Shown: one piece after another, positions 1 to 64,000 of the stretch | Position numbering within the stretch: position 1 is the stretch's first letter | Layout: each line of letters opens with the position of its first letter | From: Botryllus schlosseri | Taxonomy: Eukaryota | Assembly: GCA_051294905.1 (NCBI GenBank) | Contig: CM119371.1 | Location: forward strand, 2,730,001 to 2,794,000 | Length of the DNA: 64,000 nucleotides | Direction: 5' to 3' | Position numbers and translations under genes: made by a program | Notes under the pieces: model-generated | The model's input: the letters and a program-made list of their open reading frames with translations, nothing else | Databases searched by the model: none | Told to the model about the DNA's origin: nothing

Positions 1-2275
1 GAAGGCTAAGATATATGAAGAAAGTTTCGGAGCATAATTATATAATGATGAGGATATTACAATTGTCTCGAGTTGTCCAATGAAATGGGTAGCCTACATT
101 ACTTATTGCGGATCAGGGAGTACTTGTCTTGGATCTAGAGACCTTGATTCAAATTTGGTTCGAGTATGAGTACATAACTAATATTGTCCAAGGCTACATA
201 AAACGATTTGATCTATTATAGTGAATATAGATACGTCGGACACTAATGTGAATAGGGTACCCAACCAAACATTGGAGACATGTTTGAAAATGAATTTTCC
301 AAATGAATTAGATGTATGTTTGAATTTCAATCCAAGAGCTAGTCCTGGCTTGATTTTCAATTAAGGAAACATGTCCCGGGGTATCCAAAAATGTCATAAA
401 ATAAGTTAATAACTGTTTCTAGTGAATGATGCCTTATTATCAATAGTTTCTTTAAAGTACACTTATCTGTTTTACGAAACAGATTTGTCGAAAATTGAAT
501 GATGATACGAAGGGTTCACGCATTCGTCACGACGCTAAACTGTCAGTTTATGCTCGATCAGTATGATAGAAGTATCCGCAAGTTTACTATTATGTTATTG
601 AACAAACTATGACATCATTTTATGTTTCGAAATATGTGCGCTTCGCAATGGGTAATTTGAACTTTTATCGCGTATAATATCCTTTGTTTAGAAATTTTGT
701 TCGCAAATAACAGTTATAGTACGAATTCTAACGTATGTTGCATGCAACAGCTGCGCCAACACGGCAGGCTACGCTTTAATTAGTTCATGTTTAACTACAT
801 TTAGTAATACGTTGGCAAATCTATCGTCAGAAAAATGCGCCACTATTTTAAGTTTTCGTGTTTGCGAATCTTTTGCAAATTGATGGATTTTTAATTGTAC
901 GTATAATATGTTATATTGTATGGTATCCACATGAATTATGCACTCAGTTGTGGTGGTCAAAACACCACTGAAATGAACTATCAACACAAAGTACCGAAAG
1001 ACATAGCCATTAACAGACTCGAGCACCAGAACTGAAAACTGACCATTGATGGGCATTGAATGAGTATCACACGTTAGGATATAAATGGTTGAAATTTGGG
1101 TGTCCGCCCATATGGCACTTAATCATATTGATTAAATCGGCCGCTTGCACCAGGAGCAAAGCATACAGAATGCAACATCGCGATAAATTGCGCCGGAATC
1201 GCTCAACAAAGCCGATGAACCGACGACGGAACGAATCAGAACAATATTTCGGAAGATATTGCATTGGAAGTCGCGGAACTCGAGACGAAACCATGTTTAC
1301 TGTCGAACTTGCCTATACGAGGAGAAGCGAAAGTACTTGATAAATCTAAGAAGCGACATACGCGAATGTGGAATCGATGCCTCAACTGCAATTGCGAGTA
1401 ATCAAAAATATATGGAAGGCTGAAAGACTCTGATCTGTGAGGTGACGATATGCAAATTAGTCAGAATGAACGCTGAGTGTTTTGAGAACAATAAGTAATC
1501 AATAGAGTTACGTGATCATGATTTGAAGGCAGAAATGTGGATGTGACAATTGACTTCCGGGTTATGAATATATTTGTAAATGTATGCCTCTATTGCTAGT
1601 TATGTGAGCAAGTATTGTTAATAATTGCTGCAGTTTTTGTATTGCTACGCCAAAATTGTCTCGGATGAGGACGAATGTCGTCATGTTTTAAAATAATCTT
1701 GTTGGCATTTCAACACATCGGCACCTGACATGCCCTCAGGCTAGTTAGTAGATGCGTCGGAAATGAAATAAAACGTTGGACTAAAACGAAAGTAATATGT
1801 ACAGAGTAGAGTTATGTGATAGTAACCATTGGAAATAATTGGGGGAGGTAGAATAAAACAGATTACCCAAATTAGCTCCCTAAATAACAAAAGAACAAAA
1901 CACTAATGTCATGTTAATTTTAAAATTTAGAACCTTTTTAGTCATGTTGTTAAGCATAATGAATTGTCATGTGTTAATTTTATTGCAGTATCGATTGTTT
2001 ACCTATTATGCCTGGGGCCACATTACAAAAAATACATTTTTCCGATAGCGGTAAAGTGTTCTCTCGCTTGTCAATACCGCTTTGTCCGGTAACTGGTATT
2101 ATAAAACAAAACACGGAGCACTATCGCCGCGGCGGTGCGCACATACGCAAAACGCGAGAGATATGTTTTGGAGATGGGCGATGGCTGAAATCATTGTGAT
2201 GTCACCAAGTGCTTCAGTAGATTGACTTCGGAGACCGCCTTACAAACACTCACAGAGTTTTCATAATACGCCGGG

Positions 2276-3371
2276 ATGTCGCAAATCACGAGAATACCCT
2301 GCATCAGGGCGAAAAGATTTTCATCGGAAGAACTTATGACCTTGGTGACGGCAGTTAAAATGGAGAAAAAATTCATTCTGGGCCCATTTTCTGCAGCCGT
2401 GGATTATCATTCCAAAAATCAAGCATGGCTGCGAGTCACAGCTAAGGTACCGGTAATGATAATTTCGCATAGCATTTGGCATTCTGACTGATCTCACACA
2501 TCCATCGGCTTCCTTAAGGTGAATGCAGTCAACGTGTCAGGCACTATTAGAACTGTCGACAAAGTTATAAAGAGATGGGGCGACTTGAAATTGACGGCCA
2601 AGGCCAAGGTTTCGAGGCATCTCAAAGAGGCAAAGAAAACGGGAGGTGGAACCAACGAATCGCCGACTCCATCCCAAATAGATTTCACTACGATATCTGT
2701 GATCGGGATGGAGTCGGTAGTTGGAATCCCCGGTGTGGCGGACATTCCTTGGCTAGGTAATAATTCTTCTATTTTCATGACTGTGAGCAAAGACCTTCAG
2801 CTAATTTTTGGTGTTTCATCGTGCTCTTCATATTTCAGACTCAGTTCATCTAGCTATAGCAGATGTATCGGTTACATCTAATGACGAGACTGACCTCGAC
2901 GCGAACCAGCTGCAGCCGTTTGAAACCTCACAAAAACAGAATGAGGGCCAAGGTAGCTTTATTTGTCCAATGTCCTGTCCACACTAGGCTTGATACCATA
3001 ACTGTGTGTATTGCGCATATATAGCCATTTGTCTGAACGTGTAGTGTATAGATATAGCTAGGCATTAGCTGAGAATATGTCGTCCAACTATGATGGTTGT
3101 CCTTGAATTTACAGGCGCCGAGAAATCATTGCAATCTTGCGATGAAGGCTGCAGCAATACATCGTTGAACGAGTGTAACTCTGTCAATGCGACATATTCA
3201 GCCTCTCGAAGCGCGAGGATTAATCGACGCAAGAGGAAGCGAGAAGACACTGAAGAAATGGTGGAGATACAGCGTAGCATTAGAGATCTACTTGCTCAAA
3301 TGGTGGAGAATCAACAAAAGTTCTTGGAGATCTTTAGCGAGCGTGTTGCTCTTTCGGCACCGTCGACATGA
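2276..3371 (+). CDS. Harbinger Myb/SANT-like (MSANTD-type) DNA-binding protein; 4 exons 2276-2446, 2519-2756, 2839-2952, 3115-3371; 259 aa
   Basis: GT-AG introns join in frame (780 nt including stop). Motifs RAKRFSSEELMTLV, KNQAWLRVTAKVNAV, RTVDKVIKRWGDLK and KTGGG, plus a C-terminal coiled coil (VEIQRSIRDLLAQMVENQQKFLE). Confidence 0.88.
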
Positions 3372-3565
3372 ATTGCGCTACAGTTTATTCTATCTGTGAT
3401 CGATGCAATTAGACGGACACATTCCATTTCTGTATGTGAAGCTTATTCTGTTAGGTAAGGATAGGTTCACTACGCCTACCGCGAACCGTCAACACCATTG
3501 ACTTGCACGTAACGATAAAATAACGAAATGAATGGTGAGCAATAGAACGTTGCGAATGAGGTCGA

Positions 3566-4721
3566 CTACTCGGTTCCCAGCATATTGGCGATTCTGTCGC
3601 GCAATGCGATTGCGGTGGCAGATGAAACCAAGATGATGCCATCTTGATCCTCTTCAGTTTCAATGACTGGGTTGCAATTTATCAGCGGCACGTTGTTTCT
3701 GCGGCAGATGTTGTGCAGAATAGCGCAGCACACAAAAATCTTACAAACTTTCGTCGGTGAGTAACATAGATGACCCCCCGTTGCATCGAGTATCCTCCAT
3801 CTCTGCTTCAGTACTCCAAAAGCTCTGTTCAATGAATATATGTAGCCTACGTAAGGGTCTTTCTTTACATATGCTAATATAATAACTTACCTTTCCACTA
3901 CCGATCGCGTTTTCTTGTGAACCGAGTTGAATTTTTCTTGGTTTGGGTTAGACGGTTTGGAGTAAGGGGTCAGAAGCCAATTTTTTAGTGGATAGCCACT
4001 ATCACCAAGCAGCAATGACGGTGCAAACTCTCCAGACTCGAATCGATCATATAATGTTGATTGAGTGAGGATGAAAGAGTCGTGGGTCGCACCAGGCCAT
4101 TTCGCACTGATGTCTAGAAATATTAAATCAGAGTCGCAGACTGCCTGTAACGAAAGTTAATAGGATTGATATTGTGACAGCATTGAAAAAACGCGGGCAA
4201 TTTACCTGCACATTAACGGATTGGTATCCTTTTCTTCCGACATACAGATGCTCGTTTTGAGGAGGAGCAATGATCGCAATATGAGTGCCATCTATAGCAC
4301 CGATTACGGTCGGGAAATCGGCTATGTCGTGAAACTTTTCCATAGAAGAACCGGCATTTTTTGGCATGTATATATATTCCGGTGCTTTCTCGCCGAGTGC
4401 ATCCAAGAATTTGTCAAATATCACACTGACTGCTGGTTGAGAGGCATTGATATAATCCTTTGCGCAGTTTTGGAAACTGCCTGACGCAAGAAGCTTCACG
4501 CAAATCAATACGCGCTGAGCAGTGGTCAATGGATTCCCCTGTCGCGACTTTGGCTGTAACTTTGCTCTCAGTGTCCCGATCAACTGAAGAATTAGGTGGC
4601 GGGGTAGTCGATATTCGCCAATTAGCATATCATCTGCGAAGTCGTCCAACGGGTTGCGACGAGTTCGCATAACGACTTTTTGACGGTTTTGACGTTCCGC
4701 CACAAACATATATGCTGCCAT
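3566..4721 (-). CDS. Harbinger transposase (HARBI1-like DDE nuclease); 3 exons 4721-4206, 4144-3891, 3824-3566; 342 aa
   Basis: GT-AG introns give 1029 nt with no internal stop. Motifs FPTVIGAIDGTHI, RKGYQSVNVQAVCD, WPGATHDS, LLGDSGYP, LLTPY, R..VERAFGVLKQRWRIL and CAILHN. Catalytic D, D and E are all present. Confidence 0.93.
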
Positions 4722-6057
4722 TATGCCCACAACTCGCGAGATGACACCTATATCCAGCTTTCCGCGATCAATTATCTAGACGGTAACTTATTGGTGTAAA
4801 ACGCGCGGATTTGAAGATTTGTGATACCAATGCCACTCAAAGTGACGCAAACAGACGCAAACTGTTACGTTTTCTCTCACTTTCTCACTCCTTTCGGTAA
4901 ACCGATACCGCGCTGCCGAAGAGAGCTGTTGACGGCGTTTTGTAATACCATTTTTACGATTCTCTCGTTTTACGACGGATCTGGTCAATCCGCGCAGCGG
5001 TAACTTGATTTGTAATTCCCCCCCAGATATACTACACACATGCGCGTCATAATTGGCTACGCATATATTAAGCCAAGACCCTCTACACTAGCTGGAATAG
5101 ACTTTCAATTTCGTGCTGAATAAGGACCTATGTTGCCTTTGGATCACAGCTTATACGAATATATAAAAAAGCTTAAGGGTGGAATGCACAGATGTCGATT
5201 GAAAAGTAATCACCGATTGCCTTAATCGGCGATAATTTAATCAGTGAGCAAGGTCACCTGGTGACTCTGTGGTACAGATACGGATTCGCCTGTGAGTTAT
5301 CTTATCGCGGATTACTGACGCAAATCGACGCAAATGACGTACGTTAGCAATCAGCTGTTTTCGGTCGGTGGCGATATGAACTGTGTCGTCATAAGGGAGA
5401 GATGCGCTCTTCATAGATATGTATGTTTAGTTGATGTCATGTGCGTATAGCAGCTAACTAAACTGTTGATACTGCACAGTGTAAGGTTATGAACGCCAGA
5501 ACAAACGTTTTGAGGTTATGAAAAGAGGTATTGTAGGAATAACGCACCAAAACCATCGTCTTATACCGGTATTGCTCGACCAGAAACTCTACCTCAAATT
5601 TCCTATATTGCAGGACATTTATCTCATTACTCAGGAATATCTAGAACTAGATAGATACTTTTCAGATATAATTGTATTTTCCGTTTATTGGTGCATTAGT
5701 CATGATAGTCGCTTCACCAATGTGAAGATATACAAATTGAGTTCATACACACACATTAGCATACGATTTTGATTTCTCCATACCAATGACAATTGGCTCT
5801 GCAGGAGTGTAGAAGTAAATTTCAGCCATTGCAAGGATCTAACTGTTGTGCAATGTGACGATGTTATCATATAATAAGTCATTTATGTTACAATTTAGCA
5901 ATGCCAAGTTATCTGCTGTTACCCAGTTGAGTAATCTTGTTTGTTGACAGCCAGACCTCACTTCAGTTTATCAAGAATTTGGTCAACCATAAAATTCAAT
6001 ACAACCTGTTTTATAGAGAGCTACATTAATATAGTGCAATATCGACTGAAAATAACA

Positions 6058-6843
6058 ATGGATCCATACCTCAATGTTCCTGCTACCCTCCAGATGTTAG
6101 AGAGCCTAGCAGAAGAGAGAGTGCCAAGAATATTGGTCAAAGACAGAGCAAATCAATTGGAATATACCATGGAGGTTAGCGTATAGATAACTAACCTACG
6201 GATAGATGGGCAATACGAGAGTCACGGTCGAGTGCATAGCATGAAACGGGAGCGTAATTGCTAATCCCATAGATGACGACCCGAGCGCTCAAATTAAATA
6301 AAGTTGATCTTATTTGAAAGCTACAGTCGCGCTGATTCTGATAATATACATTAAATTTTCATGCAGGCAATGGAACCACCCCGAAATAGCCTTCAAAATA
6401 TGAAAATCGGCATTGTTCTAAAACAATTGCAACGGCGCAGCACAATGACCATTACAACGGTCCGTGCGTGGTTGCGATTGTTTAGAACAATGCCGATTTT
6501 CATATTTTGAAGGCTATTTCGGGGTGGTTCCATTGCCTTGATGAAAATTTAATGTATATTATCAGAATCAGCGCGACTGTAGCTTTCAAATAAGATCAAC
6601 TTTATTTAATTTGAGCGCTCGGGTCGTCATCTATGGGATTAGCAATTACGCTCCCGTTTCATGCTATGAAGCGACAACAAATCTGCCGTTGTCTCATCAC
6701 TCGACCGTGACTCTCGTGTTGCCCATCTATCCGTAGGTTAGTTATCTATAGTTAGCTACACCGATAACGTGACGGCACAACCGAGCACAACTTCAGCGCA
6801 GAGCAGACAGATTGTTCAAAATCACTTCTCTGGAATGTCTTGA
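6058..6843 (+). pseudogene. Remnant of Harbinger B transposase (N- and C-terminal ends only)
   Basis: MDPYL..EERVPRILVKDRANQLEY resembles a HARBI-type N-terminus. After the palindromic insert, SRQIVQNHFSGMS* resembles the C-terminus. No DDE core is visible. Confidence 0.55.
6182..6750. mobile_element. Fold-back (almost fully palindromic) MITE, possibly P-superfamily
   Basis: Arms of about 250 bp (6182-~6435 and ~6472-6750) are near-perfect reverse complements, apart from a ~29 bp extra segment near 6669-6697. Termini TATAGATAAC/GTTATCTATA. Flanks GTTAGCG and GTTAGCT (7 bp, 1 mismatch). Superfamily assignment is inference. Confidence 0.8.
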
Positions 6844-7213
6844 GCATTTCATCTCGTGTTTGAACACCAATAACCACACATTCAATTCCTTGTCAATTAT
6901 TTTTATTACGAGATCCAGTAGCCTATGCTGTAGTCAGAATTGGACAACTAGAAAATCAGCTTTTCAAAATTAGACTATAATGATAATTATTGCTGTATAT
7001 TTTTCCAAATTAGGACACAGTAGTTATTTTTCAATTAAATTAGAATAGCGATTACTGAATATGTGAAAATTGAATCTGCACAGCTCGCTTAGTATTGTAG
7101 AGTTCTACTGTAGAATTTTCAGCAAAACCAGAAATTAGGTTAGAATTATACAGCCAACTAACTAGTTGTCCAAGTCTGGTTTTTGTGCTATTTCGATTCG
7201 TTGCTGTATTTTC

Positions 7214-8960
7214 TCAATTTTGCAGTTCTTTTTCCATTTCCAGTTTCTGGTACTTGACATGCATCTGTAATTCAAAATATTTCATTCTGATATCATGCTG
7301 CTCCTTAGCCATTTCCAGGACGCTCATTTCTGAACACCACATTTTGATCACCAACATTATAGTTAAAATATGATTTTTTTCATCAACACACCTGACTCTC
7401 TTTTTCGAGACAATTAGCGTTGAGCTTTTTGTGCTCTCTGTTTCATCTTGTATATCTGAATGTAGTAATGAATAAACAGTGGGTTGCATCACCATCATTG
7501 TATGCTAACACTTACCGGTCTGGTGTTCCATCCTGAAGTCTGTCGAGGGAATTGAAGGAAGCGTCACATCGCCATCAACAACGAAAAGGGCAGCAATTTC
7601 ATTTGCTGCAAGAAAACTATGGTTAACAACAGTTTTATTGATTCAATAGAGTTCAAATTCAATAGAGCAATGTTAATGTCAATCAAAACAACCCGCAATG
7701 TTCCATTTAAGTATTCGTGTGGCTATGTTAGTACCAACACGATTCATATGGATTTCAAATTAGTACCTGAACTTACCATCGCTGTTGTGACATGAAGAAC
7801 CAGCCTCTGTGTTCACATCCTCGTCGACGATGAAGGTGCAAACTGAATCTTCGGAATATACATCTGAATAAACATTTTATTTAAAAATTTTAGTTAGAAA
7901 TACATTAGAAAAGTTACTTTCAAATTATTTTTTCACGGTTTATCTTAACCTCGCGGAACATAGGAAGGATGGATGACTAAAATATTGACTTGATTCGAGT
8001 TGGAATACGATGAATGGATTTGACTCGAGTCACTGCTTCAATATGACATACGGTATGAGAAATCCTGACTCGAAGTCAAATCTTCAAGTCAAGTTGCAAG
8101 CCTAACAATAATATGGCCAACGATACTGCTCAGGCACCTGCACAGTAGCAAAGCCAGACTAGACTGTTGCAAGTTAAAATTGGATGCAAGTTCCTCCGTC
8201 GTTGGTTGTAACATATTAAAAAAGTTTATGTCCAAAATGCACTCACCATTGTTCGTGTGACTATCGAATACGCAATCGTAGTCATACCGATGTTTCAAAC
8301 ATTCAATTTGAGATGGAATACGGTCTGAAAAGTAATAATAAATATACCAGTGCTATAAAAATCAATTGCAGATTGATCAAGGAGCTATTCACATAAGGAC
8401 TTTGCTGAGCAGTGTTCCCCATGTGCAGTTTTCGTATAGCTGATGACGTGCAGCAGTCTCTGGATATGGTTAGTTTGTTGGGAATTACAAAAAGACTCAT
8501 GATCATCAAAATTTGTCTATTCAGTTCAAAACGAGCGTTAAAACGTGAGTATGAAGCACGCAGCGAGTCACAATAAACACAGATGGAAACAATACATCTC
8601 CTAGTGCGAATTTTAAAGAATTGTCAGTAAAATTACCTATCGGAAACCTTTTCCAAGGAGTTCGTCAACTGGAGGTGGGCCAGTTTTGGCCCGTTCGACG
8701 CGTCGTGATGCATATAACTTTTTTGATTTTCGTTTCAAATTTTTCAATACATTCTGGATTTGGCCAGTTGAACGGCTGCACGCGCAGGACCAGTATTCAT
8801 AGCTGCATATTTCTTTTCTGATTACATCTCAGGCCGCATCTTTTTGTTTTGCCATCAGTCTTTTTGTCTTCTTTGGTTTCAATTCTTCTATCCATTCAAT
8901 TATTTTAAACTTTTCCTGTCGCAATTTTCCGTCCTCGTATTTTATTTCCAAAGTATACCA
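7214..8960 (-). pseudogene. Decayed Myb/SANT-like gene of Harbinger B
   Basis: Minus-strand fragments in shifting frames: AKQKDAA*DVIRKE (conserved W replaced by stop), RSTGQIQNVLKNLKRKSKKLYASRRVERAKTGPPP, and a C-terminal coiled coil EMAKEQHDIRMKYFELQMHVKYQKLEMEKELQN. Confidence 0.7.
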
Positions 8961-11000
8961 TCGAATTCTGTACAGTGTACAGTACAGTCTGTAAAAAATG
9001 TCATACCGGTAATCATAGCATAAGGTACATCGGCTGTGGTAGGCCCACGCCCATAATATGCGGCAACAGTTGTAGTAGTGTCTGAGTACAATGTTTTCAG
9101 CTAACACCGCAACTGCACGTCAGAGCATCCAGTTAACACCATCTCAATACCAAATACTAGTGTACCTGTAGCCAGCCCAGACCGCAGTCAACGCGAAGCA
9201 CACTGCCGATTAACTTTCTAGACACCTCGCTCGGCGGATAACATTTGGCCGATTAAAATTCACCGATTAGTGGCAGATCGCCATCTGTGCCACGGAAGCC
9301 AGCCGATTACTGACGTTTAATCGGCGATTAGGGATTAATCGACATCTGTGCAATCCACCCTAAGACACCAACACAAAGTAATAAATCAAAGGAAAACACC
9401 GGAACACAACGATAGAAATATAGTTGACCCTAATCTTCGAATGACAGTCCTTTTGTGGTCATCTATCGGCATATTGTTGGTATATGTTATATTGATGTAT
9501 ATTGGGCAGGAAAGGCCTCAGCATTTATATGTTGAAACATACCTTGGAGTATTAATCAAGTTGTAAATTGTGCTTGCTGGATGGGAATGTATAAATTCGT
9601 GTTATCATTTGAAGTGTGCTTCATGTGTATCATTTATAATCGAGTTTATCAGTAATTAGACCTGATCTAGCAGTGCAATTAAAATTGGAGTATTTGGTTG
9701 TATTAACTTAATATCACGTACGGAATACACATAATGAGTATTTAGTTAATTACTGGACCGTACAAGGTCGCTGTTGACTGCTGTCAGGCTTTGAAGTTGG
9801 ACATCTGGTACATTCTACAGAAGAAGCAAACGAACCGAGAGTGAAATCCTTGCCCGAAGTTCATCAAAAGACTTGCAAACTGCTCAATCCATCATTGATT
9901 GATGTTCAGTACAGCTGTGAAAATTACTTCTTGAACCAAGGCATCTTTTTTTCATCTCTCTCATATTGGTGGCCAGTATCGGACTTCTGAAGTGCCAGTT
10001 TTTCTACATATATGCCGTGTTAAACGTCACAGTGGGGACCGATCTTGATTGTCTTAAAGGCGGTAATAATACTTGGTAATAACTACTTGGACGGTGTCAA
10101 AAACGCTGTTGCCGTCGATAGGAATAGTGTTCCAGTGTCCTATGCCTTCAAAATAAGAAAGAGAAAGCACTCCAAATGATGAAGCCGAATCCAATCAATA
10201 CATTGGCTCATCAGTTTTCTTCGTCATGTGACTCTCAGCAAGCAAATGTTCTGTGCGAGAAACCTACATGCGAATTTTATTACGACAACAAACCAATGAC
10301 GAGTGGTTCAACGGACGGACAGGAAATGCAGCAAAAGCAGTCCCAACTAACTGGACGTTATCTCGCGGTCGTCGATAATTCAGAACAGTGCCAATCCGGA
10401 CCTTGGACTGAACACGAACTTGGCGACCATTGGCAATTGGAAGGAATCAATATGAAGTATTCATTGATCCGGAAGGACCGGGCCGCTATTTGCGATATCA
10501 GTATTCGTCAGGGATGGTCAGTGACGGATTATTCCCACCTTTAGGACCAGGCCTATATTCCAATATTAAGGTGGTAACATTGTAAATATCTTTACGAAAT
10601 TTATTTATCTGTTTTCAAGGTCGTTTAAAATATGTTGACATCGCGGTAGAACTATGGTGTACAAGTGAAAAATTAAATAAATTGGAAAATAGTAGTTGCG
10701 TGCGAACTTTCTGGTAAAATTAATTTTATATGAAGATATAATCTCTGGAATTATTTTTCGAATAAATGTCACATCAATGAAAGAGAGTAGGCTACGTATT
10801 AGTGCGATAGGTTACTTAATATCAAGATATATTGTAGGTGATGTCGTGACCAATAAGCTAATGCTCGGAACTGATACGATAATCAAATTTAATCTCTTGA
10901 GGTGCTTTTGCAGTATGTCGTAGGTTATATTATATTGCACAACTCGAACGATAGTTAGATTTGGAAATTATGTTTGGCACGTTGAGACATAAATAAAATA

Positions 11001-11840
11001 CCGTAATTTTCTATGTATAATGCGCAAAATTTTACCGATTTATTGCCCTAAAATAGGGGGTGCGTATTATACATGGGTACAGCAAGCCTTTAAAAAAAAT
11101 CCCCCGATCAAAAACTTGAAATCACACTTTTCTTCATGTTTGTTCGAATCGCGCATCGCCTCTAGCCATTGGTCCCCGTAATTCGTATTATAGAGTGTAA
11201 CGCGCTGCCAAATAGAGCGCGTTGTTGCCAATTAACGAAAAGCGTGTTTCTAATTAACGAGAGTCATCTGCAAAGCACGTGATCTCTTGCTGAGCTGGTT
11301 TGCAGTTTGTACGCGAGCGAAATCAGGTCGCTGATTGCTACAAGCGTGCGCGGCAATCCTTGTTGAATGTTGATTCATCGCGTGAGCGACAGGCCTTAAT
11401 AATCGCATACACAAGATGCCATGTGCGCAATATATAATCGCTTGCGTAATCATTCGCATCTCCAACAGGACTGGTGCGCCCGACATAACCGTTGGCCTGA
11501 GCAATCGCATCTGTAATTGTAATAGGCCTCGTGCGCAAGATAGATGTCGTGTGTTGCTAGCTTGAACTATCGCGTTGCCGACCTCACTGGATTTGGCTAC
11601 TATCTACTCTCACTTAGAGACAATGCCGTTAATTGTATTTTGATTAGCGATCATTATGTCATGATTGTTCGACAGTGACATCGCAAAACAGAACAACATC
11701 GTGTACTAAAACGCAACTAAACATGTACTGCAAATGCAGGGTGCGTACTATACATGGGTATAGGCTTTTTCCCAGATTATTCACGTCATTTTAAGGGTGC
11801 GTATTATACATGGGGGCGCACTATATTCGGAAAATTACGG
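11001..11840. mobile_element. Tc1/mariner-pogo type MITE
   Basis: TA|CCGTAATTTTC ... GAAAATTACGG|TA. Subterminal repeat GGGTGCGTA(T/C)TATACATGGG occurs three times (~11058, ~11739, ~11795). No ORF. Confidence 0.85.
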
Positions 11841-12301
11841 TAAGTGTTTTGAGATTATTTGCAGAAGGGACGAATGTAGTTTGACGGATTTCACAAAATA
11901 AAAAAATATTCGATATCTGTTTCATAATAGATTAGAGATACGTTTACACCAAGGAATTGTTATCCAGATTATCCGCATAATCCATGTTATCAATGTAGTG
12001 TTGGTTATAGGCGAGTCATTTTTTAGTCCTCGCCATCGCGGGTGAAATCGTTATGGTGATTTAGGTGTAGCATCCTTATCACGGTGTCACATTAAAAGAA
12101 TTACAAAAATGCACCTATTATTGGCGTAACTGCTCATATTATGACAATAGTACACGATGTGGGCTGTTCAATTTAAAATCTGCAAACAATGATTTACTTG
12201 TTAAATTAGGTACAGCCATCCTATGTCACCCTTTTAAACAACTTATTTTGATGACATTTTTTCCAGAATTCAGTTTTGCATCTTGGCGTGGGAAGTCGCT
12301 A

Positions 12302-12839
12302 CGATTTATTATTATTTATTATTATTTATTGAAAAGTATTATATTACTTTGGTTAGCTGTACTTCTACTCCCAGGGAAACTAATACAGTATCTCTGCAGT
12401 AGTCTTTCAGCATGATATAAAGACACCACTAATAACTGTCAGGAAGACAAACAATTCGATGCCATTTTCACCAGAACCTATTTGAACAATTCATTTTGGA
12501 ACACATAGTGACCAGAAATTCCAAACAGACTCGTAAAATATTGGCATTCAGTGCCAACTGGGTGCTTCAATACCAGATTTCAGTTTAGAAAATATCAAGG
12601 ATGATAAGAAAGTAGTATAATTAATATAATAATAAATAATAATAATAATAGTATAATATAGTATAATTATATTAAGTTATAATATATATAACATGTGTCT
12701 CGTTGTCTCACTGGTCGGCAGTCCGCGAGTCTTGTGTGAGCTACTGGATTTTTAGATCAAAAATCTAGAACCAGGACTACCCACTTTTTAATCCCTGCAA
12801 CTAGAACTAAAACTAGGCCTACTATAAAAAGCCTGCAGT
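12302..12839 (+). repeat. Circularly permuted duplicate (B-A) of 31515-32067 (A-B)
   Basis: 12302-12402 matches 31967-32067 and 12401-12839 matches 31515-31953. Only one substitution seen (TCTAGAACC vs TCTATAACC). Confidence 0.95.
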
Positions 12840-13510
12840 TAGTATACGGTCAACAATCTACATTGGTAGTAGAAATCTAATGTACGCGCTTCTTGTTTGG
12901 TGTAGACTGATGCCTATTGTTATGACTAACATGGTGAGCAATGTGCGTGACGCAGTCCTTTAACTTTGATGCGAAAAATAAGTGTCCGCAAGTTTGAACA
13001 TGCAACTGGAAAACTGTACGGTATGTTACTACGTGATCCAAGTAGTCAATGAAGAAACTCAAATTGAGGTGGAAGATAGCCGTAACTTTGTACTCGATTT
13101 CAAATAGATTTTCAATGAAGGGTCTGAAAAATAAACGAGTAAGTAGTCCGAAAATGTCAATTTGTTGGGCGTGTTACATGCTTTTAGCAAGTAATCGAAG
13201 TTTGATATTTCCGGAATCGCATGTGCATCTACGTGAGTGACGTAGCATGACAAATGACGCAACATTAGGCTTATGTACAATTTTCAGAAATATATTTTAT
13301 GTTTGTGATGCAGGAATATTTCGCCCACGTGTCATGCAAATGTAGTTCGAAAAATCACGCATGCTCATCCCCAAACTACTTCCACTTGACAAATCATCAT
13401 GGTTGAGAAGTAAGTAGGCTGGTTTTACATGAAACTGTGAAGTACAAGTAGAAGCAGTCTAAAATCATAACAAAATGTGTTGGTAGTGTAACTAGACAAG
13501 CCTACCAGTA

Positions 13511-14473
13511 GGGGAGATGTGGTACCGATGGATCAAAAATTGGAAAATGATCGCTGGCCCCAAAATGTTCAGCCGAAAACAGCAGGTCTTTTGCTGGCTC
13601 AGCACTTTGATATAAGCTCTACCTATCTCGCACCTATACATGAATATCCGTCTTTTCAAAAAATATTTATGGACGTTCAAAATTTGTTGCTCGAACGTGT
13701 CATCGGTTCCCACCCGGTGGGTCCAATGGCACACGACCCGGGGACCTATGACACATATACCCCAAATACCTCAGATGTGACAACTTTTCTTGCTCAGTAT
13801 TATAATCTAAGCTACAGTAAGCCAAAGAAGAATGTTTGATCGCAACCGTCAAGAAATAGAATAAATATTAACTCAAATGTTGTCATAAAATCACGTTTCG
13901 ATTTAGGCTCGAACTTATAAATTTGAGGGTACATACATATTGCCCGAAAATCGACAGTGTGACTTCCAAACACCTCGTTACAGCGATAAAACATCATATG
14001 CAATTATTACATAAAGATTTTCTGTACGTAGGCATGTTTCATTTGTTTTATGATTAGTATGCTTGATTATTTTGCTTGATTTGGCTATTGTATCATCGGT
14101 CCCCACCCTACGAATTTTATACATGAATCGAAAAAAATTCCACTCAAGAAAAGTACTGAAAAAATTAATAGGTGCCATTATATAGCCTGATACAAGCCCT
14201 GCACTTCACAATAAAAATGATTGCTGGTTTGTTCGCGTTGAAGGTTACAAAGAAAAATGTATATGTCGATATAAATTTACTTTACACCCCCCAAAACAAA
14301 AAACATCTGTGAGAGACCCCATAGCTCGCGCACGTCGATTTTTTTTTGTATGTGAGGAAAGATTTTGCCAGCAAGCAATTGTAGACAAGTTCACGGAGTG
14401 TAATCATGGAATTATCATAGAGGATTTTCAAAGTATTTTCGGTCCCAGTGATCCATCGGTACCACATCTCCCC
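13511..14473. mobile_element. TA-flanked MITE (Tc1/mariner-pogo like)
   Basis: Perfect 25 bp TIR GGGGAGATGTGGTACCGATGGATCA, with TA on both sides. Confidence 0.85.
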
Positions 14474-14493
14474 TACTTGAGCATTACCAAAAT

Positions 14494-15921
14494 CAGGGTT
14501 GTAATGACTCGAGTCATGGCTCGACTCGAGTCGCGATTTTCTGATGACTCAACTTGACTCGAGTCATTATCTCAAAGTACGGAAATGGCTCGACTCGAGT
14601 CAATCTGTGTAATGACTCAAGTCAAAGCCATATGACTTGAGACTCAGGCGGCCAAGGCGGACATTTCATTGTAATTTCGAAAAATAGTCAAGTAGCCACA
14701 CCATTTGCATTTCATCTATTGGTAGCCGTACTTGAAAATGAAACCATAAACTGTTACAAGTTAAAAATATATTAGTATATTATAAATGGAACCATTCGAT
14801 ATGACTAGGGCAATTTTTTTTGACCTAAAAAACGGAAGATTTTGACCTAAAAAATCTAAATTTTGACTTTTTTTGACCTAAAAAAACTGAAATTTGACCA
14901 AATTTTGACCTCACGTATGCAAATTAGGTGTTTTCGCATATAATGTTAAAATTGTACTACTTATCTTCATTTCTGGTTGGAACTGTCTGTCCTTACAAAG
15001 TAGATTGGCCTGAAAAAACGTTTTTGGCTCAAAATCTGACAGATTTTTACATGAAAAAACTAGTATTTCAACGAATTCTGGCCCTATGAGACCTGGCAAT
15101 CTGGCCCATTACGTATTCTGGTGGAAATAATTAAAATTTGTTGTAGTACAACGAAAGATCCTTTCCTACATTCTCGGGTAGAAAGTGTCTGTCCTTACTA
15201 CATAGCTTGCCAAGAACGGAGAAAGAACGCTCAACAGCAGCATTTGTTGGCTGACAACACTCAAGTTGTGTGCACACTGCTGGTGACAAACCGTGTTGCT
15301 TCATTCTGACAATGTTGTCTATGTCACAATTTTTCAGCTTGCGCTTCTTGATATAAGAACCATGCAATGTCCAGGCAGTCTTGCTTCAGCTAGGATATTG
15401 CGGTACGTTGACCATAAAACCATGTCACTATTTGTTTCATTTGACCATTTATGATTCACAATGAGCAGACGATGGTCCATTTACAACGGTAGGCCTATAG
15501 AGTAGGCTACAAGCTGTAAAATATCAAATGATAAGTTCACCGACAGCGCAAAATCTACGATACAAACGAAATGCAGAGGTCAAAAACTGTTTGACTTCGT
15601 AAACAATTTTGACAAATTTTGACCTAACGCTACAATTTTGACCTAATTTTGACTTTTTTTGACATGTCAAAAAAAAATTGCCCTAGATATCACCAAACAG
15701 TTATAAAAATCGAATTATACAATACTTTAACAGAAAACTGATCAGGTGACGCTATGACTTGGACTCGATCTCGAGTCATAATACCAAGACTCAGACTCGA
15801 TTCTCTGCTTGCTGACATGGACTCGGACTTGAGTCGGTGGTGAATTCAAAATGACTCGACTTGCCTCGAGTCAGAACTATAAAAGTGAGATTGACCTGGA
15901 ACCTTGTGACTTGGTTACAAC
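14494..15921 (+). mobile_element. GACTCGAGTC-rich hAT MITE family copy, split by a nested hAT element
   Basis: Begins CAGGGTTGTAATGACTCGAGTC and ends TTGGTTACAAC. Becomes collinear with the intact copy at 33461-34028 once 14806-15685 is removed. Confidence 0.8.
14806..15685 (-). mobile_element. Non-autonomous hAT element with a transposase C-terminal dimerisation-domain remnant
   Basis: TIR TAGGGCAATTTTTTTT. 8 bp TSD GATATGAC/GATATCAC. Subterminal TTTGACC repeats. Minus-strand ORF 15131-15367 contains PTNAAVERSFSVLG..KDR, the hAT dimerisation motif. Confidence 0.87.
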
Positions 15922-16084
15922 CAATGTTCCCTCTAAGCTGCGCACGTGCGCAAATGCGCAGTGCTGAAGCTGTCTCTGCGCACAGAAAATCCGTAGTGAT
16001 GTTTTTTTTTTTTAAGTCGTTGCGCACTGTTGTCCAAGGGACCACGCAGGCGCGCAAACTCATGAAAAATTAGAGGGAACATTG
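15922..16084. mobile_element. Short hAT-like MITE
   Basis: 15 bp TIR CAATGTTCCCTCTAA and internal TGCGCA repeats. No TSD seen. Confidence 0.7.
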
Positions 16085-16395
16085 CCAGGGGCAAATAGTG
16101 TTATCGCTGAAGTCTGACACCGGGGTACTAGTGCGGCCCGCAAAGGTATATTGCGCTCCGTGAAGAAATGAGACTTCGCAATCACGTGCGCCTAACGATA
16201 AATCTTTTCTTTTAGTATGGTCTCGTACGCGTGAGCGATACTGATATCATTTCAATAGCGCATTATTTCCTGGGAATGGCGAAATAACATGGTTTAACAA
16301 AGTTATAAATAACAATGGGCTAGCTTGAAGTTAATCTGCGAGAAACTAGCGCATAGTCTTCTCCGCGTGGCATGAATATTGCGTAAGATTTCCTC

Positions 16396-16740
16396 AGGAC
16401 CGTAACTGCCGAACCCCAAACCCCCAATTAGGGGGCCGAGCTCGAAGGGCGCCCAAAATTGTTTCGTGAATTAACATAAATCATGGTGTATTTTTGGGGA
16501 ATTTTTCAAAATATTTTTCGCGCGGCGCGCGAATTAATTTTCTCAATTATCTTGATTATTGGGTACCCTTCCACATCAAAAAATACGCGTCATTAAGATA
16601 AATGGGCACTTGGGCGTCGGCCATTAACTTGCCACGACGCACCAAGACATATGAAGTTATAGGCTATGTGACATGCGACTCCGAGAAGTGCGCCAAAACG
16701 ATCAGCTGGATGGAAACGTATTGCTGTTTGAAGTCTAATT
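16396..16740 (+). mobile_element. Left-end fragment of the hAT-like element found complete at 56202-57508
   Basis: ACCGTAACTGCCG(A/C)ACCCCAAACCCCCAATT..GGGGGCCGAGCTCGAAGGG and GCCACGACGCACCAAGA are shared with 56206-56530. Confidence 0.75.
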
Positions 16741-16879
16741 CTTCTTTAGGAGACATGCAGTAACACGAGTGGTCTCCCACCATCGGCCGAACTTCCAATG
16801 GTTTCTTTTTCTCGTCTTCATTCCTTCTGTGTACCTTAGATAGCGGAAACGAATTGGTATGAAGCATTACCTAACTACT

Positions 16880-18590
16880 TATCCATGAGATATAAGTTAG
16901 GCTTACGCCAATGCTTGACTAGTACTATAAACTTGTAGAGTATATTCGAATTCAATTCTGAAGGCTAGATCCAAAAAGAGATTTGGTTAAGGTTATCACC
17001 TAGCACCAATGACCATTGACCAATCTTTGACCTTGATGTTATTATATCACTTTACTACTGCGACAACGCACACTGTAAGCGGTCAATATATTTGTTATAG
17101 AATAATGGACGTTCAGTAAAACGCAAAATGATTGAATGAATGATTTGTCGCTCTCACCAGTCACAACAGCGTATCGAGAACAATCCGAACAATTGTAACG
17201 TATACAGCGATTTTTAGCAACATCCATTTCCTGATGACTTGAAATTGACTCGTAAATTTTGCTTCCAGTCAGTGGTTAGTCGACATTTGTGAAACGCCGA
17301 GTCAAGTCAAGTCATTTTTGCAAAGTGACTCGAGTCAAATCAAGTCATACGAAAAAAGGTGACTCGAGTCTGACTCGACTCAAGACATAACCCGAGTCAT
17401 TTCAGCACTGTCCGCCAGACCACTACGACAGGCTGTGCTTTCACAAGCACGCTTGCATATCAGAGGTGGAAACTTGCCGCTAGTGATAGCTTTGCCTCAA
17501 TATTTAATGATTGGCATCTCAGTATCAGTTTGGCCAACTGACAAATATGATAAGGTGAAAGCAATTATAAGCTAGCTTCAGACACAAAGCAATCTGGCTG
17601 AACATCGTCCATTGAACCCCAGTAGGCTACCGCACGCCTACTTACTGTAACTAAACTGAACATAGAAGAAGAACATGAAACTATTAGTAGATTTTCACTG
17701 TTGAATTGAAACAGTGATAGATATGTTGAGTCATGGCGAGGCCAGGAAAAGTTAAGGCGACCCCGCTTGTGATCATGAACCAGAGGTTGCCGACCACTGC
17801 TCTATATCCGTCATCCAAACATGAAAATGAATTCAAAATTCTTTGTGGCAAGTGTGTGGAAGTCGAAGGCAAATATCAAAAACTTGAATTTAATGAGAAA
17901 CGTATTTCTTCCTTTTTGGTATCAAGTGTGCTGTACGTATGGTCATCAGATCTCAGATGCAAGTACATTATTTTTCTCCACATATTCATATATTTCAATA
18001 GGTTGCTATCAGATTTTTGACATTTTCTATTCAGATCGCCATCAATTCCATCATTGGCATGTCCAAGGGATGTGGTCTCGTCCAATTCAAGACCTCACTT
18101 CCGGCAAAGTGGCAAATTGTATCGACTCGCTGAATGGTAGGGAAAACGTTGGTAGACTCGTTCATGCTTACCGTACTTTTAAACCACTATTCAGGTGCTG
18201 TACCCAGACTTCAACAAACTACTGGATTTCCAAAATCTGAACTCTCTTTGCAAAACCCGTAACTTCAATTAGATTTAGAACAGCGGTTCTCAGAATTTTC
18301 TTTGACACGCCCCCATTTTGATAGTGAAAAATTTCGCGCTCCCATCATCGTCATGTCACAAATGCAATCAGAATGCTGGCAGTCCCAACGGAGGGTTTGA
18401 TGACATGGATGGTTTTGACTAGGGTGATTCTTTTACCTAAAAAACCAAAGATTGTGACCTAAAAAATCCTAATTTTGAAGAAATTTGACCTATCATATGC
18501 AAACTAGGTGTTTTCCCACATAACGTTAGAATGGCACTACTTATCTTCATTTCTGTTTGGAACTGTCTGTCCTTACGAAGTAGTTTTTCC
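16880..18590 (+). repeat. Composite repeat unit; inverted copy at ~38890-40975, partial copies at ~42545-43225 and ~46020-46160
   Basis: Collinear similarity across several embedded MITE fragments and unique-looking sequence, for example GGCATCTCAGTATCAGT and TGTATCGACTC(G/A)CTGAATGGTA. Confidence 0.85.
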
Positions 18591-19353
18591 TAGTTGAAAT
18601 GGGTAGGCTGTAAACTCCTAACAGCCTGGCCACGCCAGTCTCTGCAGTGATGACTCTGAGGTAGAAATGGCTGCAAGAACATCACACAATAAAACGCCGG
18701 GATCACGATTCACGTCAAACGATGACGTAAGTTTTCTAGTTGTTTGCAATTACTCAGTTGTTAGTTGACCGTCAACTAACTAGATTGGTAGCTTGCACAA
18801 GTCTGCATACCAGTCAATCATATTAAACTCCGTGAAGCCTGAAATAGTAGGTGAAAGAATACGCTCTTAATGTGATTTAGAACATGTTGGCCACCCGAAT
18901 AGATTTTGCGATACTGCCACTCATGATTGAAACATGATGTTTTGTGAGAGTTGATGACCACAGACAATCTCCTTGTAGTATTCATTGGTAGGGTTGTGGA
19001 AATCGTGCCTGAGTGACGCGACCATGAATCGAATAGTAGGCGTCGAGTCAAGTACCACTACTTATGACATCATAGGGTTATGAGAAATTTGAAAAGTGCA
19101 AATATGTACCGTTCATGCAACCACAAATAATATAATGCTGGCTCTACGTCATATTAAAAATAATATAGTTTTTATCAACGATGCCTATTTTATTGCAAAT
19201 GCTGCGGATTTACAGATATTTCCTTTCCGCTAGCGTAGTTTTGTACAACAGCTTTCGTATGCTGTTATATGACCAAGAAAGTTCCAAGGCTTCCACAGTG
19301 GAAATACGATCGGAACGATAAGTTTAGTTAATAAATGAACACATATTGGTGAG

Positions 19354-19845
19354 TAGGGCTGGTCACGATGATAAGAATACTCGAATCTGCTTCGATAAAT
19401 ATATCTAATGATTCGAGTCGAGTAGTGAAATTTTTGGAGTGCTGATATACGCTCTTTGCCAACGAAATGTAATTGAATATCGAGAATTATAGCTTCGACG
19501 GAATTTTCTACTGTGGGAGCATGGAAAACTCGACTGACCGTGGCCTACGGAACATGTAGTGCAAACCTACGAATGTTATTGGGTTTGCCATATCTCTGAA
19601 GTCATGATCAACCCCAGCATTGTCACAGAGTGCAATGAGATCGGTATTGCGGATAAAATATCAAAGTACAGACATGATATTCTTTGTAGTAGCGTAAAAA
19701 GTAGGCTATATATATATATGAACTTTGACATCTCAAATACTGTTATTTCGTCATAATGAGTGATACTCAAATACTCCACCGGGCTCGAAACCTAATATGT
19801 GATTCAATATCGAATCACTCACGTACTCGATTCTGCACAACCCTA
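19354..19845. mobile_element. hAT MITE of the TAGGGCTG / TACTCGA family (copy 1)
   Basis: TAGGG(C/T)TG termini and degenerate 8 bp TSD TTGGTGAG/TTGGCAAG. Opposite orientation to the homologs at 45202 and 62242. Confidence 0.75.
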
Positions 19846-21100
19846 TTGGCAAGGAGACGAATTATTTCTATTGCTGAATCAAATGGGTAGGGTTAATACT
19901 GATTTCAGATGCGAGCCCTCTGGACATTGTGCCTAGCTCAATAAGTAGTGCTATTTCAGAAAATATATCTAGTTACCGTGATACGAGGGGCGTACTATTT
20001 TGCTGTGAAATTAAACCGATTTTTACCTTTTAGCGAAACTTTCGAATTCAAAGAAGTGCGCTAAGCGAAATTTCTCACGAAGCCGAAGCCACAAACAAAA
20101 GCTTAACTCGTTGAATGATGCCAACACAAAACCGAACCCAAACCGACAAAGTTTCAAGAGAAAGTCATCAGGAGATTCAGTCGCTCACAGGAAAAGAGAG
20201 AGAGAACGGTACAAATCTCTGGATTGCAGAACAGAAAAAAAAATTCGATCAACATATTGCTCAGATGCGACTATACTTGCGTTTCAAGGCAACGTTGGTA
20301 CGAAAGCCTGCGGTAAAAATATATCCGTTGCCGAATTATGTGAAACCGAATATCCGTTCGGGAGACAAGGTCAAGATTAGGGTACGAGTGGGACGCACCC
20401 CAAAACTCAACTGCGAGTCCGATCAACGGCAAGTCACACAAAACTATTGAGAGCAAAAAGCAAGCAAAAATAGGCAGCCTTCGAAGAGAGGCCAGAAAAC
20501 CAGAGGAAGATGCTACTGGCAGGGTCAGAGTGTTTGGCGGTCTCGTTTTTAAATATGGCCGCTCCTTGCCAGTAGTAAGTTGGACTTTAAAAAACGTAAA
20601 CGAGGAAATTGGTTCCAAGTGCCATTGGTTTTCTAGTTGGTATTTTTTGTGTCAAAACTCTAGCAGCCAAGACGGTATTTCATCCCAACTTCGAAAAATA
20701 GTGAAGTTCCAAATTATAAGTATTTCATTTATCAGTACTCATACATAAAATTAGTGCCAAAACTTGTTATAACTGATGAAAATCAGCATATTATGAATAC
20801 CAGGCATTCGATATCGCCCAAGCATAATTGTGAAAAATTGGCTTCAACATAGGCTACCTGAACTCGAAACTGAACTATGAACACAATGAACACAACCCCC
20901 CGCAACACCACTGGGAGTTGGACTTGACACGGTGAATAAGTGAAGATTACTCGACTTACTTGGGTCAAAACTATAAAAGTAAGATCGACTAGAGACCCGG
21001 AACCTAGTGACTTGGTGTGAATAATTTGAACGCCGCAATAGGACATTGTTTGGTAATTTTGTTGCTGCGAAACCAAGTCGATTTTTACAAATGTTAGGGT

Positions 21101-21370
21101 TTGTTTGTTAGTTTGTAGTATTCATGGTGTTTGTCGACTACTGTGGTCATTTATACCAGGCCGATATTCGTCATTATTATTCCGTAACTGCCGACTTATA
21201 GCACGGCCCACTTCTGGGCTTTTTGTAAGACACCGCTTACGCGGATGAGGTGGCGAGGAGGAGTCTTGATCAACCTCCAACACTTAGGTATGGGAATTCT
21301 GAAGTCGGACTCGAACCCACAACCCATTGGTTTTGCAGCCGCGGCTTATACCACTGCGCTATCTCACCAC
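21101..21370 (-). mobile_element. tRNA-derived SINE (Cys-like head)
   Basis: Minus strand shows A box TAGCGCAGTGG, anticodon-like loop CTGCAAA, B box GGTTCGAGTCC, a non-tRNA body and an (AAAC)-type tail. 13 bp TSD CAAATGTTAGGGT at 21088-21100 and 21371-21383. Confidence 0.85.
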
Positions 21371-22800
21371 CAAATGTTAGGGTAATTCTGGGTGACTTGC
21401 AGTGCCCAGACCAGATTGCAATTTTATTTTCGAAATCAGCGAGGCGGTAGCTTTTTTAGAGGCCACTTTAAATAATTTTGTCACTCGAGTCTCAAGCGAA
21501 AAGATAACCATATCCCAGGGTTGTGAAACCACGTCACAAGGTCCCGAGTCATAAGTCAACTCTACTTTATTACATTTTGACTCTGGTCAAGTTGAGACAT
21601 TTTCAATTCAGCGCCGACTCAAGTCCGAGTCATAGTCAGGGTTCAAAGGTCTCAGTCCATAGACACAGTGTTGATACTCGGGTCTGAGTCCAAGTCGTTG
21701 TGTTACCTGGTCATTTTCGAGCTCAATCCTGTTCAAATCACTCTGTTTGGATGATTTTTAATGCCTCGCGTTATGTGGTAACTTACTATTCTTCGAAGTT
21801 GTCTTGCCCGATATCTAGAACTTCAAGTTTCTAGATATCCCTGGTGCGCAGGGACTCGAGTCAAGTCGAGTCAATACACAAATGCTCTCATATCGACTTT
21901 AGTAATTTTCCATACCGGTATTTTAGAAAATGACATTAGTCAAGTCTAGTGACTAAAAAATCTTGACTCGAATCGTTTCATTACAACGCTGTCATATCTT
22001 GCTAACCACGTTTTGCTTCATATCTAACTAATTGTGCAGTCACAAGATTCGGATCTATCTCTAATTAAGTTGTGTTATATACCTACACAGCCTCCTGTCT
22101 CCATATGTTTCAATAAACTCAGTTTGCAGGTTCACCGATGCATTTTGGTCTTGTTGTAGGAAAGGTAACTGAAAGTAAAACAGCTTCAATCGATATCGAA
22201 GTAACCTCGGTGGATAATTTACTCTTTCAAAACAAGAAAAGTGGGTAGATAAAGGAATGCAGATGAATACGCATTACACATGATGTTGTAAGCCTTTGGC
22301 AACTTTACAAATGTGTTCTGCTAGTTCAATCTGTTCTGCAGTAACAATAACACTGCATCCTACAGTCCACGTAACAGTAAAAACATGATGAAATTTGCCA
22401 ACCTAAATACTTTTTTTTTCAAAACGACTTGGATTTCGTTCGTTGATATTAAACCGCATAATGGTGGACTGCGTTGTTGCACGGCAGATCCCGCATCAGG
22501 ACTACGAACGAGGCTCTGGCTTTGACGTAATAAGCTAAAATGAAAGAAATCCACGAATTCTTTTTGTGGTGAGTGGGTAATACGACATAAATGGATCAAC
22601 AAGTTTTAATTCTTGTCCATTTCATAGTATACTCTAGCGCACGCTCAATATTCAGCTTGAGACGAGATCAAGATTTCGTTATGCTATACCTCTCATGAAT
22701 TCGGAGAGATCGATAATTCTAACAATGCGACTACAATTTCGTGCTTGTCGACACATTTCAGTAATACGGTAATACCAATGGTCGTAACGACTGACCTCAC

Positions 22801-22976
22801 TGTTACGTGGGTTATTGTATGTATTATAATGATGCTTCCCTGTAAAGTAGCAAGGTTTGACGTCATGCCTTACCCAACTGTGCATGACCGCATCACTCGT
22901 GCTTGACCGCTTCATCTCTTATCTCATCTCTGGTTGATGGCACATGGAAGCCATAATAAATGTACAGCAAGAAACA
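22801..22976 (+). repeat. 5' LTR (176 bp)
   Basis: One mismatch to the 3' LTR (CCCTGTAAAG vs CCCCGTAAAG). Contains AATAAA near its end. Confidence 0.97.
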
Positions 22977-22988
22977 TGGTGTCAGAAG
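22977..22988 (+). promoter_or_regulatory. Primer-binding site, tRNA-Leu
   Basis: TGGTGTCAGAAG directly after the LTR, complementary to the 3' end CTTCTGACACCA of metazoan tRNA-Leu(CAA). Confidence 0.85.
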
Positions 22989-23057
22989 ATAACTGAACTC
23001 GCGAGCTCTAAATCTGTCATTAGCTCGGCATAAAGATTTATCATCTTATCTAACTAT

Positions 23058-26000
23058 ATGGATCTAAGACATGTGATACCCCATCTGGGTCCTTTAACTG
23101 TCTCTGGTGATTTGGCCACCAACTGGAGGAACTGGAAGCGCCATTATGAGAATTATGAAGTGGCTACAAAACTCAATAAAGAGGAACATACCATTCGTAT
23201 TGCGGCTCTCAGAGCGGCTCTTGGACCAGCTGGGTGTGATGTCTATGATGGCATTACTTTATCAGAAGATGACGCCAAGAGTTACCCAGTCGTATTGAAG
23301 AAAATGGAGGAGCGCTGTGTTGGGAAGATCAACATTATATACGAGAGGTACTGTTTTTTCAGTCGCAGTCAAGCTTCAAATGAATCATTCAACACATACT
23401 ACGAACAGCTGCGAAGGCTGATAAAAACCTGTGATTTTAAAACCTTGGAGGATGAGCTTCTCAGAGACAAAATTGTGTGTGGCATATCCGATGTTGTGCT
23501 GAGAAGAAAACTCCTACAAGAGACAGGACTTACATGGGACTCCTGTATTTCGAGCTGCAGATTGTTTGAGTCAACTGCTCTGCAAATGGAAAAAATGACT
23601 CTAACGTCAGATGACGTTGCAATTCATGCGATACAAAATAAGTACAAGCAAAGGAAATGGCCAGCTGCTGAAAGGGACTCTAAAATGAATCGAGGATATG
23701 ATGGTAGTACACCTCAATCGGAAGAGCTCCCCAAAATCTGCAAGTTTTGTAGAAAAGTGCATGTTTTTGGTCGGCGATATTGCCCGGCTAACGGCAAAAC
23801 TTGTTCACGCTGTAACGGAAAAGACCATTTTGCCGTGGCATGTCAGGCAACTGTGATGATGATATCAGCTGATCGCATTGAGTCGGATGAAGAAGAGGAT
23901 GACGAAGTTCTTTCGTTTGAACATGTGAGTGCTACGGAGGAATCCTATGTTAAGAAAATATTTGCTCTGTTATACCTGGTTAACATGTATGTAAAATTCC
24001 AAATTGATTGTGGCGCAACCGTAAATGTTCTTTCATGGCGAGATTACTTGAATGTAACTGGTGACACAAAAATGCTCAACTTGAAACCTACTTCTATGAG
24101 ACTGGTTGTATATAATAAGGAAGTGATAAGGCCTCTAGGAATAACAACGTTGGAAATCACCAATAAAAAGAATGGTGAAAACTACTTGCTAGAATTTGTA
24201 GTGGTTGAGAAGCCGAACACTTCCATCATTGGTTCCGCCGATGCTCAAAGGATGAAACTAATTACGATCAATTTTGAAAACATGATGATCGAGGAACCTT
24301 CAGTACAAGCTCTTACAGCGAAGGATCCTGAATTCGCCAATTTTGCTACACTGGAGTTTGATCAAATATGTGAACAATTTTCGGATGTTTTCAATGGTAC
24401 GGGAAAGCTAGAGGGTAAACTTCATCTGGAAATTGATGACACTATCAATCCTGTACAGATGCCTGTTCGCAAAATACCCCTGGCACTTGAAGCACAAGTG
24501 AGGGAGAAAATTGATAGTTTGGTTGATGCTGACATAATAGCTCCCGTGGATTGCCATACTCCCTGGATATCTAATCTGGTCACTGTAAAAAAGCAATCTG
24601 GAGATATCCGCTTGTGCCTGGATCCCCTGGCGCTGAACAAAGCCCTAAAACGCAACAACTATCCAATGCCGACAGTTGATGATGTGTTACCATATATGCA
24701 CAATGCCAAAGTATTTACACTGTGTGATGTAAAAAATGGATTTTGGCATGTAGAACTTGATGATACTAGTAGTTATCTAACTACATTCGTTACTCCATAT
24801 GGTCGTTACAGATGGCTCCGACTGCCTTTCGGAATCAGCCCAGCACCGGAGGAGTTCATGAGAAGACTGAAGATAGCGCTGGACGGCCTGGAAGGAATCA
24901 CGCCCGTCGCGGATGACATCTTGATTTATGGTGTGGGCGACACTGTTGAAGAGGCGACTATGGACAATAAGAAAAAGTTCTTTGAACTGTTGAAACGCTG
25001 TGAACAAACTGGTATTAAACTGAATAAAGCGAAACTACGCTATCTGCAGACTGAAGTGCCCTACTTAGGCCATACCATCTCAAAAGATGGTCTAAAACCC
25101 TCATCGAGCAAAATTGAAGGCATCATAAAAATGCCCCCTCCAACGGATAAGCAGGGCGTCCAGAGAATTTTAGCGATGACAAATTTTCTGCAGCGTTTTG
25201 CCCCTAAGCTTTCAGAGATAACCGCTCCCATCCGCGAACTCCTAAAAAAAGACAACGCGTTCATATGGGATCCAATCCTCCATGGGTCATGCTTTGAGAA
25301 AATAAAACAAACCTTGATCAACGCGCCAGTTTTACAATACTTCGACAAAAACGCACCTATGGTACTGCAATGTGATGCCAGTTCAAAGGGGCTAGGATGC
25401 TGTGTATTGCAAAACTCTCACCCTGTTGCCTATGCTTCACGGGCGTTGACAACAACGGAGTGCAACTACGCGCAAATCGAAAAAGAATTGCTTGCTATTC
25501 TCTTTGCCATGGAAAAATTTGAGTTATATGTCTATGGCAGATTTGTAACAGTAGAAAGCGATCACAAACCTCTGGAAGTGATCACAAAGAAAAGCCTGGT
25601 TAATGCACCAAAACGGTTACAGCGCATGTTACTTCAGCTCCAAAAGTATGACTTCGAGGTGATATACAAGCCTGGATCACAATTATTTGTGGCGGATACG
25701 TTGAGTCGTGCGTACATTCCGAAGTCACCCAAAGACGGAGAAACTGCTGATGTGTTTGATATATTTCAACAGATTGAACATATCGACATGTTGAATGATA
25801 TACCGGTATCAAGCTCCACGCTCGGCATGGTCAGCCAAGCAACAATCTCTGATTCTGTCATGAACACGTTAATCTCTTTTATAAAACATGGGTGGCCGAA
25901 TGAAGCCAAGCTGGTACCCCAATCAATTCGAAATTTCTACTGTTTTAAAGAGGAGTTGATATTTCAGGATGAAATCGTTCTGAAGGGTGATCGTATTGTC

Positions 26001-27089
26001 ATACCGTCGTCCATAAAAGGCACTATTCTCAAGCGACTACATGCCAGTCATGTTGGAATTCAAGGTTGTGTACGCCGGGCTCGTGAATGTTTGTATTGGC
26101 CCAACATGGTTAACGATATTACGGACTTCGTATCAAGCTGTCGCACATGTGGCTTACACCAACCCAACCAACAGAAGGAAAGTATGATTTCACATCCGGT
26201 ACCAGGACGTCCTTGGCAAATAATCAGTAGCGATTTATGTGAATTTGACGGACAACATTATTTGATTACAGTTGATCACTACTCGGATTATTTTAAGGTA
26301 GATCGACTAACCTCACAGACTTCTACGGCAGTTATTCGCCGCTTAAAATCACATATGGCACGTCATGGAATTTGCGAGAAATTGATTACTGACAATGGTC
26401 CATGCTATGCTGCTCATGACTTCGAGGCATTTGCAAAGGAATATGAGTTTGAACATGTGACCAGCTCTCCAGGACACAGCCAATCGAATGGAAAGGCGGA
26501 ATCAGCTGTCAAAATCTTCAAATCGTTACTTCGTAAAGCGACAACTGACAAAAAAGACATAAATATTGTACTGTTGGATTGGAGAAACACTCCAGGCGAG
26601 ACTGTTCCTGGCTCTCCAGCACAGAGGCTATTTGGAAGACGCACCAAGACCTTGTTGCCAATAGCAACTAAACTGCTTGAGCCGAAAATTGTTTCTGATG
26701 TCATTCCATCGCTTATGGATCGGAAAAGAAAACAGGCAAAGTATTACAATCGTGGTGCAAAAGACCTCGCCCTGTTGAGTCCTGGTCAACAGGTTCGATT
26801 CAAAAGGACAGAAAATGGCTTGTGGCTCGAAGCGGTGGTGATTAAGCAACTGAATGATCGATCGTACATTGTTAAGGCGACAGACGGAACGATCTACCGA
26901 CGCAACAGAAAGTTTATTCGAACTACTGTAACTCGCCCGCATGTTGCATTTGACTTTGACGACATTTCGATTGCCAGACCAGCAGTAGTGAACAGCGACA
27001 CTAATGGGTCGTTATCTGGTTGCAGTAGCAGCAGGCCAAGCCGTACAGTAATTCGACCAGCATACTTGCAAGACTATGTTACAACTTGA
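23058..27089 (+). CDS. Gag-Pol polyprotein, 1343 aa (gag with zinc knuckles, protease, RT, RNase H, integrase)
   Basis: CKFC..H..C and CSRCNGKDHFAVAC knuckles. FQIDCGA protease. NGFWHV, LPFGISPAPE and ADDILIYG in RT. CDAS and YAQIEKE in RNase H. HASH..CRTC, ITDNG and SNGKAES in integrase. Gypsy domain order. Confidence 0.97.
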   Translation: MDLRHVIPHLGPLTVSGDLATNWRNWKRHYENYEVATKLNKEEHTIRIAALRAALGPAGCDVYDGITLSEDDAKSYPVVLKKMEERCVGKINIIYERYCFFSRSQASNESFNTYYEQLRRLIKTCDFKTLEDELLRDKIVCGISDVVLRRKLLQETGLTWDSCISSCRLFESTALQMEKMTLTSDDVAIHAIQNKYKQRKWPAAERDSKMNRGYDGSTPQSEELPKICKFCRKVHVFGRRYCPANGKTCSRCNGKDHFAVACQATVMMISADRIESDEEEDDEVLSFEHVSATEESYVKKIFALLYLVNMYVKFQIDCGATVNVLSWRDYLNVTGDTKMLNLKPTSMRLVVYNKEVIRPLGITTLEITNKKNGENYLLEFVVVEKPNTSIIGSADAQRMKLITINFENMMIEEPSVQALTAKDPEFANFATLEFDQICEQFSDVFNGTGKLEGKLHLEIDDTINPVQMPVRKIPLALEAQVREKIDSLVDADIIAPVDCHTPWISNLVTVKKQSGDIRLCLDPLALNKALKRNNYPMPTVDDVLPYMHNAKVFTLCDVKNGFWHVELDDTSSYLTTFVTPYGRYRWLRLPFGISPAPEEFMRRLKIALDGLEGITPVADDILIYGVGDTVEEATMDNKKKFFELLKRCEQTGIKLNKAKLRYLQTEVPYLGHTISKDGLKPSSSKIEGIIKMPPPTDKQGVQRILAMTNFLQRFAPKLSEITAPIRELLKKDNAFIWDPILHGSCFEKIKQTLINAPVLQYFDKNAPMVLQCDASSKGLGCCVLQNSHPVAYASRALTTTECNYAQIEKELLAILFAMEKFELYVYGRFVTVESDHKPLEVITKKSLVNAPKRLQRMLLQLQKYDFEVIYKPGSQLFVADTLSRAYIPKSPKDGETADVFDIFQQIEHIDMLNDIPVSSSTLGMVSQATISDSVMNTLISFIKHGWPNEAKLVPQSIRNFYCFKEELIFQDEIVLKGDRIVIPSSIKGTILKRLHASHVGIQGCVRRARECLYWPNMVNDITDFVSSCRTCGLHQPNQQKESMISHPVPGRPWQIISSDLCEFDGQHYLITVDHYSDYFKVDRLTSQTSTAVIRRLKSHMARHGICEKLITDNGPCYAAHDFEAFAKEYEFEHVTSSPGHSQSNGKAESAVKIFKSLLRKATTDKKDINIVLLDWRNTPGETVPGSPAQRLFGRRTKTLLPIATKLLEPKIVSDVIPSLMDRKRKQAKYYNRGAKDLALLSPGQQVRFKRTENGLWLEAVVIKQLNDRSYIVKATDGTIYRRNRKFIRTTVTRPHVAFDFDDISIARPAVVNSDTNGSLSGCSSSRPSRTVIRPAYLQDYVTT

Positions 27090-27162
27090 TTCGTTGCCGT
27101 AATTTATATCCTAATTCGGTTCGCTTTGTTTTCTATTATTTTGTGATGTTTTGAGAAGGGGA

Positions 27163-27338
27163 TGTTACGTGGGTTATTGTATGTATTATAATGATGCTTC
27201 CCCGTAAAGTAGCAAGGTTTGACGTCATGCCTTACCCAACTGTGCATGACCGCATCACTCGTGCTTGACCGCTTCATCTCTTATCTCATCTCTGGTTGAT
27301 GGCACATGGAAGCCATAATAAATGTACAGCAAGAAACA
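27163..27338 (+). repeat. 3' LTR (176 bp)
   Basis: Direct repeat of 22801-22976, preceded by the polypurine tract. Confidence 0.97.
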
Positions 27339-28343
27339 CTCACCACCAGCGCCTTGATTCTCGAAGAACCCGTGTAGTGTCTCGTACTCGGACGTAGCAA
27401 GTAAATATAACTGGATTGTGACAGCTATCGAGTTTTAAAATTTTACAGAGATCGTAGCAACGTAACCAATACCTATTCAAATTCATGGGGCGTAAAATTA
27501 TTGTCAAAGGCCTTTTGTTACTTGGTCGACGCAATGTAAATACGAACAATACAGTGGTTAAGAACGCCGTTGAAGCATGTTGATTGTAGTAAGGTGGAAT
27601 TTACGGACTTAGCAATTCGCAGCAATTAAATGCCAGCTCGAAGGGGAATATAATAAGTGTCATGAAGGACTTGTATTTCGCAATTATTCTTCAGATCTCT
27701 AGGAGAAATTGTGATATTGACGACGTTTATATTCGGGCGCAGGTAACAGTTGTGCGGAATATAAGCAGAGATAGCCATTTATAACATATATTCTGATTAT
27801 ATGAAATTCGCATTTTTGATGCATTATCAATTTGCGGTAGTTTTGACGTAAGGTATATTTATGCGCCCGGCGTTATTGGCGTAATGTGCCGTGATATAAT
27901 GTTCTTAAAGCTGCCAGTGGTTGTACAAAACTGACACACCTTACGCGAAATTGGTCACCTATTAGTGAACGACAAACTGACACTTCATAGTTCAAATGCA
28001 GTAGCCTACAATGATCGCCGATGCAACTACATCTATGCGTACAAAATCGCAACTACCTACCATTACTCATTAGTTACATTTACTCCATCTTTAACACGGG
28101 TAACGGAAGCTTTGAAAAGGTTATACTGTTATGGGCATACCGTTTATCGCAATAATTTCAACCTGTGATGGTACGTTACGCACCTGTGCGAATGAACAAA
28201 TTTGCAGTGCCAATGACGAAGGTGGTGCGAACGTTGGGAAAGAAAATCCGTGTGAGTGCGCATGAAAATCGTAAATAATTGATAATTTTTCTCACGTATA
28301 ATAATTTAAATATACCTGATAAGAAATTCAAGTGCAGTGTCTC

Positions 28344-28709
28344 TAGGGTTGCATTTAAAACAGAAATCAATTTAAAACAAACATTTTTAAAACAAGGCCT
28401 TAATTTAAAACATGTTTTTTATTGTTATTTTTATGTTTTTTAAATGGTATGACGTCACGAGTATTCAGTTGTGACGTTATAGTGGATTGACATTGACAAT
28501 TGAAAATATAGGGTAAACATAGCTCCTTTGACGAAATATATGTAGGCTACTATTGCTCTTGAACGGACTATTTTGAAGGTTCCAACCGGCCCATATAGAT
28601 ATACGTCGGCTACAACGGGTGGTAACAGTCCGTAGGCTCATACAATATGTTTTAAAAAACTGTTTAAACAAAGTGTTTTAAAACACCGTTTGTTGTAAAT
28701 GCAACCCTA
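28344..28709. mobile_element. hAT MITE
   Basis: TIR TAGGGTTGCATTTA, perfect 8 bp TSD AGTGTCTC, and AAACA/TGTTT subterminal repeats. Confidence 0.88.
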
Positions 28710-29863
28710 AGTGTCTCCCTAACCTCGGCAGCTGCGAGGCAACCGTAGCTTTGACAAAAACATTGTCTCTCACAAGCCGTAGTGAATTAATATTTGTGCA
28801 CTATAATTATTACGTAACGAAAATCCTGGTTTGAAATCTGGTGTAGTGGCAGAAATACAGTGTATAAGCCTGTCTGAGTCGGCGACAGGCTGGAAAAAAT
28901 ACGTCAAATTGACATTCTGCCTTCTTTCGCTGAACGATCATCACACTTTCGTATTAACTGAAAAACATGGCCGAAGACCGTTGGGATGAACTAGTTTAGT
29001 GGTATGCAATTAGCGGATTCATGCCTATGAGACTCATTCATTTCGAGCCAACCCTTTCTCCGTCGGGGAACATGAAGACGCAAAGTTTTCGCCAACATAC
29101 CGCCTATAATCAGCGGTGCCAAAACATCAGGGGCGACAAAACCTTGGCCAAAAATTACCGTCGCTGGATGGCCAAAACTTTCGATATGAATATATGCTCA
29201 TGTGCAATGACTCAAAATGACTCGTGACTCGAAGGTAGTGACTTGATCCCAACACTGAATATCTCACTCTGTATTGTTCAGTTTGTTCACGAATGTTCAA
29301 TGCATGCCGTGAGATTTGCTTGTGTCCGGCCATATAGGACACTATGGTTTCATCTACAAACTAATATAGCTTAGTGATTCATACGTAATCAATATATATC
29401 AGTGGTCGGGAACCTTTTTTGTACGGAGAGCCATATTGACCCCATATTTTCCATTTTAACTTCCAAAGAGCCTTTCATTTTAATCAACTAATACGTCACA
29501 CTTGAAAAATCGTGACGTCATGGAAGCGCAAATTCGTCGAATTTCGTCAGTTATACGAGATCGTAAGTTCGTCTTGACGATATTCTTAAATGCGAGGACC
29601 CATATGGACATAAGTAGGCGGAGCCAAACATGATGGTCACTACACACTTTAATGTGTGATGCGTCAGTGACGTAGTTTCAGGGGAGGCACGTGAGGCACT
29701 GCCTTACCTGTCTACTAGATTTTGAACATTTTTACTACGAAAATCATGCAACTTTCCTATTTATTGTTCGAAAATATAGCGTGAAAGGGGAGGTAAGGCA
29801 TGGGTGAGGCACGGCCGGGATTAGGATATTTATAAATATCATAGAATTTATAAAAACTGATAA

Positions 29864-30238
29864 CACTGGTCAACACGTATTTTTAGGCATACAAAGTAAG
29901 AGTGGTTGTAATGGTTCTGAAGGGCATTGATTCCGAAAATGACCTCAGTTTTTTTTCAAATCGGCTCTTGTTTTGGAGATAACCCATGGGGACGACATGA
30001 GGGTTCTTCATATTCAATTATTATCTACTGAAATGCCGTATAAAATTAGAAAAAAAATACGATTTTTTTCTTGCCAAGTGAAATATTCAATGGTAAATGC
30101 AGTAATTCTCGACTTTTCATGGGTAGCCTACAAGAGCAAATCTCTAATCACTAATGTGATATTCGTAATCAGCAACCTCGAAACCCCAGAACCGGCTCTT
30201 AGATGTTCTGCCCATTTTTTTCGTTCTGCTGACCAGTG
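29864..30238. mobile_element. Chapaev3-like non-autonomous element
   Basis: TIR CACTGGTCA with TAA on both sides. CAC termini plus a 3 bp TWA TSD fit Chapaev3 (family assignment inferred). Confidence 0.65.
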
Positions 30239-30311
30239 TAATTGAATAATAACAATTGAATGTAATTGCCGCGCCGATTCCGATTCGACTCAATGGGAGA
30301 CATTCACAAAC

Positions 30312-30973
30312 GGTTGCCGATGAACCCAGCCCTCGGTGAACCCAGCCTTACAAACTCGGCCCTAGGTGAACTCGGACCTCGGTGAACTCGGCCCTCGGGA
30401 AATTTTGTAATAAAGCTGGGATATTAGGGTTGGCGGAGATAGGATATTGGGTTGGTGGAGGTGGGATATTAGGGTTGGTGGAGGTGGGATATTAGGGTTG
30501 CCGGAGGTGGGATATTAGGGTTGGTGGAGGTGGGATATTTGGGTTGCCGGAGGTGGGATATTAGGGTTGCCGGAGGTGGGATATTAGGGTTGCCGGGGGT
30601 GGGATATTAGTGTTGCCGGTGAATACAAAATTTCCCGAGGGCGGAATTCACCGAGGGCCGAGTTGGTAAGGCTGAGTTCACCGAGGTCTGATCGATATGT
30701 GAACGTCGCGGTCTTTCCCGTGCATGGCGCTTGCGCAATCCGTGATCACGTGATCTGATCACGCCGTGACTGCGTGATCTACACATGCCCTGACCTCCTT
30801 ACAAGATCGACAAACCAGTTGATAATAACATTATTAGTTTAATAATTCATAATAATACTTGTTAATACACTTAATTACAAAAGTTTCCGAGGGCCGAGTT
30901 CACCGAGGTCCGAGTTAACCGAGGGCCGAGTTTGTAAGGCTGGGTTCACCGGGGGCTGGGTTCACTGGTAATC
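30312..30973. mobile_element. MITE with ~95 bp repeat-built TIRs and an internal minisatellite (Mutator- or Merlin-like)
   Basis: 8 bp TSD TCACAAAC (30304-30311 and 30974-30981). TIRs are built from ~15 bp units GGTGAACTCGGCCCT, with an extra internal TIR copy at ~30625-30690. Confidence 0.85.
30418..30620 (+). repeat. 23 bp G-rich minisatellite (GGAGGTGGGATATTAGGGTTGCC), about 9 units
   Basis: Tandem units directly visible. Most contain TTAGGG. Confidence 0.92.
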
Positions 30974-31279
30974 TCACAAACCACTTGGGGCGCCAACACC
31001 TCGTCCTATCGTCCGTAGTAAACAAACAATACTATAGCTTTTCGCAAGAAACCATGTCAGCCACTGCCTGTTGGATTCGGGTAACAGAATTAATCTTGTA
31101 TGTACGGCGTTTAAACATATTTACGACTGATGATTAGGTTCAGTGCAATTTATGAATTGCCAGGTTACTTCGTGTACCTGTATTTCATTTCCAGAGAGTG
31201 ACGTTTGAATATTAGCTGAGTGACACATAGCCTATATTTCATTTTAATAGACTGTATTATCATCTATCTACATTATAAA

Positions 31280-31580
31280 ATGCCACGATATGGCTGTGTA
31301 CCTGGTTGCACAAGTCGGATTGGTGGTCATTTGATCCCTACGTCACCAGGGAAGCTGATGAAATGGAGAGTAGCAATTAGGAGATCAGAATCCAAAACGA
31401 AACAGCTTTGGACAGAGACATAGGGCAGTGACATTGTTTGCTATGGTCATTTTCTTCCTGGAAGTGCATATAAGAACCGAGCATGAGACTTGAAAGACAG
31501 GAGGCAGTCCCATCAGTCTTTCAGCATGATATAAAGACACCACTAATAACTGTCAGGAAGACAAACAATTCGATGCCATT
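31280..31580 (+). pseudogene. THAP zinc-finger domain pseudogene (probably transposon derived)
   Basis: MPRYGCVPGC..GHLIP..LMKWRVAIRR..LW..*..IVCYGHF..LK..AVPSVF shows the C2CH ligands, conserved W and AVP box, with in-frame stops and a frameshift. Confidence 0.8.
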
Positions 31581-32100
31581 TTCACCAGAACCTATTTGAA
31601 CAATTCATTTTGGAACACATAGTGACCAGAAATTCCAAACAGACTCGTAAAATATTGGCATTCAGTGCCAACTGGGTGCTTCAATACCAGATTTCAGTTT
31701 AGAAAATATCAAGGATGATAAGAAAGTAGTATAATTAATATAATAATAAATAATAATAATAATAGTATAATATAGTATAATTATATTAAGTTATAATATA
31801 TATAACATGTGTCTCGTTGTCTCACTGGTCGGCAGTCCGCGAGTCTTGTGTGAGCTACTGGATTTTTAGATCAAAAATCTATAACCAGGACTACCCACTT
31901 TTTAATCCCTGCAACTAGAACTAAAACTAGGCCTACTATAAAAAGCCTGCAGTCCTGCTGTCCTGTCGATTTATTATTATTTATTATTATTTATTGAAAA
32001 GTATTATATTACTTTGGTTAGCTGTACTTCTACTCCCAGGGAAACTAATACAGTATCTCTGCAGTAGATAGAAGCCAATTAAAAGCTGCATTGACATGGT

Positions 32101-32746
32101 CACTGGGTTGAAATGACTCGAGTCATGACTTGACTCGAGTTACAATTTTCAGATGACTCGAGTCATTTTTACAAAATACGAAATCGACTTGACTTTACTA
32201 TATTCAATCTGTATATTGAGTCAGCTTGAACACGAGTCATTGCGGACCAAGTCATATGACTCGATTCTGAAACGGCCAAGACCGACATTCGATTGCAATT
32301 TCGAAGAATAGTGACGTAACCACAGTGTTGGCATTTCACCTATTTGTACTGGCATTTGAAAATGCAACCAGAAACTGTTCAAGGTGAGAAAATCAATGTA
32401 TATGTTTTACATGCGAACCATTCGATATCCCCAGACATCGTTATTAAAAGTAGTTTAAACAAGACTAACTCAAAACTTTTTATTACTGCTTGGTCATATC
32501 GATTACTATTGAATGGCTTGCATTTTCAATGTACTAATTTTCCTCACTTTTAGCAGTTTCTGGTCGCATTTTCAAGTATCATTACCAATAGAAGAAATTA
32601 CAATAGTGTGGTCACTTTACTATTCTTTGAAATTACACTGAAATGTCTTAGCAGTCTGAGAAACATGAGAAAATGACTCGAGTCAAGTCAAGTCATCAGA
32701 AAATCATCAGTCGAGGCGAGTCAGGACTCGAGTCATTACAACCCTG
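32101..32746. mobile_element. GACTCGAGTC-family hAT MITE variant with left-type ends at both sides
   Basis: GGGTTGAAATGACTCGAGTC ... GACTCGAGTCATTACAACCCTG. The two halves are degenerate inverted copies. Confidence 0.7.
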
Positions 32747-32978
32747 GAGTGCGGCGTCAAGTATATATTTTGGGCTAGTTAACGCGAAGAAGCTGATCTG
32801 ATCGATGTATTATAGGCTTTGCTACACTACATGTACTTAACCCTAATAAATTGATGCTACTTTGTTCAATTTACACCAGCTCATTTGTCAATTCTGAAGT
32901 ATTATGATGTCAGCCATTTTTGACGTCATCGATCCCGCATACCCACGGGAAATTAGAGTTAAGTGCCTATGGTAGAAA

Positions 32979-34066
32979 CAGAGTTGTCGAGTCGGACTCG
33001 AGTCATTATCTTAAAAATGGTAAATGACTCTACTCGAGTCATTTTGTGTATTGAATCGACATGTGCTCGAGTCATTGCTCACGACTAGAGACACAGACGG
33101 CCAAGACCGACATATCATTGTAATTTCGAAGAATAGAAAAGTATCCACACTATTGGGATTTCGTCTATTGGTTCTGGTACTTGAAAATGTGACTAGAAAC
33201 TGCTAAAAGCGAGGAAAATGAGTATATTATAAAGGCGAACCATTTGATATTACCAAACAGAGTTATAAAATGTTGATTTAATCTGACTTCAACTGAAAAC
33301 TGAGCAGTCAACAACAGTGACTTGGATTCAAGTCATAATTCCATGACTCGGACTCGACCTTCTGCTCGCTGACTTGGACTCGGACTTGACTCAGTGGTGA
33401 ATTGAAAATGACTCGACTCGATACCAAATCAAAACTATAAAAGTAAGATTGACTTGTGACCAGGGTTGTAACCAAGTCACAAGGCTCCGAGTCACAAGTA
33501 AATCTCACTTTTATATTTTTGACTCGAGTCAAGTCGAGTCATTTTCAATTCCCACCGAGTCAAGTCCGAGTCCAAGTCAGCGAACAGAGGATCGAGTCCG
33601 AGTCATGGTATTATGACTCGAATCAGAGTCCAAGTCATTGTGTTGACTGCTCAGTTTCCAGTTAAAGTCCTCCTAAACCCCCTTTTTTAACTCTGTTTGG
33701 TGATATTGAATGGTTCGAATTTATAGTATACTAGTTTTCCACACTTTTAGCAGTTTATGGTCGCATTTTCAAGCATCAGTACCAACAAACGAAATCCCAA
33801 TTGTGTGTTAGCTTCAAAATTACAATGAAATGTCGACCTTGGCCGTCTGAATCTCGAGTCAATGACTTGCTTCGAGTCATACGCAATGACTCGAGTCCAA
33901 GTCGAGTCAATACATAGATTGACTCGAGTCGAGTCGAGTCATTTTCGTATTTTGAGAAAATGACTCGAGTCGAGTCATCCGAAAATCGTGACTCGAGTCG
34001 AGTCATGACTCGAGTCATTACAACCCTGCTTGTGACTCAGAGCCTTATGACTTGGTTACAACTATG
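32979..34066 (+). mobile_element. Older GACTCGAGTC-family MITE interrupted by an inverted copy of the same family
   Basis: 32979-33460 plus 34037-34066 (CAGAGTTG...GGTTACAACTATG) is collinear with 14494-15921. Confidence 0.8.
33461..34028 (-). mobile_element. Intact GACTCGAGTC-family hAT MITE (568 bp)
   Basis: TIR CAGGGTTGTAA and perfect 8 bp TSD CTTGTGAC. Further family fragments at ~7975-8100, 17230-17410, 20880-21020, 21480-21995, 37940-38270, 40485-40630, 41235-41365 and 58090-58330. Confidence 0.92.
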
Positions 34067-37000
34067 CCTCGCAGGATATTTTGTTATTGAATATTACACA
34101 GACTTGTACAAGCTTAGGCTATAATTTAGGTAGTTGCCGGAAACTAACAACCGGTTTTTGAGTAGTTTCAAGTTCCAGTCGCGTATTTTAAAAAGTGAGT
34201 TGTTTTAGTTCGAATAGCGCATTTAAAATGAAAATAATAAAGGGAAAATACGTGTCATCGTTTGGCTCAAATCGATCTTTTGCATTTTCGTTCTTTTCCA
34301 ATTTCTTCCATTCTATTGTGCCGAGACCTTCAGCGGCTTGCGTTCCTACACAGAAAACGACATAGGGTCAATTACGTCAGCATTGTAATTTTGTAGAACT
34401 TTTGATAGGTCAATCGGAGGTGGGTTGGCTACTTACTAAGTTGCGTCATGGCTTGGACAAAAAGAAAATTTTGAGCTTTTTTGAATTAGATTAGAATTAG
34501 AGCTACACAAGTTTCTCCAAATTCGATAAGAATTAGAATTAGAACTACACAGCTTTTCCAAATTAGATTAAAATTAGAATTACTGATTTTGCAAAAATTG
34601 TCTATGGGCCTACACCAAGCCTGGCTCGTTTTTTACTATACCAGCGGTCACCGCAATTGCCGTCGATCTGATTTGAGATTTTAGAAGTACGCGAAATAAA
34701 GCATTTTGAAATGCTAAAATTGATTTCGGTTTCCAAATTATTATTGTTGTTGTTTCAAAATAAGCGATTCGCATGTGCCCAACAACACTATTCCACACTA
34801 ACCGAAACAGCTTCTGCGATGGCAACAGCATTCCATATAGTGAGAGTCTGCTTATGTCAATAAGCATATTGTCTTGACATGCAATGGCCCAGAGACTGCC
34901 ATGACAAAGCGGCCCAGGACGTCCCCACAAGATCGATCTTTAGGATGAGATAGTCTTTCAGATTAGATTAAAATTAGATTACTGGCAGTTCGCTCATGTC
35001 TGCCTTGCAGTGACATAATAAAAGGTGTTGATAGAGAAAATCCACTACGATTTTTGTTGACAGGCTTCTCTCATGCCACTTTGCTAACACACAATCAAAA
35101 TGGCAAAACCTGTTACCAGTGCTTCATTTTATATGTCACACCACATTTGCAGGATGTTGTGGAAGTAAGATATTTTTGAATCGGTAAAGTTCAGAAAATG
35201 CTTGACGAAAAATGTCAGTTTAAACTGGATGACACATATCTTATTACCTTGTAAGGTCTTCTGAACTCCAGCAAACCTGTCAGGTATCGTTCTGGTGGCC
35301 TGATTTGGGCATACTAGCCGGCATTTGCTTTCCGTCTTTTTTCTTGAGTGGCCGAATCTTCCGGCGAATATTATCTTGAAACGATGTCGGTTGGGATTTT
35401 ATTGAGTATCGAAATCATTTGAGAAGTCAATTACGTTTTCTAGCTTCCGTTCTGTGAGAATATCCGCTGTACGCTGTTCTTTGATGTCAGGAGCCATCCT
35501 AGAATGTAGGAATCGGTTCATATGACCGAGAAATACAGGCCTCGTATCTGATATCTTAATATATTTTCAGAAATAGCACCAAGGCTATTAGAGATGTCAA
35601 TAGTTTAGAGCAGTGGTTCTCACAAATTATTAGAGCTCGAACAAATTTTCTGTTACTTTACATTCCGCAACCCAGGATTTGCACACAGTAAAAATGCATT
35701 TCTGACACAACTAAGCCCATGCAACTATTTTAGGAGCATGTATGAATCAGACAAGGTGCAGACAAAAGGACGGTCGATATCTAAGTAGGCTACCTATACT
35801 TTTCCGGAGTACTCAAGTAGATTTGATTAGATCTGCTAACCATATTTAAGCAGAACCACTTACTTTTTCGACTTTGGATTTTGCAAACTAGAAGTTGGTT
35901 TTGGGACAGGTTCCGAGGACTTTTACGTATAAATTTCCATAACGGTGAAGTAGCGTCTGTATCACGGTCATTCAATTTATTTTCAAAAATGACACCAATT
36001 ATTGAAAATATTTCTTGGCTCATTTTCAATTCAGTATTTTGCATTATCAGTGCTGCCAATTAGCCACAATCGACAACACACGGCATGCGATTTAATTAGT
36101 TAGTTGCAGATCTTCAAATGTCGTGGTTCGAGTTGTAGTTTCATATCTCAAAAATCCAGTGGTTTGAACAGGTTTGCTGATTTACATTATTTTAAGAAGT
36201 GTGTAAGCCTATACCAGTGATTCTCATTGGCTGAAAGATGATAAGTGTTGTCAAGCAGGAATGACGGCAGAAGAACAGATAACGATCAAAGTTATTGTCG
36301 AATATAATATCGCAAACATCAGCATCAATGGGAATTTTACCTGTTTTCCAATGAAAATTCAACTCTTGGCCTGTGACTGGTCCAAAAATGTTGGGATTGA
36401 TATCGATTGAAACTTCTCAAAGCTTCCAAAGCGTGTTCGATTGTTTGTGTGTGAAGTTGGTGAATGCGAATCAGAGCTATCTTCTAACTTCCAACATGTA
36501 CGTTGGAATTCTTCAGATCTCGTATCACTCGAGATTCCGTGATAACTACACCGCACCGATCTTTGCATTGGAACAGAAGTACCTGAAAACACGATTGCAT
36601 CAGTTTATCGAAGCACTCAGACGGTAAACGTGTTAGTCAATAGCAAATAAAAGCTCGACAGTCGAGTATGCTATTTCGGACAGTTTTGTTTTGCTTCCTT
36701 TCGGCAAAAATAAGCGGAGACACTGCTTTGTTCAAATTGACCGGGAAATCAATTTCCGTTTCATGGCAACCCGGTGAACCCTCACACTAATCTGAAAGCC
36801 TTTCGTGAACCCCATATTTTTGTCGAGTCACAAAAAACCTATCACAATACACATCTAATATATTACTATAGAACTCTAGTGCGCGGAATGACTTATGCAT
36901 CAAGCTTCGGTGTTAAGAAAAACAAAACCGATGAAATATGATCATCACACAAAATACAAGACGGTAAATCAGTGTGACTTCTGTTGTATGCGTCGGATGT

Positions 37001-37169
37001 GTGTTTACTTCCCGTGAAACTCAAGACTGGCTCAGAGCGAACTTGGACAACTAGATAATTGTAGGTATCAAATCACACTAATTAGAGGAAATTATGGCAA
37101 TCTAATTAAAACATACATTGTGAAGAGTTCCTTTGCTTTAATTTTAATTCTAATCTGAGTTCGTGGAAT

Positions 37170-37935
37170 GTTTCTAACCTCTAGTTTAAATTCTGATCAA
37201 ATTTCTGGTTTTCCCAAAAATGCTACGGGGAACTGTATCGTGCAAATCGAGTCAAGCTTCCTGTACAGACCGTTGTCGTTCTCATGCTCATGAGACTGAG
37301 GTCTGATTTATTGTGAACTGGACTTCATTCCATGTCCAAGTTTTCGCGAATTAAGTGATTCTAATTCCAATCAAATTTTGAAAAATTGTGTAGATTTAAC
37401 TTTAATTCCAATTGAATTAGGGAAAATTGTGTAGATTTAACACTGATTCTAATCTTAATTTGAAAAAAAGGATAGTTATAATTATAATTCTAAATCTAGT
37501 ATAGTTTGTGAAAAAACTGTGGCTTTTAGCCGTCATTCATTTCCAATCAGATTTTGAAAAGTTGAAAATGATCTAGTTGTTAAAATCTGGCTCATAGAAC
37601 CCCTGGAGTTATCGTGTGAAACCCCGGTTAGGAATCATTGCTTCAAGATAGCCTAATTGGAAAGTACGTTAATAGTTGTGAAGCTGTCATACCTACAACT
37701 TTTTGTCACATCTTGGAAGATTGTGAGCACAAAGTCGAGTTGTACGTTGCCGTTTTTCAGTTTGGCCCCGCTTTCTATTTTCAATCTTCGCAGGTTTCTT
37801 CCATTCGGTTGCTTCGAGACCTTCAGCGGCTTGCGTTCCTACACAAAAAATTACAGGTGGTCACTGGTCATGTAGTCGGCATCGCACTTTTCTACTAGTG
37901 GTAACCATAGATGGTTATACTTTTGAAGTAGCTTC
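37170..37935. repeat. Dispersed repeat with AATTAGA/TCTAATT-rich blocks; copies at ~34290-34990, ~43800-44530 and a fragment at ~7020-7190
   Basis: Shared strings such as GAGA(C/T)CTTCAGCGGCTTGCGTTCCT and GATCTAGTTGT..AA.TCTGGCTCATA. Probably a decayed DNA transposon. Ends not resolved. Confidence 0.7.
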
Positions 37936-38889
37936 AGGCAGGGTGGTTGATTCGACTTGAGTAATTTCTTGAGATGACTCGACTCGAGTCAATTTTTGTA
38001 TTGAATCAACTTGAACTCGAGTTATTGCGTATGACTCTAACCTTGTCACATGACTCAAGACTGGGACGGCCAAGACAGACATTTCATTGTAACTTCGAAA
38101 TATAGTGAACTCACCACATCATTGCAATGTCATCCATTAGTCCTGATACTTGGAAAATACGGCCATGACCTGTTAGGACTGAGGAGAAGTACGACATTCT
38201 ATATCACTCGAGTAGAAGTGAAAAAAGTGGGTTGAATCGAACTGAACTCAAAACTGAACAGTGAACACAATTACTTTGTTTTCACGCAGAGCCGACGGAC
38301 GACCAAAAGGCGATGACGCATGCATGGTACATGTCGGTCGTGTTTCCATGACCAGGCCTAATCCGACCCTGTCTTGGCCGAACAAGACTGACATGTACGT
38401 TTTTATCTCACTTATTCACTATGAATTTTCACCACATCACAAGATTGCGATGAAATGACTCGATAGGAAGGAGCCGATACGACTAGAATCGACCATTCAA
38501 TCAAACTACCCACTTCGACCTGGAACATGTTGGTAGGCTGAAATCGAACATATAAAAATTGTCCCGGGAATTAATTTTTGGGGTTGCAACGCCTTGCATT
38601 TCAAGCTCAAAGGTCCGTCTTTTTGAAATGCCGTTTCTATCTCCAATATTACTTAGCTCATTTGCAATTCAGTAGTTTTTATTACAGTATTATCAGTTGT
38701 TAGTTCGTTGTGTTTGAGTTGGTACGGCATCAGATTCTCAAAGGTCGTTAGTTTTAGATCAGAGGTTCTAAAACTGGGGACGTGAAACCATCTGAAGGGA
38801 ACCTGTGATAAAATACAAAAAAAAATTCGCGCTTTGCGCAGTTTACCTCCAATTCCATGTTAGAGGATTCTCACATCAACAGTCATAAC

Positions 38890-39539
38890 TAGGGCGGTTT
38901 TTGTTACATGTCAAAAAATGTCAAAATTGTTTACAAAGTTATATACAACTTTTTTCCGATCTGCATTTCGTTTATATTGTAGATTTTGCAGTGTCAGTGC
39001 ACTTATCATCTGACATTCACCGCTTGCAGACTACTTTGTAGGCCTACTGTTGTAGAAGACCCATTGTCTGCTCATTGTGAATCATAAACATTCAAATGAA
39101 ACAAATAGGTTGACATGGTGTTATGCTCAACGTACCGCAATATCCCAACTGAAGTAAGACTGCGTGGGCATTGCATGGTTCTTATATCAAGAAGGGTTAA
39201 ACTACTACACATTTTAATTATTTCCACCATAATGCGTAATGCAACTACTGCAATTCTTCATAGGGCCAGATTTCAGTAAAACGAGTTTTTTCATGTAAAA
39301 ATTTGTGAGTTATTGAGGCGGAAAAGTATTTTCAGGCCAAACTACTCGGTCATGACAGACAGTTCCAACCAGAAGTGAAGATGAGTAGTAGCCCACAGTT
39401 GTAACGGTATATGGGAAACACTTAATTTGCATATGTTACGTCGAATTTGATCAAAATTAATATTTTTAGGTCAGTAAATGTCAAAATTTTGATATTTTAG
39501 GTCAAAATCTTTTATTTTTAGGTCCAAAAAATCAACCTT
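38890..39539. mobile_element. Older copy of the 14806-15685 hAT element, inside the composite repeat
   Basis: Shares sequence with 14806-15685 and has a degenerate 8 bp TSD GTCATAAC/GTCAAAAC. The same junction (GTTTTGAC|TAGGG) is seen at 18412-18424. Confidence 0.75.
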
Positions 39540-42500
39540 GTCAAAACAATCCATGTCATCCAACTCTCCATTGGGGTTGCCAGCATTCTGATTGCATTTG
39601 TGATATGACGATAAGGGGGGAGTGAAACTTTTCACTATCAAAAGGGAGGCGTGTCTGAAAAACTTCAAGAACAGCCGTTCTAGATCTAATTGAAGTTGCA
39701 AATTTTGCGAAACAAGTACAGATTTTGGAAATCAAGTAGTTTGTTAAAGTCTGGTTACGGAGCCGGAATAATGATTTGAAATTACGTTAGATATGAACGA
39801 GTCTACCAACGTTTTCCTTACCATTCAGTGAGTCGATACAATTGGTCACTTTGTCGAAGGCGAGGTCTTGAATTGGACGAGAGCATGTCCAATGTCGATG
39901 GTGGAATCGCTGGCGATCTGAATAGAAGATGTCCAAAATGTAATAGCAACGTACTGAAATATATGAATACATGTCAGAAAATTATGTACAACACACTTGA
40001 TATCAAAAAAAGCATCAAGTTTCGCATTAAATTCAGCTTTTTGATATTTGCTTTCGACTTCCACACAATTGCAACAAACAAATTTTGAGTTCAGTTCAGT
40101 GGTCGGCAACCTCTGGAGCCATAATCCCAAGCATGTCGTCGTAAATTTTCCTGGCGTCGCCATGACTCAACATATCCATCACTGTTTCAATTCAATAGTG
40201 GAAATCGGCTAATAGTTTTATGTTCTTGTTCTATGCTTAGTTTAGTTACAGCAAGTAGGCGTGCGGTACTAGCTCTCAACGGATGATGTTCAGTCAGGTG
40301 AATTTCTGTCTGAAGCAGTCTTAAAATGGCCTTCACTTTATCATATTTGTCGGTTGGTCGGACTGATACTGAGATGCCAACCGTTGAATATTGAGGCAAA
40401 TCCATCCCTAGCGGCAAGTCTCAAGGTGTGATATACAAGCGTGTTTGTGAAAGCACAGCCGGTCGTAGTGGCCTGGCGGACGATGTTGAGATGACTCGAG
40501 TCATACTTGAGTCACCTTTTTTGTATGACTTGAATCACTTTGCAAAAATGACTTGACTTGACTCGGCGTTTCAGAAATGCGGATTGACTCGTGACTCGAA
40601 GCAAAATTGACGAGTCAATTTCAAGTCATCAAGAAATCGATGTCGCCTAATCACTGTATACTAAAAAAATTTTTCTGATTGTTCTCGCTACGCTTCATTC
40701 AATGATTTTGCGTCTTACTGAACGTCCATTATTCTATTACAAATACATCGACCGCTTACCGCCTTACAGCGTACGTTGTCGGGTTGCAGTAGTAAAGTAA
40801 TATAATAACTAGGTATCTATCTCTGTTGTATAGACTGGTCATCGGTGCTAGTTGATCACCTTAACCAAATCTCTTGTATGATCTAATATTCTAAATCAAC
40901 TCTTAATATAGCTTACAAGTTTATATTACTAGTCAAGCATTGGCGTCTAGTCTTAATTTGGATCTCATGGATATGTATTATGTCATGTATCATATCAATT
41001 CGTTTCCGCTATCTTAGATTTCGTGTTCTATTCTCTATTTTGGCTGATAAATTGAAGACTGCGGGTAAACAACGGTTACATAGTTTAACAGTACTATGCA
41101 TTCGGGAGCTACGCAACTCATTTTTGCATGTGTATTTATCTCTATATTTATCCTTCTATTTAAAATTAATGAATCTGAATTTGGAACAGCTAGCGAAATG
41201 CAATGTGATGCCTTGTACTCCGAAAAGACAATTTGACTGAAATTGTGACTTGATTTGACTCGATTAACCTCGAAAAATGGAGTGACCTGACTTGACTCAA
41301 GTCAAAATGTGCAATGAATCGAGCGGACTTGTGACTTGAAAGTAATGACTTGATCCCAACAATGCCATCAGAAGAGAGAGACATGACATATTTTTCATCA
41401 TTCACCAATGGCTCAGCAACTACATGATACTACAATAGAGTTGTGCAAGACCCAGATGGATAGCTTCTCGCAGCATAGAGGCAACTAGAGTGGAACATGG
41501 CGGTGTTGAAAAATCATTTATTTGCAGTAATTTTTTGAAGAAAATTTCTACAACCTAAAATTTTATCAGCATTTCATGTTTAATTTGATACAGTATCATT
41601 TTAGAGCCCAGTGACCCTTGAAAAGAATTTTTGGAACATTTTTGTACTACAACATTTCTCAATAACTGATGCTCCAGCAATACTTAAAAAACATTTTTTT
41701 GCATATCGGAAAACAAAATGAGGTCGCATGTAAATGCTAGTTTTATTTTCATTTTAATTGGGGCGCCTAGTAATAAGTTGCCGACCGGTGGTCTAGAGTA
41801 GGCCAGCCTCGCAATACTGACAGTTTTTTTGCAGAATATTGGTCCGCACATACCTGATCGTAAGAAACCGTCCCTGCCGAGATACAAATTCCTCTTGTCA
41901 TCCTTCTCATTCTTTTACTTCTTCTGTTGATTTATCATCCTTTCAGATCTGCTCGCAGCTTGATTAACTCGAATCGCATTCCTATCCAGGTTTATGCCAT
42001 GCAATGGTAGTCACAAAGTCACAAATATGTTTACAGACAGACTTGTACAAAAAAAAACTTTTTTTCAAATTTCGTCGGCTTGATTGTCAAATCGTCAGGT
42101 TATCTTGAAAAAACGTTGTACACCAAATTTGACTCAATTTCAACTAGCAGATGTCGAGGTCATTCAAATTGAAATTATGGTCATTTTTAAATAATAGTAT
42201 TCACGGTGACCAATTTCGTCACATTGACGTCACCAAAAAACGTGTTCCAGGTAATTCTTGGTGATCTTGACAAGGGCCTATGGTGGAGTTTGGATGGAGA
42301 CATCGCCAGTAAACGAATAAAAGATATGACACGAATTAGCTGGAAACTCGTGCACTTTATTGAAATAGACATAGTAAAATAATGGTGAGATAATTGTGAA
42401 ATAGAGTACTTTACGCGCTGAAATTAGGTAACCTGACGATCTGACAACCAATTCGATGATATTTGAATTTTTTTTTTTTTTAACACCCCTATCTTGCGGC

Positions 42501-45201
42501 CATTGCTAGCTCAGAATCATGACTACTGACAGCTTGAGGATGGGTTTTAGAAATTCAGTAGTTTCTACAAGTCTGGTTACGGCGCCGGAATAGTGGTTTA
42601 AAAGTAAACATGGACGTATCTACCCAGAGTCTCATTACCATTCAGCGAGTCGATACAATTTGTCACTTATTCGGAAGTTAGGTCTTGAATTGGACGAGAG
42701 CACATCCCTTGCACATGCCAATGGTGGAATTGATGGAGATCTGAATACAAGATGTCAAATTTACAGCAACTTATCGGAATATACGAATACGTGCTGGAAA
42801 ACAATCAGCATGCATCTGATGACCATACGTACAATGCATTAAATATCAAAAAGGAAGCATCAAGTTTCTCATTAAATTCGACTTTTTATATTTGCTTTTG
42901 ATTTCCACGCACTTGCCGTGAATACACATAGAGTTCATTTTGATTTTTGGATGACGGATATTGATCGGTGATCACCAAATTGTGGGTTGTGATCGCAAGC
43001 GGTGTCAGCTAAACTATTTGTGGGGTCGCAATGACTCAATGTTGTTCAAGCCAGGTGGACTCGTGTCTGAAGCTATCTTAAAATTTCCTTCACTTTATCA
43101 TATTTCTCAGTGGGTCGGACTGATACTGAGATGCTAACGCTTGTATAATGAGGCATAGCTACCCATAGAAGCAAGTTTCAAGCTGTGATATGTGAGCATG
43201 TTTGTGATAGCATGGGCTATTGTTATGATTTTGCGCAGAAGAGAGAGAAATTGGATATTTTGCATCATTCACACTGCCTCATGAACTAGAGTTGTTCAAG
43301 GCACAGTTGAATAGCTTCGCGCAGCAGAGAGGCAACTGCAGTGGAACATGGTGATATTGAAAAATCATTACGGTAGATTTCAGAAGAAAAACTAGCTTCG
43401 GGCAAAAATAGCTACGGCAAAAAATAGTTGAGGATAAGCTTGCATGGCTTTTATGAGGGAAATTGGCATGACACCAGGGCAAAATAACCCTACATCACAG
43501 ATACCAACATTATATTTGAGAATTGCAGATTTTATCATCTCATTTCACGTTTCTCGCAGAGATGTCTCTGTAATTTCGAAAATTACTTCTACTAATTATA
43601 AGTGACACCTCTATTAAATCTACTTTTTTTAAACTACTCATTCGAGTAATTTTAAGACGTTTCCATTTCTACTTCCACTCCACAATAACTACTATGACTT
43701 TGCGATGTAAGTAAGGCAACGACGGCTTGGCACTGGATTTTCCTGCGCGAGAGGGATATTCTTGTTAACTCGCTGCAAAATGTCGCGGACAAAGAGGCAT
43801 TTTCAGGTTTCTTTGCTCTAACTATAATTCTGATCTAATTTCTGGTTTTCCAGAAAATGCAACAAGATAACTGTGTCGCGAAACGAGTCAAGATTGGTTT
43901 TCAGACATTTGTCATTATCATGCTGATCACAATCAGGTCTGATTTGATATGAGTTGAACTTGATCGCATGCTCAAGTTTTTGCGAATTCAGTAATTCTGA
44001 TTCCAATCTAATTTGTTAAAAACTGTGTAGCTATCACTTTAATTCTAATCTAATTAAAAAAAAATTGCACAGTTATAATTCTTATTGTAGCATGATTTGT
44101 CGAAAACTGTTCAGCTAGCATTCTAATTCCAATCTGATTTGAAAAGACTGCAAATGATCTAGTTGTCCAAGTCTGGCTCATAAAAACCCGTGAGGTTGTC
44201 GTGTGAAAACCGGTTAGGAACAACTGCTCCAAGGTCATTACAAAAAATGCTAACAGTTGTGATGTTGACATACCTTCAACTTTTATCGAAGACACTTCTA
44301 GGAAGTTTCGAACACAAAGTCCAGTTTTAGAGAAAGAGACGTTTGGATTTTTCAGTTTGGCCCGTTTTGCCTTTTCAATCGATCCACGTTTCTTCCATTC
44401 TATTGTGCTGAGATCTTCAGCGGCTTGCGTTCCTGCACATAAAGACACAGTTGGTCAATGTAGTGAGCATTGCAATTTTCTATTAGTGTTAATCGGTTAA
44501 TCGAAGGTTGCTACTTTTGACGTAGCTTCACGACTAAGGCAAAATGATTCATGACACTAACACACAATACACAGGTGGCATCTTCAAAACTATTTTCAAA
44601 TACTGTGACACAGGGGGCAGTCATTCACCAAAATAAGTGATGCAACTTATCCTAAAACCAATTAAAACTTTTCCAAATTCAAATTGTGAGAGAAGTAGTT
44701 TGATCTCAAATTTGGCTTGTGTGTTGTCTGAAAACATAACAAGAAGTTCATCGTGCAGTTCAAGTATGGTACCGTACTGAACATTTTCAGGAATTAAAAT
44801 GTAGTCAGATACTACTCAAGTAATAATTTTCACAGTAAACTTCAAGTTGTAACATGGAATGCAAACTTTACAAGTTGATGGATGATAGCCATTAAAATAG
44901 CTACAAAGGTTGAGAACCACTGGTCGATATTGAGTTATACGGGAACAACATCGCTTAGAAATTATGATTATTCATTAGAATACAAATGTATCGGGAGATG
45001 AACGTTACTTTGACAAAATGTGTTATCCAGAAGTTTCGGATATCGTGCCATGCCATAGACTGCAGGTCTGCACAATATATAACAATTATACATGTCAATC
45101 CGAAAATTCAACAAGTTGCAGGCTAGTCCTCTTGTGAGAAAAAAACACATCAAATCTTGTGTTGATTTAGAATTTCGTTATATATCTTTCTGCATCGTGT
45201 C

Positions 45202-45688
45202 TAGGGCTGGGAAATATCGAGTACCTGAATGAATCGATTCTGAATCACGAAATATGCTTCGAGTCACATCAAGTAGGCCTAATCGAGTATCACTCATTAT
45301 GACGTCCTACCGTTTTTGCCACCACAAAGATCAGAATATATTGCGTGTTAGCCATCTCATTAAATATGCTTTAATATACTTTTCGACCACACCGATTTCA
45401 TTCCAATTTGTGACAATGTTGTGTGACAATCATGACTTCGGAAATGTGCTACGTCCGGTAACCTTCGTAGCTTTGTATTAAATGTTCCGTATGCTACAAT
45501 ACCGCCAATAAGGCTTCGAAAGTGAAAATAAGTACAAAAACTATAATTCTTGTTGATAAATCAACTTTCAGTGATGAGAAGCCTATAATTTCAAAACTGG
45601 AAATAATCGTTTATTACTACTCGACTCGAATCATTGAAATTAATGCTCCATTCAAACTCGAGTTCTCGAATCATCGTGCCCAGCCCTA
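45202..45688. mobile_element. hAT MITE of the TAGGGCTG family (copy 2)
   Basis: TIR TAGGGCTGGG and perfect 8 bp TSD ATCGTGTC. Confidence 0.9.
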
Positions 45689-46949
45689 ATCGTGTCATGA
45701 TATAGTTGATGACCTACTTTTGACTTACTATGACAACACAATTTACAATGCTGTGATTTTTATATCAAAAAGCAGCCTATAGCCTACCCTACAACTCGTT
45801 TCAGAATATTTTTATTAGTGAAGTCGAAGAAGACTTGTCAGAAAAAAAAAAATCGCAAAATTTCAACCGTACATTCCATGTACATCTGAATGTAAAATAG
45901 AGTTTAACCCACACCAAAGTTGCAGCCCTTTGAAAATAAACCCAAGAATCAAAATCAAGTTGGTGGTTCTTAACAGGACTGCGCCTGACGGAAACTTCAA
46001 CCAGTTGGATTTGTGTCAGAAGCATGTTGGATGTTGTCTTGATTCTATCATATTTGGCAGGGTGTCGGACTGATACCGAGATGCCAATGATTGTATATTG
46101 AGGTATATTGAGCTATTAATACAGAGGTGATTTTCAAGCCGTGATATCTGATCATATTTATGACCTTACAACCTGTTGTTGTGGTCTGGAAGAGAGGCAC
46201 ATGGGATATTTGGCATTGGCATCATTTACCCATGGCTCAGCAGCAAGAAGATAGTACCTTAGAGTTGTTCAACACACAGATGAATAGATTTGCGCAGCCG
46301 TTGAAGCATGGATACAACTGGAGTGGAACACGGTGTTATGGAAAAAATTATTTGCAGTAGGGTGGCTTTTTTAAGAAAATATCAGCAGTCAAAAATTATT
46401 TTCTCATTTATTTTCAATTGAAGGCCATTTCATATTTAGAGCGCAATACCACTGAAAATAATCATTTTAGAATAATTTTGTGTATCCACATATCCTTGTA
46501 ATTGGAGCTGCAACATTACTCGTTAGATCTTTTTCATTATCAGAAAACAATATGGGGTCGAATGTAAATGCTGGTTTTATTTCCATTTATTTCCTCTAGA
46601 CAAAATTGCCAACCACTCGCCAAGAGTACGTCACCACCACTATAGTGAAAAATTTGTTATGTATGTTGACCCCCACAAGTACCTGGTCGTACGAGCCTTC
46701 ATCTGCCAAGATGCAAATTCCTCTTGTCCCCCTCCTAATTCTTTTGCTTCTTCTGTTGGTTGAGCGACCTTTACCCTTCGGTTCTGCTCACAGCTTGATA
46801 TACTCGAAGCTCATTCCCGCCCAGGGTCTCCCCCTAAAATGGCAGTCACCCACACGTTTACAGTCCGTCTTGTACAAACTACAAATATAGTTAGTTGGCG
46901 ATCAACTAACTACTGGTTATTCAGAAGTTCTAGTTCTAGTTTTTTTCGG

Positions 46950-47370
46950 CAAACATTTTCCGTTAACCCCGTGAAAATGTAAGGTTGTCTATACTATAGA
47001 AACTATGCTCACCAAATTTAGTTCAATTCCAACCAGTGGACCACGGGCTAATGCTCATCAGAATTGATAGTATAGGCTATATGTTAGGGGTCTTAAAAAA
47101 TCACTTTTTTTCTCAAATCGTACTGGCCACTTGATAAAATTGTTAGGTTACCTAATTCAGGCCTACACACCAAATTTGGTTCAATTCCAACAAGTAGCCG
47201 CATTGCTACAGGAGAAGAAAGTTTCTATTTATTATAAAAAAATAAATAACAGAAAATTTGAAAATTTTCTGTTCACCCCATGAAAGTGTTAGGTTGTTTA
47301 TACTATAAAAACTATGCTCAATAAATTTGTTGTTCAATTCCAACCAGTGGAAGCAAAGTTATTGCCGTGA
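46950..47370 (+). repeat. Degenerate ~150-170 bp tandem units with core ACCAAATTT(A/G)GTTCAATTCCAAC (3 copies; related unit at ~42120)
   Basis: Cores at ~47011, ~47170 and ~47325. CCCC(G/A)TGAAA.TGT.AGGTTGT.TATACTATA.AAACTATGCTCA is repeated. Confidence 0.7.
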
Positions 47371-49409
47371 AAATTTTTAATTATGAATAAAACAGTATTT
47401 ACAGTGACCAATTCTTCAAATATTTATTATAGTGGTGCCCACCGTAATACTATTTTATTCTAGATTTTCTATCTAAAAATCCAGTAGCTTACACAAGACC
47501 AAGCACACACATTATGCGCCAGAAATACTGGCCTCTTATGAATGTATCTCTTTTTCCAATGTCGCCAACTATACTACGAGAGTAGCCATAATCGGCAACT
47601 TTATCAATGTGAGAGACACGGCACTAAATTTTGTTTGGGTCTTCATATAGCGTTGAATTACATAAAATCTAGGGGCACTTCCATGCTATCTGTAAGAAAG
47701 GGTATAATGATTTTAAGGGATATATACAATGGACACTCAGGTAATGAACGAAGATTCCATATAGGCTCAGGTTGAGATAGATGCCGATTCAATGCCACTC
47801 AAGTAGATTAATGAAATATTTTCAGGCAGAGTCATGGTGGTAGCAAGCATTGTTGCTACTTACGTATTAGCTGGGAGAGATAGTACATAACATAGATGCT
47901 AATCAGTATAGTTAACGAATTTTTCAATTTTTGGCAAAAATTTCAAAGCAGACAGAAATGAGAGGGAGAATCCTATAATATTGTCACACTTGACTGATTT
48001 CTATACGCAATGACTCCCAACTCGAGCTACATGTAGGGCCGAGCCTCAAAAATTATTAGGCTTAATCTCTTACATGACAGAATAGACCAATCTTTATACC
48101 ATAGCAAAGTGAACAGGATTTTTAGGTCCAAGTAGCTCAATTACAGACGCAATTTCAAATCTGCCTTGGAAAAGCATTTCAATTTCACAAGTGTATGATC
48201 ATTAAAAGCTTGTTTTTCATCATGCTATAACTTGGACACTATACTTATGTTATGTAATTCATGCAAATAAATTGATATTTACTAAGATATATTTCACTAG
48301 GTTATGAACCAAACTTCTGCAAAATCTGAAACTTGATGGAGTCCAAATCTATTTTCATGGCACAAACAATCCCTTACGCTGGATTGATCACGGCTCAAGG
48401 TTAAACTTGATCAGGCTTCGCAGCATCGTTTTACATCGAGACACATATTATTTATAGGACCAAGACACAGTGATTTGCGTACTGGAACTCGAATCTGAAT
48501 CGAATAGGCCTACCGTAACTGTAATTATTCGAGTTGGATTTTTTGGACTAATGAAACTTAACGCCCAGTTCCATCAAAAAGCTATAATTGCATCAATTTT
48601 CTGAAACCTCGATTGGTCGTATCGCAACATACGAAACATGTTGTACCAAGTTTGCACATTATCGTAAATGATATATCTGTGTAGCTGGATCGACTTGCAA
48701 CAATGTCACGAAGCCAAAAAAAGTATTTTCGAAAAATACCTTGTCATCATCATGTGGTGAAGAGCCGGCCTCATGTTTCATAGTTGCATGAAAAGTAGGC
48801 TACATATACTCAAACGTTTAGGTCTCCCAGACTCCATATACTTGTATCGTCATCATGAGTGATTATCAAATATTTGATGTGAAGCCAGACTAGAATCCCT
48901 CATGTACCAGTATTCGATTTTGCCCAGATGTAAGCCTGGTAATTACGAGCAAACCTTTTTCCTGCATGATTTCGTGTCCAGCATCATCGTCCATCGGTAA
49001 TTCTATTTCAAGTCAACAAAACATTAACCCACTATAGGTCTCAGATTTTCATGTCATTTTAGGAGTGAATCTGGTATCTAGCACTGAGTGCAGAAAACAT
49101 GATTTTTCACAATATTAATACAATGAAACCATTTTGTGCTTAACGAACGATGAGTTTAATTAGTTTCACATTCCCTGTTACAGTACAATCACAAAACAGC
49201 GTATTGAAGTAGTAAAGAGCGAATGATGGCGTCTAATAACAGAATACAAGAAACTCTTGATACTGAAGGGAAAATTTTGGCACTTCTTCGATAGTAGGTA
49301 GACATCGAACAGTGTTCACTATGATCACCAATGAATGTTTCCCATGAACACGAATAAAAATTTATAAACGTCAAAATGAATTGTTGTTTTCTTCTGTCTT
49401 TGTAGAGAC

Positions 49410-49690
49410 GGATATTAGGGTTGGGTTGGGGGGTATTAGGATTGGGGAAAGAGGGATATTTGGGCTTGGGAGGGGATGGTAGGCTTGAGGGAAATTATGG
49501 TTATGGGAGGGGGGATATTAGGGTTGGGGGATTGGAGGTGCGGTTTATTGAGGTTTCGATATTAAGGTTTGAGGAAAGGGGGATTGGAGGTGGGTTAGAG
49601 TCAAAGTTGGGGTTGGGTTATCCCAAGATTAGGGTTAATGGATATTAGGGTTAGGGAAGGGGGGCACTAAGAAGGGGGGCAGGGCACTAA
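49410..49690 (+). repeat. G-rich degenerate GGATATTAGGGTT / TTAGGG-like low-complexity tract
   Basis: Many G-runs and several GATATTAGGGTT units resembling the 30418-30620 minisatellite. Confidence 0.75.
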
Positions 49691-50633
49691 AGATAAATAT
49701 TTTCTCACTGGCTTGCTGAATGTATCAATTTACACAACATGACAACATTTTCAGGTCATTTATACAGATATAAGTTCAGATCTTCCTAAAAGCTTGTTTT
49801 CATCACGCGACAACTTGAAAACTTCATTCAAAATGGATACCGGTAGCTATCTACTCAACTATCGCCTTTCACAAGCTGGTGAGTCGAATTTCAGAAAAAA
49901 TCTGCAACTTGATGGAGATCAAATCTCTCCTTGGTTCATATGACGTGAAATTACATATATACAGCAGTTACCTGATGTCACAAACAATCCAGTAAGCTGG
50001 CTGTTTGACAAGGTTGTTTGGCAAGGTTGAACTTGATCAGAATTGTAGCATCATTTTATATTCAGTAATTGCATTCTCGAGCGAGGCAGGAACGGACGAT
50101 CGATACTCCATGGAAACTCGAAAATCATGCGTGAAAGAAGCTGTAAGCCAATATTGAATCGGTGTCACGTGCAGACTAAAGACTCTATACTTACTACACA
50201 CAGGTGTGAAGCAAGACGCTGAGAACCGTCTTGGCACACCAAACACATCACACTTAACGTACCAGGAATACATTTTCGAGCATATTGATTGAACACATAA
50301 ACACTTCTTTCTTGTCGAGGGCGATTTCCGGAGTCCGGCGTTACCGGTATCGACTATCAAGTCATGTTACTATTTCAAAAGATTTCTCATCAGACCAAAC
50401 CTTTCATAACACACTCATCCAGCAAGAGGCCATCACAATTTTGAGTTGGTAACCTCAATTCCTATAGATATACCGTACCAAGACTGTAGTATTGTAGAAG
50501 CGCGAAACGGTATGCCTATGCAGCACATGGTCTACAATCAACATGGTCGTTCTTTTTCGCTTTATCCATTAATATAAGTGATTTAGCCTGTACTCTGAAA
50601 CATATCAGCTATCATATCAGCTATATTTTTGTG

Positions 50634-51569
50634 ATGGAGAACCCTGATCAACGTGATTGGACATCCAGAATAGACTCCATGGAAAAAAGAATAACAAAAA
50701 ATCTTGAAAGCATGCTGCGATCCATCATCGAAAAGACCTTTCAAAACTCGATGGCAGAATTTAAAAAATCGATCAACGATGGAATCACCAAGCTATCTAC
50801 TCGTATTGACAAGCTATTTACCAGATCTGACTTGATGGCAAAAGAGATGAAATCCCTTAATGACTCCATGGAGAATATCTCATCTGAAATGGCAACATTG
50901 AAGACACAAAACTCAATGCTGGGTAAAAAAATTGATGATATTGAGCAAAGTCAAGTTTTTATTTGCAAGGAATATGAAGACCAGAAACAAAACATGAATG
51001 AACTTGAAGGATTACTAAAAGATCTCGAAACATGGAAAACATCCGTTGAGGAAGATGTGAGACAACTAAAACAGACCAGTGAAGAAAATTCATGTAGTAC
51101 GGATGAAATTGACTTGCATATGAGGCGAAACAATCTTGAATTCCATGGGATACCCTTTACAAAAGAAGAAAACACTGACAATCTAATCATTCGTGCTGTC
51201 GCAGTTCTTGGGATAGATGTCACAGCCAACGACATATCCATTTCTCACCGCTTGCCTTCTAAACACCAGAGCCTACCGCCGCCAATACTGGTCCGATTTA
51301 CTTCATTGAAAATGAGGAATCTCATCCTGAAAGCAAGAAACAAACTGTCGAAGATTGAAGATTTTGGGATTCCAAAAATGACTTCACTGTTTATCAATGA
51401 AAATTTGACCAAGAATGCTCGTGACCTGCTCACCGCTGCCAAAACTTTCAAAAAGAAACACGACTATGATTATTTATGGATAAACAATGGCCGCATATTC
51501 CTAAGAAGATCCCCTGGTGAGGAAAAAATTCATCTTCGTTGTCAAAATGACCTTGACCAGCTGCAATAA
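50634..51569 (+). CDS. LINE ORF1p (coiled coil plus L1-ORF1/Transposase_22-like RRM-CTD region)
   Basis: Long heptad-rich N-terminal half, then RRNNLEFHGIP, DISISHRL, PPILVRF, FINENLT and YLWINNGRIFLRR. First ATG at 50634. Confidence 0.9.
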   Translation: MENPDQRDWTSRIDSMEKRITKNLESMLRSIIEKTFQNSMAEFKKSINDGITKLSTRIDKLFTRSDLMAKEMKSLNDSMENISSEMATLKTQNSMLGKKIDDIEQSQVFICKEYEDQKQNMNELEGLLKDLETWKTSVEEDVRQLKQTSEENSCSTDEIDLHMRRNNLEFHGIPFTKEENTDNLIIRAVAVLGIDVTANDISISHRLPSKHQSLPPPILVRFTSLKMRNLILKARNKLSKIEDFGIPKMTSLFINENLTKNARDLLTAAKTFKKKHDYDYLWINNGRIFLRRSPGEEKIHLRCQNDLDQLQ

Positions 51570-51614
51570 TTCTTTGCTATCATCTACTGACAATCTTCTC
51601 ACATCACTGCCAAT

Positions 51615-54600
51615 ATGGCGAGACGACGCTGCAAAGCATGCTTTGAATATTGCGAATCTGATGACCCAACCCTTAAATGTGTTATCTGTAATTGCTGGTT
51701 ACACCAGAGATGTGTGAGTGCTTCCAATTTTCAGCCTAATAATGCTGCTGCCATACAGCATTATTGTTATGTTTGCCTAAACAATAATCTTGCTCTTGGT
51801 CATTCTTATGAAACATTGTGCCAAACCACTACTTCCCCTGCAGAGATCACTGATAGTAAGAAATTATCAACTAAACAAGTAGAGCTTAACAACCTAAATG
51901 CATGTAAATGTATTGATTTTACAGCTGATTCTATTCAAATACCCAAGACCAACCATTTTGCTATTGGTCATGTAAACATTGTATCTTTGCAGAAAAACTT
52001 CGACAAGCTTCATGAATTTCTATGCTCACTGGATATCCCAGTTACATTACTTGCAGTCTCTGAGACCAGACTTCAGAGTGACCCAATTAGTAACATAAAT
52101 ATTGATGGCTATTGTTTTATTCATAGCCCAACCAAATCCAAGGCTGGTGGAGTGGGTTTGTATATACATGATGACATAACTTACCAAGAGAATCAAGAAT
52201 TTGAAATAAAAGGCTGTCAATGTGAACAGTTATGGATTGAAATTTCTGGTATGCCAACCTTCCCAGACTCCGTTATTATTGGATCAATCTATAGACACCC
52301 AAAGGATAATGTTTCCAATTTCATGGAACAATTTTCCTCGACCCTAGAATTATTGAACAGTAAAGATAAAAAATTCATTATCACCGGTGACTTCAACATC
52401 AACCTATTAGATGCATCACCCATGGTCAGAGAATATCTAGACATGATATCAAGTCACGGCACTGCTCAAATTATAACCCATCCGACAAGAGTCACAAGAA
52501 CATCTAAAACACTCTTGGATCATACCTATACAAATATTGCTGATCAATCAATATCCCCTTTTGTTGTGGAATGTAACTTGAGTGATCACTATCCAATATT
52601 ATGTCAATTTGGATCTCGTCTTAAACGCTTGAGACCAAAGTATATGCGCAGAAATCTGCACAAAATTGACCTGACCTCCTTCTACAATGACCTTGACTGC
52701 TTGGCAGATAAAACCGATGCTGTGATCCTCCATGATAACAACTTTAATGAAACATTTGATTACTTCATGAAAGAAATCTCTTGTATTGTAAACAAACATG
52801 CACCTTTAAAAACTCTATCAAAGCGTCAACAAAGATTATCAAATAAACCTTGGTTATCTCTTGGCATACTGGTATCCATTAAGCACAGAAACAGACTCTA
52901 CAGATCACTGAAAAATAAATGGTCAGAATCTAGACAATTGCAATTCAAAAAATATGCCAACTTACTCTCTCAAATCAAAACGAAAGCAAGGGAACTATAT
53001 TTTAAGAAACACTTTTCTAAACATCAAAATAATCCACGTGAAACATGGAGATCCGTAAATCGTATTATCAACAGAAAATCCAAATCCCAGGCACCTAACA
53101 AAATAAAAGATTTTGTTTCTGATCAAATGGTCTCTGATCAGTCCCGGATGACTGAGATCTTTAATAGTTTCTTTTCTACCATCGGCACAAAACTCTCGGA
53201 ATGTTGCTCGAATGATGATGGCGATCACCATCATATTTTTGGAAAACGCCCAAGTTCATCATTCTATCTTCAACCAACGTCACCAAATGAAGTCATAAGT
53301 GTTCTATCTACACTGAAAAACAATAAAGCTCAAGGTCACGACCAACTACCTGTCATTATTGTCAAACACATAGGAATTCACCTAGCAGATACCATCGCTA
53401 AATTATTCAATTTCTCATTTTCTTCAGGGATATTTCCTGATTACTTGAAGATTGCACGTGTGATACCTGTATTTAAATGTGGAGACAAAACCAACGCAAG
53501 CAACTATCGACCCATTTCGATATTGTCACCGTTTGCCACTCTGCTTGAGAAAATATTATTTGAGAGACTTAACAGTTATCTCAATAAAATGAATCTCTTA
53601 AACTCAAATCAATATGGTTTTAGAAATAACCACACAACCTCTCAAGCTATATTACAGGTTACCTCGAGGATATATGAGCTCATTGACTCTAAAAATGTTG
53701 CCACTGGCGTGTTTTTAGATCTGAAAAAGGCATTCGACTGTGTCAATCATTCCAAACTAGTTGACAAACTTGAATTCTATGGTATACGTGGACTTGCAAA
53801 AATGTATTTCGAATCTTACTTAAAAAATAGGAAACAATTTGTTCATATTGGAACAACGCGTTCACAATTACTACCCATACAGACTGGTGTACCTCAGGGA
53901 TCCGTTCTCGGGCCCCTGCTGTTCATAATTTACATCAATGATATTGGTCATTTATTTGACAATGACATCACACTGTTTGCTGACGACACCAGCCTAGTTA
54001 TACCCGGTAAAAATTTATCTGATGCATTTGACAACATTAACACTAAGCTATCGACAGTGTCAAAATGGATGGCATCTAACCAACTTCAGCTCAATGCCTC
54101 CAAAACCAAAACTCTCGTATTTCATACACAAGTGAATCGCAGTAGAATTATAGTAAATAACGCACATCTTGATACACATAAAACTGTTAAATATCTTGGC
54201 ATTATCATTGATGATAAACTCGGATGGTCTGATCATATCAACAATATAAAAACTAAAATCTCGCGTGGTGTCGGGGCTCTCTATCGCCTTAAAAATTTAA
54301 TTCCTCATCAAACTCTCAGATCAGTCTACTATGCCTTAATTCACTGCTATCTCATTTATGGGATCCTAGTTTGGGGACCTGCTGCGAAAAAACATCTGCA
54401 GAAATTGCAAGTCTTGCAAAATCGAGCCATACGAATTCTCTGTCGGAAATCTAGATATGAGAATTGTAATAGCATGTATCGTAGCGTTAGAATATTGAAA
54501 GTGGAAGACATTTTCAAATTTGAGGTAATGAAATTCATGCATAGCTATCATCAGGGTGAACTGCCACTATATTTTGATAATCTGTTCAAGATACCTTCAG

Positions 54601-54797
54601 ATACCCACCAACATCATACCAGATTTTCTTCTAACTTGTCTCTGTCTGTGCAACACCACTCTACCAGTCTAGTGCAAAATTCAATCAGTTTTATTGGTGT
54701 CAATGTTTGGAATAAGCTGCCACCTAATCTCCGCAATTTAGACTCTTGTGCTTTTAAAAAACAATGTTTTCAATCTCTTATCTCTAACTACCGCTAA
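51615..54797 (+). CDS. LINE ORF2p, 1060 aa: N-terminal PHD-like finger, AP endonuclease, reverse transcriptase
   Basis: CKAC..CVIC..WLHQRC..YCYVC (C4HC3). APE motifs NIVSL, SETRL, YRHP, GDFN, LDH and SDH. RT motifs NYRPIS, DLKKAFD, GVPQGSVLGP, FADD and YLG. Confidence 0.96.
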   Translation: MARRRCKACFEYCESDDPTLKCVICNCWLHQRCVSASNFQPNNAAAIQHYCYVCLNNNLALGHSYETLCQTTTSPAEITDSKKLSTKQVELNNLNACKCIDFTADSIQIPKTNHFAIGHVNIVSLQKNFDKLHEFLCSLDIPVTLLAVSETRLQSDPISNINIDGYCFIHSPTKSKAGGVGLYIHDDITYQENQEFEIKGCQCEQLWIEISGMPTFPDSVIIGSIYRHPKDNVSNFMEQFSSTLELLNSKDKKFIITGDFNINLLDASPMVREYLDMISSHGTAQIITHPTRVTRTSKTLLDHTYTNIADQSISPFVVECNLSDHYPILCQFGSRLKRLRPKYMRRNLHKIDLTSFYNDLDCLADKTDAVILHDNNFNETFDYFMKEISCIVNKHAPLKTLSKRQQRLSNKPWLSLGILVSIKHRNRLYRSLKNKWSESRQLQFKKYANLLSQIKTKARELYFKKHFSKHQNNPRETWRSVNRIINRKSKSQAPNKIKDFVSDQMVSDQSRMTEIFNSFFSTIGTKLSECCSNDDGDHHHIFGKRPSSSFYLQPTSPNEVISVLSTLKNNKAQGHDQLPVIIVKHIGIHLADTIAKLFNFSFSSGIFPDYLKIARVIPVFKCGDKTNASNYRPISILSPFATLLEKILFERLNSYLNKMNLLNSNQYGFRNNHTTSQAILQVTSRIYELIDSKNVATGVFLDLKKAFDCVNHSKLVDKLEFYGIRGLAKMYFESYLKNRKQFVHIGTTRSQLLPIQTGVPQGSVLGPLLFIIYINDIGHLFDNDITLFADDTSLVIPGKNLSDAFDNINTKLSTVSKWMASNQLQLNASKTKTLVFHTQVNRSRIIVNNAHLDTHKTVKYLGIIIDDKLGWSDHINNIKTKISRGVGALYRLKNLIPHQTLRSVYYALIHCYLIYGILVWGPAAKKHLQKLQVLQNRAIRILCRKSRYENCNSMYRSVRILKVEDIFKFEVMKFMHSYHQGELPLYFDNLFKIPSDTHQHHTRFSSNLSLSVQHHSTSLVQNSISFIGVNVWNKLPPNLRNLDSCAFKKQCFQSLISNYR

Positions 54798-55387
54798 ATT
54801 GTATTTGCGTTGTATTTCAAATTGGTCCATGATACTGTGTCTTATTTTCCCTTTCGTTCGTTAGTTTATTTTAATTTTTTTTTTCATTAGTTATCGACTG
54901 TGAAAATTGCTCCTGTCCCGGGTGGCTCGGCTCTGAAGACTTTGTCATATCGAGCCTCCCGTCTACCTTGCATGTCGCATTTCACTGTAACATTTTTGTA
55001 GTGTTATGTTGATATGTAATGTATACGAATAAAGATTCTCTCTCTCTCTCTTCAACGTCCGATCGAATTAAAACTGGTATTAAAACACTCAATCAGCTGA
55101 TTTCATTCCATGTTTTGACTCAGAGCCATTCATGCACGTGATACATTAGCTCCACCACGCGGAATAACGAAAGGCGTCAAATAGGTAACATCATGCAGTT
55201 CGATATTACATTTCCTTCATAATCTATTTGGTTTTGTCATCTCTCCGAATTTTTTTCATCCTGTACGTATCGATATTATCGGATCAGTCGATAAAGCCCA
55301 CATTCAAATAGGGTACGCATTATAAACATTCAAAAGAACTATACTGCCAGAAAGGTTGGGAACCGAGGAGACCGCTTGCCTAGTAAC

Positions 55388-57693
55388 TAGGGATGGTGTG
55401 AACGTGAGGTTCACGTTCGCGTTCTGTGTGTGAACCTCGGAAACTTAGAGGTTCGTGTTCACAACAGAACCTTGGTAGGTTCTGCACAGTGAACATTTTT
55501 TACATATTACAATTTTCACTTCATTATAAAAGATCTTTGGTTCAAATTTATTGCATTTCAACTGCGGGCCACTCTACGCATTGCGTTGACAGCATTAAAA
55601 ATCTACACTAAACGAGCATGCACCTTGACAATCTCAAAAGTTTTACTTGGTTTGTTACAAAAGTTTGCCCGAAATATCCAGCTTTCTGTTTGTGAGTATT
55701 TAGTGACTCTCTGCTGTGAGCTTGACCCGCAATCACACAACATCACGAGCGAAATACGTGGTCAAGGAATGATGCTTATTCAAACAAATAATGAGATTGA
55801 TATCGTTTTGTGATGTACAAAATCTAGCAGGCGTACGGGCTGAATCTTGGCTTCATATCTTTGCGGCATCATTAAAACCAAATCCGTGCGATTGAGGTGT
55901 TGGCTCCTGCTGTATAACTTTTTAATTAGGTTGTATCGGTAGCAAGTCTAGAAACCCGTTTTACACTCTGCTCAGTATCAATAGCAATACTCAGACGCCG
56001 AATACATTGTTCCGTCTGGCCTAGACCGTTAAGGCGTAAGCTTATATTCACTGGTAGGTCCTCGTCGAAATTGTTGGCAAAGCGGCGTAAGATATTGATT
56101 TTGTGGGAGTATTTTATCCTTTGATTGCCTCAGTTGATACATTTAGCGGCGTTTAAAACGCCAATTTGTACTTATGCATTGTGGCATTATGTGGTCCGAC
56201 GCAGCACCGTAACTGCCGCACCCCAAACCCCCCAATTGGGGGGGGGGCCGAGCTCGAAGGGGGCCCAAAATTATTTCGTGAATTTGAATAAATTATAGCG
56301 TATTTCTTGAAAATTTATGCAGCCTTTTCAAAAAAATTTGCGCTCCGCGCGATTTCAAGTTGCCGAATATCTTCATTATTGGGTACTCTTCACCCAAGAA
56401 AAAAATACACAAGGTTTATAGAAATAAGCATAACGGCGTTGGCCATTACCGCGCCACGACGCACCAAGATATAAAGTTTTAGGCCATGTAACATGCGACT
56501 CCAAGAGGTGTGCCAGAACGATCGGCAGCGAGAAAACCTTGGCCGAAAAGGACTGCGCTTATGCTGATACATATAGGTTTAATTGTCCATAGGCGCCTAA
56601 ATGACTGGCGACGAATGTTCCTGTCTTGGCAATCTGAACCTCACAAGACAAATACCACCCCGCACGGAAAAATTATATGCCGGTGAAGAAATACCAATTT
56701 GAAATCGTGCGCGTCTTTTAGTTTAGTTCGTTTATGCGATTCTACATTTTTTGATATTGCTGAGGTCACGAAATAACATCATGTAACGAAGTCATACCAA
56801 CGGGTCCGCCCGCCCGAATATGTTTAATTATTATTTACGGGCCCTGCAGTTTCCAAGACACCTCAGTCAGCTCTACCGGTAAATCTGATTACGCGAGAAG
56901 AGAGGACAAGAAATTGATAGTAATATATGTGCAATTCCCGATCTTATTGACCGATTTTATTATGAATCATCGAAAATTGTCGCGCTTGGCGCGTGCTCAC
57001 TAGATAGTGCAACTGATTTCTTGGTAAAAGCGAAAAACGTGATGAGGGGGGAGTCGATTTATCACCCTATGGGAGCCCACGACCCAAGTACTTTTTTGGG
57101 GCCTGACGTAGTGCTGTTTCGTTCTTGCCAACAGGTATACGCCCGGAGATGTTTAATTATTATTATTGAGTGGTCCTACCTTTTGAAACATACCTCACTC
57201 CGCTCTACCAGTAAATCTGATTACGTGAGCAGAGAGAGGATAAAAATTGATAGCAATATATATGAAATTATCGATCATATTGACCGATTCAATCATGAAA
57301 TATACAATTTTTTCGCGCTCCGCCCGGTCAGTCGTGAAATCCAACTCACTAAACGGACACCCAATATAGACGGTTAGTAGTGGTAAACTGCGTACAGCCT
57401 GTTGGGGGTCTGGGGGGCGAAGCCCCCCAGAAGTTTGGTTTATCACTCTATGGGGGCCCAAGACCAACGTTTTGGGGGGGGGGCTGACGAAGTGCTGTTA
57501 CGGCCCTGGGTCCGAGTCGTCGCTAGGTATCGTGTACATTAATATAGGGTATCACTTCATTGAAGATAGGGTAGTAATCAGCAATATGACGTCGCGTGAC
57601 GTCATGAGGTTCACGTTCGCGTTCACACAGAACCTTTCAAAAAGGTTCGCGTTCACACGAATCTGAACCTTTCAGAGGTTCACACCATCCCTA
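55388..57693. mobile_element. Non-autonomous hAT element with a nested insertion
   Basis: TIR TAGGGATGGTGTGAAC, perfect 8 bp TSD CTAGTAAC, and GGTTCAC/GAACC subterminal repeats. Confidence 0.9.
56202..57508. mobile_element. hAT-like non-autonomous element nested in 55388-57693
   Basis: Ends CAG(CA/GG)CCGTAAC, flanks GGTCCGACG and GGTCCGAG (degenerate TSD), and an internal direct repeat ~56810-56990 / ~57140-57320. Confidence 0.7.
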
Positions 57694-59198
57694 CTAGTAA
57701 CCGCTGTTTATATCGTTTTGCACTTGCCCTATGCCAGGGCCGGGCAACTTCTCCGATCGGTGAGCCGGATATGGGAAAATCAAGGACTTGACGGGCCAGA
57801 TTACAGAATATATATTTTACCCTAATCGCGATTTTATCTACATCTGTAAGAAATCAATTGTATTTAATGCAAACTTCAAGTTTAAAGCATACCGGTATAG
57901 ATATTAAAAACAGTATTCAATGAATTTATTTACAACGGCTATTGAAGTCAATCAGACATCTAGGGTCGCTCAGTACTGTCAACTAGTTTTTTGAGCGCTG
58001 ATTGCATGTCATATTCAAAAACCCTTTGTGATGACTGCACGCGAACATCAGTCATATTGCAACCCAGCCCTCCTCGTTAATGTTCATGGGAGTGTTGGGA
58101 TTAAGTCACTGCCTTCAAATCACAAGTCATCTCGAATCATTGCACATTTTGACTCGAGTCAAGTCAATTCACTTGATTTTCATAGGTGACAAGGGTCAAG
58201 TCAAGTCACTCGATTTTTGAAGGTGACCTGAGTCACGTCGAGATAAGTCAAGTCACAAGTGAAGTAACTATAGTCAAGTCAAGTTGAAATTTCAAAGTAC
58301 TAGACATGATTCAAAGTCATTACTAAGGCGATTTTTTTGACAAGTCAAAAAAGTCAAATTTTTTTTTTACATGACTAGATTGTTTTATTTAGCTGTTCTT
58401 GTGTAAGTCGCACTATAACATGTAACCTAGTTACTCCCGCCATTTACCGGCTTCAAAAATCTAGTGTTTTTCGGCTGTAACTCGTTTTGTGTTCACAATA
58501 GACAAAAACTTTCTTCTTGAGACTGACAGGAACATGATGTTTTGGCAGCATTCATGACCCTACGACCAGTGGTTGTCGAGATGGGCAATTTCACCCCCTC
58601 TCGCGCATAAATTGGAGGGATGCCGGCTGGAAAATGGAGGCAATCCCCTAAAACAAATATTTATTGAAGTTTCTAGTCATTTTTCGGATTTGAGAACCCC
58701 CTTTTTTCGATTTAAACGAAAAGTAATTTTCACTCCACCCTACCACGCATGCCTATTGACATTCCAACATTTAACGCAGTGGCGGCTCGTGACAATATCG
58801 GGTGGTGGGGCAAGGGCTGCGAGCGACTTTTATCAAGATGACGTCACAATGGCGTTTTCCAACGTAAAAAAGTAACTTTATGATGGTCACATGAATTTCC
58901 CGACAACAGTGATTTTAACGTAGGTGCCGCGAGAGGTTTGCCGGTGAGCCGTGACTTGAAGTGTGGTAACAAATGTTTTATTCATTTAATCAAAGGATTA
59001 TTTTACAAAATGAACGTGAACTAAGAATCGCCCTATGCCACGAATCAAGTATCAGGTCATCCTTAGTAGCATGCGTTATGATTTCATGGTAGAGTTAGAG
59101 ATTACGCAAATCGATTGACCCTAATTTTTCTAAGCCCGTCCGAAAGTGTTTCGTACACGATCCTGGTGTGTTACGACCACTGAGCTGGTGGTTACGAC

Positions 59199-59473
59199 CA
59201 GAGATGGGCGGATTCCAAAATTTCGGGATCCGAATCTATCCGGATCCGGCTGGCAATTGGAAATTCAGAGTCCAAAGAAATCCGGCTGGTGAATGTCCAG
59301 TTCGGAATCCGAAAAAATCCTGCCAGAACAATGCTAATTAATCATATCACAGCAAAAAAATCCGGCTAAAATCCGACCGTCACCCCAAATTCAAAATCCG
59401 GATCCAGTCCGGCCAGGTATAAAAAACATTGAAATCCTGCTCCGGCTCCAGAACCGGACTGTGGCCATCTCTG
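59199..59473. mobile_element. Nested hAT MITE (ATCCGG-rich)
   Basis: TIR CAGAGATGG and perfect 8 bp TSD GTTACGAC. Confidence 0.88.
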
Positions 59474-60027
59474 GTTACGACCAGGTGATAATAGGCAACC
59501 AAAGCGGAGGCACCCGGCGTACGATTGGATCAATAGACTGGACAGTGGACAACTTCTAGACCTCTCATTTTCGCTCTAAAGGCAACTGCGTAAACTACGT
59601 ACGGAGCAAAGATTCAATACGATTCATGTTCGCGCTTGACTTGACCTGACTAATTCCAATGACTAGAACTCGAGAGATTGCGTAAGCCTAACTGGAAAGG
59701 TCAACGAGTTCGGACACATACGCAATTGTTATCTCATAGATTGGGCCTGTCATATTGAATCCAGAACATCAATTTGAATGGTCTTTGAAGAACTAAGGAC
59801 AGCAGCCTCGGAACTTCGGTCTCGGAACAACATAGGACATTTTAGCCTTGAAACTGGAGACTGTGACACAACACATACGGCTTACTGTCTATAAGTCTGC
59901 TGCGAAATCGCCGTTGGAAAATATATTAATCAATAAATACATGAATAAAAGCCGTAAAGTTAGTATACTGTTACAAGAAATCATCGAGAAGTAGCATACG
60001 CAATCTCATAACCCATTCCGGTATGGT

Positions 60028-60390
60028 AGAGAGAGAGAGAGAGTCTTTATTTTCATCGAACCAAAATACATAACAAACGGCAGTGATGGTGGTACAGGAA
60101 ATATGCGTGCACAGTATTCGGTATTAGATAGGAATGATCGATAAGACCTTGAAGGTCATCTAGTCTGATCACACCAGCATCAAACAGGTACACTTGACTC
60201 TGAACAGTCTGGCTGTAAAGAAATGTTTAGTTAAAGGAAAATAGAAAAAAATAAAACAATGGTGGCAAATGATCAATGAAGCAATGTCTGGGCGAGGTAG
60301 GGCAACAGTGTTAGTGTAACGACAAGAGGTGATCAAGTAGGGCTTTTTGAATCTATTATAAGGCAATTCACGGATATGTGGTGGTAAATC
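60028..60390 (-). mobile_element. 5'-truncated LINE 3' end, related to the element at 50500-55051
   Basis: Minus strand reads PPHIRELPYNRFKK (compare LPPNLRNLDSCAFKK in ORF2), then a UTR with a GACC-TTCAA-GGTC hairpin and AATAAAGA followed by (CT)n, the same tail architecture as the full LINE. Confidence 0.7.
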
Positions 60391-61042
60391 AATACAAACA
60401 GACGAACACCGAACTTTGACTGAAATAGATCGAGGAATAGGCTGATCGAATGATCAGCTGTTAGCCGACATCGAAAATGAAATAGCCATCGCATTTGACA
60501 GAAGATTGTAAGCAAATGGTTTGAAGGCCACAATTTCACAGTGAAATGGACATTGGCGAACATAAAATTATGTGAATATTTGAATGCAAACCGAGAATCT
60601 TGGTTAGCTGTTTCACGCGATCATCGAGATATACCATTGGAAATATCATCACCGATCTCGTTATGGAACGCAGACTATAGATTAGCACAGACCGACACCG
60701 GCTTTTGCGTGAGATCCGCAATGACGTAGGTAGGCTAAGTATCAGATCAGCGCGCATCTCTACCATACTCGACCTCGAAAACGAAATAACTGCCTCAATC
60801 ATTGAGTGTCAACTTTAAGACTTGGCACCGCGTTCGATACTAAAATCAAGACATACCGTGCAAAAGCTCATGACAGATCTAGGTATGGAACATCGTTAAA
60901 ATCAATAGAGACCAATAACGGCTTTTGCGTAAATTTGTTAGCGATAAATGAAGAGTCAGCTCTTACTCGACTTTGGAAACGAAATTACCACCCACATAGT
61001 TCAGTGACAAACTTAAAACTTGTTACAGCGGTCGATACTAAC

Positions 61043-61151
61043 TAGAGGTCGACCGATATTGATTTTTACAGGCCTATACCGATACCGATATTTCGACGCT
61101 CACAGGGCCGATAACCGATAATCGGCCAAGCCGATAATCGGTCGACCTCTA
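61043..61151. mobile_element. 109 bp nested hAT MITE (CCGATA-rich)
   Basis: TIR TAGAGGTCGACCGAT and perfect 8 bp TSD ATACTAAC. Confidence 0.9.
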
Positions 61152-62241
61152 ATACTAACACTTACCGTGCCAAATGTCATGACCGATCTCGGTATAGAAC
61201 ATCGTCAAAATCAATGGAGACCAATACTGGCTTTTGAGTAAAATCTGTTTGCTGTACTATGCACAATTGTACATGATAGATCAGCACACACTGAACTTCG
61301 GAAACGGAATTACTACCCTTATCTTTAAGTAGCAATCCTGAAACTTGGAGCAGTGTTAAATACTACCTTCACGACATATCATACCAAGTTTCAAGAATTA
61401 TCATGGTGCGAAACACCGTCAAAATTGACCTATACCAGCAAAGGTCGACTCAACGCATATTACGGTAACCGAGTTCAGATATAGATACGATTGTTACATC
61501 ACACCTTAGGGGCGACAGGCATATTTGCCCCGGTTGCTCGGCCATTTTACGAATAGGAGAAAGTAAATCACCGTTTCTTTATTGTGCGCGGCTTTGAGAG
61601 AATTGATAGTGAACGCTTGTTATGAGCGCTACCGGGGCAAGCCCCGGCTAGGCATTCTCAAAGCGAAAACACAGAAGAGAATTCGATTTTCGCAGAGACT
61701 TCGCTATGTATGGGCATTTGCAAGCGAAAGCACAAGAAGAACGCGGGTTTCGCTGTGATCTCGGTATGTATTGATTGCTGTGCGTCTATAAATGGTTAAA
61801 TTGTTATTGAACAGAATTTTAGGTGGGGCAATGCCCCAGTTGCCCTATAGGACGAGCCGCCACTGATTTAACGACAAATGACGATACATATCCTCACATC
61901 TTCATCAAGTCTACCTACCTCTCATTCGAATTAAATTCTGAATCATGAAACGATTGTCTGGCATTTATCCTGATTTCTACGCAACCTTTTGTCACACTGT
62001 ACGCATTCGCGTAAAATACATTCTTGGTTGCTTTCACACATTGTCACCACATTGTCTCTCCATATCCCGATAACCCCCAAAAATGCAAGGCTCAAATTAC
62101 TGATTAATATTTATTTCAAATCAATTCTATACATTTCATAACATGAAAACGTAGCCCAATAAAACATAAAATCTCGTAAATTCCAGCCACTGCTCTCTCA
62201 GTTGAAGATGAAGATACTTATCAGGAGTCATTAACAATACT

Positions 62242-62757
62242 TAGGGCTGGGCAAAATCGAATACCTGAGTGATTCGACTCTTAATCACGTAATATGCTTC
62301 GAGTCGAGTCGAGTAATCGAGTATCACTCATTATGACGCCCTAACAGAACGTGATGTGTGAAGGTTTAAATATGTATCTATTATGCCACCACGAAGAATA
62401 TAATGCCTGTTATCCATCACATAAAAAATATTTTGGTAGTTTTTCGATCAAACCGATTTTATTGCACTTGGTGACAATGTTGCGAGACAATCCTGACTTT
62501 GGAAATCTGCTGGTTCCAGCAACTTCGTAGCTTTGTACTATATGTTTCGTACGCTACGATACGGCCTATCAAGGTTTTAAGGCTTCAACAGTGAAAATTA
62601 CTGTCGAAACTATAATTCTCGTTGATAAATTAACTGCCAGTGACGGGGAGCGTATAATTCCAGTACTCGAAAAAATCGTCTTTTACTTCTCGACTCGAAT
62701 CATCACAATTAATACTCGATTCAGATTCGAGTACTCGAATCATTATGCCCAGCCCTA
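62242..62757. mobile_element. hAT MITE of the TAGGGCTG family (copy 3)
   Basis: TIR TAGGGCTGGGCA and TSD ACAATACT/ACACTACT. Collinear with 45202-45688. Confidence 0.88.
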
Positions 62758-64000
62758 ACACTACTCTTGAGGAATGAGTTGTGAATAATGTCATAATAAT
62801 TGAAAATTAGTCACAATGGACAGTAAGAGTAATTTATGGAATGTCAAGCAGCAAATCATAATATCTCAGTAAAAAAAGAATATTTAATCACATTCATACG
62901 ATTATCTGAAATTTCGATTGTTATGGGTTGACAATTTGCCTCTTTTTCAGTTAACTATGGTGTATTAAGTCATTTAGAATCAATTAATCACATATCAATA
63001 ATAAACGAGCACATCAAGAGGGATAAGCAAATTATATTATTATGCTCGAAGCATCCAGAAACACCATGGTAGCAGAAAAGTACTGCGACCGTCATTCTAC
63101 AGAATAATATCAAGGTCATGAAATATCTTGGTAATGGAAGTTTTCAACTCGGTAAGTTTACCTTTCAACACTCTCCTGAAGTCAACTGAACATATAGAGA
63201 AATATCACAACATGATGATGGAACATGGATAATGCTACATAGTTGACATTGCAATGGATTTCATACACTACATTTATTTTCAACAAAATTTTTTATTTTA
63301 TATTTTTTTGGGGTTTTTTCAAGTATTCAATTTCCATCATATTACATCACACAAAACATAACAACACTTCACACTGCACTTCTAAGATTATAACAATTAT
63401 TTTTCATTTTTCCATATTTATGTATTTTATGTAACTTCTATTATAATCAATTATTTTAAGGTGTAACACGATGAAATACATTTATTTATTTTATTCCGCT
63501 ATTCGATTCTACCTTGCGACTCAATCATTATAATAGCAGAAAATCAACAGGATGACGGCTTGAACTCTACTGTAGTAAAACCATCTGCACATTGAAATCA
63601 ACTAATTAACTTCATTTTCGGAAATATTTAGGATCGACGTGACGCTTACGTTATTGCCATTGTTTTCGTCGAATTGTGAATTTTTTTTGCCAACTGTTTG
63701 GTTACCTAATTGTGAAATGCACAATACAAATAGTATTGCGAAATTGCATCAATTAAACATGAAATAGCCAGTTTAAATTCCTAAATGAAATGCGGTAATT
63801 CTACTCTCCATATTTCAATTTTGCTGATGAGAAAATGATGGCTCTTGTACACGATCAACGATGTTGCATCTGTGGTCTTCTCAACAAGTGACTGAAAAAC
63901 AAGTATCTCTGAATAAATCAATATGCTAATTCATCAATCACGTCTGCAAACTATTCGGACTATGAGCCGGAGATGGACTTTTCACGTAGGTACGTAATTA

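Follow-up and report, generated by a model that had tools for sequence, protein, structure and literature searches.

Two stretches of DNA that match almost base for base, with their two blocks in opposite order, raise the question of how one was made from the other. Such a pair lies in the 64-kb stretch of Botryllus schlosseri DNA analysed here (64,000 nucleotides, hereafter the window), where one locus reads A-spacer-B and a second, 19 kb upstream of it, reads B-A. Swapped-order duplicates now serve as a sequence signature of the germline re-insertion of extrachromosomal circular DNA (eccDNA). In human, 82 of 327 source-resolved polymorphic insertions were called eccDNA-mediated by a block test, and as presented in that preprint 80 of these 82 AB-to-BA insertions are intrachromosomal, with 78 of the 80 within 10 Mb of the source and 79 of the 80 in the source orientation (bioRxiv 10.64898/2026.09.03.749254). 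AB-to-BA duplicates are thus already in print, and the present case is another example, in a repeat-rich non-mammal eukaryote. The locus is small and very young, both partners are held in one window, and every junction can be read.

Results

The copy compared with its source

In the source, segment A (31515-31953, + strand) is 439 bp long, contains an AT-rich low-complexity tract and ends in CTGCAGT. It is followed by a 13-bp spacer (31954-31966, + strand; CCTGCTGTCCTGT) that occurs in the source only, and then by segment B (31967-32067, + strand), which starts with an (ATTTATT)-type tract and closes with CTGCAGT plus AG; all three were read and compared directly. In the copy (12302-12839) both segments are on the same strand as in the source, the block order is swapped and the spacer is missing. 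Base-by-base comparison showed the 101-bp B of the copy (12302-12402, + strand) to be identical to 31967-32067 at 101/101 positions, and the 439-bp A that follows it (12401-12839, + strand) to agree with 31515-31953 at 438/439, the sole mismatch being a G at 12768 where the source has a T at 31882. B and A of the copy overlap by 2 bp, the AG at 12401-12402, which forms the last two bases of B and is common to A. Extension of the two matches gained no further base at any of the four ends. The insert aligns to the source over its whole length (538/538), and 540 of the 553 donor bases (97.6%) are represented in the copy, one turn of the source coming to 551 bp after the AG overlap. Self-BLAST of the 64-kb window returned the A match with an E value of 0.0 and the B match with 2e-48, and there was no third copy of A or B in the window.

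The copy starts with CGATTT and ends with GCAGT (on the other strand it starts with ACTGCA and ends with AAATCG). Its ends do not pair as a terminal inverted repeat, the matches in register being 11 of 40, which is the chance level, and poly-A is absent from both. A terminal-inverted-repeat element was rejected for this chance-level match, and a Helitron because the ends on neither strand have the form 5' TC and 3' CTRR. The permuted, near-identical, same-strand duplication described in the first-pass annotation is borne out by the direct comparison and by self-BLAST, the single substitution, shared AG and lost 13-bp spacer by the base-by-base comparison, and the absence of TIR, LTR and poly-A tail by the end match and the letters. 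The permuted duplication is confirmed as real and was described correctly in every checkable detail.

Read support and relatives

Thirteen public runs share words with 11500-13500, and four of them (X1, X8, X10 and X5) were aligned to 11800-13340. All four were used as Logan contigs, and the findings come from the rows listed, with 844 pieces, 90 loose ends and 45 differences lying outside these. Positions 12301-12332 and 12611-12674 were masked as repeats in the contig alignment, and the left outer junction falls inside the masked part. Reads at the junctions had been suggested as a check, and for the inner joint the B/A order is upheld by X1 record 5 (317 nt, depth 17, one other letter), which lies on 12340-12607 and spans the joint with 62 letters on one side and 205 on the other. 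Since this contig was built from reads without the assembly, the joint is not a chimera made by the assembler; X1 is possibly the assembly's own sample, in which case the contig does not count as independent support.

In X1, the stretch 12424-12527 is covered by one contig only among the rows listed, at depth 17 against about 12 on exact unique flanks (exact-match contigs on unique flanks have depths of 12.1, 12.3 and 29.3). Extra copies of the exact A/B sequence are therefore not numerous in that sample. There was no sign of a multi-copy B-A joint in the self-BLAST of the 64-kb window or in the rows listed for the aligned runs. Diverged relatives of the core of B (12320-12371) are numerous in the reads, with a summed depth of 2004 in X1 and 8564 in X8, and relatives of A differ from the two A copies at about six sites within 12521-12577 alone among the rows listed.

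Sequence features at the breakpoints

The CTGCAGT at the end of A (31947-31953, + strand) recurs at the end of B (32059-32065), and its counterparts in the copy are at 12394-12400 and 12833-12839. The heptamer occurs nine times on the + strand of the 64 kb, four of these being the ends of A and B in copy and source. At the frequency of the 7-mer in the window the coincidence amounts to roughly 3 in 10,000 per comparison, and it is unlikely that the same 7-mer stands at both segment ends by chance. At the donor the heptamer could be read as a 7-bp target duplication flanking an insert of 105 bp made up of the spacer and B1-92. This is attractive, yet it leaves the direction unsettled, since CTGCAGT also brackets A in the copy and so does not fix the direction of copying.

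B's outer breakpoint lies 4 nt outside a 20-nt arm (31971-31990, + strand) that forms a perfect inverted repeat with 31740-31759; in the copy the arms are 12306-12325 and 12626-12645. At A's left breakpoint, the best DNA fold of 31470-31560 was a hairpin of -8.4 kcal/mol (z -1.7), which 13 of 200 shuffles equalled or bettered and which is not significant.

A decayed THAP domain at the source

THAP domains are largely an animal feature, and the remnant of one (31280-31520, + strand), recognised from Pfam and the reading frames, crosses A's left boundary. The match is to PF05485 (E 2e-5, 25.7 bits against a cut-off of 23.9, profile positions 2-59 of 87, at 31280-31483), and its score exceeds the cut-off only when translation starts at the ATG of 31280 and the TAG that interrupts the frame at 31421-31423 is treated as X. 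Without read-through of the TAG the score is 15.6 bits with an E value of 0.029, which misses the 0.01 threshold. The closing AVPSVF motif is in another frame and straddles A's left boundary. The damage consists of one stop and one frameshift, the latter before AVPSVF, while the parts keep the right order and spacing; judged by these frames the domain at the source is dead. A search for longer-protein relatives of the fragment gave two candidates, none with E <= 0.001.

In two X8 contigs, the 30-nt flank before 12401 agrees with donor positions 31485-31514 at 28 of 30 letters. This indicates that diverged relatives of A elsewhere in the species also have the THAP-to-A order. On this reading of the flanks, it is at 31.5 kb that A's left edge stands in its older context. 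The direction from donor to copy that had been proposed from the AVPSVF motif therefore stands for A's left edge, where the PF05485 hit, the frames around AVPSVF and the X8 flank (28/30) agree, whereas the right edge differs from what had been assumed. An exact-pattern scan of metagenome contigs gave 0 hits for the THAP/A joint, and 0 hits for the joint of the A end with the right flank (pattern with two degenerate letters).

The flanks and outer junctions of the copy

The left flank of the copy, R1 (11844-12301, + strand), is a multi-copy repeat with depths of 135-331 at 90-99% identity and loose ends at 11842-11844. The left outer junction, R1/B, has 0 bp of microhomology with the source. 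The right flank, R2 (12840-13340, + strand), is a low- to multi-copy repeat which, from the contigs and depth bins, is contiguous with A-end-like sequence in diverged relatives. The first-pass annotation had envisaged a blunt capture into unique DNA, with an empty allele reading ...GTCGCTA joined to GTATACGG...; in that case the joint 12839/12840 would be expected only in this allele and would be near-identical everywhere. The contigs contradict this, as diverged contigs from three samples continue out of A's final 50 or so bases into the right flank. In X10, record 15 (168 nt, depth 3.1) aligns without a break to 12787-12954 and has nine other letters, and a second contig also starts at 12787; the two share C at 12848 and T at 12880 and disagree with each other at 12897 and 12924. 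In X8, T at 12836 is found in five contigs (338.6 of a summed 445) and C at 12848 in four (424.5/424.5), and since the distances to the contig end, 36 and 24, place one end at 12872, these contigs cover both sides of the junction. In X1, the variant form at 12848 makes up 32.9 of 44.9. Among the rows listed, the contigs that span the right junction number two in X10, four to five in X8 and probably three in X1.

Contiguity of the A end with the flank therefore exists apart from the copying event. Several copies or alleles, a few percent off the window, thus join A-end-like to R2-like sequence, and it is probable that the recipient already carried an older relative of A, so that the right junction lies in homology. 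By a partly inferred count, the X10 contigs differ from the window at about 10 positions in 151 nt of the A part and at about 5 in 240 nt of the flank, which would be expected if a native A relative had been overwritten by the donor version. The simplest reading of the THAP-to-A and A-to-R2 joints would be a repeat family with the order THAP-A-R2. The 12.3-kb member would then have had its left part replaced by B and R1, and the 31.5-kb member its right part replaced by the spacer and B.

No homology was found between the right flanks (12840-13240 against 32066-32466), the best local score of 28 comparing with a shuffle maximum of 29, nor between the left flanks of copy and source or between the left flank and the spacer. 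Two co-linear hits at offsets near 17.6 kb, which might have spoken for an old segmental duplication of both neighbourhoods, were taken as family noise; this reading was rejected since palindromic GACTCGAGTC-type repeats match many places on both strands. For the four runs, the joints listed are three, all in X8 and within 12942-13177, and none leads from 12301 to 12840, contigs being unable to show absence.

Coding and RNA content around the two loci

Pfam searches of 123 ORFs (8.8-22.9 kb and 27.3-36 kb) and of four large ORFs found nothing in or beside either locus, except for a nested Ty3/gypsy-type pol at 23034-27086. This element has LTRs of 176 nt with one difference between them (22801-22976 and 27163-27338). 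The duplicated locus contains no genes and has no apparent function. Across the whole window, Rfam scans at the gathering score were without a match (0), this being the level at which the copy itself was covered, and 30900-32400, scanned at E up to 5, gave five weak miRNA-like matches (E 0.17-4.7). A retrozyme or other hammerhead circular RNA element was set aside, as no hammerhead appeared in the Rfam scans.

Discussion

A proposed repair synthesis between the two loci

Our tentative first choice, held with something short of even confidence, is that a recent repair event put a 540-bp patch at 12302-12839, copied from 31515-32067 by synthesis with a template jump. The recipient would have carried an older diverged relative of A's right half joined to the present right flank, both loci being members of one THAP-A-R2 repeat family. 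A break at the recipient would have been repaired with the downstream relative as template, the broken end pairing with A through A-like homology. Synthesis, presumably leftward, would have passed through A as far as 31515, where the growing end may have detached and re-annealed at the AG just at the far edge of B (32066-32067). B would then have been copied leftward until the end detached at 31967, having passed the 20-nt inverted-repeat arm by 4 nt and lacking 13 nt for a complete turn, and the released end would have been joined to the left flank without homology. A hairpin formed by the nascent strand at the 20-nt arm could have dislodged the end at this outer breakpoint of B. In this account we infer the standing of the spanning contigs, as the pre-event state or sister copies, the direction of synthesis, the break itself and the reason for the stop.

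Weighing repair against a DNA circle and other routes

Repair synthesis with one jump and the re-insertion of a circle explain the locus about equally well, the former being slightly favoured. According to the latter, a 551/553-bp A-spacer-B circle was closed at the AG, opened again within or beside the 13-bp spacer, whose bases were lost, and captured 19 kb upstream, its left end being joined by end-joining and its right end either blunt or annealed to a resident A-like repeat; we consider this possible but doubtful. The near-closure of the copy is awkward for repair, being unexpected from two free jumps, as the second segment stops 13 nt from the start of the first. With end points placed randomly and independently within 1-5 kb, we computed that the gap would be no larger than 13 nt in 6% falling to 0.6% of permuted arrangements. 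With a circle the near-closure comes for free, and the same argument is put forward in bioRxiv 10.1101/2022.06.22.497135; the swapped order with 540/553 source bases (97.6%) is the natural product of one cut. The 2-bp microhomology at the inner joint and blunt outer joins also fit end-joining, and the absence of high copy number for exact A/B in X1 (depth 17 where exact unique flanks have about 12) speaks weakly against a large tandem source. The size of the copy, which we take to be within the range of small eccDNA or microDNA, counts for a circle as well. The same block pattern has been used to call eccDNA-mediated germline insertions in human, and reporter circles are described as integrating in the mouse germline (both in bioRxiv 10.64898/2026.09.03.749254); it has also been applied to larger duplications (PMC7188851, PMC7450558). 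Against this putative circle, a free circle would have no reason to land 19 kb away in the same orientation, although a single case carries little weight. An intact donor requires that the piece came from a sister copy or that the donor was restored, the right junction is not with unique DNA, and the position of both segment ends after CTGCAGT is not predicted by random breakage. Repair makes use of the pre-existing homology at the right junction seen in the X10, X8 and X1 contigs, and it predicts, by replacement of a native relative, that the A part of the X10 contigs is more diverged than the flank. It leaves the source intact, a direct interaction between the loci would suit both the common strand and the 19 kb that separate them in cis, and B's outer breakpoint lies 4 nt beyond the 20-nt inverted-repeat arm. 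The bias of the human AB-to-BA set towards cis and the same orientation also hints at a local process, which is our own reading and not that of its authors. Repair has costs of its own, however. Microhomology accompanies every switch in classic FoSTeS/MMBIR cases; here it is 2 bp (AG) at the B/A joint, 0 bp at the left outer junction and, at the right outer junction, probably part of longer homology. Donor identity reaches the last base of the shared homology (12839), which needs full heteroduplex correction or an exact end, the contigs at the right junction could be paralogues instead of this locus, and a patch-free allele is not among the joints listed, Logan contigs being unable to show its absence. 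A circular intermediate, as put forward in the first-pass annotation, fits the order and near-closure; for the common strand, the short distance in cis and the homology at the right edge, a direct repair interaction between the loci does at least as well, and which of the two operated cannot be told from the letters of this locus.

Three further routes were weighed. We regard it as improbable that 12401-31953 is one large unit with A as its terminal direct repeats (LTR-like or a tail-to-head partial tandem), the B copies being a target duplication of about 100 bp with 13 extra bases at the right end. THAP-to-A and A-end-to-R2 in diverged relatives would then be the two internal junctions of every member, and the same orientation, the 99.8% identity and the 2-bp microhomology at a 5'-truncated left end would be accounted for. 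Yet A has no TG start or CA end, its ends are not inverted repeats, a 4-6-bp target duplication is absent, and no convincing primer-binding site or polypurine tract abuts it. A was rejected as an LTR, as it reads AGTCTTT...CTGCAGT with flanks (GCAGT/AGTAG and CCTGC) that do not match each other. The 18.7 kb between the A copies show no coding capacity of their own (Pfam, 123 ORFs), since the sole RT/integrase ORF inside (23034-27086) belongs to the nested element with its own 176-nt LTRs. The interval is made up of old, mixed repeats sharing 65-84% identity with further copies elsewhere in the window, which is difficult to reconcile with a unit whose two ends are 0.2% apart; a target duplication of 101 bp would be unusual and the common CTGCAGT would be left unexplained. 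We give similarly little credence to an unseen source, which may be a transient or allelic tandem array (A-spacer-B-A-spacer-B), a third locus with the B-A joint, or an assembly error. Such an array is topologically a circle, so order and near-closure fit, but in X1 12424-12527 is covered by one contig at depth 17 against about 12, so that no extra identical units are apparent, and the A relatives in X8 have a THAP-type left flank instead of B. The assembly-error variant is met by the B/A joint in read contigs built without the assembly. Least probable, taken jointly over its two forms, is an RNA route with insertion of the cDNA. The template would have been either a circular RNA of A-spacer-B, reverse-transcribed about once around, or successive RNA pieces, the reverse transcriptase switching on reaching the 5' end of one to the 3' end of the following piece. 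Active-looking machinery is close by (a LINE with AP-endonuclease and RT at 51591-54794 and the Ty3/gypsy-type pol at 23034-27086), and the (ATTTATT)n tract of B, on the other strand, in our own reading resembles a retroposon tail exactly at the outer junction. By eye, no GT-AG was found on either strand at any of the three placements of the joint within the AG, and for want of a back-splice GT...AG at all three a circRNA-derived retrocopy was rejected. Poly-A is absent, there is no target duplication beyond a possible TA, and across the window neither a self-cleaving ribozyme nor any other Rfam family was matched at the gathering score.

Comparison with known swapped-order duplications

The human set is filtered for insertions with at least 95% of insert and source aligned, non-repetitive sequence, a unique source, no overlap with TEs or simple repeats, and polymorphism (bioRxiv 10.64898/2026.09.03.749254). 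The present pair has the AB-to-BA block order (B-A at 12302-12839 against A-spacer-B at 31515-32067) and coverage above 95% (insert 538/538, source 540/553 or 97.6%). It is repetitive, with diverged relatives in the reads, masked stretches at 12301-12332 and 12611-12674 and the THAP remnant, its source being unique within the window. Since the copy overlaps repeats it would be filtered out of the human set. As far as that preprint describes its insertions, they share with this copy the cyclic shift, at least 95% of the source kept, the same chromosome, proximity, the same orientation and a small size; the copy differs in consisting of transposon debris with low-complexity tracts, in having its right junction in a repeat and in coming from a non-mammal.

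Takahashi and Innan 2020 describe three human eccDNA-mediated duplications (PMC7188851). The swapped halves are explained there by circularisation, a cut and re-insertion, the donor sometimes being inferred from gene context as it was here; the duplications presented are of 20-130 kb and 95-97% identical, against 0.54 kb and 99.8% for the present copy. For large segmental duplications, Chicote et al. 2020 propose that the donor is circularised and interacts replicatively with the acceptor (PMC7450558). The A-B to B-A reversal and the microhomology or short indels at the breakpoints are alike, and the model as outlined there is close to the one that we favour, though those duplications are large and old, whereas here one junction appears to lie in real homology. 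Template switching by FoSTeS/MMBIR is discussed as an alternative to circle insertion in bioRxiv 10.1101/2022.06.22.497135. The likeness is in segments strung together at short microhomology, nearby templates and an intact donor, and the difference is in the left outer junction without microhomology and in the near-complete turn, which such switching does not predict. The colour-sidedness duplications at KIT in cattle reportedly arose by serial translocation through circular intermediates, a permuted duplicate having been read as proof of the circular shuttle. They reportedly span hundreds of kilobases, lie between chromosomes and have a phenotype, unlike the present copy.

What the locus means for the signature

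The locus illustrates how the swapped-order signature can mislead, since one apparent insertion junction lies inside a repeat that probably preceded the event. The geometry, in cis and on the same strand, is explained by a repair polymerase no less well than by a free circle. The pre-event state, if seen in long reads from the population, could help to decide between the two mechanisms. It is conceivable, though we hold it doubtful, that a microDNA-sized germline circle of 551-553 bp, derived from a dead THAP-transposon remnant and closed at the AG, opened again beside an AT-rich tract and re-entered the chromosome 19 kb upstream with its donor intact, a repeat already at the landing site possibly having directed it there through homology. 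Should that be true, the locus would offer a natural example, resolved to single bases, of a small eccDNA behaving as a mobile element in a non-mammal.

Mobile and repeated sequences around the two copies

Both copies of A, the 439-bp segment found at 31515-31953 (source) and 12401-12839 (copy), lie among repeats of several kinds. Between them is nested a Ty3/gypsy-type LTR retrotransposon (22801-27338), whose 176-nt LTRs differ from each other at one position and whose 1351-aa ORF (23034-27086) carries reverse transcriptase, RNase H and integrase domains; judged from its sequence, the element looks intact. A LINE-like ORF pair is found at 50490-54794, comprising an ORF1 of 359 aa with a coiled-coil and a match to the Baculovirus FP domain-2 (E 5e-11), and an ORF2 of 1068 aa with an AP-endonuclease and a reverse transcriptase.

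Just upstream of the decayed THAP zinc-finger domain that crosses the left boundary of source A lies a foldback-type element (30314-30971). Its inverted arms of 102 nt are 91% complementary and enclose a 23-nt unit (GGGATATTAGGGTTG...) repeated eight times in tandem. The inverted repeat at 6235-6422 and 6481-6668, with arms of 188 nt that are 99% complementary and 58 nt apart, is on its sequence a hairpin or foldback element of very recent origin. Clusters of MITE-like repeats that are palindromic and rich in GACTCGAGTC occur on both strands at 14.5-15.9 kb, 32.1-34.0 kb and 37.9-38.2 kb; the repeats resemble one another at 68-88%, and one cluster starts 38 bp past the end of B, the 101-bp source segment at 31967-32067. 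An inverted homology of ~3.5 kb (14815-18586 versus 38910-41017, 75-84% identity) probably reflects a transposon family of some age, of which 42.5-43.2 kb holds an additional incomplete copy.

To the left of the copy, an extremely abundant short repeat of GGGTGCGTA(C/T)TATACATGGG... units (11739-11843) ends at 11842/11843. In the bin 11800-11851, summed contig depth was 31,502 in X1 and 182,687 in X8, two of the public sequencing runs compared as Logan contigs with 11800-13340, and dozens of differing sequences follow on from the repeat.

Variants and fragments of A

A 42-nt piece of A (12729-12770) recurs on the minus strand at 47458-47499 with 93% identity; the repeat that contains it there, at 47.4-47.6 kb, is unrelated. 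Where contigs of X8 and X5 have loose ends at 12729 and 12770, these ends agree with the context of that repeat.

Within 12521-12577 (equivalent to 31635-31691), six letters common to both A copies are absent from all X8 contigs, and those at 12572 and 12577 also mismatch all contigs of X10 and X5. The window's form of A at 12521-12577 was found only in the depth-17 contig of X1, a run that may derive from the assembly's own sample. A single lineage may be the only one to carry this form of A.
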